From: Prorocentrum cordatum
Lineage: Eukaryota
Reading direction: 5' to 3'
DNA length: 64,000 bases
Assembly: GCA_963575745.1 (NCBI GenBank)
Contig: CAUYUJ010000211.1
Location: 1 to 64,000 of the forward strand
Below the pieces are notes generated by a model, which had not been told where the DNA came from, did no database searches, and saw only the letters and a list, made by a program, of their open reading frames with translations. The translations under genes and the position numbers were made by a program. Of the stretch, positions 1 to 64,000 are shown one piece after another. Every line of letters begins with the position of its first letter. Position 1 is the first letter of the stretch.

Positions 1-487
1 CCCGAGGCCGCCCCGCCGCCGCCCGGCGGCGCGTCGCCCTCAGGGCTTGGCCCGTCGCCGCCAGCCGCCTGCCGCCTGGGCGGCCGCCGCCGCAGCAGCC
101 GTGTTTTCGGCCGCCGCCGCCGCCGCCGTCGCTGGCTGCCGTCCGCGGAGCGTCGGGCCCGCAGCGGCCAGGCCCTCTTGCCAGCCGCGCCGGGCTTGGC
201 CGCCAGCGCCTGCAGCCGCTTCCCGCCGGCGCCGGCCGCGGCGGCGGAGCCTGCTGCCGTTGCTCGCCCCCCCCCTCCGGTCCGCCGCGGGCTGGCCAGC
301 CAGGTTCCTAGGCCCCAGTGGCGGGCCCGCGCCTGCCGAAGGCGCGCCGCCGCCAGCGCGAGGGGCTTGGGAGTCCGCCAGAGCCCGCGGCCAGAGCATG
401 CCGTTTTCGCACGCGCCGACTTCGGCACTGTAGCTGATGAAGACGCTCGGCTCTGGCTTCGGATCCCGGGTCGCCCGGGAAACCGCC

Positions 488-3420
488 TCAGTCCGCGTCG
501 ACAGCATGCCCTTCTCGCTCGCGCCGAGTCCGGCATTGCAGCTGATGGCACCTAGCGCGGTTACCTTCGGCCCCCTGTCGCTGAGTAGCGGCAGTGCCCG
601 CTGCCACTGAGCGCTCTTCGGGCACGCACCGACCCCAGCGCTGTAGCTGATTACGTCTGGCACCAGCTTCGCATCCCACATCGCGCTGAGCAGCGCCAGA
701 GCCCGTTGCCGCTGATCGCCCTTCTCACATGTGCTGATCCCGGCGTTGTAGCTGATCACGTTGGGCCGCAGCTTTGATTCCCGCTGCTCCTGATCGCTCG
801 TCGCGCCTTCCAGGATCCCTGCGCTGTAGCTGATTACGTCGGGTACCAGCTTCGCATCCCGCATCTCGTTGGGCAGCGCCAGTGCCTGCTGCCACTGTCT
901 CCTCCTCTCGCACGTATTGATACTGGCATTGAAGCTGATGACGTTGGGCTGCTACTGTGATTCCCGCATCTCGCGGGGCCGCGTCCGGGCCCGCTGCCGC
1001 TGCCCGCCGCTCCCACATGCGTTGATCCCAGCGCTGTACCTGATTGCGTCGGGCTCCAGCTTCGCATCCCACATCTCTCCGAGCGGCGCCAGAGCCCACT
1101 GCCACTGCTCGCCCTTCGTGTAGGCTCTGATCTCAGCATTGGAGCTAATGACGTCGGGCCCCTGCTTCGCATCCCGCATCGAACTGAACGGCGCCAAAGC
1201 CTGTTACAACTGCCCCCTCTTCTCGCATGCGCTGACCCCAGCGTTGTAGCTGATGGCGTCTGGCTCCAGCCTCGCGTCCACCGTCTCGGCGAGCAGCGCT
1301 ATCAGTGGGCGAGCCTGCTGCCACTGCTCGCCGTTCGTACACGCTCTGATCCCAGGGCTGATCCCAGAGTTGTAGCTGATGGCATCTGGCTCCGACCTCA
1401 CTTCCCATATCTCGCAGAGCAGCGATCGAGCCCGCTGCCACTGCTCGCCTTTCGTGCACGCGCTGATCCCAGAGCTGTAGCTGATGACATTCGGCTCCGA
1501 TCTCGCTTCCCACATCCCGCTGAGCAGTGATAGAGCCCGCTGCCACTGCTCGTCTTTCGCGCACGCGCTGATCCCAGAGCTATAGCTGATGGCATCTGGC
1601 TCCACCTTCGCCTCCCGCATCTCGCTGGGCAGTGAGAGAGCCCGTTGCCACTGCTCGCCTCTCGCGCATGCGCTGATCCCAGAGCTGTAGCTGATGACAC
1701 TTGGCTCCACCTTCGCCTCCCACATCTCGCTGATCAGCGGGAGAGCCTGCTGCCACTGCTCGCCGTTCGCGCACGCGCTGATCCCAGAGTTGTAGCTGAT
1801 GGCAGCTGGCTCCAACCTCACTTCCCGAATCTCGCAGAGCAGCGATAGAGCCCGCTGCCACTGCTCGCCTTTCGTGCACGAGCTGATCCCAGAGCTGTAG
1901 CTGATGACACTTGGCTCCACCTTCGCCTCCCGCATCTCGCTGAGCAGCGGGAGAGCCTGTTGCCTCTGCTCGCCATTGGTACACGCGCTGGTCCCAGGGC
2001 TGATCCCAGAGTTGTAGCTGATGGCATCTGGCTCCAACCTCACTTCCCACATCTCGCAGAGCAGCGATAGGGCCCGCTGCCACTGCTCGCCTTTCGCGCA
2101 CGCGCTGATCCCAGAGTTGTAGCTGATGACATTCGGCTCCGATCTCACTTCCCGCATCCCTCTGAGCAGTGATAGAGCCCGCTGCCGCTGCTCGTCTTTC
2201 GCGCACGCGCTGATCCCAGAGCTATGGCTGATGGCATCTGGCTCCACCTTCGCCTCCCGCATCTGGCTGGGCAGTGAGAGAGCCCGCTGCCACTGCTCGC
2301 CTCTCGCGCATGCGCTGATCCCAGAGCTGTAGCTGATGACACTTGGCTCCACCTTTGCCTCCCACATCTCGCTGAGCAGTGGGAGAGCCTGCTGCCACTG
2401 CTCGCCGTTCGCGCACGCGCTGATCCCAGAGTTGTAGCTGATGGCATCTGGCTCTAACCTCACCTCCCGAATCTCGCAGAGCAGCGATAGTGCCCGCTGC
2501 CACTGCTCGCCTTTCGTGCACGCGTTGATCCCAGAGCTGTAGCTGATGACGCTTGGCTCCACTTTCGCCTCCCAAATCTCGCAGAGCAGCGATTGAGCCC
2601 GCTGCCACTGCTCGCCGTTCGTACACGCGCTGGTCCCAGGGCTGATCCCAGAGTTGTAGCTGATGGCATCTGGCTCCAACCTCACTTCCCACATCTCGCA
2701 GAGCAGCGATAGAGCCCGCTGCCACTACTCGCCTTTCGCGCACGCGCTGATCCCAGAGCTGTAGCTGATGGCATCTGGCTCCACCTTCGCGTCCCGCATC
2801 TCGCTGGGCAGTGAGAGAGCCTGCTGCCACTGCTCGCCGTTCGCATACGCGCTGATCCCAGGGCTGTATCTGATCCCAATCGGCTCCAACCTCACTTCCC
2901 ACATCCCGCTGAGCAGTGATAGAGCCCGTTGCCACTGCTCGTCTTTCGCGCAGGTGCTGATCCTAAAGCTATAGCTGATGTCGCTTGGCTCCACCTTCGC
3001 CTCCCGCATCTCGCTGGGCAGTGAGAGAGCCCGCTGCCACTGTTCGCCTCTCGCGCATGCGCTGATCGCAGAGCTGTAGCTGATGACGCTTGGCTCCGCC
3101 ATCACCTCCCGTCTTCCTCCTCCTCCTCCTCCTCCTCCACGTCCTGACTCCCTGGCTCGCTGCCACTGCCCGCTGACGTCGAGCGCGATTATCTTCGCCT
3201 CCTCCTCCTCCTCCTCGACCTGGTCCTGCTCGTCCGCTGCCTTCTCCTCCTCTTCTATCTCCTCCTCTGCCGCCTCGCTCTCCTCCCTGGCTCGCTGCCA
3301 CTGCCGCTGCCCATTTTTCGCACGTGCGCTGGCCCCAGCGATGCAACTGATGACGTTGGGCCCCAGTTTGGGAATCAGCAGCGCCATAGCCTGCTGCCAC
3401 TGCTCTCTTGCCTCGCAGGC
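488..3420 (-). pseudogene. Degenerate pentatricopeptide-repeat (PPR) array, more than 20 35-aa units
   Basis: 105-bp units encode EPDAISYNSGISACANGEQWQQALPLLSEMWEAKV-like repeats. ORFs 2725..4662 and 1204..2694 share a frame and are split by CAG>TAG (2725-2727). There is another stop at 1204-1206 and frameshifts below 1200. Confidence 0.85.
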
Positions 3421-3699
3421 GCGGCTGGGTCTGGACTCCAGGCGGGGGTGGGGCGGGCGGGGGACGGAGGACGAGGGGGCGAGGGGCACGAGCCGGGCCC
3501 GAACGGCGAGGGGCGAACGACGCGGGGGCAGGGGGCGAACGAGACGGGACCGAGACGAGGGGACAGAGGCCGAGGGAAAGGCGAGGGGAAGGGGCGGTGG
3601 GCGTCGTCGGCGCGCGTCGTCGTGCAGGTGCGCGTCGTTGCTGCTGGTCGTTGCAGGTGGTGCCCGTCGTTGCTGGGGGTCGTGTTGCCGGTCGGAATT

Positions 3700-5578
3700 G
3701 GTGCTGGTCGCAGTCGTGGTGGTGCTGCTGCTGGTCGTGGTCGTGTTGGTGGTGCTGCTGCTGGTTGCGGTCGTGGTAGTTCTGCTGCTGGTCGCAGTCG
3801 TGGTGCTGCGAGTCGTAGTCGTGGTGGTGTTGGTGGTCGCAGTCGTGGTGGTGCTGGTTGTGCTGGTGGTGCTGGTCTTGGTGGTGGTGTTGCTGCTGCT
3901 GCTGGTCGCAGTCGTGGTGGTGCTGCTGCTGGTCGCAGTCGTGGTGTTGCTGGTCGCAGTTTTGGAGCTGCTGGTCGCAGTCGTGGTGGTGCTGCGGGTT
4001 GCAGTCGTGGTGGTGGTGCTGGTACTGGTTCTGCGGCTGGTCGCAGTCGTGGCGCTGCTGGTCGCAGTCGTGGTGCTGCTGGTCGCAGTCGTGTTGGTGC
4101 TGCTGGTCGCGGTTGTGGTGGTGCTGCTTGTCGTGGTGGTGCTGGTCGTAGTAGTGGTGGTGCTGCTGGTCGCCGTCGTGGTGGTGCTGGTTGTGCTGGT
4201 GGTGCTGGTGGTGCTGTTGGCCGTGGTGGTGGAGCTGCTGGTGGCAGTCGTGGTGGTGCTGCTGCTGGTCGTGGTCGTGGTGTTGCTGGTGGCAGTCGTA
4301 GTGCTGCTGGTAGCAGTCGTGGTGGTGCTGCTGGTCGCGGTCGAGGTGGTGCTGCTGCTGGTCGTGGTGGTGCTGCTGCTAGTCGCGGTCGTGGTGGTGC
4401 TGGTTGTAGTCGTGGTGGTGCTGCTGGTCGCAGTCGTGGTATTGCTGGTTGTGCTGGTGGTGCTCGTCGTGGTGGTGCTGCTGGTCGCTGTCTCGGTGCT
4501 GCTGCTCCCGGTTGCGGTCGCGGCGCTGCTGGTCGCAGTCGTGGTGCTGCTGGTCGTGGTCGTGGTGGTGCTGCGGGTCGCGGTCGTGGTGGTGGTACTG
4601 CTGGTCGTTGTCGTGTTGGTGCTGGTGGTGCTGCTGGTCGCAGTCGTGGCGCTGTTGGTCACAGTCGTGGGGCTGCTGGTCGCCGTCGTGTTGGTGCTGG
4701 TGGTGCTGCTGGTCGTGGTGGTGCTGCTGATCTCAGTGGTGCTGCTGCTGGTCGCTGTCGTGGTGGTGCTGGTCGTAGTGGTGGTGGTGCTACTGGTCGC
4801 AGTCGTGGTAGTGGTAGTGCTGGTTGTGCTGGTGATGCTGGTCGTGGCGGTGCTGCTGGTCGCAGTCTCGGTACTGCTGCTGCCGGTTGCAGTCGTGGTG
4901 CTGCTGGTCGCTGTCGTGGTGCTGCTGGTCGTGGTCGTGGTCGTGGTGGTGCTTAGGGTCGCTGTCGTGGTGGTGGTGCTGCTGGTCGCAGTCGTGGTGG
5001 TGCTGCTGCTGGTCTCAGTCGTGGTGCTGCTGGTCGCAGTCGTGGTGGTGCTGCTGGTCGTAGTCGTGGTGATGCTGCTGGTCGCAGGCGTCGTGCTGCT
5101 GGTCGCAGTCGTGGTGCTCCTGGTCGTGGTCGTGGTGGTGCTGCGGGTCGCTGTCGTGGTGGTGGTGCTGCTGGTCGCAGGCGTGGCGCTACTGGTCGCG
5201 GTCGTGGGGCTGCTGGTCGCCGTCGTGGTGGTGCTGGCGGTGCTACTGGTCGTGGTGGTGCTGCTGCTGGTTGCAGTCGTGGCGGTGCTGGTCTTAGTCG
5301 TCGTGGTGCTGCTGGTCGCAGTCGTGGTGGTGCTGCTTGTGCTAGTGGTGCTGGTGGTGCTGCTGGTCGTGGTGGTCGTGGTGCTGCTGGTCGTGGTCGT
5401 GGTCGTGGTGGTGCTGCGGGTCGCTGTCGTGGTGGTGCTGCTGGTCGCAGTCGTGGTGGCGCTGCTTCTGGTCGCAGTCGTGGTGCTGCTGGTCGCAGTC
5501 GTGGTGCTGCTGGTCGCAGTCGTGGGGCTACTGGTCGCCGTCGTGGTGGTGCTGGTGGTGCTGCTGGTCGTGGTGGTA
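3700..5578. repeat. Imperfect GTG/CTG/GTC trinucleotide tract; reads as mucin-like TTTATSS on the minus strand
   Basis: Low-complexity tract. The Thr/Ser frame is stop-free and in frame with the PPR ORF. Coding status is unproven. Confidence 0.8.
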
Positions 5579-5579
5579 C

Positions 5580-5799
5580 ATATATGTGTATATATATATA
5601 TGCATATATATATATATATATATATATATTTCCCCTGGTTCCGTTCCCAACTTCTCTCTCTCTCTCTCTCTCTCTCCCCCCCCTTTTGCTTTCCCCTCTC
5701 TCCCTCTCTCTCTCTCTCCCTCTCTATCCTTTTTTTTGTTTATTCTCCTTCTCCTTCTCCTTCTCCTTCTTCTTCTTTTTTTTTTTTATCTCTCTCTCT

Positions 5800-5834
<35 letters not shown>

Positions 5835-6057
5835 CTCTCTCTCGTCTCTCTTTCTCTCTTTCCGTTCTTCCCCTCCTCCTCCCTCCTCCTACTCCTCCTT
5901 CTCCCCCTCTCCTCCTCTTTTCTCTCTCTCTCTCGTCCTATCCTCTCTCTCTCATCTCTATATATATCCTCTCTCTCCCTTCTAGTTTTTTGTTCCTTTT
6001 CCTCTCTCTCTCTCTTTCTCTTTTCATCTCTCTCATATATATATATAATATATATAT
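5580..6057. repeat. Compound (TA)n/(CT)n/poly-T microsatellites
   Basis: Direct reading. Confidence 0.95.
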
Positions 6058-6199
6058 CGGAGGTGGTGGGGGTGAGATCGAGTGGATACGGAGAGTCCCT
6101 TTACGGGAAATCGGTTTCGGTTTCGGTGTCGTGCGTGCCCTGCGCGCACAGGGGGGGGGGGCGGGGAGGCGATCTGTCGTGGGCGGGCGAGATGAAAGT

Positions 6200-6510
6200 C
6201 TCCTGTGGCTGAGGCGCGCCGACCAGCTTGCTCCGTTGTTCTTCCCGGCGGCCGATGGCGCGCGTGGTCCGCCGGTGTCCCCGCTGGTGTCCCGTCGGTG
6301 TCCCTGTGGCTGAGGCGCGGCCGGACCAAATGTGTCTCTTCCGGGCGGCTGGTGGCGCGCGGTGTCCCGCCGGTGTCCCGCTGGTGTCCCGTCGGTGTCC
6401 CTGTGGCTGAGGCGCGGCTGGACCAAATGTGTCTCTTCCGGGCGGCCGGTGTCGCGCGGTGTCCCGCCGGTGTCCCGCTGGTGTCCCGTCGGTGTCCCAT
6501 CGGTGTCCCG
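6200..6510. repeat. Short tandem repeat: GGTGTCCCG units plus a repeated CCTGTGGCTGAGGCGCG..GGACCAAATGTGTCTCTTCCGGGCGGC block
   Basis: Block starts at about 6202 (partial), 6303 and 6400. Confidence 0.8.
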
Positions 6511-6606
6511 ATGATGATTATGATGATTATGATGATTATGATGATGATGATGATGGTGATGATGGCGATGAGGATGAGGATGAGGATGAGGATGAGGATG
6601 ATGATG

Positions 6607-6646
<40 letters not shown>

Positions 6647-6661
6647 CCATGATGATGATGC

Positions 6662-6699
<38 letters not shown>

Positions 6700-6907
6700 G
6701 TGTTGTTGTTGCGGATGATGATGATGATGACGTCGATTGTGAGATCGATTGTGACATCGATAGTGAGGCCGAATGTGAGATCGATTGTGGGATCGATAGT
6801 GAGATCGATTGTGAGATCGATAGTCAGATCGACTGTGGGATGATGATGGTGGTGATGGTGATGATGGTAATGCTGGTGATGATGGTGATGATGGTGATGA
6901 TGATGAC

Positions 6908-6968
<61 letters not shown>

Positions 6969-7115
6969 GCGTCGGTTGTGAGATCGATTGGGAGTTCGAC
7001 TGTGAGATCGATAAGCAGATCGATTGTGCGATGCTGATTGTGATGATGGTGATGATGGTGATGATGGTGATGATGGCCATGATGGTGATGATGATTGTGA
7101 TGATGATGACGACGT

Positions 7116-7150
<35 letters not shown>

Positions 7151-7209
7151 CTAATGCTGAGGATGATGACGATGATGATGATGTTGATGGTGATGTCGAT
7201 GATGATGAC

Positions 7210-7297
<88 letters not shown>

Positions 7298-7572
7298 TTG
7301 ATGGTGATGTCGATGATGATGATGACGACGTCGATTGGGATAGTGAGATCGATAGTGAGGCCGAATGTGAGACCGAATGTGAGATCGACTGTGAGATCGA
7401 TTGTGAGACCGATAGTGAGATCGACAGTGAGACCGAATGTGAGACCGACTGTGAGATCGATTGTGCGGTCGATTGTGAGATCGATAGTGAAATCGGTAGC
7501 GAGATCGATATTGATAACGATAGTGACATCGAATGTGAGATCGATTGTGAGATCGAAAGCGAGATCGATTGA
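6510..7572. repeat. (GAT)n microsatellite with embedded 12-bp GATTGTGAGATC minisatellite
   Basis: 12-bp units at about 6735-6840, 6975-7030 and 7330-7570. Confidence 0.9.
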
Positions 7573-7626
7573 GTGAGACACTGGTTCCCCCTTCTCCCTC
7601 ACCTCCTTATCTCCCGCAGGGTGGTC

Positions 7627-7629
<3 letters not shown>

Positions 7630-7660
<31 letters not shown>

Positions 7661-7889
7661 CTCTCTCTCTCTCTCTCTCTCCCCCTCTCTCTCTTACTTG
7701 TTTATTTCCTCTCCATCTCTCTCGCTCTCCCTCTCTCTCTCTGTGTCTTTTCTCTCTCTCTCTCTCTGGCTTTTTTTTTCATTTCCCCCCCTCTCTCTCT
7801 ATATATATATATATATATATGTATTCCCCTCTCTCTCTCTCTCTCCTCCTCTCTCTCTCCCCCTCTCTCTCTCTCTTCTCTCTCTCTCT

Positions 7890-7941
<52 letters not shown>

Positions 7942-10480
7942 CTTCTCTCTCTCTCTCTCTCTCTCTCTCTTCCCCCCCCCTCCTCCTTCCCTCCCCCCTC
8001 CTTCCCTCCCTCCCCCCCTCCCCTTCCCCCGCCTCCTCCCTCCCTCCCTCTGGTCTCCCTCCCTCCATCCCCACCTCCCTCCCTCCTTCCTTTTCTTTTC
8101 CGTTAGTCGCTCCCTGCCCCCCGCCCCCCCCTCTTTCCCCCCCTCCCTCTCCTCTCTTTCTCCCCTCCCCCCTCCCCCTTTGCCCTCCCATCGCCCCCCT
8201 CTCCCCTTCCCCCCCTCCCCCCCCCTTCCCCTCCCTTCCCTTTCCCTCGCCCCCTTCTCTCCCCCCCCTTCCCCTCCCTTCCCCTCCCTGCCTTCCCCTC
8301 TCGCCCCCTCGCCTCCCGCCCCTTTCCCCCCTCCCCCCCTCGCCCCCCCCTCGGCCGACATGCTAACCTAACCCAACCTAACCTAACCTAGCCTTGCCTG
8401 GCCAGGCTCAGCCCAGCCTAACCCAATCAAGCCTAACTTAACCTATCTTACCTTGCCCTAACCGTACCAAGCCTAACCTAACCGAGCTTGACCTAACCTA
8501 ACGTAGCCAACTCAAACCTAACCTAACCTAGCCGAACCTAACCCAGACTAACCTAACCTAACCCAACCCTGCCACATTTAATCTAACCTAACCTAACCCA
8601 CGGACCCACCTACCCACAGTCCTGCCCGCCCACCTGCCTAGCTACCTACCTACCTACCCACCCACCGTCAAACCAACCAACCAACCAACCGACCAACTTA
8701 CCTACCAACCTGAACACCTACCTATCCACCTGTCTGCCTACCTACCTGCCTACTTGCCCACCTACCTACCTACATACCTCCCTACCCACCTACCTACCTA
8801 CTTACCCACCTGCCCACCTACCCACCCACCCACCTACCTACCTACCTACCTACCTGCCTGCCTACCTACCTACCTACCTACCTACATACCCACTACCTAC
8901 CTACCGACCGACCTATTCTTTTACCCTCCCTACCCACGCACCCACCCACCAACCCACCCACCCGCTCACCCACTTACCTACGTACCTACCGACCGACCTT
9001 CTCACCTACTTGCCTGCCTACCGACCGACCTGCCTACGTACCTACCTACCCACCTACCTACCTACCTGCTTACCTACCTACCTACCTACCTACCTTCTTA
9101 CCTACCTGCTTGCCTGCCGACCTACCGACCGACCGACCTACCTACCTTCCCATTATTCCCACGATTCCTATTTACTTATCCATTTACCGACCTGCCTACC
9201 TGCCTACCTACCTACTCACCCACCCACCTACCTGCGCACCTACCTACGTGCTTACCCATCGACATACCTACCCACCTACCCACCTACCCACCTACTTACC
9301 TACCTACCTACCTACCTACCTACCTACCTACTTACCTACCTACCGACCTATCTACCTACCTACCTACCTACATGTTGACCTACCTACCTACAGACTTACC
9401 CATCTACCCATTTACCCACCCACTCACCCGCCCACCTTCCCACCTACCCACCCACCCACCTACCCACGTACCCACCTACTCACCAACACACCTACCCAGC
9501 TAATTCACCTACCCACCTGCCCACCTTCTCGCTCAGCCACCTACCCACCTAGCGACCCACCCACCCACCCACGTACCTACCTGCCCACCTGCCTACCTAC
9601 CTGCCTACCGACCGGCCGACCGACCGACCAACCGTCCGACCGACCGACAACTTGCCTGCGTATCCACCTACCGCCTACCTGCCTTCCTGCTTGCCTACCT
9701 ACCTACCTACGTACTTACCCACTTACCTACCGGCCCACTCACCCACCCACCCACCCATCCACCCACCTGCCTGCCTGCCTGCCTGCCTGCCTGTCTACCT
9801 ACCTATCTACTTCTCTACTTTCCTACTTACCTACCTTCCCTCCCTCCCTTCTCTACGTTCCCTCCCTCCCTCGCTCCCTCCGTGCCTCCCTGCCTCCCTC
9901 CTTCCTTCCCTCCATCCCTCCTCTCCCTCCCCCTCGTCGTCGTCTCGTCGTCGTCGTCGTCCTCCTCCTCCTCTTCCTCCTCCTCCTTTTCCTTCTCCTC
10001 TCCTCTCCTCTCCTCTCCTCGTCCTCTCCTCTCCTCTCTCCTCTCCTCTCCTCTCCTCTCCTCTCCTCTCCTCTCCTCTCCTCTCCTTCTCTCTCCTCTC
10101 CTCTCCTCTCCTCTTCCTCTCCTCTCCTCTCCTCTCCTCTCCCTCCTCTCTCTCTCTCCTCCTCCTCTCCTCTCCTCCTCTCATCTCCTCTCCTCTCCTC
10201 CCCCTCCTCCTCTTCCTCTTCCTCCCTCCTCCTCCTCCTCCTCCTCCTCCTCCTCCTCCTCCTCCTCCTCCTCCTCCTCCTCCTCCGCCCCCTCGTCCTC
10301 GGCTCCTCGTCCTCTCCCTCCTCCTCCTCCTCCTCGTCCTCGTCCCCCTCCTCCTTCTCCTTCTCTCCTCCTCCTCCTCCTCCTCCTCCTTCTCTCCTCC
10401 TCCTCTCCTCCTCCTCCTCCTCTCCTCCTCCTCCTCCTCCTCCTCCTCCTCCTCCTCCTCCTCCTCTTCCTTTTCCTCCT
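7630..10480. repeat. Compound pyrimidine-rich, (CCTAA)n-like, (CCTA)n and (CCT)n simple repeats
   Basis: CCTAA-like at 8364-8600, CCTA at 8640-9830, CCT/CCTCT at 9960-10480. Confidence 0.9.
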
Positions 10481-12664
10481 TGTCGCGCTGGCCCCCGCGT
10501 CGCACCCGGCGCCCCCCTCCGAGGAGTCTCGGGGCGGATTTCGGCCGGCTTGGCGACGCACTCCGCGGCGCGGGGTGCTCACCTAGGCTTCTGCTAGTCT
10601 TTTCCCCGCCCTCGCCCCCTTTTTTGCCCCTCCTAGGGGCGCCGGCCCTTTTTGCCGCTGCCGGTCTTGTTGCTGCCCCCTGACCGACCGCTCGCGTCGC
10701 TTTCGCCCCTCGAGGGGCGGCGCTGGGGGGCGAGTGGCCCCAACCTCCTCGCCCCCGGCGTTATCTGTCCGAAGGTGGGCAGGGAGGGCTGTGTGAGCAG
10801 TCGGGGCAGGGTGGGATGTGAGAGACCACCGGCATCCCTGAGCCGTCTGCCCCCTCAGAGGGGCATGGCGGTGCGCCTCTGAGGCGCGGGGCCCGGGGGG
10901 CCCGCCGGCTGCGGCCCGCGGCCCGCGGCCCGCGGCCTGCGCCGGCGCGCGGACTCGCGGCTCCGACAGCGCATGACATGAAATGACAGTTTGAAGAGGG
11001 AGTGAAGCTGGAGCCCGAAACGCGGCAGGGCGGTGCCGAGATTCGCGCGTGCGAAATCTGGAAAACTGTGGCAGCGCCCTGTGTCGGTGTTCAGGAAGAT
11101 GTGGGTCACAGCATGGGGCAGCTGGCGGGTCTGCGGGATCGCCTGAGGCGGCCGCCGCAGCTCGAGTCCCAGCTGCTGGGGCGGCCCGGGGCGACGCGAG
11201 CAGCGGCGGCGGGCTCTTGACTGGGAGGGGTGGTGCGGGGGCAAAACAACTCATTTGCTTACTTGGGGCCGCGTTCGACGACGGCAAGAGAGCCAGGGAT
11301 ATGCCGTTGTGGCTGAGCGTGCAGGTATCGTGGCCGCCCCGAAGCCCGGCGGGAGCCAGCAGCTTGCCGAGCGCGCCCGTCGGCCCCCCGAGCACGAGTC
11401 TCGCCGTGTGTGTCTTCGGCTTTCTCTTGGCGGTAGCGCTGGCTTTCCTGGGGACATGCTGTAGCGACGTCGCCGAGGAGTGCAGCTGGGTTGGCGAGGG
11501 GTGCCAAGTGCTGGGCCGCAAGGTGGAGTGCGGGGGAGGCCGTCAGGACCATCGTCCGCTGACAGACTTCGGAGAGGCGCGTCAGTTGCTTGCCCGCCAT
11601 TTGGGTTGGCGCGCCTCCGCGAGAAATCGCGCGGATTCGATTCGGGTCACCAGATCGCCGAGTTTAGGCAAGGGTTCGGCGACCCCCTCAGGGCCTGGAG
11701 CCAGCTCCCTGGAGCTGGGGAGCCGTCTCCAAGCGCGTGGCCGCGCCGTCAGCCCAGGCATTCCCGACGGCGCGCGCATCGCCGTCGCCGGGGCGCCGGG
11801 GCCCGATCGGTGGCCTGCGCGGCGGGCGGCCGCGGCGGCGGAGGAGGCGTGCGAGGGGCCGCGCCGCGGCTGAGTGGGGCCATCCGGTCGCCGTCGCAAG
11901 CTGCGGCGTGACGGCGGAGCCTCTGGGCTGCACTCCGTCGGCTTCGCGGGCGCTCCGGCGCGAAGCGGGGCTGCCTCCGCGACCCGACCGCGTGGCTGGC
12001 GGCGCCGCCCTCTGGGCGTCGGGGCTGAAGTCGGCCGGCGCCGCGAGCGCCCGACGAGCGGGTGGGTCCGCGGCAGACGGAGGGGGCGGGGCCCCAGAGA
12101 CGCCAGGGGGGGGGCGGAGATCCGTGGGGCCGAGGGGCCCCGATTGGCGAAGCGCGCGGAGAGGCGACGCGCGGGGGGGGGCTTTTTAGAAGGCAAGGGG
12201 CCCGAATGAGAATGGCGTTTTTTGTTGTTGTTGTTTTTTGTTTGTGTGTTTTTTGTGTCCAAAAAAACGGCCCTCCTTTGTCAGGTATTCGTTTTGAATA
12301 GGGCGCTGTGGTCTCCGCGTCCTCCTTCCCCCCCTCCCGCCCCCCTCCTCCTGCCCTTGCCTCTTGCTTATTCCCTGCCCTCCTTGGTTGGTTATTCTTT
12401 TTGAATAGAGCACTGCTCGCGCGTTCTTCCTCCTCCTTCCCACCTCCCTCCTCCTGCCTCCTCCTCATCCTCCTTATCCTTCTCCTCCTCCTCGTCCTCC
12501 TCTTCCTCCTCCTCCTTCTCTCTCTCTTTCTCTTTTGTTTGTTCTCTCTCTCTCTCTCTTTCTCTCTTTTTTCTCTCTGTCTCTCTCTGTCTCTCTCTTT
12601 CTCTCTTTCTGTGTGTCCACCTCTATCGCCTCTTGTCTTGTGTCTCTCTTGCACTTGTGTCTGC

Positions 12665-13400
12665 CGTGTCGCCATCCCTGGGGGGGCTGCGATCTGCGAA
12701 ATTGTCGCTCGATGACTGCGATCGGGACAGCAAAGTGGGCATTCACCGCAAATTCAATATACACGTCGCCATCCCTGGCGGGTGCGATGTGCGCAACTGT
12801 CGTCACTTTCGAGGGCTGCTGGATGGGCCACCATAGTGGGTATAGGCCGCAGATTCAAATTAGACCTCGCCATCCCGTGGAGGCTGCGATCTGCGAAGCT
12901 GTCGTCACCTTCGCGGGCTGCCGGAGGGCCAGTATAGTGGGTATGTGCTGCAGTTTCGAACTACGTAGATCTGACCATCTCTGGGGGGCTGCGATATGTG
13001 AAACCGTCGCCAGCTTGTCGCAAACTCAAATTCGACCTCGCCAACCCTGGGGGGCTGTCACTCTCGAGGGCTGGGGGGGGCAGCATGGTGGGTACTTGCC
13101 GCAGATTCGAATTCAGCCTCGCCACCTCTGGGGGGCTGCGATATGTGAAATCGTCGCCAGTTTCGAGGGCAGCTGGGGGGCCAGCATAGTGGGTTCTTGC
13201 CGCAGATTCGAATTAGACCTCGTCATCCCTAGGGTGCTGCGATGTGCCAATGTGTCGCCGCTTCCGAGGGCTGCTGGGGGGACCAGCATAAAAAGGGGGT
13301 TACTTGCCGTAGATTCAAATCGGACCTCGCCCTCCTCGGGGGGCTGCGATGTGCGAAACGGTTGCCACTTTCGATGGCTGCTGGGGTGGCCAGCATAGTA
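12665..13400. repeat. Degenerate ~100-bp tandem repeat, about 7-8 units
   Basis: Recurring GCCATCCCTGGGGGGCTGCGAT.TGCGAAA..GTCG...GAGGGCTGCTGGGGGCCAGCATAGTGGG...GCAGATTCGAATT. Confidence 0.8.
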
Positions 13401-15384
13401 GCTGCACCTTTACGTGATGCTCTCCAGGCCACGAAGGTCGAGAATCTTCTTGTGATTCGGGACTCGGGGCTGCAGTTCTTTTCTCGCGGGCCGCCCGCGG
13501 ACCTCGCGGCGCGCCTGCGCGCTTGTACCCCCCGTGCTGAGAAGTGTCGGGAATATGCCCAGCAGCTGGCAGAGCTGCTCGGTCTCGCGCAGTTCTTGCA
13601 CTGACTGTGCCTGTTCGCTGGCGCGCCTCGAAACGTAGTCTCCCTCCTTTTTCTGCCCTCCTCTCGTCGCCATTTTCTCCCCTCCAGCTGCCCGTTCGCC
13701 TTCTCTCCTTAGTTGTCGCCCCTCTCTACCCGCCCGATTCAACGATCCAACAAACCACCTGTACCAAGTCCGTGTCACTTGATCAGTGTCCTGCGAGCCC
13801 CCGGACGCCGTTCGCATATTATAATATATATATATATATATATAATATTATATATATTATATATATATTCCTTCGGCACGTTATATTCCTTCGGCACGTT
13901 TCTACCAAACGGTTCTTGCCGCGCGTTGATCACGGGTTGGGTGCGTCTCCATGGTAATTCGGAGCAGGCTTCCCAGGGGCCTGTTTGGGCTGCAGAAGAA
14001 CATCCCGCCTTCGGAGGCCCCCCCGCTTTCTGTAGTGCCCGAGTGGTTCCCGGGCTGGCTGGCCACGGAGACCATGCTAGGCCCACCGTGCCAGCGGGAG
14101 GCTTCTGAAATCAGAGAAGGGCCGCGGGAACCACGCCTTACAGTAGGCAGGTTTATGCGCATGTCGCTGTGTTGTCAGGCTCCGGGGGGGCCCATCGAAC
14201 ACCGATCGCCCCCTGATCGCCGATAGGGGGCCGGATAGTTCACCCGGCCCAGTTGGGCGCGGACTCGCTATCGGGTTAGGTTGCCGATTTATCGGCGATG
14301 TATCGCGGGGCCGTGGTAGCTCCGCAGCGTGAGGCTTGAGGAGGGCGATGATCATGCGAACATCGGACCGAACATTGACCACCGCCAGGGCATCCAGAAG
14401 TTTTACCAGCGATGTCAAGGAGTGTTTTGCTTGCTTGCCGTACCGCCGTACCGATTCGTCATCGGTGACATTGAGTCGCCATCCCCAATCGTCGCAGCTG
14501 TGATGTGACTGGATGGAAGTACTTGTCGATGATGTGACTGGGTGTAGGTATCTTTCGATGATCCTGAGGTTTGCTTCCAACTTCGCCGCTCGTGTCCTTC
14601 TTTTTCCAGACGTTTTTTTTTGGGTTTCTTTCTTTTCCGGCAGTTGAAACGACATTGCCGTTGCTCTTGCTAGTGGCAAAGCCCGTTGTCGTTCACGCTC
14701 ACGTCTTATATTTGTCCTCGACTGTTGTAGGACCTTCTGGCTTCAGCCTGCGACGCATCACTCTTAATATTGTTGTTGCAGTCGTCACCGTGATCGCCAG
14801 TGCCACAGGCTCGAAGCCATGGCCCAGCACTGCGGAGCCCCAGTCCGTATAGAGCCGGACGCTTCGTAGTACCAGGGGGGCGTGCGAACACCCTGCAGGG
14901 AACCCGTCTTCGTCTCCCAATCTGCTCGGGTCGCGCCCCTGGTGCTCCCGCCACGCCCTAACCCCCAGCGTCCTGAGCTCTTCAGCCTGTGGGGCTCCAG
15001 GGCTCTGGATCCGCGCTGGGGCTGCGCTCCAGGGCTGGCCGAGCGACAGACGGGGAACGGATGGGGGCGGAGGGGCTGGGGAGGGGGGGAAGAGGAGAGG
15101 GACGGGGGGTTCAGATGTCAGGAGCGGGAGTGGGCCCCCTTTAGGCCGTCGTAGGGTGATCTGGGCGGCCCGTCTGGCCGTTTTGGGGTGATAGTGGGGG
15201 CCTCGTGGGCCGTCTCGGGGCGTTCGAAGCCCCCAAGCAGGCGAAGCCGCAACACATTTTCTTGAACACCGGGAGGACATGCTTGCTGGCGTGGGCCCCA
15301 AGCCGTGATTTCTTGGACGGTGGATGGGCAACAGCGTGTTGCAGTCTGCTCAGAGGTGTGAGCTACCTGGTATAAGCAATTCTG

Positions 15385-15819
15385 CCGACGGCGACAGCGA
15401 CAACGACGACGACGACGCCGCCGACAACGACTACGACGACACCGACGACGACAACGACCGCGACGACAACGACGACACCGACGACGACGACGACGCTGAC
15501 GACGACGACGACGATGACAACGCCGACGACGGCGCTGACGACGACGACGCCGACGACGACGACGATGACGACGACGAAGACGACGACGACGACGACGACG
15601 TCGCCAACGAAAACAACGACGGCGACGAGGGAGGAGGGAGAACGACGACGGCGACAAGGACGACAACGACGGAAGAGGAGGGAGGACAGAGACGACTCGA
15701 ACGACGAAGAAGGAGGGAGGTCGGCGACGCCGACGACGACACCGACGAAGGAGGAGGGAAGACGACGACGAGGACGACGGCGACGAAATAGGATGGTCGA
15801 CGACGAGACGCCGACGACA

Positions 15820-15852
<33 letters not shown>

Positions 15853-15943
15853 GGAGGAGGGCGGACGACCACGGCGACAACGACGACGGAAACGACGCCG
15901 ACGCCAAAGAGGACGACGACAACGACGACGAGGAAAGACAGAG

Positions 15944-15981
<38 letters not shown>

Positions 15982-15995
15982 GGGAGGAGGGAGGA

Positions 15996-16027
<32 letters not shown>

Positions 16028-16030
16028 CAG
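15385..16030. repeat. (GAC)n degenerate microsatellite
   Basis: Direct reading. Confidence 0.9.
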
Positions 16031-17605
16031 GAGCGCGCGCGCACGCTTTCGTTGTAAATCCGCGTACGACGCGCGCGCGTGCACTCCGTTTTATTTTTTT
16101 GCGAAGGGTTCTCGCGATGCCACGCGCGCAAGTGCGTTCGAAAGGTTCGGACATGCGCGCGCGAAGCCGGTTTGGTAGCGTATATGTACATACATATATG
16201 TCTATGTATGTCTATATATATATGTGTGTATAGATAGATATGTATATGTATAGGTATATGTATTTATACACATACAGACATTCTCACACATATATATATA
16301 TAGATATATCCATGTATGTGTGTACCAAATTTACATACTATATATATCGACGTTCTTAACAAACCAACGAGAGATTTCGCAAGATCGCGCGCGTAAGCTT
16401 TTTTTGAATTTCAGTGCTTCGAGACCCTGCTCTTTTTGTATGTTTTTTTTTGAGTCTCGATTTTGAAATCCTTCCGAAACCGAAGGTTTTTGGAGGATTT
16501 CGGCATGCGCGCGCGACGGCGCGCGTGTGTGCACTTCGTCATATTTTTTTGCAAGGGGTTCTTGAGAACCTCTGATTTTTGACAGGCGAGTGTGCGGGCA
16601 TAGTATTTTTCCCAGAGGGTGGCTGGGGGGACCGGTACCGGCTTAGCTGGGATAGTATGAATTCACAGGTTTGACATTTGGTCAGAGTCCTATGTGTTTT
16701 GCATCTGCTCCCGGGTGGTCTTTAATCCCAGTTTTTTGTTGTTGTTGTTTTTTGTTTCAGATAATAACCATCATTATTATTAGTATTTTTGTGAAACTAT
16801 TATTATTCGTATTATTCGTTTTTTTTTTCTTTATCTTCTTCTTATTGTTATTATCATTATTATTATTTCATTTTTTTTAAAAAAAAAAAAAAATTTTTAC
16901 TAGTATTACCAGTACTAATATCATCATCATCATTATTATTCTTATTATTATACTTATCCTTATTCTTATTCTTATTCTTATTCTTATACTTATTATCGTT
17001 CTCATTCTTGTTCTTATTCTTAATTTCATTCTTATTCTTATTCATATTCGTATTCTTATTCTTACTTTTACTCTTATTCTTATTCGTATTCTTATTCTTA
17101 TTCTTGTTCTTATTCGTATTAGAATATTTATCAATACGAAAGGATTATCAATGTAGTGCGGTTGCCACGGCCGCACGGTCGGTGCCGCCGACCCTGCTGG
17201 CGACCCCTGCTGGCGACCCAGGACTCCTGCTGGCGGCGACCCCTTTCGGGACCCCGCGGGGACGGTGCTCTGACCCGGGATCCCAGGGGGGGGCGGTATT
17301 CTCACCTGGGACCCCCCCCGCCCTGGGGGGGCGGTATTCTGAACTGGCCCCCCTCCCCCCCCCCAGGACCTCTCCCCCCCTTTGGCAGGGAAGGGTCAAA
17401 GGGAAGGGGCTTCCCTTCGACTTAACTGCGACGTTTCTGCTCCTTGTTCTTGTATGTTCTTGGAATCGACGACGACGATGACGACGATGACGACGACGAC
17501 GACGATGACGACGACGACGACACGTCTTCCACACGAGGAGGGGTCGGCTGATTCATGTGGTGTGAGCGATGTCTTGGAACATGCGTGGCCCAAGCAAGGT
17601 ATCGC

Positions 17606-17799
17606 AGGCCTAGAGGTTGACACCAACACCAATATCGGCGGTGTACCTCCACCGAGGGAAGAAGATCCCGATCTCGGTGATGGTGGTAATATTATGGCTT
17701 CTAAGGTGGCCGAAATATTACCACCAATACCGAAATCTAGGATCGTCTTACCCGTGGAGGCACCCCCCTGTGTTGGTGCTGGTGCTCATTTCCAGGCCT
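17606..17799. mobile_element. Imperfect palindrome with ~88-bp arms, MITE-like
   Basis: Left arm AGGCCTAGAGG..CACCAACACCAATA..GGTGGTAATATT pairs with right arm AATATTACCACC..TGTTGGTGCTGGTG..CCAGGCCT. Confidence 0.55.
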
Positions 17800-18578
17800 C
17801 CTCCTCCTCCTCGTCCTCCTCCTCCTCTTCCTCCCTCTCCTCCTCCGCCCTCCTCCTCCCCCTCCCCTCCTCCTCCTCTCCCTCCTCCTCCTCCTCCTCC
17901 TTCTCCCTCCGCCCCTCCTCCTCCTCCTCCTCCTCCTCCTCCTCCTCCTCCTCGTCCTCCTCCTCCTCCTCCTCCTCCGCCTCCTCCTCCTCCCCCTCCC
18001 TCCTCCTCCTCCTCCTCCTTCTTCCCCTCCTCCTCCTTCTCCTCCTCCTCCTCCTCCTCCTCCTCCTCTTCCAGGCCTCCAAAGGTGGAGGCAGCTGTTT
18101 GGCGTACGTCATGTGGCGCCCACGAGCCGACCACGGCCGCCCGCCAGGCGAAGCCTCGCCACGCCGAGCCGGCGCACGGGGCTCCCGCGAGGCGCCCACG
18201 GACTTTTACTGGGCGAAGTCTCGCCACGCCGAGCCAGTCCGAGGGAGGAGGAGGAGGAGGAGGAGGAGGAGGAGGAGGAGGAGGAGGAGGAGGAGGAGGA
18301 GGAGGAGAGAGGGGAGGGAGGAGGAGGAGGAGGAGAAGGAGGAGGAGGAGGAGGAGGAGGAGGAGGAGGAGGAGGAGGAGGAGGAGGGAGGAGAAGGAGG
18401 AGGAGAGAGGAGAGGAGGAGGAGGAGAGGAGAGGGAGGAGGGGAGGAGGAGGAGGAGGAGGAGGAGGAGGAGGAGAGGGAGGTCAGGAATGGTTTGGAAT
18501 ATTTGGGGAATGGATGATCTTGGCCTCTCAGGGCCCCCCGCTGAGGTGTCTGTGGCCCCCCGCTGGCCACCGCAAGCC

Positions 18579-18812
18579 ATGCCGCGGCCCGCGGCGCAGC
18601 AGCGCACCCTGGCGTCGCGCGCCCAGCCGCGTCCGGTATGGCCCGCGACCGGTCGCGCGGCCGTCGTGGCCGCGCTGCTGGCGTCGGGCGGCCCCCGCGC
18701 GTGCGCGGAGTGGGCGCCCGCCGGCGCGGACGGCGCCTGCAGCGCTGAGGCCTCGCTGCTGCAGCTGGCGGGCAGCGTGCGGAAGGCGCAGCCGGCCTGG
18801 CCGAAACCCGAG
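18579..18812 (+). CDS. Possible first exon of a secreted protein
   Basis: CAAGCCATG start context, hydrophobic AAVVAALLA stretch, then EASLLQ (LLQ motif seen in dinoflagellate secreted proteins). Possible GAG|GT donor at 18813. Confidence 0.35.
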
Positions 18813-19149
18813 GTCGCCCCACAGGGGGCGCGAAGATGATCGGTCCAGATCTCCGGCGACTTGTTTTTCTCTTCAATCCCGGCCCTTTTCATGGAATGCG
18901 GCCTCCAGGGGCAGTTTTTTCGGGCCCTGGGACCATCGAAAACGGATCCAGGGCGGCATCTGCTCCTAGTAAAGGGGTCGGGGGCCTCTGTGCCCGCGAG
19001 TTGCACATGAACCTGGCACGAGTCCAATAAGGGCAACGTTTCCTATTGCATGGGCGCATTGCTTGGCACTACTTGGCGTATTCCTTGACATATTGCTTGG
19101 TATTGTGTGGCGATGCAGCAAGTAACCAGACCCAGTAAGTAAGGAAGCA

Positions 19150-19360
19150 ATGAACCAAGGAACCAAGACCAAGGAACCAAGGTGCCAAGGAACCAAGACC
19201 AAGAAGCTAAGAAACCACGACCAGCTTACCAAGCAGCCAAGACCAAAGAAGCAGGGAACCAAGACCAAGGAACCAAGACCAAGGTACCAGGGGAACCAAG
19301 ACCAAGGAATCTGGGGAACGCCACTGTAAGGAATCAAGACCGAGGAACCCCAGGGAACCT
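19150..19360. repeat. CCAAGGAACCAAGA minisatellite
   Basis: Direct reading. Confidence 0.8.
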
Positions 19361-19552
19361 GGCGACGACCGCGCCTGAAACCAACCCCTTCTTCAAAAGC
19401 AGGTCAGAAACCCTAATTGGGGAAAGGTCACATGGCCGAGTGTTTGTCTCCGATGCGTCGCGATTCGCGGCCAGGGGGGGCGGGGAGAGCTGTTCTCTTC
19501 CAGAGGGGGGCAGGGGGGGTCGGCGCTAGAGCGCAAGGACGGGGTGGAGGAA

Positions 19553-19554
<2 letters not shown>

Positions 19555-19610
<56 letters not shown>

Positions 19611-20309
19611 CGATGACGATGATGATGATGATGACGGTGATGATGCTGATTATGCTGATTATGCTGATTATGGTGATTTTCTGCTGCTGATAATGATGAG
19701 GATGCTAAGAGTGATGATGAGGTTGATGATAATGATGATGATGATGACGCTATGATGACGATATGATGTTTTAAAGGTGATAATGAGGATGCTTAAAATG
19801 ATCATAATGGGACGTTAATGATGATACTGGTGGTGGTTGTGATGATGATGATGGTGATGATAAGTATGATGATGATTATGATGACGATAATGGTGATAGT
19901 GATGGTGATGGTGATGAGTATGATGCTGACGATGATGATACTAATGATGATGACGATGACGATGATGACGATGCTGATGATGCTGATTCTGATGAAGATG
20001 ATGATGATGATGATGGTGGTGGTGGGGATGATGATGGTGATGGTGATGGTTATGGGGATGATGCTGGGGATGCTAATGATGATGATGATGTTGATGATGA
20101 TGACGATGGTGGTGATGATGATGATGAAGATGGTGATGGTGATGCTGATGATGAAGACGATGATGATGATTATGATGATGAGGCTGCTGAGGATGATTAT
20201 GACGATGATGATGCTGTTGTTGATGATGATGATAATGATGATGATGATGATGATGATGCTGATGATGATGATGATCATGATGATGGCTGCTGATGATGAT
20301 GATGATGTC

Positions 20310-20358
<49 letters not shown>

Positions 20359-20467
20359 CTGATGATGATGATGATGATGATGATGGTGGTGATGCTGATG
20401 ATGTTACTGATTCGGAGATGCTGATGATGCTGCTGATGATGCTGCTGCTGCTGCTGATGATGATGCT

Positions 20468-20525
<58 letters not shown>

Positions 20526-20720
20526 TGGTGGTGGTGATGATGACGACGACGACGAGGAGGAGGATGAGGACAAGGTGGATGAGGACGAGAAGGAGTAGGA
20601 GGAGGAGGAGGAGGAGGAGGAGTGAGGAGGGAGGAGGAGGAGAGAGGAGGAGGAGGAGCCGGAGCAAGAGGAGAGGAGAGAGGAGGAGGAGGAGGAGGAG
20701 GAGGAGGAAGGAGGAGGATG
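19555..20720. repeat. (GAT)n then (GAG)n compound microsatellite
   Basis: Direct reading. Confidence 0.9.
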
Positions 20721-22756
20721 AGTAGGAAGTGATCGAGGCACGTGTACCGCTTCGCGGCGAGGGGGGGCGGGAGAGGTTGCTCTCTTCCAGAGGGGTGGCG
20801 CGAGGGGGGGGGGGGGGTGGGGGGGGGGCGGCGCGAGAGCGCGAGGAGAGGGTCACGGCTGGCGTGCGCTGCGGGGCCCTGAGGGCGCAAGAGGTGGTCC
20901 TTGGACTGGCTTGCGGAGTTGGGTCCTTCGGCGGCGGGATCCGAACCTTACCCTCGCCGATCAGCGATTCAGGCAACTCGATGGGCGGCGGGGGTAGGCT
21001 TCGGAGTGCGTCGAGCACGCGGCGAAATCCGAGCCCGGCCCCCGCCCCCCATCGATGCAGGAGAACCGATGGCTGGTGGGGGTGGGGCTCGGATGTCGCC
21101 ATAATTCTGGGCTGGAGGCGGGTGGGGGGCCTCGAGAGAAGAAGCACGGGGACCATGACCACGATGTCGCGGGGTCTTGCCGACGCCGTTTTTTTGTTGT
21201 TTATTCGTATCATTTTTCGTAACATTATCAGCATTACCATTATTGTTTTTTTTTTTTTAATTCTTATTCCTACCATTACCCTTACTGTCGTTTTCGTTAC
21301 TAATGGCTATATATATTGCTATTATTGGTGTTGTTTTTTCCTACACTGTAAAGTATGGTTATTCATATTCGCATATTTTTCTCATTGATATCTTTATTGC
21401 CATTGTTTTGTTATTACTATCGTTCTCATTTTTTGTGTTCCCCCTATTCCAAAGGATGGGGTTCTTGTTATTCTCTGACCGCGCCGGACCAAAAGAACCC
21501 CTCCCCTCCTCCCTCTCTCCACTAGACAATGAAGATGATTGTCATGATGATGATGATGACCATGGTATGGTGAGAGTATGATGCGAGTAGGATGGTGATG
21601 GTGAGTGATGTGTGAGTATGATGATGAGGATGATGATGGCGATGAGCAGATGATGAGAATGTCTCGCGCGGCTTGCTGGTTTTAGCACTCCTAAGGGGGG
21701 CCGCCAGGGGTATTGCACGGCCTCCGTTCGCGCCCAAATGGGGGGATGTCTCATGTGGTTTGCTTGTTTTGGTCCTCGACATCCTCAGCTTTCGGAGCAG
21801 ATTCTGAGGATGTCTCATGCGAGGCGCTGGCTTTCGCACCCTGGGGGGGCCAGATTTCGAGGATGTCTTAAGCGGTTTGCGTGTTTGGGTGGTCAGACTC
21901 GTCTGCTGTCAAAGCAGATTCTGAGGATGTCTATGGCGAGGCGCTGATTTCCGCACTCCCAGAGGGTCCAGATTGCGAGGATGTCCTAGGCTCACTTATG
22001 CTCAACCTCGCTCGTGATCAGGCTCATTCATATTCAGACTCGCATCCATCATACTATACTCAGACGCACTCACACCCAGACTTACGCATACTCAGACTCA
22101 CTCACATTTAGACCCACCCACCCTCAGACTCATTCGTAATCAGACTCACTCGTACTCAGACCCACTCGGGGCCAGTGTCATATCCATCATACTCATACTC
22201 AGACGCACTCACATTCAGATTTACTCACGCTTAGAAGCACTCACACTCAGTTCCACCAACCCTCACATTCACTCGTAGTCAAACTCACTCGTACTCAGAC
22301 CCATTCAGACTTAGACTCGTGCTCACTATACTCATATACTCAGACTCACTCGCTTTCGCACCCCAGGGGGGGCACATTGCGAGGATGCCCCAGACTCACT
22401 TGTGCTCAGACTCGTACTCATCATACTCATACTCAGTCCTCACTCACCCCCACTCCATGCAAATAGCTGCACATCTGGGCAGCTCCACGCAGTGAGTGAT
22501 TCCTTTTTATATAAAAAGGGAACAATTCCCCTTCGGGGCCTTCGTTTCGCTCGCTTTCGCGGCGCGCGCCTGGGCGGAGGGGCCGGGGCGCCCCGAGGAC
22601 CGCCCCTCCCCTTCCTTGGGGCCTCTCAGAGGCCCCCGCGGAGAGGGCGTGAGCGCCGCCCGCCCTTGGCGAAGCGTTAAGTCGGGCATGTCCCTCTGCA
22701 GGAGGAATCTTCGAAAACAATGAAAACATAGCCAGGGGACGATTTTTCGACGTTTT

Positions 22757-22930
22757 GTTGTTGAACATTATTTATTCTAAAGAATAATTATTGTTGGGCC
22801 CCCTGGTGCGCGCCCCCCCTGCGCCGCCTAGGCCGCAGCTACATTTTCATCATTTTCGTGAGGAAGCCTCAGAAAAGAGGGTGTGTACAGGATCCGTTTT
22901 GTTTTAGTTGTAATCCGTTTCCCTTGCTAA
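22757..22930 (-). mobile_element. Short copy of the (AAC)n-tailed dispersed repeat family
   Basis: AAGAATAATTATTGTTGGG.CCCCTGGTGCGCG...CCTAGGCCGCAGCTACATTTTCATCATTTT is shared with the copies at 29400 and 35255. Confidence 0.6.
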
Positions 22931-23014
22931 CAACATGAATGGACCCACGACCCCGAAAGGGATATATACATGTGGAGGCATGGGACACGTTTTCATGATA
23001 CCCAACTGGGCAAC

Positions 23015-23578
23015 ACCACACGAAACATCCCACGAGACACCTCACGAAACAGCCCACGAGACACCTCACGAAACATACCACGAGACACCTCACGAAACAT
23101 TTCACGAGACACCCCGCGAAACATTCCACGAGACACCCCACGAAACATTCCACGACGACAGGCAACCACACAACCAAGGCGGTGTGGTCGTGCTGGGGAG
23201 TGGTCGTGCTGGGGTGTGGTCGTGCTGGGGGGTGGTCGTGCTGGGGGGTGGTCGTGCTGGGGGGGTGGTCGTGCTGGGGGGTGGTCGTGCTGGGGCGTGG
23301 TCGTGCTGGGGCGTGGTCGTGCTGGGGCGTGGTCGTGCTGGGGCGTGGTCGTGCTGGGGCGTGGTCGTGCTGGGGTGTGGTCGTGCTGTGGTAAGGTCGT
23401 GCTGGGGTGCGGACGTGCTGGGGTGTGGTCTTGCTGGGGTGGGGTCGTGCTGGGGTGTGATCGTGCTGGGGTGGGGTCGTGCTGGGGTGTGGTCGTGCTG
23501 GGGTGTGGTCGTGCTAGGGAGGGGTCGTGCTGGGGTGGGGTCGTGCTGGGGAGTGGTCGTGCTGGGGTGTGGTCGTGC
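23015..23578. repeat. ~24-bp CCACGAGACACCTCACGAAACA repeat followed by a 15-bp GTGGTCGTGCTGGGG array
   Basis: Direct reading; the array runs into the gap. Confidence 0.9.
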
Positions 23579-23678
23579 NNNNNNNNNNNNNNNNNNNNNN
23601 NNNNNNNNNNNNNNNNNNNNNNNNNNNNNNNNNNNNNNNNNNNNNNNNNNNNNNNNNNNNNNNNNNNNNNNNNNNNNN
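23579..23678. other. Assembly gap (100 N)
   Basis: Run of N. Confidence 1.
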
Positions 23679-23880
23679 CGGTCCCTGGAGGCCGGGATCG
23701 AAGGCAAAAGCGCCGGGGCGGGAAACACTGGCAGCGCCCTTTCGGCAGCGTGGCCAGCCTGCGGCCGACATGCCCCCGTGCTGGCGGGCACGTTGCGTGA
23801 CCCCTCTCGGGAGCCCTCGGAGGCCCACCGTGGGCTGACGTGACCCCGTGCTTGCTCTGGGACCCAGGATCTTCTTGTGC

Positions 23881-23947
<67 letters not shown>

Positions 23948-24361
23948 ACAGTCACTCTACATAGCCGCCGACGCAAAACTGTGTGTGTGTGTGTGTGCGT
24001 GCGTGGCGACGTTTAGGGTTTAGATGCGTGCGTGCGTGGTGCTTTTATGTTGTGTTGTCTGTGTGTGTATGAGTGCGCTTATTATTAGTTGTTTTGTGTG
24101 TGTGACTAGTTTCTTTTGTGTGTGACTGTGTGTGACTGTGTGTGTGTGTGTGTGTGTGTGTCTGTGTGTTTGTGTGTGCGTGTGTCGTCCAACCACGTGA
24201 TTTGCGTTTTGGGCTGGGTCGACGCTCTTGCCAGTCGGACCCGTGGTGAAATCCAGTCGGTTCTAGTCTGGCGTCGCCTGGTCTCCCGCTGGTCCAACGG
24301 CGGCGCGGGAGCGTCGACCTATCTGTTGGGATACGGACGCCCGCATAGGATTTTCTTGTGC

Positions 24362-24398
<37 letters not shown>

Positions 24399-24447
24399 AC
24401 AGTCACTCTGCGTAGCCGCCGACGCAAAAGTGTGTGTTTGCGTGTGC

Positions 24448-24499
<52 letters not shown>

Positions 24500-27400
24500 G
24501 TGTGTGCTTCTCGGTTTGCGTCTGTGGCGCCAGAAGTCGAGGAGTGCCACCTGGGCGCCCCGAGGGCGGTCCCTGGAGGCCGGGACCGAAGGCGAAAGCG
24601 CCAGGGCGGGAAACACTGGCAGCGCCCTCTCGGCAGCGTGGCCAGCCTGCGCCCGACATGCCCCCGTGTTGGCGGGCATGCTGTGCGACCCCTCTCGTGG
24701 GCCCTCGGAGGCCCACCGTGGGCTGACGTGCCCCCCGTGCTTGCTCTGGGACCCAGCAGGGCTGTGCGACCACGTGTTGGCCAGGACCGCCGCGCCAGTA
24801 CAGGCCCCTTTGTGCCGCGAGCCGCACGGCCGGCGGCAGGCTCGTCCTCCGAAGCTCCGGGTGCGGCCTCGGCGCTCCTGCAGCCCTCGACGGGGCTCTG
24901 GCCGCCCGGCCCGACCGCCAGGGCCGCCGTCGCCGTGGCTGCGCCCATGCTCGTCGCCGCGGTTGTCTTCGTCGCCTTCGTCGCCGCCGCCGCTCCGTCT
25001 GCGTCGTATGCGTGGCTGCCCTCGCCGTCGTAGTCGTCCTCGGCGCCCGCGTCGTCGTCCTCGTCGCTGTCGCCGTCCTCGTCGCCCTCGTCGAGGGCGT
25101 CGTCCTCGTCGCCGTGGTCGCCCCCGCCGCCCTCGTCGTCTTCGTCGCCCCGTGGGGGCCCGCGAGAACCGCCCGAGCGCCCTCCGGAGCCCACCCCCGC
25201 TGAGCAGGGGCCGGCCGCCTCCGGCACTCCTCTGAGCCTACCACGAGAGCATCTTAGACCCCCCCAAAAAAATCCAGGAGGAGGAGGAGGGGGAGGAGGA
25301 GGGGGAGGAGGAGGAGGAGGAGGAGGAGGAGGAGGAGGAGGAGGAGGAGGGAGGGAGGGAAAGAGGGAGGGAGGGAGGGAGGGAGGGAGGGCGAAAGCGC
25401 GTCCTTAGAACACGAAGCCCGAGGTGTTCAGACAGAGACGGCCGCGGCCAGACGTGTTCTGAGAGACCACTCCGTGCAGACCGCAGAGTCGGCAGTGGAC
25501 AAACCTCCCTTTAGTAAACCTCCCCTTAGTGAAAACGGCCTGGTGGGGACCGAAACCGACGGACCTGGACCCGCAAAGAGGACGGCCGCGACGCCCCCTC
25601 GCGAACCGAACACGGCCAACTCCTTACTCGACGTGTCGGGGTAGGAGGTCTGTCCACCTCCGACAGGGAGGTTCTAAGACCACGCCGTGCAGACCGCGGG
25701 AGATAAAGGGGCCCCAGGACACACAAATAAATACACACAAATACAAATACCCCCCATCTTTCCCATATTTGTTGGGTTTTCGTCTTCCCCCCCACTGCCT
25801 ATATTTTTAGATATTTTCTGGGGAATCGACGGCTCTCAGAGCACACTCTCCGGTGGGCCTGCGCATGGGCAAGAGCGACGGCGCTCTGCGCCGCCGCTCG
25901 ACCCCCCGGCGCCGCCGCGCGCCAGGCTCGGGCTGCCCCCCCGGGCCGTGCCGCGGCGGCGGTCCCGCTCCTCCCTCCCTGCCTCCGGGAGGGAGGGGAG
26001 GGGAGGGAGAGGGAGGGGGGGAGAGAGGGGCGGGAGGGAGGGGGGCGGGGGGGAGGGAGAGAAAGAGGAGAAAGAGAGAGGGGAGGGCGAGAGTGGGGGG
26101 GAGGGATGGAGTGTGGAGGGGGGAGGGTAGTGGAGGGGAGGGGGAGGGGGGGGGGGGGAGGGAGGGCGGGATCGGAGGGAGGGGGGGGAGGGAGGGGAGG
26201 GAGGGGGGACGGGGAGGTGAGGGGGGGAGGGAGGGGAGGGGGGAGGGGGGGGAGGGAGGGAGGGGGGGGGAGGGAGGGGGAGGGAGGGGGGAGTGGAGGG
26301 AAGGGAGGGGGGGCTCCCTGCGAGCAGGCGGCGTGCCGCCTCGCGCCGCGCAGAAGGAAGGCTGGGACGTACGGGGGCAGGATCTCTGTCCACATCCGGT
26401 GCGTCTTGGGCTCTCTCTGGGAAGGGGCACCACGAGGCCGAGGCGCACTGGAGACGGGTAGAGATCGAGCCTCTCGGGGACATGCACATACACGTCGGTC
26501 GGAAGAAGTAGGTAGAAACATGAAGTAGGAAGGCGGATCAAGTGGATTGGGTCCAGGCCCCCCAGAGAATATAACAAAACACAGCAAAAATATGTCCATT
26601 CTGGAAGTAGGAAGGCGCTTGAAGTAAAGAGGGATCTGGGAATCCAACAATACATACTTTCAACGACTGGCGTGTAAAGATCGAGCCTCTCGGGGACAGA
26701 TACATATGTATATCCAATGTCCAGTGCGCCTCGGGTTCCTGGGGAAGGGAGCCCGGAACTCCACACTGCAGCGGGTCTGGGCAGAAGCACTGCCTCAGGA
26801 CAGACTCGGGACTGGAGGGAGCAAGCACGGGGACCATGACCAAGACTGAACGCGAAAACGTCGTGTTCATCTTTCGGCAGCGAGCGAGGGGGGGAACGTG
26901 AGAAGGAAACGGCCTTCTCAGAAGGCGGCGGGACTTCTCAGAAGCCCTCGCGCCTTCTGAGAAGTTTTTTTTGTGCCTTCAGGGAAGGCTTAGAAAACTT
27001 CTCAGGAGGCCAGGGGACTTCCAAGCCTTCTGAGAAGGCCTCCTCCCTCTCACTTCCCCACCTCGCTCGCCGCCGAACCTCGGCCACCCTCCACCTTGGC
27101 CAGCGCCACTTCGTGGATCGTCCTCGCGAGTCGGCGGCGGCCCGCGTGCACCACGATCGAGATCGGCGTCGACGAGATCCCGCGACCTCCCGGTCACGGT
27201 CAGTGCGCCTCTGCCTCGAGGGGGGAGTAGGAAGGAAAAAAGGAGGAAGGGGAGGCGGAGGAGGAGGAGGAGGAGAAGGCGGAGGGAAGGAGGAGAGGAT
27301 GAGGCTGAGGCGGAGGAGAAGAGGGGGAGGGGGAGGAGGAGGCGGAGGGAGGAGGAGGAGTGAGGAGGGGAGGACGGAGGGAGGAGAGGGGCGGAGGGGC

Positions 27401-29306
27401 GGAGGAAGGAGGAGGAGGGGACGCTGACGCTCGGGGGGTGGGACGCGGTGCATCGTGCCTCGCCGGATCGTGGTGGGCCGGAGCTGGCGGATCGACACGC
27501 GAGGTAAGCGAAAGCTATAGTCGTGGAGGGCGATGGCCCAAAAACTCTGGGCGGATGGTCCTTTTTGGAAGCTGGGCATCCTCCTACCATCTCGGCCACT
27601 CGGGGCGCAGCGCTGCCCCCCCACGGCGCGCGGGCAGAAACATCCGGGGCCCGCGGGTCGAACGTGTTCCGTCCAGCGAACTTCTGGGGACTCCGGCCCC
27701 CCATGCGGAGGCCTGGAACCCTTCCAAAAGCAGCGCTTTTACACGCCCCCGTCTTCTGTCGTTCCCGCGGCCCAGGAAAGGGCCTCCACAGGCAGAGGAT
27801 TAGAAAAAACCATCCGCCATTTTTTTTTCTCCCATGACGCTAAGGGGGCCTGGGGACGAGGAGGAGCAAGAGGAGGAGGAGGAGGAGGAGGAGGAGGAGA
27901 GGAGGAGAGAGGAGGGGGCGGCGGAGGTAGGGAGGAGGAGCGCGGAGGAGGAGAGTGAAGGAGGCGGAGAGGAAGGAGGAAGAGGAGAGGAGAGAGGAGG
28001 TGGAAGAGAGGAGGGAGGGGAGGAGGAGGAAGAGGAGGAGGCGGAGGAGGAGGGGGGGAGGAGAGAAGAGGAGGGAGGAGGAGAGATAGGAGGACGGAAG
28101 GGGAGGAGGCGGCGGCGGAGGATAGGGTAGGATGCAGAGGGGTGGGGGAGGAGGAGGAGGAGGAGGAAGGAGGAGGAGGGGAGGAGGAGAGGAGGGGAGG
28201 GGCAGGGGGAGGGGGAGGGGTAAGGGGGGAGGAGGAGGATGGTGGGGAAGGGGCAGGAGGAGGAAGAGGAGGAAGAGTAGGAGGAGGAGTCGAAGGAGGA
28301 AGAGGAGGAGGAGAATGAGGAGGAGGAGGAGGAGGCGGATGGAGGAGGAGGAGGAGGAGGAGGAAAAGGAGGAAGAGGAGGAAGAAAAGGAGGAGGAGGA
28401 GCCGCCTTGGTTCGCGCCCGCCGTCTTGGGATCCCAGTCTTTGTGCGCGACGTATTTGCCAGGCCCTGGCGTCTTGAGGGCCTGCCTTGGTCAGGGAGGC
28501 AAGGAAGGAGGGAAAGGACCGAGGGACAAGGAAAAGCGGAGAGGGGGAGCGCGAGGAAGGATATGGAACAGGGAGGATGAGACAGGTGGGTGGAAGGAGG
28601 AAGGCGGGCAGATAGGGAGGGAGGTAGAGGGGAGGGAGGAGGGAGGGATGAAAGAGAGAGAGGGAGAGAGCTGGCAATGACCGCGCGCACGCCACCCCCT
28701 CAACAGTACTGTTGGGGGTGGGATGCTCCTGTGCACGCTCGCGATGCCCGTGGCCAAGCCCCTCCACACCTGCCTCGGCTGTACCGGGGAGTGAACTCGC
28801 TCCCCGCCTCTACTCCCACGCCGCCCCCATAAGAGGGGGACCATGACATGCGCCGCGCCCGCCGGAACTTCGCCGCGCGGCTCTGGATGTCGGGGCCTCG
28901 CGCTGCGATGGAAATCTCTCGAGCGTCGCTGCGCGATTGATCAGGCGACGAGCGCGTCGCGCCGTGCGCGGTGGTGCAGATGCGCCGCGTCGGGAGCAAC
29001 AGGGCGCTCCACCCTCGAGCTGGGGAGGCCTCGCGCGGCGCCACGAGCTTCCCCGCGCGACTGGGGGGCGCTCGAGCGCCGCAGGGGAGGACCCGCGCGG
29101 CCCGCCGCGAGAGGGCCGCGGCCGTGCCTCGGCCAGCGGTTCGACGGGGCTGCCTCGGCGGCCCTCGGGCTCAGGTCGGGGGTGTCCTCCTGCAGGCGGA
29201 TTTTGGACGAGCAATTAAAACGTAGTCAAGAAAAGCCAGAGAATGCTCCAACATGATCAACAATCGTCCCGGGACTATTTTTATGTTTTTGTTGTTGTTT
29301 TTGTCG

Positions 29307-29340
<34 letters not shown>

Positions 29341-29399
29341 AGTTGCTGTTTTTGTCGTTGTTGTTGTTGCTGTTGCTGTTGCTGTTGCTGTTGTTGTTG

Positions 29400-30850
<1,451 letters not shown>

Positions 30851-31599
30851 TAGCCAGGACCCCCGCTCCCGCCCGAGACTTCCTCGCATTTTATTCAGGA
30901 ATCGCGCTCTCGCTTGGGACTTCCTTACAGGAATCGCTCTCCCGGCGCTCTGGAGTCGCGCTCTCGCTGGAGACTTGCTTGCAATTTACTGAAGAATAGC
31001 GCCCCTGGGTTGGATTTTTTGCAATTTGCTCCAGCGCCGCGCTCCCGACACCCAGACACCCAGGAGTCGCGCTCGTTGTGGCCCCATGTGCATGGCCTTC
31101 GTGGCCCCGCTGTCGCCGTTTGTGGCCCCCTCACTGTCCTACGTGGCCCAGTTGCTACCCTCAGTAGGAAAGAGCGCGCCCGTCGCGACCGGAATAAGAA
31201 AAGGGGGGCCCCAGTTTCAAGCTCCCCCCCCCCTTCCTTCCAAACAGGGAGGGGGTGGAGCTTCCGAAGCTACCCCCCCCCCCTTTCGTAAGGCTTTCTA
31301 AGCTGGGGGGGCTCTGGCTCAAGGGGGGGGGCTTCGAAGCTACCCCCCCTCCCCCCCTTTTTTGGACCAGAAGGTGAGCTTGGGCTTACCTTTCAAAGGG
31401 GGGGGCTTCGAAAGCTACCTCCCCTCCTCCTTTTTTTTTTGGTTTGTACACAGGGGGGGCGGCTTCAAGCTATTCCCCCCCTGTGCAAGGGGGGGGTCCG
31501 AAGCTACCTCCCCCCCCTCCCTTCCGGGGCTCTGGCAAAATGGTGGAAATCCCTGACGACAGGTGCGCACCGCAGCGCTAGAGAATGAATTGGAGAATA

Positions 31600-34100
31600 A
31601 CGTCGACCCCTGGTTCGTTTTCTTGTTTTCTTGTTTTCTCGGCCCCTGATTCGTAGTCTCGTTTTCTCGGGCCCTGCTTCGTTTTCTTGTGTTCTCGTTT
31701 TCTTGTTTTTCTTGTTTTCTTGTGTTTTCGGCTCTTGGGCCGCGGTCTCGTTTTCTCTGATCCTGGTTCGCGTTCTCGTTTTCTTGTTTTCTCGGCTGGG
31801 TCGTGGTCCAGTTTTCTCGGACCCTGCTTCGTTTTCTCATTTTCTCGGCCCCTGGGTCGTGGTTTTGTTTGAACGGACGCTGATTAGTATTCTCGTTTTC
31901 TCGTTGTCTCGGCCCCCGGGTGGTGGTCGGGTATTCTCTGACCCTGCTTCGTTTTCTCGTTTCTTTATTTTCTTGGCTCCTGGGTCGTGGTCTCGCTTTC
32001 TCGAACCAAGCGTTTTCTGGTGATCTCGGCCCCTGGTTCGTGGTTTCCTCGGACCCGTTGGTTTTCTTCTTTTCTTGTTTTCTCGGCCCCTGGGTCGTGG
32101 GTCGTTTTCGCGTTTTCTCATTTCCTCGGCTCCTGGGTCGTGGTCTCGTTTTCTCGGGGCCTGGTTAGTTTTCTCGTTTTTTTTTTTTTTTTTTTTTTTT
32201 TTGTTTTTGTTTTTTTGTTTTCTAGGCCCCTGGGTCGTGGTTTCGTTCTTTCTGTTCCGGCTCGTTTTTTCGTTTTCTTGTTTTCTCGGCCCCTGGTTCG
32301 TAGTCTCGTTTTCTCGGGCCCTGATTCCGTTTTTCGTGTTCTTGTTTTCTCGGCCCCTGGGTCGTGGTCGTGTTTTCTCTGACCCTGATTCGTTTTCGCG
32401 TTTTCTTTGCTCTTGGGTCGTGGTCGCGTTTGCTCGGACTTTGGTTTGGTTTCTCGTTTTCTCGTGTTCTCGGCCCCTGGGTCGTGGTCTCGTTTTCTCG
32501 GACCCTGGTTCGTTGTTTTGTTTTCTCGCTTTCTCGGCTTTTGTTTCTTTGTGTTGTTTTTTCGGGCCCTGGTTCGTGATCTCGTTTTCGTGTTTTCTCG
32601 GCCCCGGGTCGTGGTGTCAAGTTTCCTCGGACCCTTGTTAATTTCCTCGTTTTCTCGTGTTCTTGGCCCCTGGGTTGTGGTCTCGTTTCCTCTGACCCTG
32701 GTTCGTTTTTTGTTTTCTCGGCCCTTGGGTTGTGGTCTCCTATTCTATGACCCTGGTTCGGTTTCTCGTGTTCTCCGTATCTCGGCCCCTGGATAGTGGT
32801 TTTGTTTTCTCTGACCCTGGTTTGTTTTCTCGTCCTTCTGTTTTCTCGGCCCCTGGGTCGTGGTCTCGTTTTCTCGGGCCCCGGTTCGTTTTCTCGTTTT
32901 CTCTTTGGCTCGGCCCTTGAGTTTTTTTCTCGTTTTCTCGGCCCCTGGTCCGTTGTCTTGTTTTCTTGTTTTGTCGGCCCCTGGGTCGTGGTCTCGTTTT
33001 CTCCGACCCTGATTCGTTGTCTTGTTTTCTTGTTTTGTCGTCCCCTTTTTTTTGTTCTCTCGGACCCTGGTTCGTTTTCTCGTTTTCTTGTTTTCTCGGC
33101 CCCTGTCTCGGACCCTGGATTGTTTCCTCGTTTTCGCATTCTGTCTGCCCCTTGGTCGTGGTCTCATTTTCTCGGACCCCGTGTCGTTCTTTCGTTTTCT
33201 CGTTTTCTCGGCTACTGGGTCGTGGTCTTCTTTTTTTTGGACCTTGGTTCGTTTTCTCGCTTTCTCGGCCCCTGGGTCGTGGTTTCGTTTTCTCGGGCAC
33301 TGGTTTGTTTTCTCGTTGTCTCATTTTGTCGGCCCCGGGGTCGTGGTCTCGTTTTATCGGACCCTGGTTCGTTTTCTCGTTTTCTCTGCCCCTGGTTCGT
33401 GGTCTCGTTTTCTCTGGCCCTGGTTCGTGTCCTCGTTTCTTGTTTTCTCGGCGCCTGGGTCGTGGTCCAGTTTTCTCGGACCCTGGTTCGTTTTCTCGTT
33501 GTCTCGTTTTCTCGGCCCCTGGGTCGTGGTTTCGTTTTCTAGGACCGATATTCGCGTTTTCTCGGCCTGGGTCGTGGTCTCGTTTGCTCGGACCTTGGTT
33601 TGTTTGATTGTTTTCTCGTGTTCTCGGCCCCTGGGTCGTTATCGTGGTTTCTCGGACCCTGGTTCACTGTCTCGTTTTCTTGTTTTCTTGGCTTCTGGGT
33701 TGTTGTTTTGTTTTCTCGGGCCCTGGTTCGTTTTCTAGTTCTTCTCGTTATATCGGCCCTTGGGTTGTGATCTCGCTTTCTCGGGCCCTGGTTCGTTTTC
33801 TCGTTGTCTCGTTTTCTCGGCCCCTGGGTCGTGGTTTCGTTTTCTCGGGCACTGGTTTGTTTTCTCGTTGTCTCGTTTTGTCGGCCCCTGGGTCGTGGTC
33901 TCGTTTTATCGGACCCTGGTTCGTTTTCTCGTTTTCTCTGCCCCTGGGTCGTGGTCGCGTTTTCTTGGACCCTGGTGCGTTTTTTTGGACCCTGGTTCGT
34001 TTTCTCGTTTTCTCGCCCCCTGGGCCGTGGTTTCGTTTTCTCGGACCCTGCTTCGTTTCCTCGTTTTCTCAGCCCCTGGGTCGTGGTCTCGTTGACCCTT
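31600..34100. repeat. Degenerate satellite, ~65-70-bp unit
   Basis: TTTTCTCGGCCCCTGGGTCGTGGTCTCGTTTTCTCGGACCCTGGTTCG repeated about 30 or more times. Confidence 0.9.
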
Positions 34101-34958
34101 GGTCGTCGTCGTCGGTCGCGCGTCGTCCGTCGTCCGTCGTCCGTCGTCCGTCGCTGTCTTCGTATGACCTCGTCCTCGTCGTGACGACCACGACGAGGTC
34201 ATGCGAAGACGGCGATACCGACGGCGACGGCGTCGACAACGACGACGAGGACGACGACGGTGTCGTACGAAGACGTCGAGCGACGGCGACGGCAACGACG
34301 ATGGCGACAGGGGAGGATCGTCGGGCAGGGGGAGTTCAAGGGAGGGGGTGATAGGTTCCAGCAGGGGGGGTTCAAAGGTGGGGGGGCAGCTAAGCTCTCC
34401 TCCCTTTGTTAAGTGGGGGAGGGGGGGAGCTTCCGGAGTGGCAGAAGTGGGGGCGGGGGGGGTAGCTTCCGGGGGGGGGACAGAAAGGGAGGGGAGGTGG
34501 GGGGGCTCCTGGCAGAGGGGGGCCACAGGGGAGGGGGTAGCTAAGCCCCCCCCCGTTTGGAAAGGGGGGAGGGGGGGGGGGGTGGGCATCTTCAACCGCG
34601 GAAGGGGGGGAGGCGGCGGGGTAGCTTCTTTCCAGGGGCGGACGACACAGGAGAGGGGGGGGGGGGTAAGCTTTCCTGGGGGCAAGGGAAAGGGTGGGGT
34701 TAGCTAAGGGGGGACCCCCCCCCCTTGCTCCGTCACTGAGGGCGCGCTCTCTCCTCAGTAGCCCCAGTGTTGCCTTCTGTGGCCCCGTATTATCTGCCCT
34801 TCGTGGCCCCCGCTCGCTCGCGCTCTTCGTGGCCCCATACGCGTTCCCTTCGTGTCCCCGCTGTCGCCCATCGTGGCCTACTTCGTGTCCTTCGTGGCCC
34901 CGCTGTCGTTCTCTTTCGCTCTCGCTTTCGCTCGTCGTCGTCGCCATCGTCGTCGACG

Positions 34959-34990
<32 letters not shown>

Positions 34991-35220
34991 GGTCCCCTGT
35001 CCGTCCCTTTTGGGGTCGCGGCCACCCCGCCGATCAGCGCTGCCGCTGGCCAGGCCGACGGTCCGTGGCCGCCCCGCCGCTTGCTGGGGCCGGCCTGCTG
35101 GGAAGAAGTGTATCCCCCCCAAAGGGGGTTCGATCGAAGGCTGAGAGGGCGGGTATCGAGGGTGTGGGAAATACGCGTTATTGGACACTCGGACAGATAA
35201 GGGCGAACAGTCTTACAGTG

Positions 35221-35254
<34 letters not shown>

Positions 35255-35256
<2 letters not shown>

Positions 35257-36417
35257 GAACATTATTTCTTCTTAAGAATAATTATTGTTGGGACCCCTGG
35301 TGCGCGACCCCCCCGCCGCGCCTAGGCCGCAGCCACATTTTCATCATTTTCGTGAGGAAGTCTCAGGCAAAACGATTGGTACCGGATCCGGTTTTTTGTT
35401 GACGCTCGTTTTCCCTTGCAAAAAACAATAGAAAATGAAAATTCTTGTTCTTAGTTGATCAAATTGCAAGAATCCCTTGCAAAAAATAAGGTAAAGTGGA
35501 CATTCGTGCGCGCAAGACGAAATCCTTCCAAAACCTTAGGTTTCGTAACGATTTTAACATAAAAACATCAAAAACCCAATGGTTTTTTAAGAAAAAATTG
35601 TCAAAATGTCCTTCCGCGCGCGCTGTCCGAATCCTACAAAACCAATGGTTTTTCAACATTTATGTTACATGAGCTCGCGCGAGCTACTTTTTCTTGTTCT
35701 AACATAATCAAATTTCAATAATCCCTTGCAAAAAATAAGGTAAAGTGGACATTCGCGCGCGCAAGACGAAATCCTTCCAGAACCTTAGGTTTCGTAACGA
35801 TTTCAACATAAAAACATCAAAAAGCCAATGGTTTTTCAAAAAAAAATGTCCAAATTTCATCCCGCGCGCGCTGTCCGACTCCCACTCCCACAAAACCATG
35901 GTTTTTCAACATTTATGTTACATAAGCTCGCGCGAGCTACTTTTTCTTGTTCTTACATAATCAAATTTCAACATCCCTTGCAAAAAAAAAGTAAAGTGGA
36001 CATTCGCGCGCGCAAGACCAACAAAAAACACGACGATCTCAGGAACTTGCCCCAAAAATGTGGCCAACTCCGCTCTCTCTGTCTCTCTCTCTGTCTGCTC
36101 TCTGTCTCTCTCTGTCTGTCTGTCTGTGTCATGTATTGTATGTCACAATTGCAGGATGCTGGGCACACGCGCGCCCCGAATAAGTGACCAAGTTCTGTGG
36201 GTGTGTACCCCACGCCAGTGTAGTAGCCACGGTCGTCCGCACGCCACGAAGTGAAGTGTCCCAACGTCATAGGGCGGGAAGCTGGGTTTGGGTGGTCGCG
36301 AAGAGTCGTTTGGATAATTGGTAGAGCTTGAACTGCCCCCCCACGAAGTGGGGGTATTGGCGGGCGTCGCATGAAAACCCTGGCACTGGTGAGAACACTG
36401 AGCGTTCGGGTAAAATG

Positions 36418-36464
<47 letters not shown>

Positions 36465-36700
36465 GATTGTTGAACTCTCAGTTCAGCAGAATAATTATTG
36501 TTGATCCCCCCTCACCGGTGCATACTGTTTCTTCTCAATCGAAGTGTGCCCCTCGACGCTCGCACCCTGTTTTTGGCAGGGCAAGTCTTGGTGCTCAAAC
36601 TAGGCCCCTGGCTCCCCAGATTACAACAACAACGGCTCCCGCCTGAAACTTTCGCCAAATGTACTCAGGACCCCCGCTCTTGAGACTTCCTCACAATTTA
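35255..36700 (-). mobile_element. Dispersed ~1.4-kb repeat, copy 2
   Basis: Colinear with 29400-30850, including the unique segments 30280-30555 and 36145-36420. Confidence 0.75.
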
Positions 36701-37792
36701 CTCAGAATCGGTGCTCCCGCCTATGACTTCCTCGCAATTTAGTCAGGACCCCCGCTCCCATCTGAGACTCCCTCACAATTTACTCAGGAACGGCGCTCCC
36801 GATTGAAACTTCCTCGCAATTGAATCCAGACTTCTTCGCAATTTAGTCAAGACCCCCGCTCCCGCCAGAGAACCCTTCACATTTTATTCAGGAATTGCGC
36901 TCTCGCCTATGACTTCCATGCAGTTATTCAGAAATCGCGCTTTCGACGCTGAGGAAACACGCTGCGCCAAGGACGCCGTTACAATTTACTGAGCAATCGC
37001 GCTCCCGCCATACTCAGGCATCCCGCGTGAATGTCCCACCCGCCCGACCCGCCCGTCAAGGGACCGCCAGCCCGTCGTGGGCTTCCGCCCGAGACTTCCT
37101 TGAGGAATGGTGCTTTCGCCTGGGACTTCCTCGAACGTTCACGCTCTTACCTTCCTGCTCCTCCTCCCTCCCCCTCCTCCTTCCTCCCTCCTCTCCTCCC
37201 TTCTCTCTCCCTCCTCTCGTCCCTCATCCGTATGCCTCTCTGCCCTATCCCCTCTCCCTCCTCTCCCTCCTCCCTTCTCCCTCCCCTGTCCCGCCTCCTC
37301 ACTCCCTCTTTCTTTCTTTCTTTCTTTCTTTCTCTCTCTCTCTCTCTCTTTCTCTTTCTCTCTCTCTCTCTCTCTCCCCTCTCTCTATATTTCAGTACCT
37401 CTCTTATCTGTTTTTTTTTTTTTTTTCTCTGTCTCTCTCTCTCTCTGCCTCTAATCAACCGCCCCCCTCTGCGCTCCTTCTCTCCTGGCGTTTTCCCTCT
37501 TCCTTCGTCCCTCCCCCTCGCTTCCTCCCACTCTTCCTCGTTCTCCCCCTCCTCTTTCTGCAGGACCCACACCAATTCCAATGGCGGGCACATGTACGCC
37601 CACGAAGGATCGTCCGCCAGTTCAGGTTTGCCCTGTCTAAGCCCGCCGCCCCCCGTAAAGAGGAAAAATCACCCAAACGGGGTGTGATCGAATACAAAAA
37701 CGGCGGATATCGAGGGTGTGGGGAACTCGTTTTGAATGACACGCGGGCAAGTAAGAGCGAACAGTCTTAGAATGATTGTTGCTGCTGTTGTT

Positions 37793-37826
<34 letters not shown>

Positions 37827-37835
37827 TCGTCGTGG

Positions 37836-37924
<89 letters not shown>

Positions 37925-38059
37925 GAACGTTAATAACTAAGCAATTATTATGGTTTGACGCCTTAAAAGGCACTCTCGCCACGGCGCCGGCTACATTTTC
38001 ATTGAAAATGAGACGCTCGAGCGGTTTGGGGGACCGCCACAACCGGCCCCCCAACAACA

Positions 38060-38980
38060 GCAGCAACGCTCCCGCTCGAGACTTCCTCCCTTTTTACTCA
38101 GGGCTGGTGTTTTTGCTCGCCGCCGAAAGCCCCCGTCCTAACAAAAACAGCGCTCCCGCTCGAAACTTCTTCCCATTTTACCTTGGACTGGCGCGCTAGT
38201 CTTTTTCTCATCGGCGCCGCCCCCAGCGAAAATAATGCTCCCGCTCGAGGCTTCCTCCCTTTTTTGCTCAAGGCGGTGTTCCTCCTCGCCGCCGAAAACC
38301 GCCGCCCCGACGAAACCGACGCTCCCGCCCGAGACTTCCTTCCGTTGTACGTTGGACTGGCGCCTACTCTCTTTTGATTTGGGGCCGCTCCCAGCAATAA
38401 CAACGCTCCCGCTCGAACTTTCCTCCCTTTTTTCCTGAAGACGGTGCTATTCCTCGCCGCCGACAGCCCCCGTCCCGACAAGATCATGGCTCCCGCTCGA
38501 TGCTTCCTCCTTTCTTACTCTAGGCGGGGTTCCTTTTCGCCGCCAAAAACCGCCGCCCCGACAAAACCAGCGCTCCCGCCCGAATCTTCCTTCCGTTGTA
38601 CGCTGGACTGGCGCCCTACTCTCTTTTGAATTGGGGCCGCTCCCAGCAATAACAACGCTCCTGCTCGAAATTTCCTCCCTTTTTCCTGAAGACGGTGCTG
38701 TTCCTCGCCGCCGACAGCCCCCGTCCCGACAAAACCACGGCTCCCGCTCGCTGCTTCTTCCCTTCTTACTCAAGGCGGTGTTGCTCCTCGCCGCCGAAAG
38801 CCGCCGTCCCAACAAAACCAGCGTTCCCGCTCGAGACTTCGTTCCCTTTTACGCTGGACTAGCGCCGTACTCTCTTCAGCATTGGCGCCGCTCCCAACAA
38901 CAACAGCAGCCCTGCTCGAGACTTCCTCCCTTTCTATTCAGGGGCAGGTCCTCGCCTCACCGCCGACAGCCCCCATCCCC
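38060..38980. repeat. ~84-bp tandem repeat with apparent 3-unit higher-order structure
   Basis: GCTCCCGCTCGAGACTTCCTCCC core about every 84 bp; every third unit carries GGACTGGCGC. Confidence 0.75.
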
Positions 38981-39254
38981 AGCAAGGCAATCCTGTCGTT
39001 CGATACTTCCTAGTGCTTTACCCTTTGCTGGGGTTCCACTGGCGGTCTCGCATCGTCGCAGCAAGGCGCGAGCATGTGTTTTCGAGGCAGGATATGTTGA
39101 AATTCCTCGGAGGAGGTGTTTGCAAGACCTCATTGGGCAGGAGATCTGGGAATGGGAATAGCGGACCCCGCTATAGCACAAGAGCCCCCATTACGTGGAT
39201 GGTGATCATGATGGTCGCATGCTTCGTGTGGAAACATCGCGCATGAGGATACCA

Positions 39255-39855
<601 letters not shown>

Positions 39856-41127
39856 TTAGGATTGTTTGTTGTTTTTTTTTGGGGGGGGGGGGGTCCTAAA
39901 TTTTCCTCCCAAGTCCGCCTGTGGGATGACATGCCCGACCTGAGTGAACCGCCCCCGCCGCCCTCGCCTCGCGGCCTGCCGAGGGGGCCGAGCCGGGCAG
40001 AGCCGTCCGGCGGCGGCGCGGGCACCCCGGGCATGGTCGCACCGCGAAGCCCGGAGAGCCGACGCTCCAGAGAACGGACTGGTCGGAGCGGCGGGATTCT
40101 GGGCAGTCTTCGGCCTATTGTTTTTCTCTTGCTCTGGCCAGGGGGCGGTCGCCCGTCGTGTGGCCAGTGCCTCCCAGCCCACGGGGCTGCTGGAGGTACC
40201 CTTTCAGTCAGTGAGGTCTCCTTCACTGCCAGCAGTGGTTTCCTAGCCGCCGCTGCTGGTTCTGTTTTTCACCACGGCTGTTCCGGCGTTGAGCTCAAAA
40301 AAATCGCGGGCCCTCGGGAGCGCCAGAAAACGACCCAGGAGCAATATCAGCCAGCGTTGACTCCAGGTAGATTTTTCGACGACACAGAGTAAGGAATCGG
40401 AGGAATCAAGCATGCCTGGAATCCGCAACTCAGCAAGCAAGCAGGCGTGCAATCAAACGCGCAGGCAAGCGCGCAAGCAGGCAAGCAAACAAGCAGGCAA
40501 GCAAGCAAACGTGACGAATTAGTAGGGTTTGAGTTAGAACTCCGATAGGGCAAGTCTGTTTGGAGAAAAGCCGGCTGCGGGGAAGCGGTGCAGACCTCCG
40601 GGGCCCACGCATCGAGAACATCGGAGCGAGCTGGCTGCCTGGGCAGTGCAGGGCGGAGGCTTTTTGCACCGCCTCCGGCCGCGGGAGGCCCTCGCCGGGC
40701 CCCGGGGCCGTCAAGGGACGACGCAGGGTGAGAGGTCGGTCCTGGGGAGACGATCGTGACTTCCGGGCGCGCCGTGCCGACGAACATCAGGACGTCGCAT
40801 GCTCGGGATTGGATGAGGAGCCCGTCGATGATGAGTTCCGGGGTCTGGAGGCCGGCGGAAGTCCAATCGTGGAGTGGCCATGGATGTCGTCGCCGCCTTC
40901 ATTCGAGAAGGAAGCCTCCAGGGTCTGAAGCGTCCTGGGCACATTCCCTTGCGAACGCCGCCGCCCTATGGGCTTCCCGCAATTCCGAGCTACTGGAAGC
41001 CCTTCGGCACTCGGAAAGTGGGCGCTCAGCCAGGGCATTTCGGTTTCCCATGATTCGCCACCGCCGCTGTCCAGGCCCATCCTGCCTGGGCCGAGGATCG
41101 GCGCAGATGCCGTCGCCCGACACTCAC

Positions 41128-41241
41128 GTCGGGCCTGTCCCCCAACAGGGAGAACATTCCAAAGTACAAAAAAATAGTCGCGGGACGATTTGTCGATTAC
41201 TTTCTCGTTTGGTTATATATATATATATATATGTATAGATA

Positions 41242-41290
<49 letters not shown>

Positions 41291-41333
41291 CGGTTTTTCG
41301 TCCAAAATCCGCCGGTAGGAGGACATGCCCGAC
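41128..41333. mobile_element. MITE-like element with GTCGGGC.TGTCC terminal inverted repeats and a (TA)n core
   Basis: GTCGGGCCTGTCC at 41128 and GGACATGCCCGAC at 41321-41333. Related ends occur at 22681, 29170 and 39909-39944. Confidence 0.55.
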
Positions 41334-42837
41334 CTAACCCTACACTCCCTGTCCCTCCCCCTCGGCGCTGCCCCCTTGCTGGGAGGCTGGGCGGGCGAGA
41401 GCTGCGTGCACGCGCGGCCACGTGCCTTTGCGGCCCTCGGCCCCCGCACGGGTGCGCACGCTTGGCCCCGCCCCCTCCCGCCACCCAGCGCGTGGCCTTC
41501 GATTGCCCCACGAGCGCGTCCAGCGTGTGCTCCGCGGTGTGTCTCTCCTGGGGCCTCCCAGAGGGGGCCACTTCGCCACACGTGGGAGGCCCGGAGAGGG
41601 CTCGCGGCGCGGCCCTGGGGGGTGCTCGAGAGGGGCCTGGGGCCGATCTCGGTCGGACGCTGGCCGGGCGCGATCCTGCGCCCTGGGAGGGCGCGCGGGG
41701 GCGCGCCGGGCCTCGGGAGGTCCCGATCCGCAGGGGCGCTCCTCGAGAGGGCCTGGCCATTGGCGCGTCGCGCCACATTAGCGTGGACGCCGTCGGGACA
41801 GGCGGGCGGAGGCCGGCGGGGGGGGCGGCGGCGGCGGCGGCGGAGGAGGAGGAGGAGGAGGAGGAGGAGGAGGAGGAGGAGGAGGTGGAGGAGGTAGGAG
41901 GAGGAGGAGGAGGAGGAGGAGGAGGAGGGGAGGAGGAGGGAAGAGAGGAGGAGGAGGGGAGGAGAGGAGGCGGGAGGAGGAGAGGAGGGAGGAGGAGGAG
42001 GAGGAGGGAGAGGGGGGGGCAGGAGTAGGAGAGGAGGTGGAGGGGGAGGGGGAAAGACGAGGAGGAGGAGGAGAGGAAGGAGGAGGAGGAGGAGGAGGAG
42101 GAGGAGGAGGAGGAGGAGGGGAGGAGGAGGGGAGGAGGAGGAGGAGGAGTGAGGGAGGAGGAGGAGGAGGAGGAGGAGGAGGAGGAGGAGGAAGAGGAGG
42201 AGGAGCGATGATAATAGCAATAATAATGTTAATAACGATAACAAGATTATGAAAACTTGTAATAACACTTAGAATATTACTAATAATCATAATATTCATT
42301 CTTGTTATTATAATAGTAATAAAGATATCATTACTAGTATCAACAATCATGATACGAATGCTACTATTACTACTAGTAAAAAACTACTAATACTACTACT
42401 ACGACGAAAATACTAATACCAATAAGAAGAAGAGGAATACGACTAATACTAATAACAATATTAATAATAAGAATCGGGATGCGAATGCATGATAATAATA
42501 GTACTAGTGATAGTAATAATGATTATAATACTAATAATAATACTATTAATACGAATACTAGTTATAATGCTAATAATGATAATAAGGATAATAATATCAC
42601 TACTAATACTAATAATAATCATAATCGTAACAATAATACTACCAAAAACAATAGTAATACTATTAAAATTAATAATACTATTATCTCGGCAAAGCAACCT
42701 AACAGCGATGTGTAGAAGCATATATGGAAACATTCCCCTTAAGATCCAGATGAGAATCCAGTTGTAGAATTCTCCTGTTCTCGCAGTCGCAGTCGCATTC
42801 GCGATGACAGTCGCAGTGGCAACGGCAGTCACAGTCA

Positions 42838-44140
42838 CAGCCTCAGCCTCAGCCTGCCTCAGTATCAGCCTGCCTTAGCCTCAGCCTTAGCTTGCCTTAG
42901 CCTCAGCCTCAGCCTGCTTCAGCCTCAGCCTCAGCCACAGCCTGCCTTCAGTCTCGGCCTCAGCCTCAGCCTGCCTCAGCCTCAGCCTGCAGCAGCCTCA
43001 GCCTCAGCCTCAGCCTCAGCCTCAGCCTGCCTCCGCATCAGCCTGCCTCAGCCTCAGCCTCAGCCTGCCTCAGCCTCAGCCTCAGCCTGCCTCAGCCTCA
43101 GCCTCAACCTTTTCCTCAGCATCAGCCTGCCTCAGCCTCAGCATCAGCCTGCCTCGGCCTCAGCCTCAGCCTGCTTCAGCCTCAGCCTCAGTCTGCCTTC
43201 AGCCTCAGCCTCAGCCTCAGCCTGCCTCAGCTCAGCCTGCATCCGCCTCAGCCTCAGCCTCAGCCTCAGCCTCAGCCTGCCTCAGCCTCAGCCTGCCTCA
43301 GCGTCTGCCTCAGCCTGCCTCAGCCTCAGCCTCAGCCACAGCCACAGCCTCAGCCTCAGCCTCAGCCTCAGCCTGCCTCAGCCTCAGCCTGCATCAGCCT
43401 CAGCCTCAGCCTCAGCCTGCCTCTGCCTCAGCCTGCCTCAGCCTCAGCCTCAGCCTGCCTCTGCCTCAGCCTCAGCCTGCTTCAGCCTCAGCCTCAGTCT
43501 GCCTTCAGCCTCGGCCTCAGCCTCAGCCTGCCTCAGCCTCAGCCTGCATCAGCCTCAGCCTCAGCCTCAGCCTGCCTCAGCATCAGCCTGCTTCAGCCTC
43601 AGCCTCAGCCTGCCTCAGCCTCAGCCTCAGTCTGCCTCAGCCTCAGCCTCAGCCTGCTTCAGCCTCAGCCTCAGTCTGCCTTCAGCCTCGGCCTCAGCCT
43701 CAGCCTGCCTCAGCCTCAGCCTGCCTCAGCCTCAGCCTCAGCCTGCCTCAGCCTCAGCATGCCTCAGCCTCAGCCTCAGCCTGCTTCAGCCTCAGCCTCA
43801 GTCTGCCTTCAGCCTCGGCCTCAGCCTCAGCCTGCCTCAGCCTCAGCCTGCCTCAGCCTCAGCCTGCCTCAGCCTCAGCCTCAGTCTGCTTCAGTATCAG
43901 CTTGCCTAAGCCTCAGCCTCAGCCTGCCTCAGCCTCAGCCTCAGCCTGCTTCAGCTTCAGCCTCAACCTTAGCCTCAACCTTTTCCTCAGCCTCAGCCTC
44001 AGCCTGCATCAGCCTCAGCCTCAGCCTCAGCCTGCCTCTGCATCAGCCTGCCTCAGCGTCTGCCTCAGCCTGCCTCAGCCTCAGCCTCAGGCTGCCTCAG
44101 CCTCAGCCTCAGCCTGCCTCAGCAGCAGCCTGCCTCAGCC
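42838..44140. repeat. (GCCTCA)n / GCCTCAGCCT satellite
   Basis: Direct reading. Confidence 0.95.
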
Positions 44141-44142
44141 TG

Positions 44143-44500
44143 AGTTGGCTACGGGCATTCAAAATGTGGCCCGGGAATGGAGTTCTGGGAACTCGAAGAC
44201 CACGAAGTGGCCTACAGTTGGCTCCGGGCATTCAAAATGTGGCCCGGGAATGGAATTCTGGGAAATCGAAGAGCACGAAGTGGCCTACAGTTGGATCCGG
44301 GCATTCAAAATGTGGCCCGGGAATGGAGTTCTGGGAACTCGAAGACCACGAAGTGGCCTACAGTTGGCTCCGGGCATTCAAAATGTGGCCCGGGAATGGA
44401 GTTCTGGGAAGTCGAAGAGCACGAAGTGGCCTACAGTTGGCTCCGGGCATTCAGAATGTGGCCCGGGAATGGAGTTCTGGGAGGTCGAAGAGCACGAAGT
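44143..44500. repeat. 73-bp tandem repeat, about 4.9 copies
   Basis: GTTGG.TCCGGGCATTCAAAATGTGGCCCGGGAATGG units at 44144, 44217, 44290, 44363 and 44436. Confidence 0.95.
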
Positions 44501-44674
44501 GTGTGACTGTTGGCTTAAAACGACTTCTGCGGCACCCTGTCCGGCACCCGCCCAGACCCCCCTGTGGAGTCATCTGCTGCTCTCTTTTTAGCCCATTAGA
44601 AGCCTATCAGTCTTCGCTGTTAGGTAAATATTAATACTAATACTAATATTAATACTAATAATACTACTAATAAC

Positions 44675-44705
<31 letters not shown>

Positions 44706-45252
44706 CTAATAAAAATAAGACGAATACTAATAACAATAATACTAATAACATTAATAATACTAATAATACTAATATAGCAATATTAAAAATAAGACTAACC
44801 CACAAACTAAAAACAATAATAACAATAATAATAAGAAGAATGCTCACACTAGCATAAGAACAATAACAATAATACTAAGAAGAATAATAATATTAAGACG
44901 AATAAAAAGAAGAGGAGGAGGAGAAGGAGGAGGAGGAGGAGTAGGTTCGCGTCGTGTCGACCAGCGGCGACTCCGCCGCTGGCATTCAGCGACCCAGAAT
45001 CGGTCGATGTTGACCGAGCTGGCGTTTCGGAGGCGCCCGATCGTGCAAGGTTGAACGATCCCCGCGGTGGCAGAAACCAACGTCAGGGTCGACACGACAC
45101 GAACCTGCCGTATTCATTAATGGGTACTTTGGGGATTTTCCGAAGGTTGCCATTTTAGGGCCTCTTGCTGGCACTGCAGCGTTGCCCACATCGGGGAGGG
45201 TTGGGTTCGCCTGGTCACTGGCCAAAGTGCCCGTTAGTGGAGTCCCCGTTAG

Positions 45253-46220
45253 AGAGGCGCTGAGTACGAGCGAAATATCAACATTGTCGGGTCAGGGTTT
45301 CTGGAGTCGGCCATTGTTTTGAGAGCTTCCGATCTTGCGGTTTTTGTCCGACTCGCGTCTGAGTCTTTGCCGCCATTTCCAGGTGCGTTTCCGTTTCGTG
45401 GTGCAAGAGAAAGACAGTCCAGAGCTGGCATTCCCCCCCCCCCTCCCTTCGAGGAGGCGCATGGATCCACGGAAGGCGCTGGAGTCCTGGACGTACCTCT
45501 GCACTCGGAGCTGCAGTTGCCTGCGACTACGCCGAGACCCGCCTCCGCAGTCGATGCAGGCTCGAATGGCAGCTCGAGCGGCACGATTACCGTGCCCTTG
45601 GACTCGAATCTTCAAGTGCCGCACGCAATCCGAAAGGCTGAGTCTGTTGAGCAGTTAGAGAGGAGTGTGCTAGAAGGTGTTGCAGTGGCGGACGTGCCTC
45701 TGGACTCGGAGCTGCAGTTGCCTGCGACTACGCCGAGACCTGCCTCCGCAGTCGATGCAGGCTCGAATGGCAGCTCGAGCGGCACGATTACCGTGCCCTT
45801 GGATTCGAATCTCCAACTGCCGCACGCAACCCGAATGGCTGGGTCTGCTGATCGGTCAGGGAGGAGTATGATGGTGGGTGCTGGAGTGGCGGACGTACCT
45901 CTGGACTCGGAGCTGAAGATGTTTACGACTACTCAAAAAGCCGCCTCTGCGGTTGATGCAGGCTCGACTGACAGTTCGAGCGGTACGATTACTGTGCCTT
46001 TAGATTCGAATCTTCAAGTGCCGCACGCAACTGCAAAGGCTGGGTCTGCTGATCGGCCAGAGAGCACTATTCCTGAACGTGCTGGAGTCGTGGACGTGCC
46101 TCTGAACTCGGAGCTGCAGCTGGCTACGACTGCTCAAAGAGCCGCTGCCGCGGTTGATGCGGGCTCGAGTGGCAGCTCGGGCGGCACGGTTGCCGTGCCC
46201 TTGGACTCGAACCTGCAGAC
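45253..46220 (+). CDS. Probable exon encoding ~3.7 copies of a 67-aa repeat (unknown function)
   Basis: Exact 201-bp period (45478, 45679, 45880, 46081), no indels, synonymous variation; motifs DVPLDSELQ / AVDAGS / TVPLDSNLQ. Confidence 0.6.
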
Positions 46221-46816
46221 GTCGCAGTCCGCGGACCACCTGGGAGAGACAATTTGCCCCAACCCGCACCGCTCCCGGCCAGGCCCGGCTCGGGCCCGGC
46301 ATCGTGCACGCGCACGCTCCCGGCCGCTCGCCGCCAGGGCGTGCGCGCGGACCTCGGGGGGGGGAGGGCCGGAGCCGGGACCAAGGAGTCGCCGTTTCGA
46401 CGCAGATCTCTGGCGGCACTTTTTCCCTCCCACGCCGACGTTTTCCCTTCGATCTCGGCCTCTGGGACACGTTCTCGGGCCCCGGGAACACCACGCATGG
46501 ACCCAGAGCGAGAAGCTGCTCCCGGGGGGCCGGGGTCGGAAGCTCCCTTGGCCGCACATTGCAGAGACCACGTCGTTGGGTCTCTGGGATGTGCACGCAG
46601 ACCCCCGACGTGTGGTTCTCTCACGACGCCAGCCTCCGAACCCTCGACCCTACCCTCAGGTCCCGCTGAACGTCGCGGGTCTGTTCGCTAACCGTCCCAG
46701 GCCTCGGAAGCAGCCCCCAACCCTCACGCCGAAGCTGCAGAAAGCATAGCGCCCGTCGCGGGTTCTTCCGCGACGCCCCAGGGGTCAGCTGGTCGTCTTT
46801 TGGCGGACGGAAAGCT

Positions 46817-46960
46817 GTATAAGGTAAACTTTTCCGTCGCTGGGGGCGCCTGTCCCAGGGCGGTTTGGGAAGTTCATACCCTGACGTGCCACAGTGGGGG
46901 TATACACTTCCAGCCGCCCTGGGGCAGGCGTCCCCGACGGCGAGAAAATCTACATTGCAC
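46817..46960. mobile_element. Imperfect palindrome with ~60-bp arms, MITE-like
   Basis: TTTTCCGTCGCTGGGGGCGCCTGTCCCAGGGCGGTTTGGGAAGT versus ACTTCCAGCCGCCCTGGGGCAGGCGTCCCCGACGGCGAGAAAA. Confidence 0.55.
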
Positions 46961-47104
46961 CCCTCTTCGCACGCGAAGCCGTTGCCGTCGCCGTCTTCGT
47001 CGTGCCCAGACCTCTGGCGTCGGGATTTTGTCACAGCGTTCACCCGTGGGGGAGAGGGCATAAGGGAAGGGAGGAACGGGCGGGGCGGGGAACGCCACGG
47101 AGGT

Positions 47105-47807
47105 GTGAGGAGGAGCAGGAGGATAATGAGAGAAGGGGACGAGGAGGAGGAGGAGGAGGAGGAGGAGGAGGAGGGAGGAGGAGGAGAGGAGGAGGAGAGG
47201 ATGAGGAGGGAGGGAGGAGGAGGAGGAGGAGGAGGAGGAGGAGGAGGAGGAGGAGAGGAGGAGGAGGAGGAGGAGGAGGAGGAGGAGGAGGAGAAGAGGG
47301 GAGGAGGAGGAGGAGGGAGGAGGAGGAGGAGGAGGGGACGTGTAGTGAGGAGGCGGAGGAGGAGGAGGAGGAGGAGGAGGAGGACGAGGAGGAGGAGGAG
47401 GAGGAGGAGGAGGAGGAGGAGGGAGAGGAGGAGGAGGTAGGAGGAGGAGGAAGGAGGAGGAAGAGGAGAGGAGGAGGAGGAGGAGGAGGAGGAAGAGGAG
47501 GCGGAGGCGGAGGAGGAGGCGCGCCGGGGCGGAGGCGGTAGGCGGAGGCGTAGGCGGGAGGCGGAGGGCGGAGGCGGAGGAGGAGGGGAGGAGGAGGAGG
47601 AGGAGGAGGAGGAGGAGGATGAGGACGATGATGATGAGATGATGATGATGATGATGCTGATGATGATGATGATGATGATGATGTGATGATGTGAGATGAT
47701 GATGATGATGATGATGGATGATGAGCTGATGCTGATGATATGATGAATGATGATGATGACGATGAGATGATGATGGTGATGATGATGATGAGGAGGAGAG
47801 GAGGACG

Positions 47808-47839
<32 letters not shown>

Positions 47840-47955
47840 GTGATGATGATGATGGATGAGGAGGAGGAGCGAGGACGGATGATGATGATGATGATGCTGA
47901 TGATGACGATGATGATGGATGATGATGTTGATGGATGATGATGATGATGTGCTTG

Positions 47956-47986
<31 letters not shown>

Positions 47987-48216
47987 GATGATGATGATGA
48001 GGAGGAGGAGGAGGAGGGAGGAGGAGGAGGAGGAGGAGGATTGGGGACGAGGCGGAGGAGGGGACGGCGGACGAGGAGGATTGATTGGCGGGGGACGAGG
48101 AGGATGAGGCGGGGACGAGGAGGAGAAGGAGGAAGAGGAGGAGGGGGAGGAGGAGGAGGAGGAGGAGGAGGAGGAGCAGGAGGAGGAGGAGGAGGAGGAG
48201 GAGGAGGAGGAGGAGG
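47105..48216. repeat. (GGA)n/(GAT)n tract, left flank of the retrotransposon
   Basis: Direct reading. Confidence 0.95.
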
Positions 48217-48391
48217 TGTTAACATGCACGCATGCGTGTGACAGGGGAGGAATAGTAACCCCGCTGCCTTTGGCTCAAGTGTTTAACGGTCGAAGTCACA
48301 TCGACCAGTTGCGCAGTTCGGGAGTATAAAGGTGACCTATCGTTATCATTGTCGCCAAGCTCCCGTGCAGAACCCTCCTCGGGGTTTTGCA
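48217..48391 (+). repeat. 5' LTR (175 bp)
   Basis: TGTTAACATG...GGGGTTTTGCA; differs from the 3' LTR by 2 substitutions and a 1-nt indel. Confidence 0.97.
48260..48279 (+). other. DinoSL-like motif in the 5' LTR
   Basis: CCCGCTGCCTTTGGCTCAAG versus DinoSL DCCGTAGCCATTTTGGCTCAAG. Confidence 0.7.
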
Positions 48392-48409
48392 TGGTAGCGG
48401 AGCGTGGTT
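48392..48409 (+). promoter_or_regulatory. Primer binding site, initiator tRNA-Met type
   Basis: TGGTAGCGGAGCGTGGTT directly abuts the LTR; its complement AACCACGCTCCGCTACCA resembles a tRNA-iMet 3' end. Confidence 0.85.
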
Positions 48410-48412
48410 GCC

Positions 48413-51028
48413 ATGGCAGCGGCAGCGGCAGCGGCAGCTGCGGCAAGACCTGGACAGGGCGACCCGCCAGTTAATCTCAATGTGCCGGCAGACAGAGATG
48501 CTTGGGTCAACATGGATCCGAATCGATTCAACGACCTGTGCGAGCAAGCATACGTGAACGGAGACTTCAGTTACGTTCAATCGGCGCTACTCGCAAACCA
48601 CTTTGGGCTCGCAACGTTCATTAACGAGCGAGTAGCACAGGACCGACGGGAGGTATCGAACGCCGAAGCATTCCAAATGTTACAGAGTGCCCACAAGACC
48701 AACAGTATGCTGTTAGCGATCACGAAGAGAAATGCTGCGCTCGAAAGAGATGCTCGCAGATTAGTGGAAAGAGTCACCGAGTTGGAGACCAACAGTGAAG
48801 TCCAAGAAAAGTTGATCGAAAGGTTCGGTCAGATCTCGGAAGCAATCAAAGGAGGAAGCGGAAACAAGCACGGGAGCAGTAAACCGATAAGCGAATATAA
48901 GGCGTTACAGGCGCTAAAGAACTTCAGTGGGGAAAGAGCGAAGTTCAGAGACTGGAACGACAAATTCTTGAACGCACTAGCCCAAGTGAAGCCGAGTTAC
49001 CGACCGGCACTGAAAATGCTAAACAAGAAGCTGGAGACGCTTGACGGAGTTGTACCAGAAGAGGACGACGATGACATCATACGCATAATGAACGGTCGAT
49101 TAACTGCAAGCGAGTACCTGAAGGCAAGTCAAGCCAAGCAAGCCGAGGACGACAACAAAGGCGAATATGAGTTTACCGAAGGAGACAAGACTCAGATGGA
49201 AGAAGACTTATGGTACATTCTGAACGAGAAACTTGAAGGTGCGGAGGCCAGAGGAAAATTAAAGGGACTGATGGATGGAGACGGAATCATGGCTTGGCAA
49301 AAGGTTTATCAATGGTACTCGGCAGTAACCGGAGCGACCTTGTCATCAAAAATGACGCATGCCATGAATCCTGAACCGCCCAAGAAGATCACCGACACCG
49401 TTACCCGACTTGAGGAATGGAGCGCATTGGCAGAAAATCTTGAGAAATATGGCAAAGATTACTCGCTGCCTCTTCCTTTCAAAGTCACCGCGCTCAGGGC
49501 CATAATGGTGCACGCGAATGACTGGTCTGACGAATGGCAGCAGGCATGTTGGCGAACGCCTGACGCGCTTAACATTGACTCATTTCAGAAATTGTACTCA
49601 AAGTGTGAAGACTGGGCGCGTAAAAAGAAACTTGACTCAGATTCAAAAAATAAGGATGCAATGGGCATTGGAAATATCAACGAGATGAGTCAAGGGTCCG
49701 AAAACGTTTGGGACCAAACAGGATGGGTTGACGAAGATGGAAACTGGTGGTCAGAGGATGGATCGTGGAATCACGGGTCCTGGGCCAATGAAAGTGACGG
49801 TGGAGAATATGAGGGAATTGACGCCGTAAACAAAGGTAAGGGTAAAGGAATGGGCCCCAGGTGTTACAATTGTGGAGGCATGGGCCATTTAGCCAGGAAC
49901 TGCACGAGACCCAAGCAGTTCACCAAAGGAGGTAAAGGTGGCAAAGGCGGAAAAGGCAAAGGTTACCGAGCCACTTACGGATCCTATGTGAAAGGTAAGA
50001 TCGGAGGCAAACATGGAGGTAAAGGAAGTAGCTCGTGGGGAGGAAGCTACGGAAGCCGAGGGAAATTTACCCCGCACAGTGAGCGTGAATGTTACAAGTG
50101 TGGCGGAAAAGGGCATATTGCCATTAACTGCCCGGGCTCCAAGAAGACCGCCAACGAAGTTGAGCAAGAGAAGCCTGCAGTAAACACCGAAACTGAACAA
50201 ACCACCTCGTTCGGTCAACCACAGCACGTTCTCAGCGTCGAGATGAAGGAAGCAATGAACGTGTCGCTAGACCAGACTGCGATCGTGGAGGTTAACGAGA
50301 AATGGGACCTGCCCTATTACGCCAGAAAGAAGACGGCGCGTGACAACGCGGTAAACATGAGAAGAATCTATCAGGAACACCAGTACGACGGAGACCGTTA
50401 CCATACTAGTCAGTGGGATCAAAGAATAAGTAAAAGCGTGAGGCAGGGAAAAAGTTGGCTGGCGAAATGCAAGGAAATTGGACTAATTGAGATGCGGGGA
50501 GGTGATCCAGAGATTAACGCAGTGCCGCCACCAAGTGCAACACATGAGACGATCGTGGTCACCGTGGACTCCGGCGCCTACAACACAGTGGGGCCCCCCA
50601 AAGTTGGCACTCATTTCCCCATTAAGCATGCGGACGCGTCAAAGCAGGGACGACACTACAGTGCGGCAAATGGAACCACGATAAAGAATTATGGTCAACG
50701 CGTGATCACAGGTAAAAATGAGCATGGGAACGCAGTCAGTATGCCAATTCAGGTGGCAGAGGTCAACAAAGTCCTAGGGTCGGTAAGAGAGATGGTAAAC
50801 GCTGGAAACAGAGTGGTGTTCGACAAGGATCCTAACGGGAAGTCCCTGAGCCACATCATGAACAAAGCGACTGGCAAGTTAACAGCCATCCATGAAAAGA
50901 ATGGCACGTTCCAGTTCAACATCACAGTGCCGAAGGGACCAGCGGAAGCCGTCAATCCCAGGAGTGAAGTGAACGTGACTGAGGGTTTTCCGCGGCCGGG
51001 AACCCTGGAGGCGGATCTGTTCTACTAA
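48413..51028 (+). CDS. gag: Gag-protease polyprotein (ORF1)
   Basis: ATG at 48413. Two CCHC knuckles (CYNCGGMGHLARNC 49862-49903; CYKCGGKGHIAINC 50090-50131) and aspartic protease VTVDSGA (DSG 50567-50575). Confidence 0.92.
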   Translation: MAAAAAAAAAARPGQGDPPVNLNVPADRDAWVNMDPNRFNDLCEQAYVNGDFSYVQSALLANHFGLATFINERVAQDRREVSNAEAFQMLQSAHKTNSMLLAITKRNAALERDARRLVERVTELETNSEVQEKLIERFGQISEAIKGGSGNKHGSSKPISEYKALQALKNFSGERAKFRDWNDKFLNALAQVKPSYRPALKMLNKKLETLDGVVPEEDDDDIIRIMNGRLTASEYLKASQAKQAEDDNKGEYEFTEGDKTQMEEDLWYILNEKLEGAEARGKLKGLMDGDGIMAWQKVYQWYSAVTGATLSSKMTHAMNPEPPKKITDTVTRLEEWSALAENLEKYGKDYSLPLPFKVTALRAIMVHANDWSDEWQQACWRTPDALNIDSFQKLYSKCEDWARKKKLDSDSKNKDAMGIGNINEMSQGSENVWDQTGWVDEDGNWWSEDGSWNHGSWANESDGGEYEGIDAVNKGKGKGMGPRCYNCGGMGHLARNCTRPKQFTKGGKGGKGGKGKGYRATYGSYVKGKIGGKHGGKGSSSWGGSYGSRGKFTPHSERECYKCGGKGHIAINCPGSKKTANEVEQEKPAVNTETEQTTSFGQPQHVLSVEMKEAMNVSLDQTAIVEVNEKWDLPYYARKKTARDNAVNMRRIYQEHQYDGDRYHTSQWDQRISKSVRQGKSWLAKCKEIGLIEMRGGDPEINAVPPPSATHETIVVTVDSGAYNTVGPPKVGTHFPIKHADASKQGRHYSAANGTTIKNYGQRVITGKNEHGNAVSMPIQVAEVNKVLGSVREMVNAGNRVVFDKDPNGKSLSHIMNKATGKLTAIHEKNGTFQFNITVPKGPAEAVNPRSEVNVTEGFPRPGTLEADLFY
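50983..50989 (+). promoter_or_regulatory. Candidate -1 ribosomal frameshift slippery site G GGT TTT
   Basis: X XXY YYZ in gag phase. The -1 frame opens right after TGA 50980-50982, and a GC-rich stem-loop follows (50990-51014). Confidence 0.7.
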
Positions 51029-51094
51029 GCCCCCCGTCACCCGTAAGACCAAGCGAAAACTTAAACGTCTTTAATACCGAAGGAGACGAAGGGA

Positions 51095-54000
51095 GTGAAA
51101 GTGGGGGCAGACGAAGGGAGTGAAAGTGGGGGCAACGACAGTGAGTTAAGTGATGTGGAAGATGTATTTGTGAGTGATGAGGCAGAGTTACCAAAGAAGA
51201 TTTACTGTGATATGAGGCCCTCAAAAGAGGAAGTTGAAGCGCATAACACGACGCATTTACCTTGCCGAAGCTGGTGCCCACATTGCGTCAGAGGAAAAGC
51301 TCGCAGACGCAATCACCGTAGACGCAAAAGAGAGGGGAACGGGAACGTGCCAGTGATTTCAATGGACTACATGTGGCTTAAAGGAAGAAAAGATGAAGGT
51401 GAAAGCAGCAGCAATGGCAACCCAATTTTGGTCATGCGTTGCAGAGAGACCAAATTGACTTGGAGCAGAGTGTTAATGAAAAAGGGAGTGGACTCGTACT
51501 CGGTAAAAGTAGGATGTGACATGATAAGTTTTACCGGATACAAGAAAGTGATACTCAAAAGTGATGGGGAAGCGGCAATCACAGCATTGGCCAATAGGAT
51601 TAAAGCTTCGTGTGATCTTGACATGGGAGTTGAGGTCAGCCCAGTGGGAGACTCAAAGGCCAACGGCGAAATTGAGAGAGCCGTTAGGACAGTGCAGGGC
51701 CAAGTCAGAACGTTTAAGAGCGCCCTGGACGCCAATTATAAAACTGAGTTTGGAGAAAGTCATCAGATAATACTTTGGCTGGTGAGTTATGCGTCCTCTT
51801 TGATTAACAAGTTCGCAATAGACACGGATGGGAAGACGGCTCATGAGAGGTGCAGGGGACGAAAATTTAACAAGCAAATCCCAGAGTTCGGTGAGTGTGT
51901 CATGTATTTAAAGACACCCGCGCACAAGGGTCGCGAGAAGCTCGAAATGAGATGGGAAAGTGGAGTGTTCCTGGGCATAAACGAGAAGAGTCAAGAGCTG
52001 ATTATTGGGACGCCTCATGGTGCAATCAAGGCGCACGAGTTTAAAAGAAAGGGAAGTGATGCTGAAAGATGGAATATTGCCGAGATTACCGAAATAAAGG
52101 GATTACCTTGGCAGCCTGACCCAAGCACAGCGGGAATGCAATTACAGTCTAGGATCATGGTGCCCATGGATCTACCAGAGCAAGAGTTAACTGCGCCTGA
52201 GACGAAGCCACTCATTGCAAGAGGAATTGCAGTTAAAAAGCATGAATACTTGAAAATGGGACCGACGCCAGGGTGTTACGGATGCAAATGCCTCGTGAGA
52301 GGAGACAAAGAGCACAAGCCGCGCAACGCCGATTGCAGGGCTCGAGTCATTGAATGGTTAAAGAAACAAGAGAGCCCGAACATCCAAGCAAGACTAGCGT
52401 CTGCCCAGTTAAGGCTTGAGAGCAAAAGTCGTGCACCAGAAAATCGTGAACAAGAATCAGAAAGTCAAACGAAGAAACTGAGGATCAACGTACCGCCTCC
52501 GCCGAGCGCCAAAGTTGAGGAACCTAAGGACGAGTGGGTAATAAAGGGGAACAAAGTTATATGTCAACACCGACGGCCGAGGAAAGAGTTAGCCTTCCCC
52601 ACCAATGGTGGGTGTCCAGTGGACTGGGACAAACTTAAGCCTAAAAGATATACCCACGCGATCATGATTGACGGCGGCAAGATACATGAGCACGAAGATG
52701 CTTTGTGTGGTAAAGATGGAGGCGATCAGACATGGGCTATGGGAAACCCCTTTAACGGTTACTGGACCGGATGGACCGAGTTCGAAGTAGAAGATGAAGA
52801 AATGAAGGATCCCCCGCGTGAACCCGTTAAACGAAAAGCAGAGGACGATCATGACGAAGAAGATCAACAGGCGACTCAGCATCGGCAACTTGACATGGAA
52901 CAAGATGAAGAAATGTCAGAGGTAAACGACATCAAGTTGGGACTCAACATGATGGGATTTGACTCTGAACTGGTTGAATGGTTGACAAGTGGTGAACTGA
53001 ACATCGTGCGCCAATTAAACGAGGTAAGGAGAGCCACCGGGCTCCATGGAGCATGCCAACACGAGACTCAGGCGCACGTAACAGAAGCGTATTCGCCGGT
53101 AAGAGTTACTGGAATGGCAGAAAAAATGGGATTGATACCAGGATTAGCAATGGATTTAACGACACGAGACCAACATGGTAACCCATGGGATTTTAATGTG
53201 CCGGCCATGCGTGTGAAAGCAAAAAAGATTGTCAAATCCAAAGCGGCTCTACTACTGGTGGTGAGCCCCATGTGCGCAGCCTTCAGCAGACTTCAATCGT
53301 TTAACTTTAAAAGATTGGGTGCCGACCGCGTGAAACAGATGTTAGATTACGGGATCAAACATTTGACGTTCGCAATGGAGCTCTGCGAAATTCAACGACG
53401 AAATGGGTTATACTTTCTGTTTGAACACCCTGCAGGAGCAACCAGCTGGGGCACTTCAACGGTGCAACGGCTGCTCAGAAACAAGGATGTCAAAGTATAC
53501 GATGGAGATTTGTGCTGTTACGACTTAAAGCAGGTGGTCAAAGGCGAAGAGATGTTTATTAAGAAACCTACCAAGTTCATGACGAACAGTTCAGCCATCG
53601 GACATGAGTTAAGTTGGAAATGTAAAGGGCAACATCGACACATAGAGTTAACTGGTGGTAGTAGGACGCACAGATCAGAGGTCTACCCAGATAAACTGTG
53701 TCGAGCGATACTGAAAGGACTTATAAAGCAAATGAAGATCGACGGCCGTCAAGGGGGTACATTTAAAGAAGAGGAAGTAGCGAACATGGAAGTCGAAGAA
53801 GAAGAACAAAGTGAGGCGCAGATTGGCGAGATTAACTGGGCGTGTGAACATGAGAACGAAGATAGGAAGCACAAGCACCAGTTAACGTGGACGAGGAGAG
53901 ACTATGGAACACGAAGATTAATGTTGCCGGGACCAAGTGGACCACAATGGAGTTCATGCATTAGGAGAATTACCGCCAACATAGACACCGGGAAAATTAT

Positions 54001-55876
54001 CGAGGACAGGCCCGTGAATGAGATCACAGGGAAAGAGAGAAGGAGGATGTTTAAGAAGGGGCCAGTTAACACCTCCACCACCTTTACGTATGAAGCTGTC
54101 GGCGAAATTGCTCCACACAAGTGGAAATGCTGTGCATGTGAACATGAGGGATGGCTCAAGACGCCTAGTACGTGTGAGGCGTGCGAAAGAACTGGAACAG
54201 TTAACCCTCTCCCGATGAACGCGATCAACGTTGTCCACAAAGAAAATGAAGAGATTATTCAAGCTTGGGATGATGTTACAGGAAACGAGCTCGACCCTAA
54301 ATTGACTGTGAGAGCGCGTCAAGAAGAAATGGAGCAATTCAGAAAACACAAAGTTTACGAGAAAGTGAAAGAGGAAGTATGCTGGCAAATTACGGGGAAG
54401 GCGCCCATCGGAACCAGATGGATAGACATCAACAAAGGAGATGAGTTAAGCCCAGACCACAGATCAAGGCTGGTAGCCCAGCAAGTTAAATACAACTCCA
54501 AAGAAAAGAACATATTCGCAGCTACACCTCCACTGGAAGCACAAAAACTGCTTTTCTCAATGGCAGTTACCGAGGGAGTTGGATTCACGAACGGTGAGCG
54601 TGAGAAAGGATTAAAGCTAGCATTCATTGACATCAAACGAGCTTACTTTTACGCTCCAGCAAAGAAAGACATATTTATCAGATTACCAGACGAAGACTAT
54701 GAACCAGGTATGTGCGGAAAGCTGTTAAAATCAATGTACGGAACCAGAGACGCTGCGAGTAACTGGGAGGACTGTTACATGGATTTTGCCAACGAAGCTG
54801 GGTTCAAGAGCGGAATTGCGTCACCATGTGTGTTCAAGCATGAGAGTCGAGCGTTATGGTTAACAGTTCATGGAGATGATTTCACGCTGTTAGGAGGTGA
54901 CCATGATCTCGACTGGTTTGAAAATAAAATTAAGGAGGAGTTTGAAGTGAAAGTGAGAGGACGACTTGGACCAGGGAAGGAGGACATGAAAGCGATCAGA
55001 ATTCTTAACAGGATTGTTGAATGGACCCAGGAAGGATTGAGGTATGAGGCAGATCAAAGGCATGCAGAGATAATTGTGAAAGAGCTTGAGCTAGAAGGAG
55101 TAAAGGTGAGGACTGAAGTGCCAGGTGAGCGAATTCCAGTTGAAGAGGGAGATGAGGAAGAGCTTTCGCCCAACATGACTAAAATATATCAAGCGTTGAC
55201 GGCCAGAGCAAATTACTTAGCTCAGGACAGGTCTGACATACAGTATTCGGTAAAGGAACTCGCTAGGACCATGTCAAAGCCCACGATGAGCTCTTGGAAA
55301 GGTTTAGTCAAGTTAGGAAAGTATTTGAAGTACCACAGCAGAAGCGGCTATGTGTATCAATATCAGGAGCAGCCCCAAGAGTTAACCATTTGGACTGACA
55401 CAGATTACGCAGGATGTAAGCGAACGAGGAAGTCTACGAGTGGGGGAGTAGTGATGTGGGGTAAACATCTCATAAAGTCCTGGAGCACGACTCAGAGTGT
55501 AATTGCGTTATCGTCAGGTGAAGCAGAGTATTACGGACTGGTGAAAGGAGGATCAGTGGGTTTAGGACTTCAGGCAGTATTGAGAGACTTTAACTTGGAA
55601 GTTGAGATTACAGTGAAGAGTGACGCCACAGCTGCGATTGCCATCGCAAGCAGACGAGGCTTGGGGAAGGTAAGACATATCGAGGTGTGTCAGTTGTGGT
55701 TACAGCAGAAAGTTAAGGAGGGAGTGATTCGTATTGTGAAAGTCGGGACACACGAGAATGCAGCAGATGCGTTGACCAAGTGTGTCAGTCGTGAAAGCAT
55801 GAGCACACATCTACGAAACACGAATCAATGTGCATTAACAGGCAGGCATGAGCTTGCACCAGCTACTGAATGTTGA
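51095..55876 (+). CDS. pol: Pol (ORF2): integrase, C5-DNA-methyltransferase-like insert, reverse transcriptase, RNase H
   Basis: HHCC HNTTH..CPHC (51242-51286); DDE MDY/SDG/GEIER; RT RSRLVA, DIKRAY, KSMYG, VHGDD (54866-54880); RNase H TDTDYAG, EAEY, SDATAA, NAADALTK. Confidence 0.95.
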   Translation: MKVGADEGSESGGNDSELSDVEDVFVSDEAELPKKIYCDMRPSKEEVEAHNTTHLPCRSWCPHCVRGKARRRNHRRRKREGNGNVPVISMDYMWLKGRKDEGESSSNGNPILVMRCRETKLTWSRVLMKKGVDSYSVKVGCDMISFTGYKKVILKSDGEAAITALANRIKASCDLDMGVEVSPVGDSKANGEIERAVRTVQGQVRTFKSALDANYKTEFGESHQIILWLVSYASSLINKFAIDTDGKTAHERCRGRKFNKQIPEFGECVMYLKTPAHKGREKLEMRWESGVFLGINEKSQELIIGTPHGAIKAHEFKRKGSDAERWNIAEITEIKGLPWQPDPSTAGMQLQSRIMVPMDLPEQELTAPETKPLIARGIAVKKHEYLKMGPTPGCYGCKCLVRGDKEHKPRNADCRARVIEWLKKQESPNIQARLASAQLRLESKSRAPENREQESESQTKKLRINVPPPPSAKVEEPKDEWVIKGNKVICQHRRPRKELAFPTNGGCPVDWDKLKPKRYTHAIMIDGGKIHEHEDALCGKDGGDQTWAMGNPFNGYWTGWTEFEVEDEEMKDPPREPVKRKAEDDHDEEDQQATQHRQLDMEQDEEMSEVNDIKLGLNMMGFDSELVEWLTSGELNIVRQLNEVRRATGLHGACQHETQAHVTEAYSPVRVTGMAEKMGLIPGLAMDLTTRDQHGNPWDFNVPAMRVKAKKIVKSKAALLLVVSPMCAAFSRLQSFNFKRLGADRVKQMLDYGIKHLTFAMELCEIQRRNGLYFLFEHPAGATSWGTSTVQRLLRNKDVKVYDGDLCCYDLKQVVKGEEMFIKKPTKFMTNSSAIGHELSWKCKGQHRHIELTGGSRTHRSEVYPDKLCRAILKGLIKQMKIDGRQGGTFKEEEVANMEVEEEEQSEAQIGEINWACEHENEDRKHKHQLTWTRRDYGTRRLMLPGPSGPQWSSCIRRITANIDTGKIIEDRPVNEITGKERRRMFKKGPVNTSTTFTYEAVGEIAPHKWKCCACEHEGWLKTPSTCEACERTGTVNPLPMNAINVVHKENEEIIQAWDDVTGNELDPKLTVRARQEEMEQFRKHKVYEKVKEEVCWQITGKAPIGTRWIDINKGDELSPDHRSRLVAQQVKYNSKEKNIFAATPPLEAQKLLFSMAVTEGVGFTNGEREKGLKLAFIDIKRAYFYAPAKKDIFIRLPDEDYEPGMCGKLLKSMYGTRDAASNWEDCYMDFANEAGFKSGIASPCVFKHESRALWLTVHGDDFTLLGGDHDLDWFENKIKEEFEVKVRGRLGPGKEDMKAIRILNRIVEWTQEGLRYEADQRHAEIIVKELELEGVKVRTEVPGERIPVEEGDEEELSPNMTKIYQALTARANYLAQDRSDIQYSVKELARTMSKPTMSSWKGLVKLGKYLKYHSRSGYVYQYQEQPQELTIWTDTDYAGCKRTRKSTSGGVVMWGKHLIKSWSTTQSVIALSSGEAEYYGLVKGGSVGLGLQAVLRDFNLEVEITVKSDATAAIAIASRRGLGKVRHIEVCQLWLQQKVKEGVIRIVKVGTHENAADALTKCVSRESMSTHLRNTNQCALTGRHELAPATEC
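53075..53725 (+). other. C5-cytosine methyltransferase-like domain within Pol
   Basis: Ordered motifs EAYSP (I-like), MDL/WDF (II/III-like), VSPMCAAFS (IV), FLFEHP (VI), KKPT (VIII-like), YPDKLCRAI (X-like). Confidence 0.7.
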
Positions 55877-55979
55877 CGTATCGAATGTTGATGTTCGCAG
55901 CTCATTTCTGTCAAGCAAACTGCAGCTATTAAAGGCCTTCTCCACCCATCACCTCTCACTCTTGAGCGTGAACGAGGGA

Positions 55980-58235
55980 ATGGCGGCTCCCCAGGTCAAC
56001 CTCACCATCAACGGCTCCATGGTCGACCAGAGCCCGGCTGGGGATGGACCGGTTACGCGTGAGAACCTCAACCGCCGTGTTGACGACATGGTGCACGTTG
56101 CCCACGCGTTTACCGTCACCCTCACTAACATGGCGATTAACTTCCACGGAGCCTACGACAAACACGTTGACGAGGTGCAAAGGGCCGCGGATGACATGGC
56201 GGCGAGGATCGAGGAGTTGACGCGGCAGAACGATGCGCTGATCCAGGACAGTGACGACGTCAACGAGAATCTCCAAAGGGCGCAGAAGGAGATTAACGAC
56301 CTGATGGCGACGATTACGGACCTGAACATTCAGAACCGCGACTCGGGGGTTAACACGGAGGAGAATGCAACCAAGTATAGGCGCATCAACGACAACATTG
56401 GTTACCTCCTGAACACCGCCAAGCGCCTTACCGATAACATCACGCCCCTGCAGGACTTCGAGGGTAAACGTGATGCGGCGCTACGCCTGTTGGTGGCAGT
56501 AACGGAGAGGCTGGAAGGATTACAGAGGTTCTTGCATGACCCGATCAACTCCCCGGTTACCAACATCCCGCAGGTTCCTCCGCCGTTGCCCGAGCAGCCC
56601 CCAACAGCAGTGGTCGCCAAGGCACCTCCCACTGCAGTCAACGCGACGGCCGGGGCCAGCCAGCCTCTAGCCCGAGCTGCCGCCGCATCGGGTGCACCCC
56701 CGGCTCAGGGCTTTACCGGCACCACGCCCAAGACCGGAGGATTCGGTCGATCCGTGTCGCCGAATAAGATCCCACAGTCAACGTCACCTCAACCTGTTTA
56801 CAAGAAGGCACCCAAGGCCATGCATGAGCGTAAGCGGGAATTGGAAGAGTTACTGCAGCTGGGAATGAAGATGGATGAAGATCGTGCACAGGGCAGTCAA
56901 CGTGACGAAGCAGCAAAAGGCCCTGCCCCGGTGGTGAAAGCGAGGGCGCCCAAGCCGCCTCCTCCAGGCCTTGGAGAGTCAGGTGCATCAAGCAGTGTTA
57001 GCGGCATGAATCCCCCGCCTCCGGTGCCCAAGAAGTTATCGACCCAGTATGTTCCTCCACCGCAGCCTCAAACCGTTAACCGTACGGACGAGCAGCTCGC
57101 GGCATACTCGCGGAACGTCGCCGGGGGCATGTACCGGCCACTGTATCATGTCAACGGCCGCATGCCTATGGTAAACGACAAGAGCGAGGACCACGACGTC
57201 AACTACAAGGTGGAGCCCGACCCCAGGGAGGTAGTCGCATTAACGATGAAGACGCGCGACAACTGGCGCAGGTTCGAAGGCAACTTCGTCGGACATGTGG
57301 CAAAAGAGGGGTTAACGACTCCAGGTGGTCGATCTATCCCGGGCAACACGGGGCGGGAACTCAACGACTACGATGAGGTGTTCGTCGACATTTACGGGCA
57401 GCACGCCTACGGCTTCCTTGGTTACTCTGTGTTAAAGGGCCCAAGCAGCTGGAGGTCTCAGTTGACGGAGAAGGAGCTGGAAAAGCACGACGAGTGGGTT
57501 GACGCGGTCGGGCACGTACAATCCCTGTTCGACGACGAGTACGTGCCGCCGATTCACGTTAACGATCTCCACCCAGTGTGGTTCGACGTTCACAGCTGCC
57601 CAGACACACAGGTCTACGTCAACAAGGCGCCAGAAATGAACGAGAAACAGCTTAACGGCCTTCTGCTAACGTGGGCCGGGATGCTGCCCCACGGCAACCC
57701 CGCCGTGGTCTCCGTTAAGCACCTGGTGGAAGACACTTACGGACCGCACGGCTACATCTCAACTGGGGTTACCGTGATCAGGTTTGCGACGCACGACCTC
57801 GCCAAGCTCTATTGTCGTTACATGAACGGGCTCCAGGTGTATTACCGCAACTACTTCATCGAGGATCTCGAGGTCAGGAGCGCCGAGGAGTTAAAGGGCA
57901 GCATCAACAAGCCCCCGGTTTACTGGCACCAGACCATCCTGGAGGTCGCTCTTAACGACCAGGGGTCCATGAGGGCGCTCTACCGTGACAACTGGCCTGC
58001 GGATCACATTACCGAGCGTAAAAGTGACCACCGCGAGAAGCTCTGTTGGTTTGGGTGGTTGCCGTGTGACGACTTTGCCAACTGGCTTACCGACCCGTAC
58101 TGGACTGTGAACCCATTTACCGGAGTTGCGGTCGAGGAGCACCTCCGCAACAATCCAGGTGGTAAACCTCTGCTGAAGGCTCCCCACGCCAGTTACTGGA
58201 GGGCCATTGGCAGGTACTTACCACAATATTGTTGA
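55980..58235 (+). CDS. ORF3: coiled coil, Pro/Ala-rich linker and RRM-like domain
   Basis: Long non-repetitive ORF inside the LTRs (track 55848..58235; a likely start is ATG 55980, MAAPQ). Heptad-like region 56150-56535; VYVNKAP / TGVTVIRF / YMNG at 57603-57840. Confidence 0.85.
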   Translation: MAAPQVNLTINGSMVDQSPAGDGPVTRENLNRRVDDMVHVAHAFTVTLTNMAINFHGAYDKHVDEVQRAADDMAARIEELTRQNDALIQDSDDVNENLQRAQKEINDLMATITDLNIQNRDSGVNTEENATKYRRINDNIGYLLNTAKRLTDNITPLQDFEGKRDAALRLLVAVTERLEGLQRFLHDPINSPVTNIPQVPPPLPEQPPTAVVAKAPPTAVNATAGASQPLARAAAASGAPPAQGFTGTTPKTGGFGRSVSPNKIPQSTSPQPVYKKAPKAMHERKRELEELLQLGMKMDEDRAQGSQRDEAAKGPAPVVKARAPKPPPPGLGESGASSSVSGMNPPPPVPKKLSTQYVPPPQPQTVNRTDEQLAAYSRNVAGGMYRPLYHVNGRMPMVNDKSEDHDVNYKVEPDPREVVALTMKTRDNWRRFEGNFVGHVAKEGLTTPGGRSIPGNTGRELNDYDEVFVDIYGQHAYGFLGYSVLKGPSSWRSQLTEKELEKHDEWVDAVGHVQSLFDDEYVPPIHVNDLHPVWFDVHSCPDTQVYVNKAPEMNEKQLNGLLLTWAGMLPHGNPAVVSVKHLVEDTYGPHGYISTGVTVIRFATHDLAKLYCRYMNGLQVYYRNYFIEDLEVRSAEELKGSINKPPVYWHQTILEVALNDQGSMRALYRDNWPADHITERKSDHREKLCWFGWLPCDDFANWLTDPYWTVNPFTGVAVEEHLRNNPGGKPLLKAPHASYWRAIGRYLPQYC

Positions 58236-58836
58236 CGGGTCCACCAAGAGCTTTGACGAGGGGTGCTGGTTGGACGACGAGGAGCGCATTAACGCGTACC
58301 TGGACACCGACTATTACAGCCCGACGCAGGCCCTTAACAGGGTGTCGTCCTATACGGCGGCCAGCGTGGGGCACCGTGGTTTACCGAAGTCCAGGGGCGC
58401 GCGTGCTCCGTCAGTGAGGCGCCCGCGCCGGTCGTAAACGGTGACAGGTGACCGGCATGCCTTTCTTTTACGCTCGCTCTCATCTCCCCTCTCAACCAGG
58501 CTTAACAATAGCATTGCAGTAGACTATTGAGCTGAATCTATTTGCGTGTGCATCTTTTATAGTTACCGCAGGTATTGGCGCATAACAAGCGAAAGCAATC
58601 AAAACCATGTAAATGCTAGCCTGCCGTGTGAACCTTAGATGCTACTTTTAAACTCGTAACTGATTGAATGTTTACTTGAGCTCACGTTGCATGTCTGAGA
58701 GACGTGGTGCTCGTGAACGTGGTTATGAGATATTTCGAATTCGGCAGTGTGACGATACTCACGCAGCCTGTCGCTTGATTTAACCTGTCTTTGTGTTTAC
58801 AAGGACCTCCCCGTCAGCCAATGCGGACTGGCGTCC

Positions 58837-58845
58837 GAGGGGGGG
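58837..58845 (+). promoter_or_regulatory. Polypurine tract
   Basis: GAGGGGGGG immediately before the 3' LTR. Confidence 0.85.
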
Positions 58846-59021
58846 TGTTAACATGCAAGCATGCGTGTGACAGGGGAGGCATAGTAACCCCGCTGCCTTT
58901 TGGCTCAAGTGTTTAACGGTCGAAGTCACATCGACCAGTTGCGCAGTTCGGGAGTATAAAGGTGACCTATCGTTATCATTGTCGCCAAGCTCCCGTGCAG
59001 AACCCTCCTCGGGGTTTTGCA
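58846..59021 (+). repeat. 3' LTR (176 bp), with DinoSL-like motif at 58889-58909
   Basis: Direct repeat of 48217-48391; contains CCCGCTGCCTTTTGGCTCAAG. Confidence 0.97.
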
Positions 59022-59796
59022 GGAGGAGGAGGAGGAGGAGGAAGAGGGGGAGGAGGAGGATAATGAGAGAAGGGGACGAGGAGGAGGAGGAGGAGTAGGA
59101 GGAGGAGGAGGAGGAGGAGAGGAGGAGGAGGAGGAGGAGGAGGAGGAGGAGGAGGAGGAGGAGGAGGAGGAGGAGGGAGGAGGAGAGGAGGAAGGAGGAG
59201 GAGGAGGAGGAGGAGGAGGAGGAGGAGGAGGAGGAGGAGGAGGAGGATGAGGAGGAGGAGGAGGAGGAGGAGAGGAGAGGAGGAGGAGGAGGAGGAGAGG
59301 AGGAGGAGGAGGAGGAGGAGGAGGAGGAAGAGGAGGAGGAGGAGGAGGAGGAGGAGGAAGGAGGAGGAGGAGGGGAGGAGGAGGAGGAGGAGGAGGAGGA
59401 GAGGGGAGGAAAGGAGGAAGGAGGAGGAGGAGGAGGAGAGGAGGAGGAGGAAGGAGGAGGAGGAGGAGGAGGAGGAGGAGATGAGGAGGAGGAGGAGAGG
59501 GGAGGAGAAGAGGAGGAGGAGGAGGAGGAGGAGGGAGGAGAGGAGGAGGAGGAGGGCGGAGGAGGAGGAGGAGGAGGAGGAGGAGGAGGAGGAGGGGAGA
59601 GGAGGGGGAGGAGGAGGAGGGAGGAGGAGGAGAGGAGGAGGAGGGGACGACGAGGAGGAGGAGGGGACGAGGAGGAGGCGGGGGAGGAGGAGGAGGAGGA
59701 GGAGGAGGAGGAGGGAGGGAGGAGGAGGAGGAGGAGGAGGAGGAGGAGGAGAGAAAGGACGAGGCGACCGAGGGAGGAGGTGGATGAGGAGGAGGA

Positions 59797-59828
<32 letters not shown>

Positions 59829-59840
59829 GAGGAGGAGGGG
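59022..59840. repeat. (GGA)n tract, right flank
   Basis: Direct reading. Confidence 0.95.
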
Positions 59841-59984
59841 TTCTGGACCCCTCCCCCCGGACCGTCGTTTCGGCCCGATTCGTTTTTTCGACGGTCCTGG
59901 GGAGCCGCGGGGCACCCCAGAGGTTTGATCACGGCCCGCGGCCCCTGGCGCCAGGAGACTGGCGCTGCCGCCGCCGCTGCCGCC

Positions 59985-59990
59985 GCCACC

Positions 59991-60079
<89 letters not shown>

Positions 60080-60651
60080 GATCACCATCATCGTCATGAT
60101 CATCATCATCATCACCATCATCACCACCACCATCATCATCACCACCACTACCACCACCATCATTATCATAAGCCTCATCCTCACCCTCGTCCTCATCCTC
60201 CTCATCACCCTCATCCTCCTCATCCCCATTCTCTTCCTATCATCCTCATTCTCGTCCTCATCGTCATCATCATCACCATCACCATCACCAGTCATAATCG
60301 TTGACACAATCATCGCCGTCGTCATCATAATTATAACAATCACCATCACCATCGCCATCATCAACTTCAATTCCGTTTTCATCATCAAGATCGTAAGCAT
60401 GCTCTCTTTCATCGTCACCATCGTCATCATCATCAGCATCGGCATCATCAGCGGCATCATCATTAGCATCATCAGCATTATCATCAGCACTACTATCACC
60501 ACTATCATCATACTTTTTCTTGTATTTGTTATCATCAGCATCATCATCACCAGCATCATGATCACCACCACCATCACCAGCATCCTGATCCTCATCCTCA
60601 TCCTCATTCTCATCCTCATCACCACCACCATCACCATCACATCAGCATCAG

Positions 60652-60685
<34 letters not shown>

Positions 60686-61072
60686 GTCATCACCATTACC
60701 ACCACCATCTCATCAGCACCATCAGCAGCATCATCATCACCACTCATCAGCGTCATCAGCATCACTATCACCAGCACCATTATAATCACCATCATCATCG
60801 TCATCATCATCATCGTCATCATCATCGTCGTCATCATCAATTACATCGTCTTCATCATCATCACCATCACCATCATCACCACCATCATCATCATCAACAT
60901 CATCACCACCACCACCATCATCATCAGCACCACCATTATCACCATCATCAGCATCAGCAGCAACATAATCATCATCATCATCAGCATCATCATCATCATC
61001 ATCATGATCATCATCATCAGCATCATCATCATCACCATCATCTTCATCATCATCATCATTATCATCATCATC
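59985..61072. repeat. (CAT)n degenerate microsatellite
   Basis: Direct reading. Confidence 0.95.
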
Positions 61073-62089
61073 CGACCTTTTCTTCCTCGAGGCACTACGA
61101 AGAAGCTTGCCGCCGAGCAAGGCTCATCTACCTGCTGGGCAGCAGGAGCTATCCCAAGGGAAACCAGGCAGGACATCGGGATCCCGGGCAAAACCCTGGC
61201 AGATTCGAAACCAGCTGAACGCTAAAACTGGGCTTCCTGTTTCTTCTCCTTCTCCTCCTCCTCCTCCTCTCCCTCCTCCTTCTCCTCCTCCTCCTCAGCC
61301 CGTTCTATAGCGCCCCCCCCACACTGGTGCAAACATGTCATCCCCGATAGCCTGATTTCTTAATTTCTTTTTCACCACCTGACCTTCTGTGGCCTCTCTT
61401 GTGGCAGTGTGTCTCCTCCTCCTCCTCCTCCTGCTCCCGCTCCTGATCCTACTCCTCCTACTCCTCCTCCTTGAAAGCTTTCAAGACACATCAAGGCCAA
61501 CACGGACGAGCCATACATTGCACAGCACATCACTTGGGCACACACCCAGATGAGGGAGACTGGGGAATCACCCCAGTCGCGAAATCGTTGCACTTGCCCA
61601 ACACGCCATCTGTGTCAGGGATAGTGTCGTGCAACATGCATGCAGTCATCGGCAGCTTACAATGCATAAGCTATCTCCTCCTCCTCCTCCTCTGCGTCCC
61701 TCTCGGCCTTCCCGCCCCGCTTCCTGCCAAGTTGCTCCCAGGAGACGCACACGCCGCCTCCGCCGAGAACCCCTCGCCGGCGCCGCGGCGAGCCCGCCGA
61801 GCCGACCGCCGCCGCGCCGGGCTCGGCCGCGGGGCCGCGGGGCCTCGCCCACCGCTCGCTGCTGCAGGCGCTCGCCCGGCGCGCCGCGGGCGGCGGCACT
61901 CCGCCCGGCGGCCTGGGCCAGCGGTCGCTGCTGCCGGCGTTCGCGGAGGGCGCCGGGGGCGGCGGCGCCTCGGTCGGCTGGGGCGCTGCGCTCGGCCTGG
62001 GCGCGCTGTACGGAGCCGCTGGCGGCGGCAGCGGCGGCGACCCCCCCCCCTTTTGTGGTGAGCCATGCTTCCGCTGTGTAGATACCTCT

Positions 62090-62878
62090 GTATGCGTACG
62101 TACATGCATGCATGCAGGCGTGCGTGCACATGTACATACACACATGCAAGCATACATCTAGGAATACAAGCATGCACCCATGCATGCATGCAAACGTACA
62201 CAGACACACAGACACATACAGCCATACATACCTACATGCATGCATGTATGCATGCGTACATACATACACTCATACATACGTGCATGCATGCATCCATATA
62301 TACATACAGCCATACATACATACATACACACATACACGCACACACTCATACAAGCATGCACATTTACACACACCCATCCATCCGCTCATCCATGCAAGCA
62401 TACATCCACACAGACATACACACATACACATACACACAGGCACACATACATACATGCATACATACATACATACGTAGATACATGCATTCATCCATCCATG
62501 CATGCATGCGTGCATGCGCACATACTCGAATACACGTTTATACTTGTACATACGTACAAACATACATACATCCACAATACATACATACACTCATACACAC
62601 ATACGCACATACACCTACATAACTCGTCATACATGCATACGAGCATACAGGTCTTCACACATGCATTGACACATACGCCTACACAATTACACACATACAT
62701 ACACACACCCATCCATCCATACATACTTACGCATACAAACACACACAACCACACACATCCGTACATACACACATGCATACGCACATCAATACATACACAC
62801 ACACATACATACATATAATCGTACACACGTACACACATACATGCATGCATGCATACATACATATATACATACACGCAT
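62090..62878. repeat. (CATA)n/(CATG)n degenerate alternating purine-pyrimidine repeat
   Basis: Direct reading. Confidence 0.9.
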
Positions 62879-63055
62879 TCCGCTAGGATCACCCGACGGG
62901 GGATAGGGAGGTCGGGGGGGGGGGAATGGGGAGGTGGTCGACATGCGATGACTCCCACCTAGCGCCACCAAATAATGCGAGGGCAAACATAAACCCCCTA
63001 CTTCCGCTTGCTTCTATCTCACAACCCATCCATCTTTACATGTTTCTATCTATCC

Positions 63056-63094
<39 letters not shown>

Positions 63095-63859
63095 CTCGAT
63101 CGAGTCGACACAACAATCAGTCTATCTATCCATCTACCAACAATCTATCTATCTATCTACCGAGTCGATCCATCAACCAGTCCTATCTATCTACCTACCT
63201 ATCGGGACAACAACTTTCCGCACATATCCCCCAACATCCGATCTATGTATCTAGATATTTGCCTATCTGTCTATATGTACCTATCCACCTGCCTATATCT
63301 ATCTATATATGCTCCATCGGTATACCTATCTTTGTATCTACCTGCCTCTCTACATATTTAGGTATCTATATATACACATATATTTCTCGATCTATCTATA
63401 TATCTGGTGGTGTCGGTGATGATGGTGAGTGGTGGTGGTGGTGATGGCGGTGATGGTGCTGGTGATGGCGTGATGGTGTGGTGGTGGTGGCCATGTGACA
63501 TGATTGTTTTTTTGGTACAGGCTGGTGCACGATATGCCAGCGTCACTTGGTGGCGCGCCCACTTCTATGCCGAACGGCCTCGCACTCGAGAAAAAACACA
63601 ACTGTTGCAATCCCACTCCCGCGGCTAACCCTCACGACCCGCTACCCGCTGTCAGAGCCTGGCGACGTAGGGAGGCTACGTGGGGCTGCCGCGGCGGTGC
63701 AGACGCGCATGCTTTAATGGCTTCGCACTCAAGACGAAAGTAAACTACTGCTGCAATCCATGGCACTTGCCACCGTTCTATCTATGTATCTCTCTATCGG
63801 TCCATGGATCTATCTATCTACCTATCTCTCGGACTATCTACCTATCTATCGCCCACTCT

Positions 63860-64000
63860 ATCGGGTCAACCGTCGGAACAACCATCGGGACAACCGTCGG
63901 GACAACCATCGGGACAATCATCGGGACAACCATCGGGACAACCATCGGGACAGCCATCGGGACAACCATCGGGCCAACCATCGGGACAACCATCGGGACA
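63860..64000. repeat. 12-bp ACCATCGGGACA tandem array, running off the window end
   Basis: About 11 units. Confidence 0.95.

What the first reader, a model, noticed from the sequence alone, without database searches (positions are those of the whole stretch)
48260..48279. Both LTRs carry a dinoflagellate spliced-leader-like sequence
Seen: CCCGCTGCCTTTGGCTCAAG in the 5' LTR and CCCGCTGCCTTTTGGCTCAAG in the 3' LTR (58889-58909), about 44 nt into the LTR. Established: DinoSL is DCCGTAGCCATTTTGGCTCAAG and caps nuclear mRNAs; relict SLs mark retroposed genes. The 3' LTR copy matches the last 12 nt exactly, plus CCG..GCC. Inference: the SL-like motif may mark the start of R, either because trans-spliced element RNA was copied into the LTR or as SL mimicry. 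SL homology in R could also allow strand transfer between element cDNA and SL-bearing host RNA, a candidate route to dinoflagellate retrogenes.
Basis: partly seen in the sequence, partly recalled or inferred. Interest (0 to 1): 0.87.

Follow-up and report, generated by a model that had tools for sequence, protein, structure and literature searches.

The report
Host spliced-leader block inside retrotransposon LTRs
A jumping gene in a dinoflagellate genome, and dozens of its distant relatives, carry the last 10 letters of the host's universal mRNA leader in their terminal repeats, which suggests that these elements use the host's trans-splicing to make the start of their RNA.

Summary
Both LTRs of a 10.8-kb Ty1/copia element (48217-59021) carry an SL-like block, at 48260-48279 and 58889-58909.

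It is not chance. In 80 related metagenome loci (pol 36-76% identical), the exact last 10 nt of DinoSL (TTGGCTCAAG) occur 30 times on the element's sense strand and 0 times on the other. Nearly all copies lie inside short LTRs that otherwise cannot be aligned.

At 23 non-redundant LTR/PBS junctions chosen without regard to the motif, retention rises toward the 3' end of the SL: GCTCAAG 19, TTGGCTCAAG 14, TTTGGCTCAAG 6, the 12-mer 0. AG dinucleotides are missing for at least 20 nt before the block's final AG at 23 of 23 independent sites. Related LTRs lose similarity exactly at the 5' edge of the block.

The host is a dinoflagellate: 52 of 55 organism-named homologs of the neighbouring PPR gene are dinoflagellate proteins.

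Best reading (about 0.5): the final AG is the SL trans-splice acceptor of the element RNA, and the block is the 5' edge of R. No RNA data could be obtained, so transcript ends are inferred. Four literature searches found no report of an SL inside LTRs.

The parts
48217..48391 (+). 5' LTR, 175 nt, TG...CA ends
   Evidence: Direct repeat with 58846-59021. The flanking GGAGG at 48212-48216 and 59022-59026 would fit a 5-bp target duplication, but the insertion lies in a (GGA)n array, so this is uninformative.
48260..48279 (+). SL-like block of the 5' LTR (CCCGCTGCCTTTGGCTCAAG)
   Evidence: It is one T shorter than the 3' copy.
48270..48279 (+). TTGGCTCAAG, the last 10 nt of DinoSL. The final AG (48278-48279) is the proposed trans-splice acceptor.
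   Evidence: The nearest upstream AG is at 48254-48255, which leaves 22 AG-free nt (read).
48325..48331 (+). TATAAAG, 45 nt downstream of the block. It could be a TATA box or a poly(A) signal; this is undecided.
   Evidence: Similar A-rich or TATAAAG-like words lie downstream of the block in L003, L004 and L008. In L004 the word is only 14 nt from the LTR end.
48392..48403 (+). Primer binding site TGGTAGCGGAGC, directly after the LTR
   Evidence: The same 12-mer (up to 1 mismatch) follows the LTR at 24 sites in related loci. Which tRNA it matches was not tested.
48413..51028 (+). gag ORF (871 aa) with a zinc knuckle
   Evidence: zf-CCHC, E 1.6e-11.
51212..55876 (+). pol ORF (1554 aa) with a copia-type reverse transcriptase
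   Evidence: RVT_2, E 2.2e-13. One search found 1199 homologs, the best 73% identical.
55848..58235 (+). Third ORF (795 aa) of unknown function
   Evidence: No Pfam family reached its cut-off.
58837..58845 (+). Polypurine tract GAGGGGGGG
   Evidence: The same kind of tract precedes the LTR start in relatives.
58846..59021 (+). 3' LTR, 176 nt
58889..58909 (+). SL-like block of the 3' LTR (CCCGCTGCCTTTTGGCTCAAG). Its last 12 nt equal DinoSL.
   Evidence: the only 0-mismatch hit to the 12-mer in the window.

Best explanation
The block is a real copy of the dinoflagellate spliced leader. It is built into the LTR of an old, diverse clade of Ty1/copia retrotransposons, between a short U3 and the R-U5 part.

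Proposed mechanism (inferred, not shown):
1. The AG that ends the block is the SL trans-splice acceptor of the element's pre-RNA.
2. Splicing there puts the host's 22-nt SL in front of the base after AAG (window 48280). The mature RNA 5' end then reads like the LTR-encoded block.
3. Minus-strand strong-stop cDNA therefore ends in the complement of the SL 3' part.
4. That end pairs with the encoded block in the 3' LTR, so the block serves as the 5' edge of R.
5. The letters nearest the splice junction are re-copied from the host SL in most cycles and stay canonical. Letters further 5' are inherited from the LTR and drift.

Shown here: SL origin, strand-specific and positional conservation, the 3'-ward gradient, the AG-free zone, the similarity breakpoints at the block, and the dinoflagellate host.

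Inferred: trans-splicing at this AG, the extent of R, and the re-templating.
For: 1. Conservation. The exact 10-mer occurs 30 times on the sense strand and 0 on the antisense strand in 80 loci; permuted words gave a mean of 0.21. Of 24 PBS-anchored LTR ends, 14 have the exact 10-mer, 4 have one mismatch, and 2 have only GCTCAAG. Loci with the exact motif fall in every major supported clade of the RT tree. The rest of each LTR cannot be aligned.

2. SL origin. The 12 nt upstream resemble SL positions 1-12 more than control windows do (Wilcoxon p = 0.0007). Copies within 3 edits of the full SL occur in L003, L017, L019 (both LTRs) and L056.

3. Gradient. At 23 non-redundant junctions the counts are TCAAG 20, GCTCAAG 19, GGCTCAAG 17, TGGCTCAAG 16, TTGGCTCAAG 14, TTTGGCTCAAG 6 and the 12-mer 0.

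4. Acceptor features.
- There are 0 AG in the 10 nt before the 10-mer, against 6.5 expected.
- In positions -20 to -10 there are 7 AG, against 10.3 expected.
- The nearest upstream AG lies 20-88 nt away (median 30) at 23 of 23 sites.
- Pyrimidine content is 0.61 in the last 10 nt, against 0.43-0.53 further upstream.
- The SL's own internal AG, the acceptor reused in retrogenes (PMC3229502 and PMC5585692, passages), is absent from all 23 sites.

5. Junction behaviour. The two LTR versions in L057 share the PPT flank and the first 30 nt or so. They are then unalignable for 60-75 nt and become identical again exactly at TTGGCTCAAG, through to the PBS. L073 and L079 show the same pattern. One run held a contig whose match to the window begins at 58899 (table 7).

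6. Very short U3. The distance from LTR start to the 10-mer is 17 nt in L012 and L063, 31 nt in L007 and 37 nt in L017. That leaves little room for a promoter.

7. The base pair after AAG is never GT (0 of 23). The block therefore looks like SL joined to an mRNA body, not like an SL RNA gene.
Against: - No RNA evidence was obtained. Transcript 5' and 3' ends are unknown.
- The same acceptor sits in the 3' LTR. If used there, it would cut R off the genomic RNA, so it would have to be skipped. Nothing here shows that it is.
- L019 carries a variant 3' end (GGCTTTCAAG) in both of its LTR copies. In that family the block was inherited, not re-copied from the host SL, so re-templating cannot be obligatory.
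- L019 and L056 keep the internal AG.
- The drop in conservation between 10 and 12 nt is steeper than a simple gradient predicts, and I have no shown reason why cDNA would stop there.
- L066 and L069 show nothing SL-like upstream of the PBS.
- The control AG spacing is shortened by purine-rich tracts. The binned observed-versus-expected counts are the safer figures.
- Loci from one metagenome may be related copies. I removed only near-identical ones.
Confidence: 0.5

Rival explanations
1. Encoded pseudo-leader (mimicry). Transcription starts at or just upstream of the block. The RNA is not trans-spliced and carries its own SL-like 5' end, for example to be handled like host mRNA.
For: The block is conserved on the sense strand and sits at the point where related LTRs diverge, as a U3/R border set by a start site would. 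The family L019 passes on a variant block unchanged.
Against: Mimicry of a capped leader should conserve the 5' half, yet that half is the least conserved part. Mimicry does not predict an AG-free zone or the loss of the SL's internal AG. U3 of 17-37 nt in some families leaves little room for a promoter.
Confidence: 0.15
2. Core promoter from an SL relic. The TTT(T/G) word of the SL has been proposed as a dinoflagellate core promoter that keeps retrogenes alive (PMC5585692, section 6 read). It would drive LTR transcription, so the block would lie in U3.
For: This idea is published for retrogene relicts. In the window a TATAAAG also lies downstream of the block, so a start further downstream is conceivable.
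Against: Only 6 of 19 junctions with GCTCAAG have TTTT or TTTG before it. The conserved part is GGCTCAAG, not the T-run. In many families only 35-45 nt separate the block from the PBS. A start about 30 nt downstream would leave almost no R.
Confidence: 0.1
3. Another sequence-specific role for GGCTCAAG in the RNA or DNA, such as binding of a host SL-binding protein for export or packaging, unrelated to splicing at this site.
For: Strict conservation of 7-10 nt is compatible with a binding site.
Against: It does not explain the AG-free zone or the similarity breakpoint at the block's 5' edge. No such protein is known to me (recalled, not searched).
Confidence: 0.13
4. Chance resemblance or a neutral, decaying relic of a single capture.
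For: In the window alone, one independent 10-mer hit is not rare (about 0.16 expected).
Against: The strand bias is 30 to 0. The motif is present in all major clades at pol identities of 36-76%, and the LTR sequence around it is unalignable.
Confidence: 0.02

Closest known systems
Relict DinoSL copies upstream of retroposed dinoflagellate genes (Slamovits and Keeling 2008, as described in PMC3229502 and PMC7245778; Song et al. 2017, PMC5585692)
   Same: It is a genome-encoded copy of the SL on the sense strand, just upstream of a unit that passes through RNA. The 3' part is better kept than the 5' part: Song et al. report a step up in retention from TTTG onward (section 6 read).
   Different: Retrogene relicts are truncated after the internal AG (position 7) and stack in tandem behind a fresh SL. 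Here the block is single and lies inside both LTRs, between U3 and R-U5. It has lost the internal AG at 23 of 23 sites, and its last 7-10 nt are held nearly invariant across a whole transposon clade. L063 shows a typical stacked relict array in flanking DNA for comparison.
Ty1/copia LTR retrotransposons of dinoflagellates (SmTCL1-4 of Symbiodinium microadriaticum, PMC5776459; copia ESTs of Oxyrrhis, PMC3942190)
   Same: RVT_2 reverse transcriptase, gag zinc knuckle, PBS, PPT and LTRs.
   Different: The passages I read in those papers do not mention an SL in the LTR. 'Spliced leader' and 'DinoSL' occur 0 times in PMC5776459. The LTRs here are very short, 106-179 nt.
Cer1 (Ty3/gypsy) of Caenorhabditis elegans (PMC3315495, passages read)
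   Same: An LTR element in a trans-splicing host whose RNA can receive the host SL.
   Different: In Cer1 only the 2.4-kb spliced mRNA takes SL1. The 8-kb gag-pol RNA is not trans-spliced, and no SL copy in the LTR is described there.
Retroviral and Ty1 R region with minus-strand strong-stop transfer (textbook knowledge, recalled)
   Same: A repeat at both RNA ends guides the first template switch. In the progeny LTRs, R comes from the RNA 5' end.
   Different: Here part of R would be supplied by a host RNA through trans-splicing, not by a transcription start site. This is inferred.

Membership tests
Ty1/copia LTR retrotransposon | Two LTRs in direct orientation with TG...CA ends | tested here: met
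   48217-48391 and 58846-59021, differing by 2 substitutions and 1 indel.
Ty1/copia LTR retrotransposon | RVT_2-type reverse transcriptase and a gag with a zinc knuckle | tested here: met
   Pfam RVT_2 at 50.8 bits (cut-off 31.6) and zf-CCHC at 44.1 bits (cut-off 20.8).
Ty1/copia LTR retrotransposon | Integrase upstream of the reverse transcriptase | tested here: inconclusive
   No Pfam rve hit. There is only a weak SH3_retrovirus hit (E 0.0049, below cut-off) and an H..H...C..C word at the pol N-terminus.
Ty1/copia LTR retrotransposon | PBS next to the 5' LTR and PPT next to the 3' LTR | tested here: met
   TGGTAGCGGAGC at 48392 and GAGGGGGGG at 58837-58845. The same arrangement is seen in relatives. 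The tRNA partner was not tested, and there is no tRNA gene in the window.
Ty1/copia LTR retrotransposon | Target-site duplication | tested here: inconclusive
   GGAGG lies on both sides, but within a (GGA)n array.
DinoSL RNA gene | Full 22-nt exon followed at once by a GT donor and an intron | tested here: not met
   The match is 18 of 22 with a gap. The next bases are TG. GT follows the block at 0 of 23 related sites. There was no Rfam match at E up to 1.
Relict DinoSL of a retrogene | SL copy truncated at the internal AG and stacked behind another SL, at the 5' end of an intronless retrocopy | tested here: not met
   The block is single, lies inside both LTRs, and its internal AG is mutated (CTG). 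A stacked array is seen only in the flank of L063.
SL trans-splice acceptor (3' splice site) | AG preceded by an AG-free, pyrimidine-richer stretch | tested here: met
   0 AG observed against 6.5 expected in the 10 nt before the 10-mer. The AG-free distance is 20-88 nt at 23 of 23 sites. Pyrimidine content is 0.61.
SL trans-splice acceptor (3' splice site) | Host SL found joined at this AG in RNA | not testable with these tools
   No RNA run was listed. The runs laid were contigs with no joints. No locus begins with an SL.
R region of an LTR | Present at both ends of the genomic RNA (start site or splice junction to poly(A) site) | not testable with these tools
   The only support is indirect: the similarity breakpoints at the block.

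The most novel reading that the evidence does not exclude
This clade of dinoflagellate copia elements has handed the 5' end of its genomic RNA to the host. R would begin with the host's own spliced leader, added by trans-splicing at the LTR's AAG and copied back into both LTRs at each cycle.

Such elements would need no promoter-defined start, which fits U3 as short as 17-37 nt before the block. They could be expressed from read-through transcription of the host's one-directional gene arrays.

The cDNA of every host mRNA ends in the same SL complement. It could therefore use the element's 3'-LTR block for strand transfer. That would give a concrete mechanism for the mass production of SL-tagged retrogenes in dinoflagellates.
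Probability: 0.3. Interest if true: 0.9.

Novelty: new variant of a known kind. Interest (0 to 1): 0.8.

Why it matters
Dinoflagellate genomes are full of SL-tagged retrogenes. Reviews state that the retroelement responsible is unknown, with Ty1/copia as the suspect (PMC6050394 and PMC5585692, passages read).

A copia clade whose LTRs contain the SL at the likely U3/R border links the two phenomena physically. It also makes the link testable: map the RNA ends, then look for U3-SL-host chimeras.

It would further show how an LTR element, which normally depends on a precise transcription start to define R, can live in a genome with minimal promoters and general trans-splicing.

Finally, the invariant (T)TTGGCTCAAG placed 35-150 nt before TGGTAGCGGAGC is a simple marker for finding these elements in metagenomes.

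Tried and rejected
- RNA evidence: no RNA holder was listed.
- Laying four runs (X5, X3, X1, X9; all Logan contigs) showed a high-copy, diverged family, with 51 to 1753 records laid per run. It gave no joints and no SL-bearing loose ends.
- No whole genome is held for the window.
- A viral-contig scan with the pol alignment found no relative.
- Rfam gave no match on 48100-48600, and ARAGORN found no tRNA gene.
- I looked for loci that begin with an SL or end in poly(A), as RNA-derived contigs might. None was found.
- Pairwise LTR comparison (990 pairs) gave few informative pairs. Apart from duplicate copies, only L057, L067 against L062/L075, and L073 against L079 stood out.
- My anchored alignment of the SL 5' half is over-flexible. 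I use only its overall score contrast, not its per-position table.
- By hand alignment of the 10 most recognisable 5' halves, position 6 is changed in 8. I treat this as a lead. The scripted AG counts are the evidence.
- Cluster look-ups gave no further organism names.
- The 1-mismatch 12-mer hits at 38261 and 31312 do not look like SL copies.
- Rejected: an SL RNA gene (no GT donor) and chance.

Full report
WHAT IS THERE

They lie in the two LTRs of a 10.8-kb element.
- The 5' LTR is 48217-48391 and the 3' LTR is 58846-59021, both with TG...CA ends. They differ by 2 substitutions and one T, which lies in the T-run of the SL-like block.
- The primer binding site TGGTAGCGGAGC starts at 48392.
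- The polypurine tract GAGGGGGGG ends at 58845.
- The gag ORF has a zinc knuckle. The pol ORF has an RVT_2 reverse transcriptase, which marks a Ty1/copia element. A third ORF has no known family.
- The element sits in a (GGA)n microsatellite.
- The block starts at nt 44 of each LTR. The 3' copy equals the last 12 nt of DinoSL and also keeps CCG and GCC further 5'.
- A TATAAAG lies 45 nt downstream of the block (48325-48331). From the window alone, the block could therefore lie in U3 rather than R.

IS THE HOST A DINOFLAGELLATE?

No genome is held for the window. The evidence is indirect but consistent.
- The only ordinary gene in the window is a PPR-repeat gene on the minus strand at about 40-3111. 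I queried with its ORF at 1204-2691. Of the 55 listed homologs that carry an organism name, 52 are dinoflagellate: 25 Prorocentrum cordatum, 10 Polarella glacialis and 17 Symbiodiniaceae. The other 3 are brown algae (120 hits listed).
- The only organism-named relative of the pol, among 120 listed, is from Polarella glacialis.
- The window is dominated by simple and tandem repeats.
- One relative (L063) has in its flank an SL followed by two truncated relict units, the classic retrogene signature.

IS THE MOTIF MORE THAN CHANCE?

In the window alone the two hits are one independent event.

A scan of metagenome contigs with a pol alignment confirmed 575 relatives, of which the best 80 loci were kept (pol 36-76% identical over the best segment). 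In their 366,144 nt:
- The exact TTGGCTCAAG occurs 30 times on the element's sense strand and never on the other strand. Two hundred permuted 10-mers averaged 0.21 hits, with a maximum of 3.
- Among loci that reach the pol C-terminus and have at least 300 nt beyond it, 21 of 47 have the exact word and 26 of 47 have it with up to 1 mismatch.
- Among loci with the pol N-terminus and at least 2 kb upstream, the figures are 6 of 13 and 8 of 13. Many of the misses are contigs too short to reach an LTR.

An ascertainment that ignores the motif gives the cleanest count. I took sites where TGGTAGCGGAGC (up to 1 mismatch) has at least 150 nt upstream. There are 24 such sites: 14 have the exact 10-mer within 200 nt, 4 have one mismatch, 2 have only GCTCAAG, and 4 have neither. 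Of those last 4, L019 carries a near-full SL variant, L052 has a degenerate SL-like stretch by my reading, and L066 and L069 have nothing.

The usual layout is:
- a PPT, then the TG that starts the LTR;
- 17-169 nt to the block;
- 35-64 nt from the block to the LTR end and PBS. The longer cases are 80 nt in L001, 112 nt in the window and 151 nt in L077.

Apart from the termini, nothing else in these LTRs aligns. In a quick maximum-likelihood tree of the RT region (54 rows), loci with the exact word occur in every major supported clade.

WHAT THE PATTERN LOOKS LIKE

1. It is SL, not just a 10-mer.
- The 12 nt upstream resemble SL positions 1-12 more than control windows from the same LTRs do. 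The Wilcoxon p is 0.0007 over 52 sites, a set that includes some noise hits in coding sequence.
- L003, L017, L019 (both LTR copies) and L056 carry copies within 3 edits of the full SL.

2. Retention rises toward the 3' end of the SL. At 23 non-redundant PBS-anchored junctions the counts are:
- TCAAG 20
- CTCAAG 19
- GCTCAAG 19
- GGCTCAAG 17
- TGGCTCAAG 16
- TTGGCTCAAG 14
- TTTGGCTCAAG 6
- TTTTGGCTCAAG 0
Shuffled words of 7 letters or more averaged 0.28 or less.

3. The stretch before the block's final AG lacks AG. The sample was 23 independent LTR sites.
- Dropped sites: L079:11376 lies in coding sequence; L010:1678 and L054:2452 have no recognisable LTR context; L063:1920 is the flank array. 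I also dropped sites too close to a contig end and near-identical copies.
- Counts: there are 0 AG in the 10 nt before the 10-mer, against 6.5 expected from local A and G content. In positions -20 to -10 there are 7 against 10.3. Further upstream, 14-24 are observed against 12.6-16.3 expected.
- The nearest upstream AG is 20-88 nt from the final AG, with a median of 30, at 23 of 23 sites.
- Pyrimidines rise to 0.61 in the last 10 nt.
- The SL's own internal AG (positions 6-7) is therefore gone in all of these sites. In the window it reads CTG. That AG is the acceptor reused when retrogenes are trans-spliced again (PMC3229502 and PMC5585692, passages read).

4. The two bases after AAG are never GT (0 of 23). 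Rfam finds no RNA family in the LTR. The block therefore looks like SL joined to an mRNA body, not like an SL RNA gene.

5. The 5' edge of the block is a breakpoint.
- In L057 two LTR versions share the PPT flank and about 30 nt. They are then unalignable for 60-75 nt and become identical again exactly at TTGGCTCAAG, through to the PBS.
- L073 and L079 behave alike, with an indel abutting the block.
- One sequencing run held a contig whose match to the window starts at 58899, within the T-run immediately before the 10-mer (table 7).

6. U3 can be tiny. The distance from LTR start to the 10-mer is 17 nt in L012 and L063, 31 nt in L007 and 37 nt in L017.

HOW IT MOST LIKELY WORKS

All nuclear mRNAs of dinoflagellates are described as receiving the 22-nt SL (PMC7245778 and PMC3229502, text read). 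An LTR element there has a problem. Its R repeat is normally defined by a transcription start, but trans-splicing would replace the RNA's 5' end.

The pattern fits a solution in which the element encodes, at the U3/R border, a copy of the SL whose final AG is the acceptor.
- Trans-splicing there rebuilds the same sequence at the RNA 5' end.
- Strong-stop cDNA then ends in the SL complement and finds its match in the 3' LTR.
- In retroviral-type replication, R of both progeny LTRs is copied from the RNA 5' end (textbook knowledge, recalled). The junction-proximal SL letters would therefore be re-copied from the host SL and stay canonical, while letters beyond the reach of the strong-stop cDNA are inherited and drift.

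This model accounts for the strand bias, the 3'-ward gradient, the AG-free zone, the loss of the internal AG (whose use would add an unmatched 22-nt tail), the breakpoint at the block and the short U3.

It is an inference. No RNA run was listed, and the four runs I laid were contigs. They showed only a high-copy, diverged family with no joints.

Points against the model:
- The acceptor in the 3' LTR would have to be skipped.
- L019 transmits a variant 3' end in both LTR copies, so re-copying is not obligatory.
- L019 and L056 keep the internal AG.
- The fall in retention between 10 and 12 nt is steep, and I cannot explain it. Polarella cDNAs often start at SL positions 2 or 8 (PMC7245778, section 7 read). 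That shows RT truncation inside the SL, but not at position 12.

RIVALS

- Pure mimicry at a start site would conserve the cap-proximal half, which is the least conserved part.
- The published idea that TTT(T/G) in SL relicts acts as a core promoter (PMC5585692, section 6 read) does not fit. Only 6 of 19 junctions keep that word, while GGCTCAAG is what is conserved.
- A binding-site role for GGCTCAAG cannot be excluded. It does not explain the AG-free zone or the breakpoint.
- Chance is excluded by the counts.

COMPARISON WITH WHAT IS KNOWN, AND NOVELTY

The closest known things are relict SLs of retrogenes, dinoflagellate copia elements, and Cer1 of C. elegans. In Cer1 the subgenomic mRNA takes SL1 but the genomic RNA does not (PMC3315495, passages read).

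Four full-text searches found no statement that dinoflagellate LTRs contain the SL. The term sets were:
- dinoflagellate + spliced leader + LTR retrotransposon;
- DinoSL + retrotransposon;
- spliced leader, retrotransposon, trans-spliced, LTR, strand transfer;
- spliced leader + copia + dinoflagellate.

I also read passages in PMC3229502, PMC11453091, PMC5776459, PMC5890265, PMC7245778, PMC12014239, PMC3942190, PMC6050394, PMC5585692, PMC9911081 and PMC8570151. Subscription papers and supplements were not seen, so a prior report cannot be ruled out.

I rate this a new variant of a known kind: an LTR retrotransposon whose LTR incorporates the host spliced leader.

It was not tested. As worded it has a difficulty. 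Element cDNA that anneals to the SL of a host mRNA has nothing left to copy, because the SL is the mRNA's 5' end. The reverse transfer is mechanically possible: host cDNA ending in the SL complement could jump onto the block in the element's 3' LTR. I keep that as the bold reading.

Noticed in passing
window 47107-48216 and 59021-59838; L001:1-49: The window element and its nearest relative L001 (RT 79% identical) are both flanked by (GGA)n. Other relatives abut microsatellites: L065, L059, and (AGT)n in L067 and L076. This is either a target preference for purine-rich simple repeats, which resemble the PPT, or simply a repeat-rich genome.
   Followed up: partly
window 51026-51211: gag and pol are in the same reading frame but are separated by three in-frame stop codons within about 15 codons. 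How pol is expressed is unclear: read-through, splicing, or a dead copy.
   Followed up: no
window 55848-58235: There is a third ORF of 795 aa between pol and the PPT. It overlaps the end of pol by 29 nt in another frame. No Pfam family reaches its cut-off, and there are only weak coiled-coil-type hits.
   Followed up: partly
window 51212-55876 (pol residues about 560-900): The pol alignment shows a conserved stretch between the integrase-like N-terminus and the RT, with words such as GSPMC..FS and HEHP in the consensus. No Pfam family matches it. It may be an extra domain.
   Followed up: no
L004, L013, L019, L022, L042, L051, L053, L057, L058, L072, L079: Many metagenome contigs read pol-PPT-LTR-PBS-gag. 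That order means tandem elements sharing one LTR, one-LTR circles, or assemblies collapsed through the LTR. Contigs holding the closest pol cluster are repeatedly 10.4-11.3 kb, about one element long.
   Followed up: no
L063:1906-1962: About 200 nt after the LTR block, the flank carries an SL-like 22-mer followed by two truncated relict units beginning CCATTTTG. This is the stacked pattern described for dinoflagellate retrogenes.
   Followed up: partly
window 40-3111, minus strand: This is a PPR-repeat gene built from about 21 copies of a 105-nt unit. Its best named homologs are from Prorocentrum cordatum and Polarella glacialis.
   Followed up: partly
window 48217-59021, in runs X5, X3, X1, X9: Copies of the element in public runs differ from the window mostly by transitions: G>A 62-138, C>T 45-92 and A>G 52-114 places per run (table 1). 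This is what old, possibly methylated, repeat copies would show.
   Followed up: no
window 38064-38933: A tandem repeat with periods of 83, 168 and 251 nt has units containing TTTTTGCTCAAGG or TTTTACTCAGG. The likeness to the SL 3' end is weak and probably chance.
   Followed up: partly

What the first reader, a model, noticed from the sequence alone, without database searches (positions are those of the whole stretch)
55848..58235. Third sense-strand ORF in the env position: coiled coil plus RRM-like fold, no transmembrane segment
Seen: a ~750-795 aa ORF between pol and the PPT, visibly more C/G-rich than gag-pol. It has a heptad-like N-terminal region (56150-56535), a Pro/Ala/Lys linker, and then TQVYVNKAP..STGVTVIRFATHDLAKLYCRYMNGLQV (57603-57840). 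That stretch resembles RNP2, RNP1 and the helix-2 NG motif of an RRM. No hydrophobic TM stretch is visible, so this is not an Env. Inference: an oligomeric RNA-binding protein (architecture loosely like LINE-1 ORF1p), a silencing suppressor, or a captured host gene.
Basis: partly seen in the sequence, partly recalled or inferred. Interest (0 to 1): 0.75.

Follow-up and report, generated by a model that had tools for sequence, protein, structure and literature searches.

The report
Copia retrotransposon's third gene carries RRM
A jumping gene of the copia type, probably from a dinoflagellate, carries a conserved extra gene after pol whose protein joins a helical, heptad-rich head to a large domain built around a divergent RNA-recognition-motif fold, an arrangement reminiscent of the RNA-packaging protein of LINE-1 elements.

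Summary
The ORF is real and lies inside a young 10.8-kb Ty1/copia element (LTRs 48217-48391 and 58846-59021). Relatives put its start at 55980, not 55848. The window copy has a frameshift near 58209-58214. This leaves a conserved 71-codon tail (to 58437) out of frame; some other copies carry it in frame.

The gene is conserved. There are 4 close proteins (50-66% identity) and 85 cluster representatives. A second full element (L001; pol 64%, gag 49%, ORF3 C-domain 34% identical) has the same three-ORF layout.

With an 88-sequence alignment AlphaFold gives pLDDT 79, pTM 0.83. [quoted passage not shown] Structure searches return RRM-type entries and no other named fold (Z 5.6-6.7). A family profile finds RRM proteins in 14 of 16 weak PDB sequence matches.

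RNP2 is canonical. RNP1 lacks its two aromatic residues. There is no transmembrane segment.

GC3 is 0.72, against 0.49-0.56 for pol and gag, and the same gradient holds in L001. A polypyrimidine tract plus AG lies 14 nt before the ATG in both elements.

RNA binding, oligomerisation and a separate mRNA remain untested.

The parts
48217..48391 (+). 5' LTR (175 nt, TG...CA)
   Evidence: Direct repeat with 58846-59021: 2 substitutions and 1 one-base indel. It holds a relic of the dinoflagellate spliced leader at 48261-48279 (leader sequence from PMC5585692).
48404..51028 (+). gag(-protease) ORF, 874 aa
   Evidence: Two zf-CCHC knuckles (Pfam E 1.7e-11). A D-S-G motif lies near the C-terminus. It is 49% identical to ORF1 of L001.
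51095..55876 (+). pol ORF, 1593 aa (integrase region, unexplained insert, RVT_2 reverse transcriptase, RNase H region)
   Evidence: RVT_2 at aa 1101-1288 (E 2.3e-13). A weak SH3_retrovirus match lies at aa 268-300. It is 64% identical over its whole length to pol of L001.
55936..55966 (+). polypyrimidine tract (24 of 28 nt C/T) followed by AG at 55965-55966, 14 nt before the ATG; candidate 3' splice or trans-splice acceptor (inferred)
   Evidence: It is one of only two such tracts on the + strand of the element. L001 has one at the same place, 7607-7640, before its ORF3 ATG.
55980..58235 (+). ORF3 as read in the window from the start that relatives support (the longest ORF starts at 55848)
56052..56540 (+). 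heptad-rich, proline-free helical region (aa 69-231)
   Evidence: Heptad score with 0 of 500 shuffles reaching it. Sub-threshold Pfam matches to coiled-coil families. Equivalent stretches occur in P0001, P0003 and P0008.
56544..57131 (+). Pro/Ala/Gly/Ser-rich linker (aa 233-428)
   Evidence: Composition. It is poorly conserved and full of indels among relatives.
57132..58232 (+). conserved C-terminal domain (aa 429-795)
   Evidence: Dense invariant columns in A2. 85 representatives at E <= 1e-3. AlphaFold model with pLDDT 79.2 and pTM 0.83. No Pfam family in any of the 88 aligned members.
57579..57977 (+). divergent RRM core (aa 578-710): beta1 with RNP2 at 57609-57623, RNP1-like strand at 57762-57785
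58209..58214 (+). frameshift site of the window copy
   Evidence: The frame changes between RAIG and the tail. Contigs of three DNA runs lack 4 or 1 letters here.
58222..58437 (+). conserved C-terminal tail (71 codons plus stop) in the +1 frame; Cys-bearing acidic part, then a basic end (8 K/R in the last 25)
   Evidence: It aligns with the tails of P0001-P0004. GC3 is 0.80.
58460..58493 (+). second polypyrimidine tract, just after the tail's stop
   Evidence: L001 has one at 10152-10191, just after its ORF3 stop.
58836..58845 (+). purine tract (PPT) abutting the 3' LTR
   Evidence: Read from the alignment.
58846..59021 (+). 3' LTR (176 nt)
   Evidence: Spliced-leader relic at 58890-58909.

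Best explanation
Shown:
- ORF3 is a true, conserved third gene of a lineage of 10.5-10.8-kb Ty1/copia retrotransposons, probably of dinoflagellates.
- Its protein has a heptad-rich helical head (aa 69-231) and a disordered Pro-rich linker.
- It ends in a conserved C-terminal domain of about 440 aa. The core of that domain (aa 578-710) is a divergent RRM. A helical sub-domain precedes the core; a further sub-domain and a basic tail follow it.

Inferred:
- The protein is made from its own subgenomic mRNA. That mRNA would be formed by splicing, most simply spliced-leader trans-splicing, at the polypyrimidine/AG site 14 nt before the ATG.
- The head brings several copies together.
- The RRM-centred domain and basic tail bind single-stranded nucleic acid, most likely the element's own RNA.
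- ORF3p would then act as an accessory ribonucleoprotein factor (packaging, chaperoning or export of genomic RNA) alongside a Gag that already has two zinc knuckles.
- In working logic it resembles LINE-1 ORF1p or the CERV protein of Cer1. It is not related to either by detectable sequence.
For: - Inside the element: LTRs, purine tract, and the order gag, pol, ORF3.
- Conserved: 4 proteins at 50-66% identity and 85 representatives at E <= 1e-3, 36 of them at <= 1e-10.
- Many copies: hundreds of variant contigs in 4 DNA runs of 4 studies.
- Same layout in L001, a 10,523-nt contig with terminal repeats and three ORFs. Against it pol is 64%, gag 49% and the ORF3 C-domain 34% identical.
- Substitutions: of the 22 listed variant places in ORF3, 13 are synonymous. 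The random expectation is 23-34% (p = 0.012). Only 40 of 283 places were listed.
- Fold: AlphaFold on 88 sequences gives pLDDT 79.2 and pTM 0.83. Ten-residue block means are 75-98 over the core. [quoted passage not shown]
- VIA-align against 48,161 chains: 28 of 50 rows name an RRM-type domain. The other 22 are RNP-assembly chains or proteins whose titles name no domain. No row names another fold. Z is 5.6-6.6. Example: 9dwu_C (entry 'CoREST complex bound to U2AF2'), Z 6.5, rmsd 1.8 A, 79 of 80 residues.
- The re-ranked Foldseek list agrees: 5w0h (U2AF65 RRM2), Z 6.5, rmsd 1.7 A, 79 of 80 residues. Foldseek's top rows are HuD, HuR, CUGBP1 and the like, best E 2.5e-3.
- Sequence: the family profile against PDB sequences gives 16 matches at E <= 10. 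Fourteen are RRM proteins (Sex-lethal 0.0061, HuR 0.0062), aligned in register over RNP2, RNP1 and helix 2.
- RNP2 is V-Y-[VI]-x-x-L-P with Tyr in 34 of 47 sequences.
- Codon use: GC3 runs ORF3 > gag > pol in both elements (0.72/0.56/0.49 and 0.71/0.64/0.52). This fits a protein needed in quantity; that reading is inference.
- A polypyrimidine tract plus AG lies before the ATG in both elements.
- The LTRs carry a spliced-leader relic, so the element's RNA has met the trans-splicing machinery.
- LINE-1 ORF1p shows that a variable coiled coil plus a conserved non-canonical RRM and C-terminal domain makes a retrotransposon RNA chaperone (PMC6428221, passages).
- CERV shows that an extra protein made from a spliced mRNA of an LTR element can serve genomic-RNA export (PMC10309623, abstract).
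Against: - No experiment and no RNA data.
- The two RNP1 positions that stack on bases in canonical RRMs are T/V/A and A/V here. Phe occurs in only 2 of 45 sequences at position 5. Such RRMs often bind proteins.
- No single structural match reaches Z 8 or Foldseek E 1e-3. No sequence match reaches E 1e-3. Pfam RRM models stay under their cut-offs: best is RRM_1 at 13 bits against 20.7, on L001's segment, and only 2 of 18 segments give any RRM-type hit.
- Whether the sheet surface is free or covered by the flanking sub-domains could not be examined.
- Gag already has nucleic-acid-binding knuckles, so a second RNA binder is not obviously needed.
- The genomic context of the closest ORF3 relatives (P0001-P0004) was not seen. 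They could be free-standing genes.
- ORF3 evolves faster than gag and pol.
Confidence: 0.5

Rival explanations
1. The RRM-like module is a protein-binding or otherwise non-canonical RRM (as in UHM or pseudo-RRM domains). ORF3p would then be an adaptor that recruits or blocks a host factor. Possible roles are a suppressor of silencing, or a tether that guides integration into the GGA microsatellites in which both examined copies lie.
For: RNP1 lacks both canonical aromatic residues across the family. The RRM is embedded in a much larger conserved domain. ORF3 evolves faster than gag and pol, as proteins in conflict with the host often do. The window copy, L001 and one loose end in run X6 all abut GGA repeats.
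Against: The RNP2 tyrosine, the RNP1 glycine and the Arg-Phe pair are conserved. The tail is basic. No partner is known. Target choice in LTR elements is usually a property of integrase (established knowledge, not tested here).
Confidence: 0.22
2. ORF3p is a structural component of the particle, or of a cell-to-cell or nuclear-entry step. It would stand in for an Env-like or movement function without a membrane anchor. The RRM fold would then be only a scaffold.
For: The env position. The high GC3, like gag, suggests abundant expression. There is a long helical head and a long linker.
Against: No signal peptide or transmembrane segment. No match to viral structural proteins in BFVD.
Confidence: 0.1
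3. ORF3 is a passenger: a host gene captured by the element and of no use to it. Alternatively, the close relatives P0001-P0004 are the host's own genes.
For: GC3 is well above that of pol. The contigs of the closest relatives are short (3.4-4.4 kb) and their context was not seen. No pol closer than L001's was listed, although closer ORF3 relatives exist.
Against: The same gene sits at the same place with the same GC3 gradient in an element whose pol is 64% identical. ORFs are intact and of identical length in many cluster members. There is an excess of synonymous differences among copies.
Confidence: 0.08
4. The ORF is a chance open frame or an assembly artefact.
For: The window copy has a frameshift near its end.
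Against: 85 related protein clusters, a confident fold and synteny in L001.
Confidence: 0.01

Closest known systems
LINE-1 ORF1p (coiled coil, non-canonical RRM, C-terminal domain)
   Same: It is encoded by a retrotransposon. The N-terminal half is variable and keeps only its heptad character. The C-terminal half is conserved and built round an RRM with non-canonical RNP motifs followed by a further domain. It has no membrane anchor (PMC6428221 passages).
   Different: No detectable sequence relation: no ORF1p family in Pfam at E <= 0.1. ORF3 lies after pol in an LTR element that also has a zinc-knuckle Gag. It has a 196-aa Pro-rich linker. Its RRM sits inside a domain of about 440 aa. The oligomeric state is unknown.
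CERV of the C. elegans LTR retrotransposon Cer1
   Same: An extra protein of an LTR retroelement, encoded apart from gag and pol and made from a spliced mRNA. It acts on the element's genomic RNA (PMC10309623, abstract only). A splice acceptor before ORF3 is inferred here.
   Different: That Cer1 is a Ty3/gypsy-type element is recalled, not taken from a call. No sequence comparison with CERV was made. CERV is not described in the abstract as an RRM protein.
Env-like third ORFs of copia elements (Sirevirus type) and 'additional ORFs' of LTR retrotransposons
   Same: The position between pol and the PPT and 3' LTR. They are lineage-specific and fast-evolving. That such ORFs exist is recalled knowledge; PMC5408684 was seen in a search listing only.
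   Different: No transmembrane segment or signal peptide. A recognisable RRM core.
Canonical RRM_1 domains (e.g. Sex-lethal, HuR, U2AF65 RRM2)
   Same: The fold and the register of RNP2, RNP1 and helix 2.
   Different: RNP1 has no aromatic residues at positions 3 and 5. The beta2-beta3 hairpin is long. Scores are below Pfam thresholds.

Membership tests
RRM fold (RNA recognition motif superfamily) | [quoted passage not shown] | tested here: met
   AlphaFold model, C-domain residues 168-249 plus strand 271-277, with ten-residue block means of pLDDT 75-98. VIA-align: 28 of 50 rows name RRM-type domains and no row names another fold, Z 5.6-6.7. Z is under 8, so the fold call rests on agreement across rows plus sequence register, not on any one match.
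RRM fold (RNA recognition motif superfamily) | RNP2 hexamer on strand 1 with an aromatic residue at position 2 (consensus recalled) | tested here: met
   V-Y-[VI]-x-x-L-P. Tyr in 34 of 47 sequences, V in 34 of 47, P in 44 of 49. It aligns with RNP2 of Sex-lethal.
RRM fold (RNA recognition motif superfamily) | RNP1 octamer on strand 3 with aromatic residues at positions 3 and 5 (consensus recalled) | tested here: not met
   Gly at position 2 in 43 of 44, Arg at position 7 in 35 of 42, Phe at position 8 in 36 of 42. Position 3 is mostly T/V/A. Position 5 is mostly A/V, with Phe in 2 of 45. It is therefore a non-canonical RRM.
Pfam RRM_1 (PF00076) and other RRM-clan models | score at or above the curated gathering threshold | tested here: not met
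   No RRM model at E <= 0.01 in any of 88 members. At E <= 10, 2 of 18 segments give RRM_MARF1 (11.8 bits, cut-off 27) or RRM_1 (13 bits, cut-off 20.7).
RRM fold (RNA recognition motif superfamily) | binds single-stranded RNA | not testable with these tools
   Needs a binding assay.
LINE-1 ORF1p | sequence membership in the ORF1p families | tested here: not met
   Pfam scan of the whole ORF3 at E <= 0.1 lists only sub-threshold coiled-coil families.
LINE-1 ORF1p | coiled coil N-terminal to a conserved RRM plus C-terminal domain | tested here: met
   Heptad-rich aa 69-231, RRM at aa 578-710, then about 85 aa plus a 71-aa tail. This is a resemblance in architecture only.
LINE-1 ORF1p | first ORF of a non-LTR element | tested here: not met
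   It is the third ORF of an LTR element.
LINE-1 ORF1p | homotrimer through the coiled coil | not testable with these tools
   Needs SEC-MALS, cross-linking or a solved structure.
Env or Env-like ORF3 | signal peptide and transmembrane anchor | tested here: not met
   The maximum 19-residue hydropathy mean is 1.06, inside the RRM core. The N-terminus from Met45 is polar.
Ty1/copia LTR retrotransposon (the host element) | LTRs with TG...CA ends, Gag with zinc knuckles, copia-type reverse transcriptase, integrase before RT | tested here: met
   LTR pair, zf-CCHC twice, and RVT_2 at pol aa 1101-1288. The integrase-type SH3 match at aa 268-300 is weak (19.4 bits, cut-off 27).

The most novel reading that the evidence does not exclude
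This copia lineage has evolved, independently of LINE-1, its own coiled-coil plus non-canonical-RRM nucleic-acid chaperone. It expresses that protein by borrowing the dinoflagellate spliced-leader machinery. One trans-splice near the LTR would give a genomic RNA whose R region begins with the leader, which is why a leader relic sits in both LTRs. A second trans-splice at the polypyrimidine/AG site before ORF3 would give the subgenomic mRNA. ORF3p would then bind the element's RNA and set the balance between the two RNAs, or package the full-length one.
Probability: 0.25. Interest if true: 0.8.

Novelty: new variant of a known kind. Interest (0 to 1): 0.55.

Why it matters
Extra ORFs in LTR retrotransposons are common, but very few have a known fold or role. 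This one has a confident predicted fold, a family of at least 85 sequence clusters with no Pfam model, and conserved synteny. It therefore gives a concrete, testable candidate for an RNA-handling accessory protein in an LTR element.

If it binds RNA, it would be a convergent counterpart of LINE-1 ORF1p in a quite different class of retroelement.

Copia elements are reported as the most abundant retrotransposons of Symbiodinium (PMC5890265, passage) and some are heat-activated (PMC5776459, text). The host here is probably, but not certainly, a dinoflagellate. The gene also bears on how such elements live with obligatory spliced-leader trans-splicing.

A full-text search for copia + ORF3 + RRM + retrotransposon found 0 papers. 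The text read of PMC5776459 describes its copia elements without a third ORF. Supplements were not looked at.

Tried and rejected
- Whole-genome search: no genome is held for this window. Copy counts and dN/dS from full copies could not be made. tblastn found no second copy in the window.
- AlphaFold with only 2 sequences gave pLDDT 33 and was discarded.
- Profile of 2 sequences against PDB sequences: 0 matches.
- Foldseek against BFVD: no clear match; a few weak giant-virus RRM proteins, best E 0.03.
- Protein atlas, whole C-domain: RRM clusters at 0.83 and a nameless cluster at 0.88, all under 0.9, so a lead only. Residues 25-160 gave no usable hit.
Nothing can be said about their folds.
- LINE-1 ORF1p structures were not among the rows listed. 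This is no evidence either way.
- Complex prediction with three copies of aa 66-232: no verdict (score 0.00, own fold uncertain, controls not run). It says nothing for or against oligomerisation.
- Sequencing runs: no RNA holder listed. Expression and the spliced-leader junction could not be tested. All four runs laid were DNA or unclassified contigs. Loose ends at 55882 and 55935 are diverged copies of the pol end, not leader sequence.
- Context of other relatives: the metagenome scan with A2 found nothing. The viral-contig scans with A2 and P0009 found nothing. A4 was too diverse to make patterns. The tool for encoding contigs is closed.
- Search for forms fused to pol: only the three known full-length ORF3 proteins.
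- Env reading rejected: no hydrophobic segment.
- My own recalled impression that the pol insert (aa about 620-900) looks like a cytosine methyltransferase found no support: no Pfam family at E <= 1 and no meaningful PDB sequence match. PMC5890265 states that Symbiodinium copia elements lack a DNMT domain (passage).
- Earlier notes of this scan: nothing for this place, sequence or words.
Full report
**The element.** The window's last quarter holds a complete LTR retrotransposon.
- Two direct repeats of 175 and 176 nt (48217-48391 and 58846-59021) begin with TG and end with CA. They differ by two substitutions and one single-base indel.
- Both are flanked by GGA-type microsatellite. A 5-bp duplication GGAGG is therefore possible but not provable.
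- Between them lie three sense ORFs.
  - A gag-protease ORF at 48404-51028, with two CCHC knuckles.
  - A pol ORF at 51095-55876, with a copia-type reverse transcriptase (RVT_2, E 2.3e-13) downstream of a weak integrase-type SH3 match.
  - The ORF of the finding at 55848-58235.
- A purine run abuts the 3' LTR.
- The element is thus of the Ty1/copia kind, is 10.8 kb long, and by its nearly identical LTRs was inserted recently.

**The observation.**
- ORF3 has GC 0.58 and GC3 0.72, against GC3 0.56 for gag and 0.49 for pol.
- A proline-free stretch, aa 69-231, has a hydrophobic heptad pattern that none of 500 shuffles reaches. Pfam gives only sub-threshold matches to coiled-coil families there.
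- Residues 233-428 are rich in Pro, Ala, Gly and Ser.
- No 19-residue window exceeds a Kyte-Doolittle mean of 1.06, and the maximum lies inside the RRM core. There is no membrane anchor.

Two corrections are needed.
- Three close relatives begin at the position of Met45, so the gene probably starts at 55980.
- The window copy ends early. The relatives carry about 70 further residues, and the window encodes them in the +1 frame at 58222-58437.
- In three of the four DNA runs laid on the stretch, some contigs lack four letters or one letter at 58209-58213, which places the tail in frame. In the fourth run one contig lacks three letters at 58214, which does not. By depth these contigs are a minority at that place in each run. 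The frameshifted form is therefore itself common, or the assembly is imprecise there.

**Conservation.**
- A word-seeded search found four relatives at 50-66% identity. Three are full-length (841-863 aa) and one holds the C-terminal domain only.
- A full HMMER scan with a two-sequence profile of the C-terminal domain found 85 cluster representatives at E <= 1e-3 (36 at <= 1e-10, 10 at <= 1e-30). Most are fragments.
- The alignment shows a weakly conserved head, an indel-ridden linker and a densely conserved C-terminal domain from aa 429.
- One distant full-length relative, P0008, could be traced to a 10,523-nt metagenome contig, L001.
  - That contig has terminal repeats and three ORFs of 855, 1563 and 884 aa in the same order.
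  - Against the window, pol is 64% identical over its whole length and gag 49%. The ORF3 C-domain is 34% identical, and the N-terminal halves are not alignable by BLAST.
  - ORF3 is thus the fastest-evolving gene of the element, but it is kept in place.
- Four DNA runs from four studies hold hundreds of variant contigs of this stretch.
- Of the 40 best-supported variant places listed (283 in all), 22 lie in ORF3. Thirteen of these are synonymous, against 23-34% expected (p = 0.012). This is modest support for purifying selection.

**Fold.**
- No member of the family matches a Pfam model in the C-terminal domain.
- AlphaFold with two sequences failed (pLDDT 33). With the 88-sequence alignment A4 it gave pLDDT 79.2 and pTM 0.83. 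One representative, P0067, with eight short matches, was left out of A4.
- In C-domain numbering (residue 1 = ORF3 aa 421) the order is strand 168-172, helix 179-187, long hairpin 200-212/215-226, helix 229-239, strand 243-249, with a further strand at 271-277.
- Foldseek found no PDB match at E <= 1e-3, but its top rows are HuD, HuR, CUGBP1, U2AF65 and similar (best 2.5e-3).
- VIA-align against 48,161 representative chains gave 50 rows with Z 5.6-6.6.
  - 28 rows name an RRM-type domain in the title.
  - 22 are chains of spliceosomal, ribosomal or other RNP entries, or proteins such as raver1, Hsh49p and Nop15, whose titles do not name the domain.
  - No title names another fold.
- Small RRM targets are covered almost wholly: 9dwu_C (entry 'CoREST complex bound to U2AF2') at rmsd 1.8 A over 79 of 80 residues, and 5w0h (U2AF65 RRM2) at rmsd 1.7 A over 79 of 80 residues.
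- Z under 8 can be a common arrangement, so sequence evidence matters. The A4 profile against all PDB sequences gave 16 matches at E <= 10. Fourteen are RRM proteins (Sex-lethal 0.0061, HuR 0.0062, hnRNP M 0.012). The printed alignments are in register over RNP2, RNP1 and helix 2.
- None of these lines is strong alone. Together they make an RRM core very likely.

**How canonical is it?**
- RNP2 reads V-Y-[VI]-x-x-L-P, with the tyrosine in 34 of 47 sequences.
- RNP1 keeps its glycine (43 of 44) and ends in Arg-Phe (35 and 36 of 42).
- The two positions that carry base-stacking aromatic residues in canonical RRMs are T/V/A and A/V here.
- The domain is therefore a non-canonical RRM. LINE-1 ORF1p also has non-canonical RNP motifs (PMC6428221, passages).
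- RNA binding is plausible but not assured.
- The RRM sits inside a larger conserved domain. The helical part before it and the part after it gave no leads and could not be folded alone.
- The tail, out of frame in this copy, ends in a basic stretch with 8 Lys/Arg in 25 residues.

**Expression signals (inferred).**
- About 100 nt separate the pol stop from the ORF3 ATG.
- A 28-nt tract with 24 pyrimidines (55936-55963), followed by AG (55965-55966), lies 14 nt before the ATG.
- It is one of only two such tracts on the sense strand of the element. The other lies just after the tail's stop, at 58460-58493.
- L001 has tracts at both corresponding places.
- This looks like a 3' splice site for a subgenomic mRNA.
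- Both LTRs carry a relic of the 22-nt dinoflagellate spliced leader: 18 of 21 aligned letters match in the 3' LTR, with two mismatches and one gap. Its last 11 letters are also in the otherwise different LTRs of L001.
- This argues that the host is a dinoflagellate and that the element's RNA is trans-spliced. Trans-splicing at the ORF3 acceptor is then the simplest route to an ORF3 mRNA.
- No RNA run holds the stretch, so this is untested.

**Composition.** The GC3 order ORF3 > gag > pol is the same in L001 (0.71, 0.64, 0.52). It is a stable property of the lineage, not the mark of a recent capture. It may reflect codon adaptation of proteins needed in quantity (inference).

**Most likely working.** ORF3p is an accessory protein of the element.
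- It probably self-associates through its head.
- It probably binds single-stranded nucleic acid, most likely the element's RNA, through the RRM-centred domain and basic tail.
- Its role would be packaging, chaperoning or export.
- The closest functional models are LINE-1 ORF1p (PMC6428221) and CERV of Cer1 (PMC10309623, abstract).
- It belongs to neither family. There is no sequence relation to ORF1p, and its gene position and element class differ.
- The main rival is that the degenerate RRM binds a protein, and that ORF3p is an adaptor against host silencing or for targeting to GGA repeats.
- A passenger gene and an Env-like role are unlikely, for the reasons given under the rivals.

**Limits.**
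- The context of the closest ORF3 relatives was not seen.
- Of 120 listed pol relatives only one, the L001 type, covers the whole pol. Whether ORF3 has moved between copia lineages is therefore open.
- Supplements of the cited papers were not read.

Noticed in passing
window 48261-48279 and 58890-58909; L001 99-109 and 10459-10469: Both LTRs hold a relic of the dinoflagellate spliced leader. In the 3' LTR 18 of 21 aligned letters match, with two mismatches and one gap. The last 11 letters are also conserved in the otherwise dissimilar LTRs of L001. This suggests that the transcribed R region begins with a reverse-transcribed leader that has become a working part of the LTR.
   Followed up: partly
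window 46900-48216 and 59022-59900; L001 1-39; run X6 loose end at 58844: The window copy, L001 and one contig of run X6 all abut GGA/GAG microsatellite at the LTR edge. This may reflect a preference of this copia lineage for such repeats as insertion sites.
   Followed up: partly
window about 52400-54280 (pol aa about 440-1060): A region of about 600 aa between the integrase part and the reverse transcriptase is conserved with L001. The stretch at aa about 640-880 is strongly conserved and holds several Cys/His motifs. It has no Pfam family at E <= 1 and no PDB sequence match. Of 120 listed pol relatives only the L001 type covers it. My recalled likeness to cytosine methyltransferase motifs found no support.
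   Followed up: partly
window 58460-58493; L001 10152-10191: A second polypyrimidine tract lies directly after the ORF3 stop in both elements. Its role is unknown.
   Followed up: no
window 45319-46749 (+), repeats 45475-46176: A GC-rich ORF of 476 aa upstream of the element holds three tandem copies of a 201-nt unit (79-85% identical) that encode a Ser/Pro/Ala-rich repeat. It may be a host gene or a further repeat family.
   Followed up: no
window, whole: The window holds 100 N. It also has long simple-sequence blocks: GGA/GAT arrays at 46.9-48.2 kb and 59.0-60.9 kb, CA/CATA-type arrays at 62.1-62.6 kb, and a 12-nt array at 63.8-64.0 kb.
   Followed up: no
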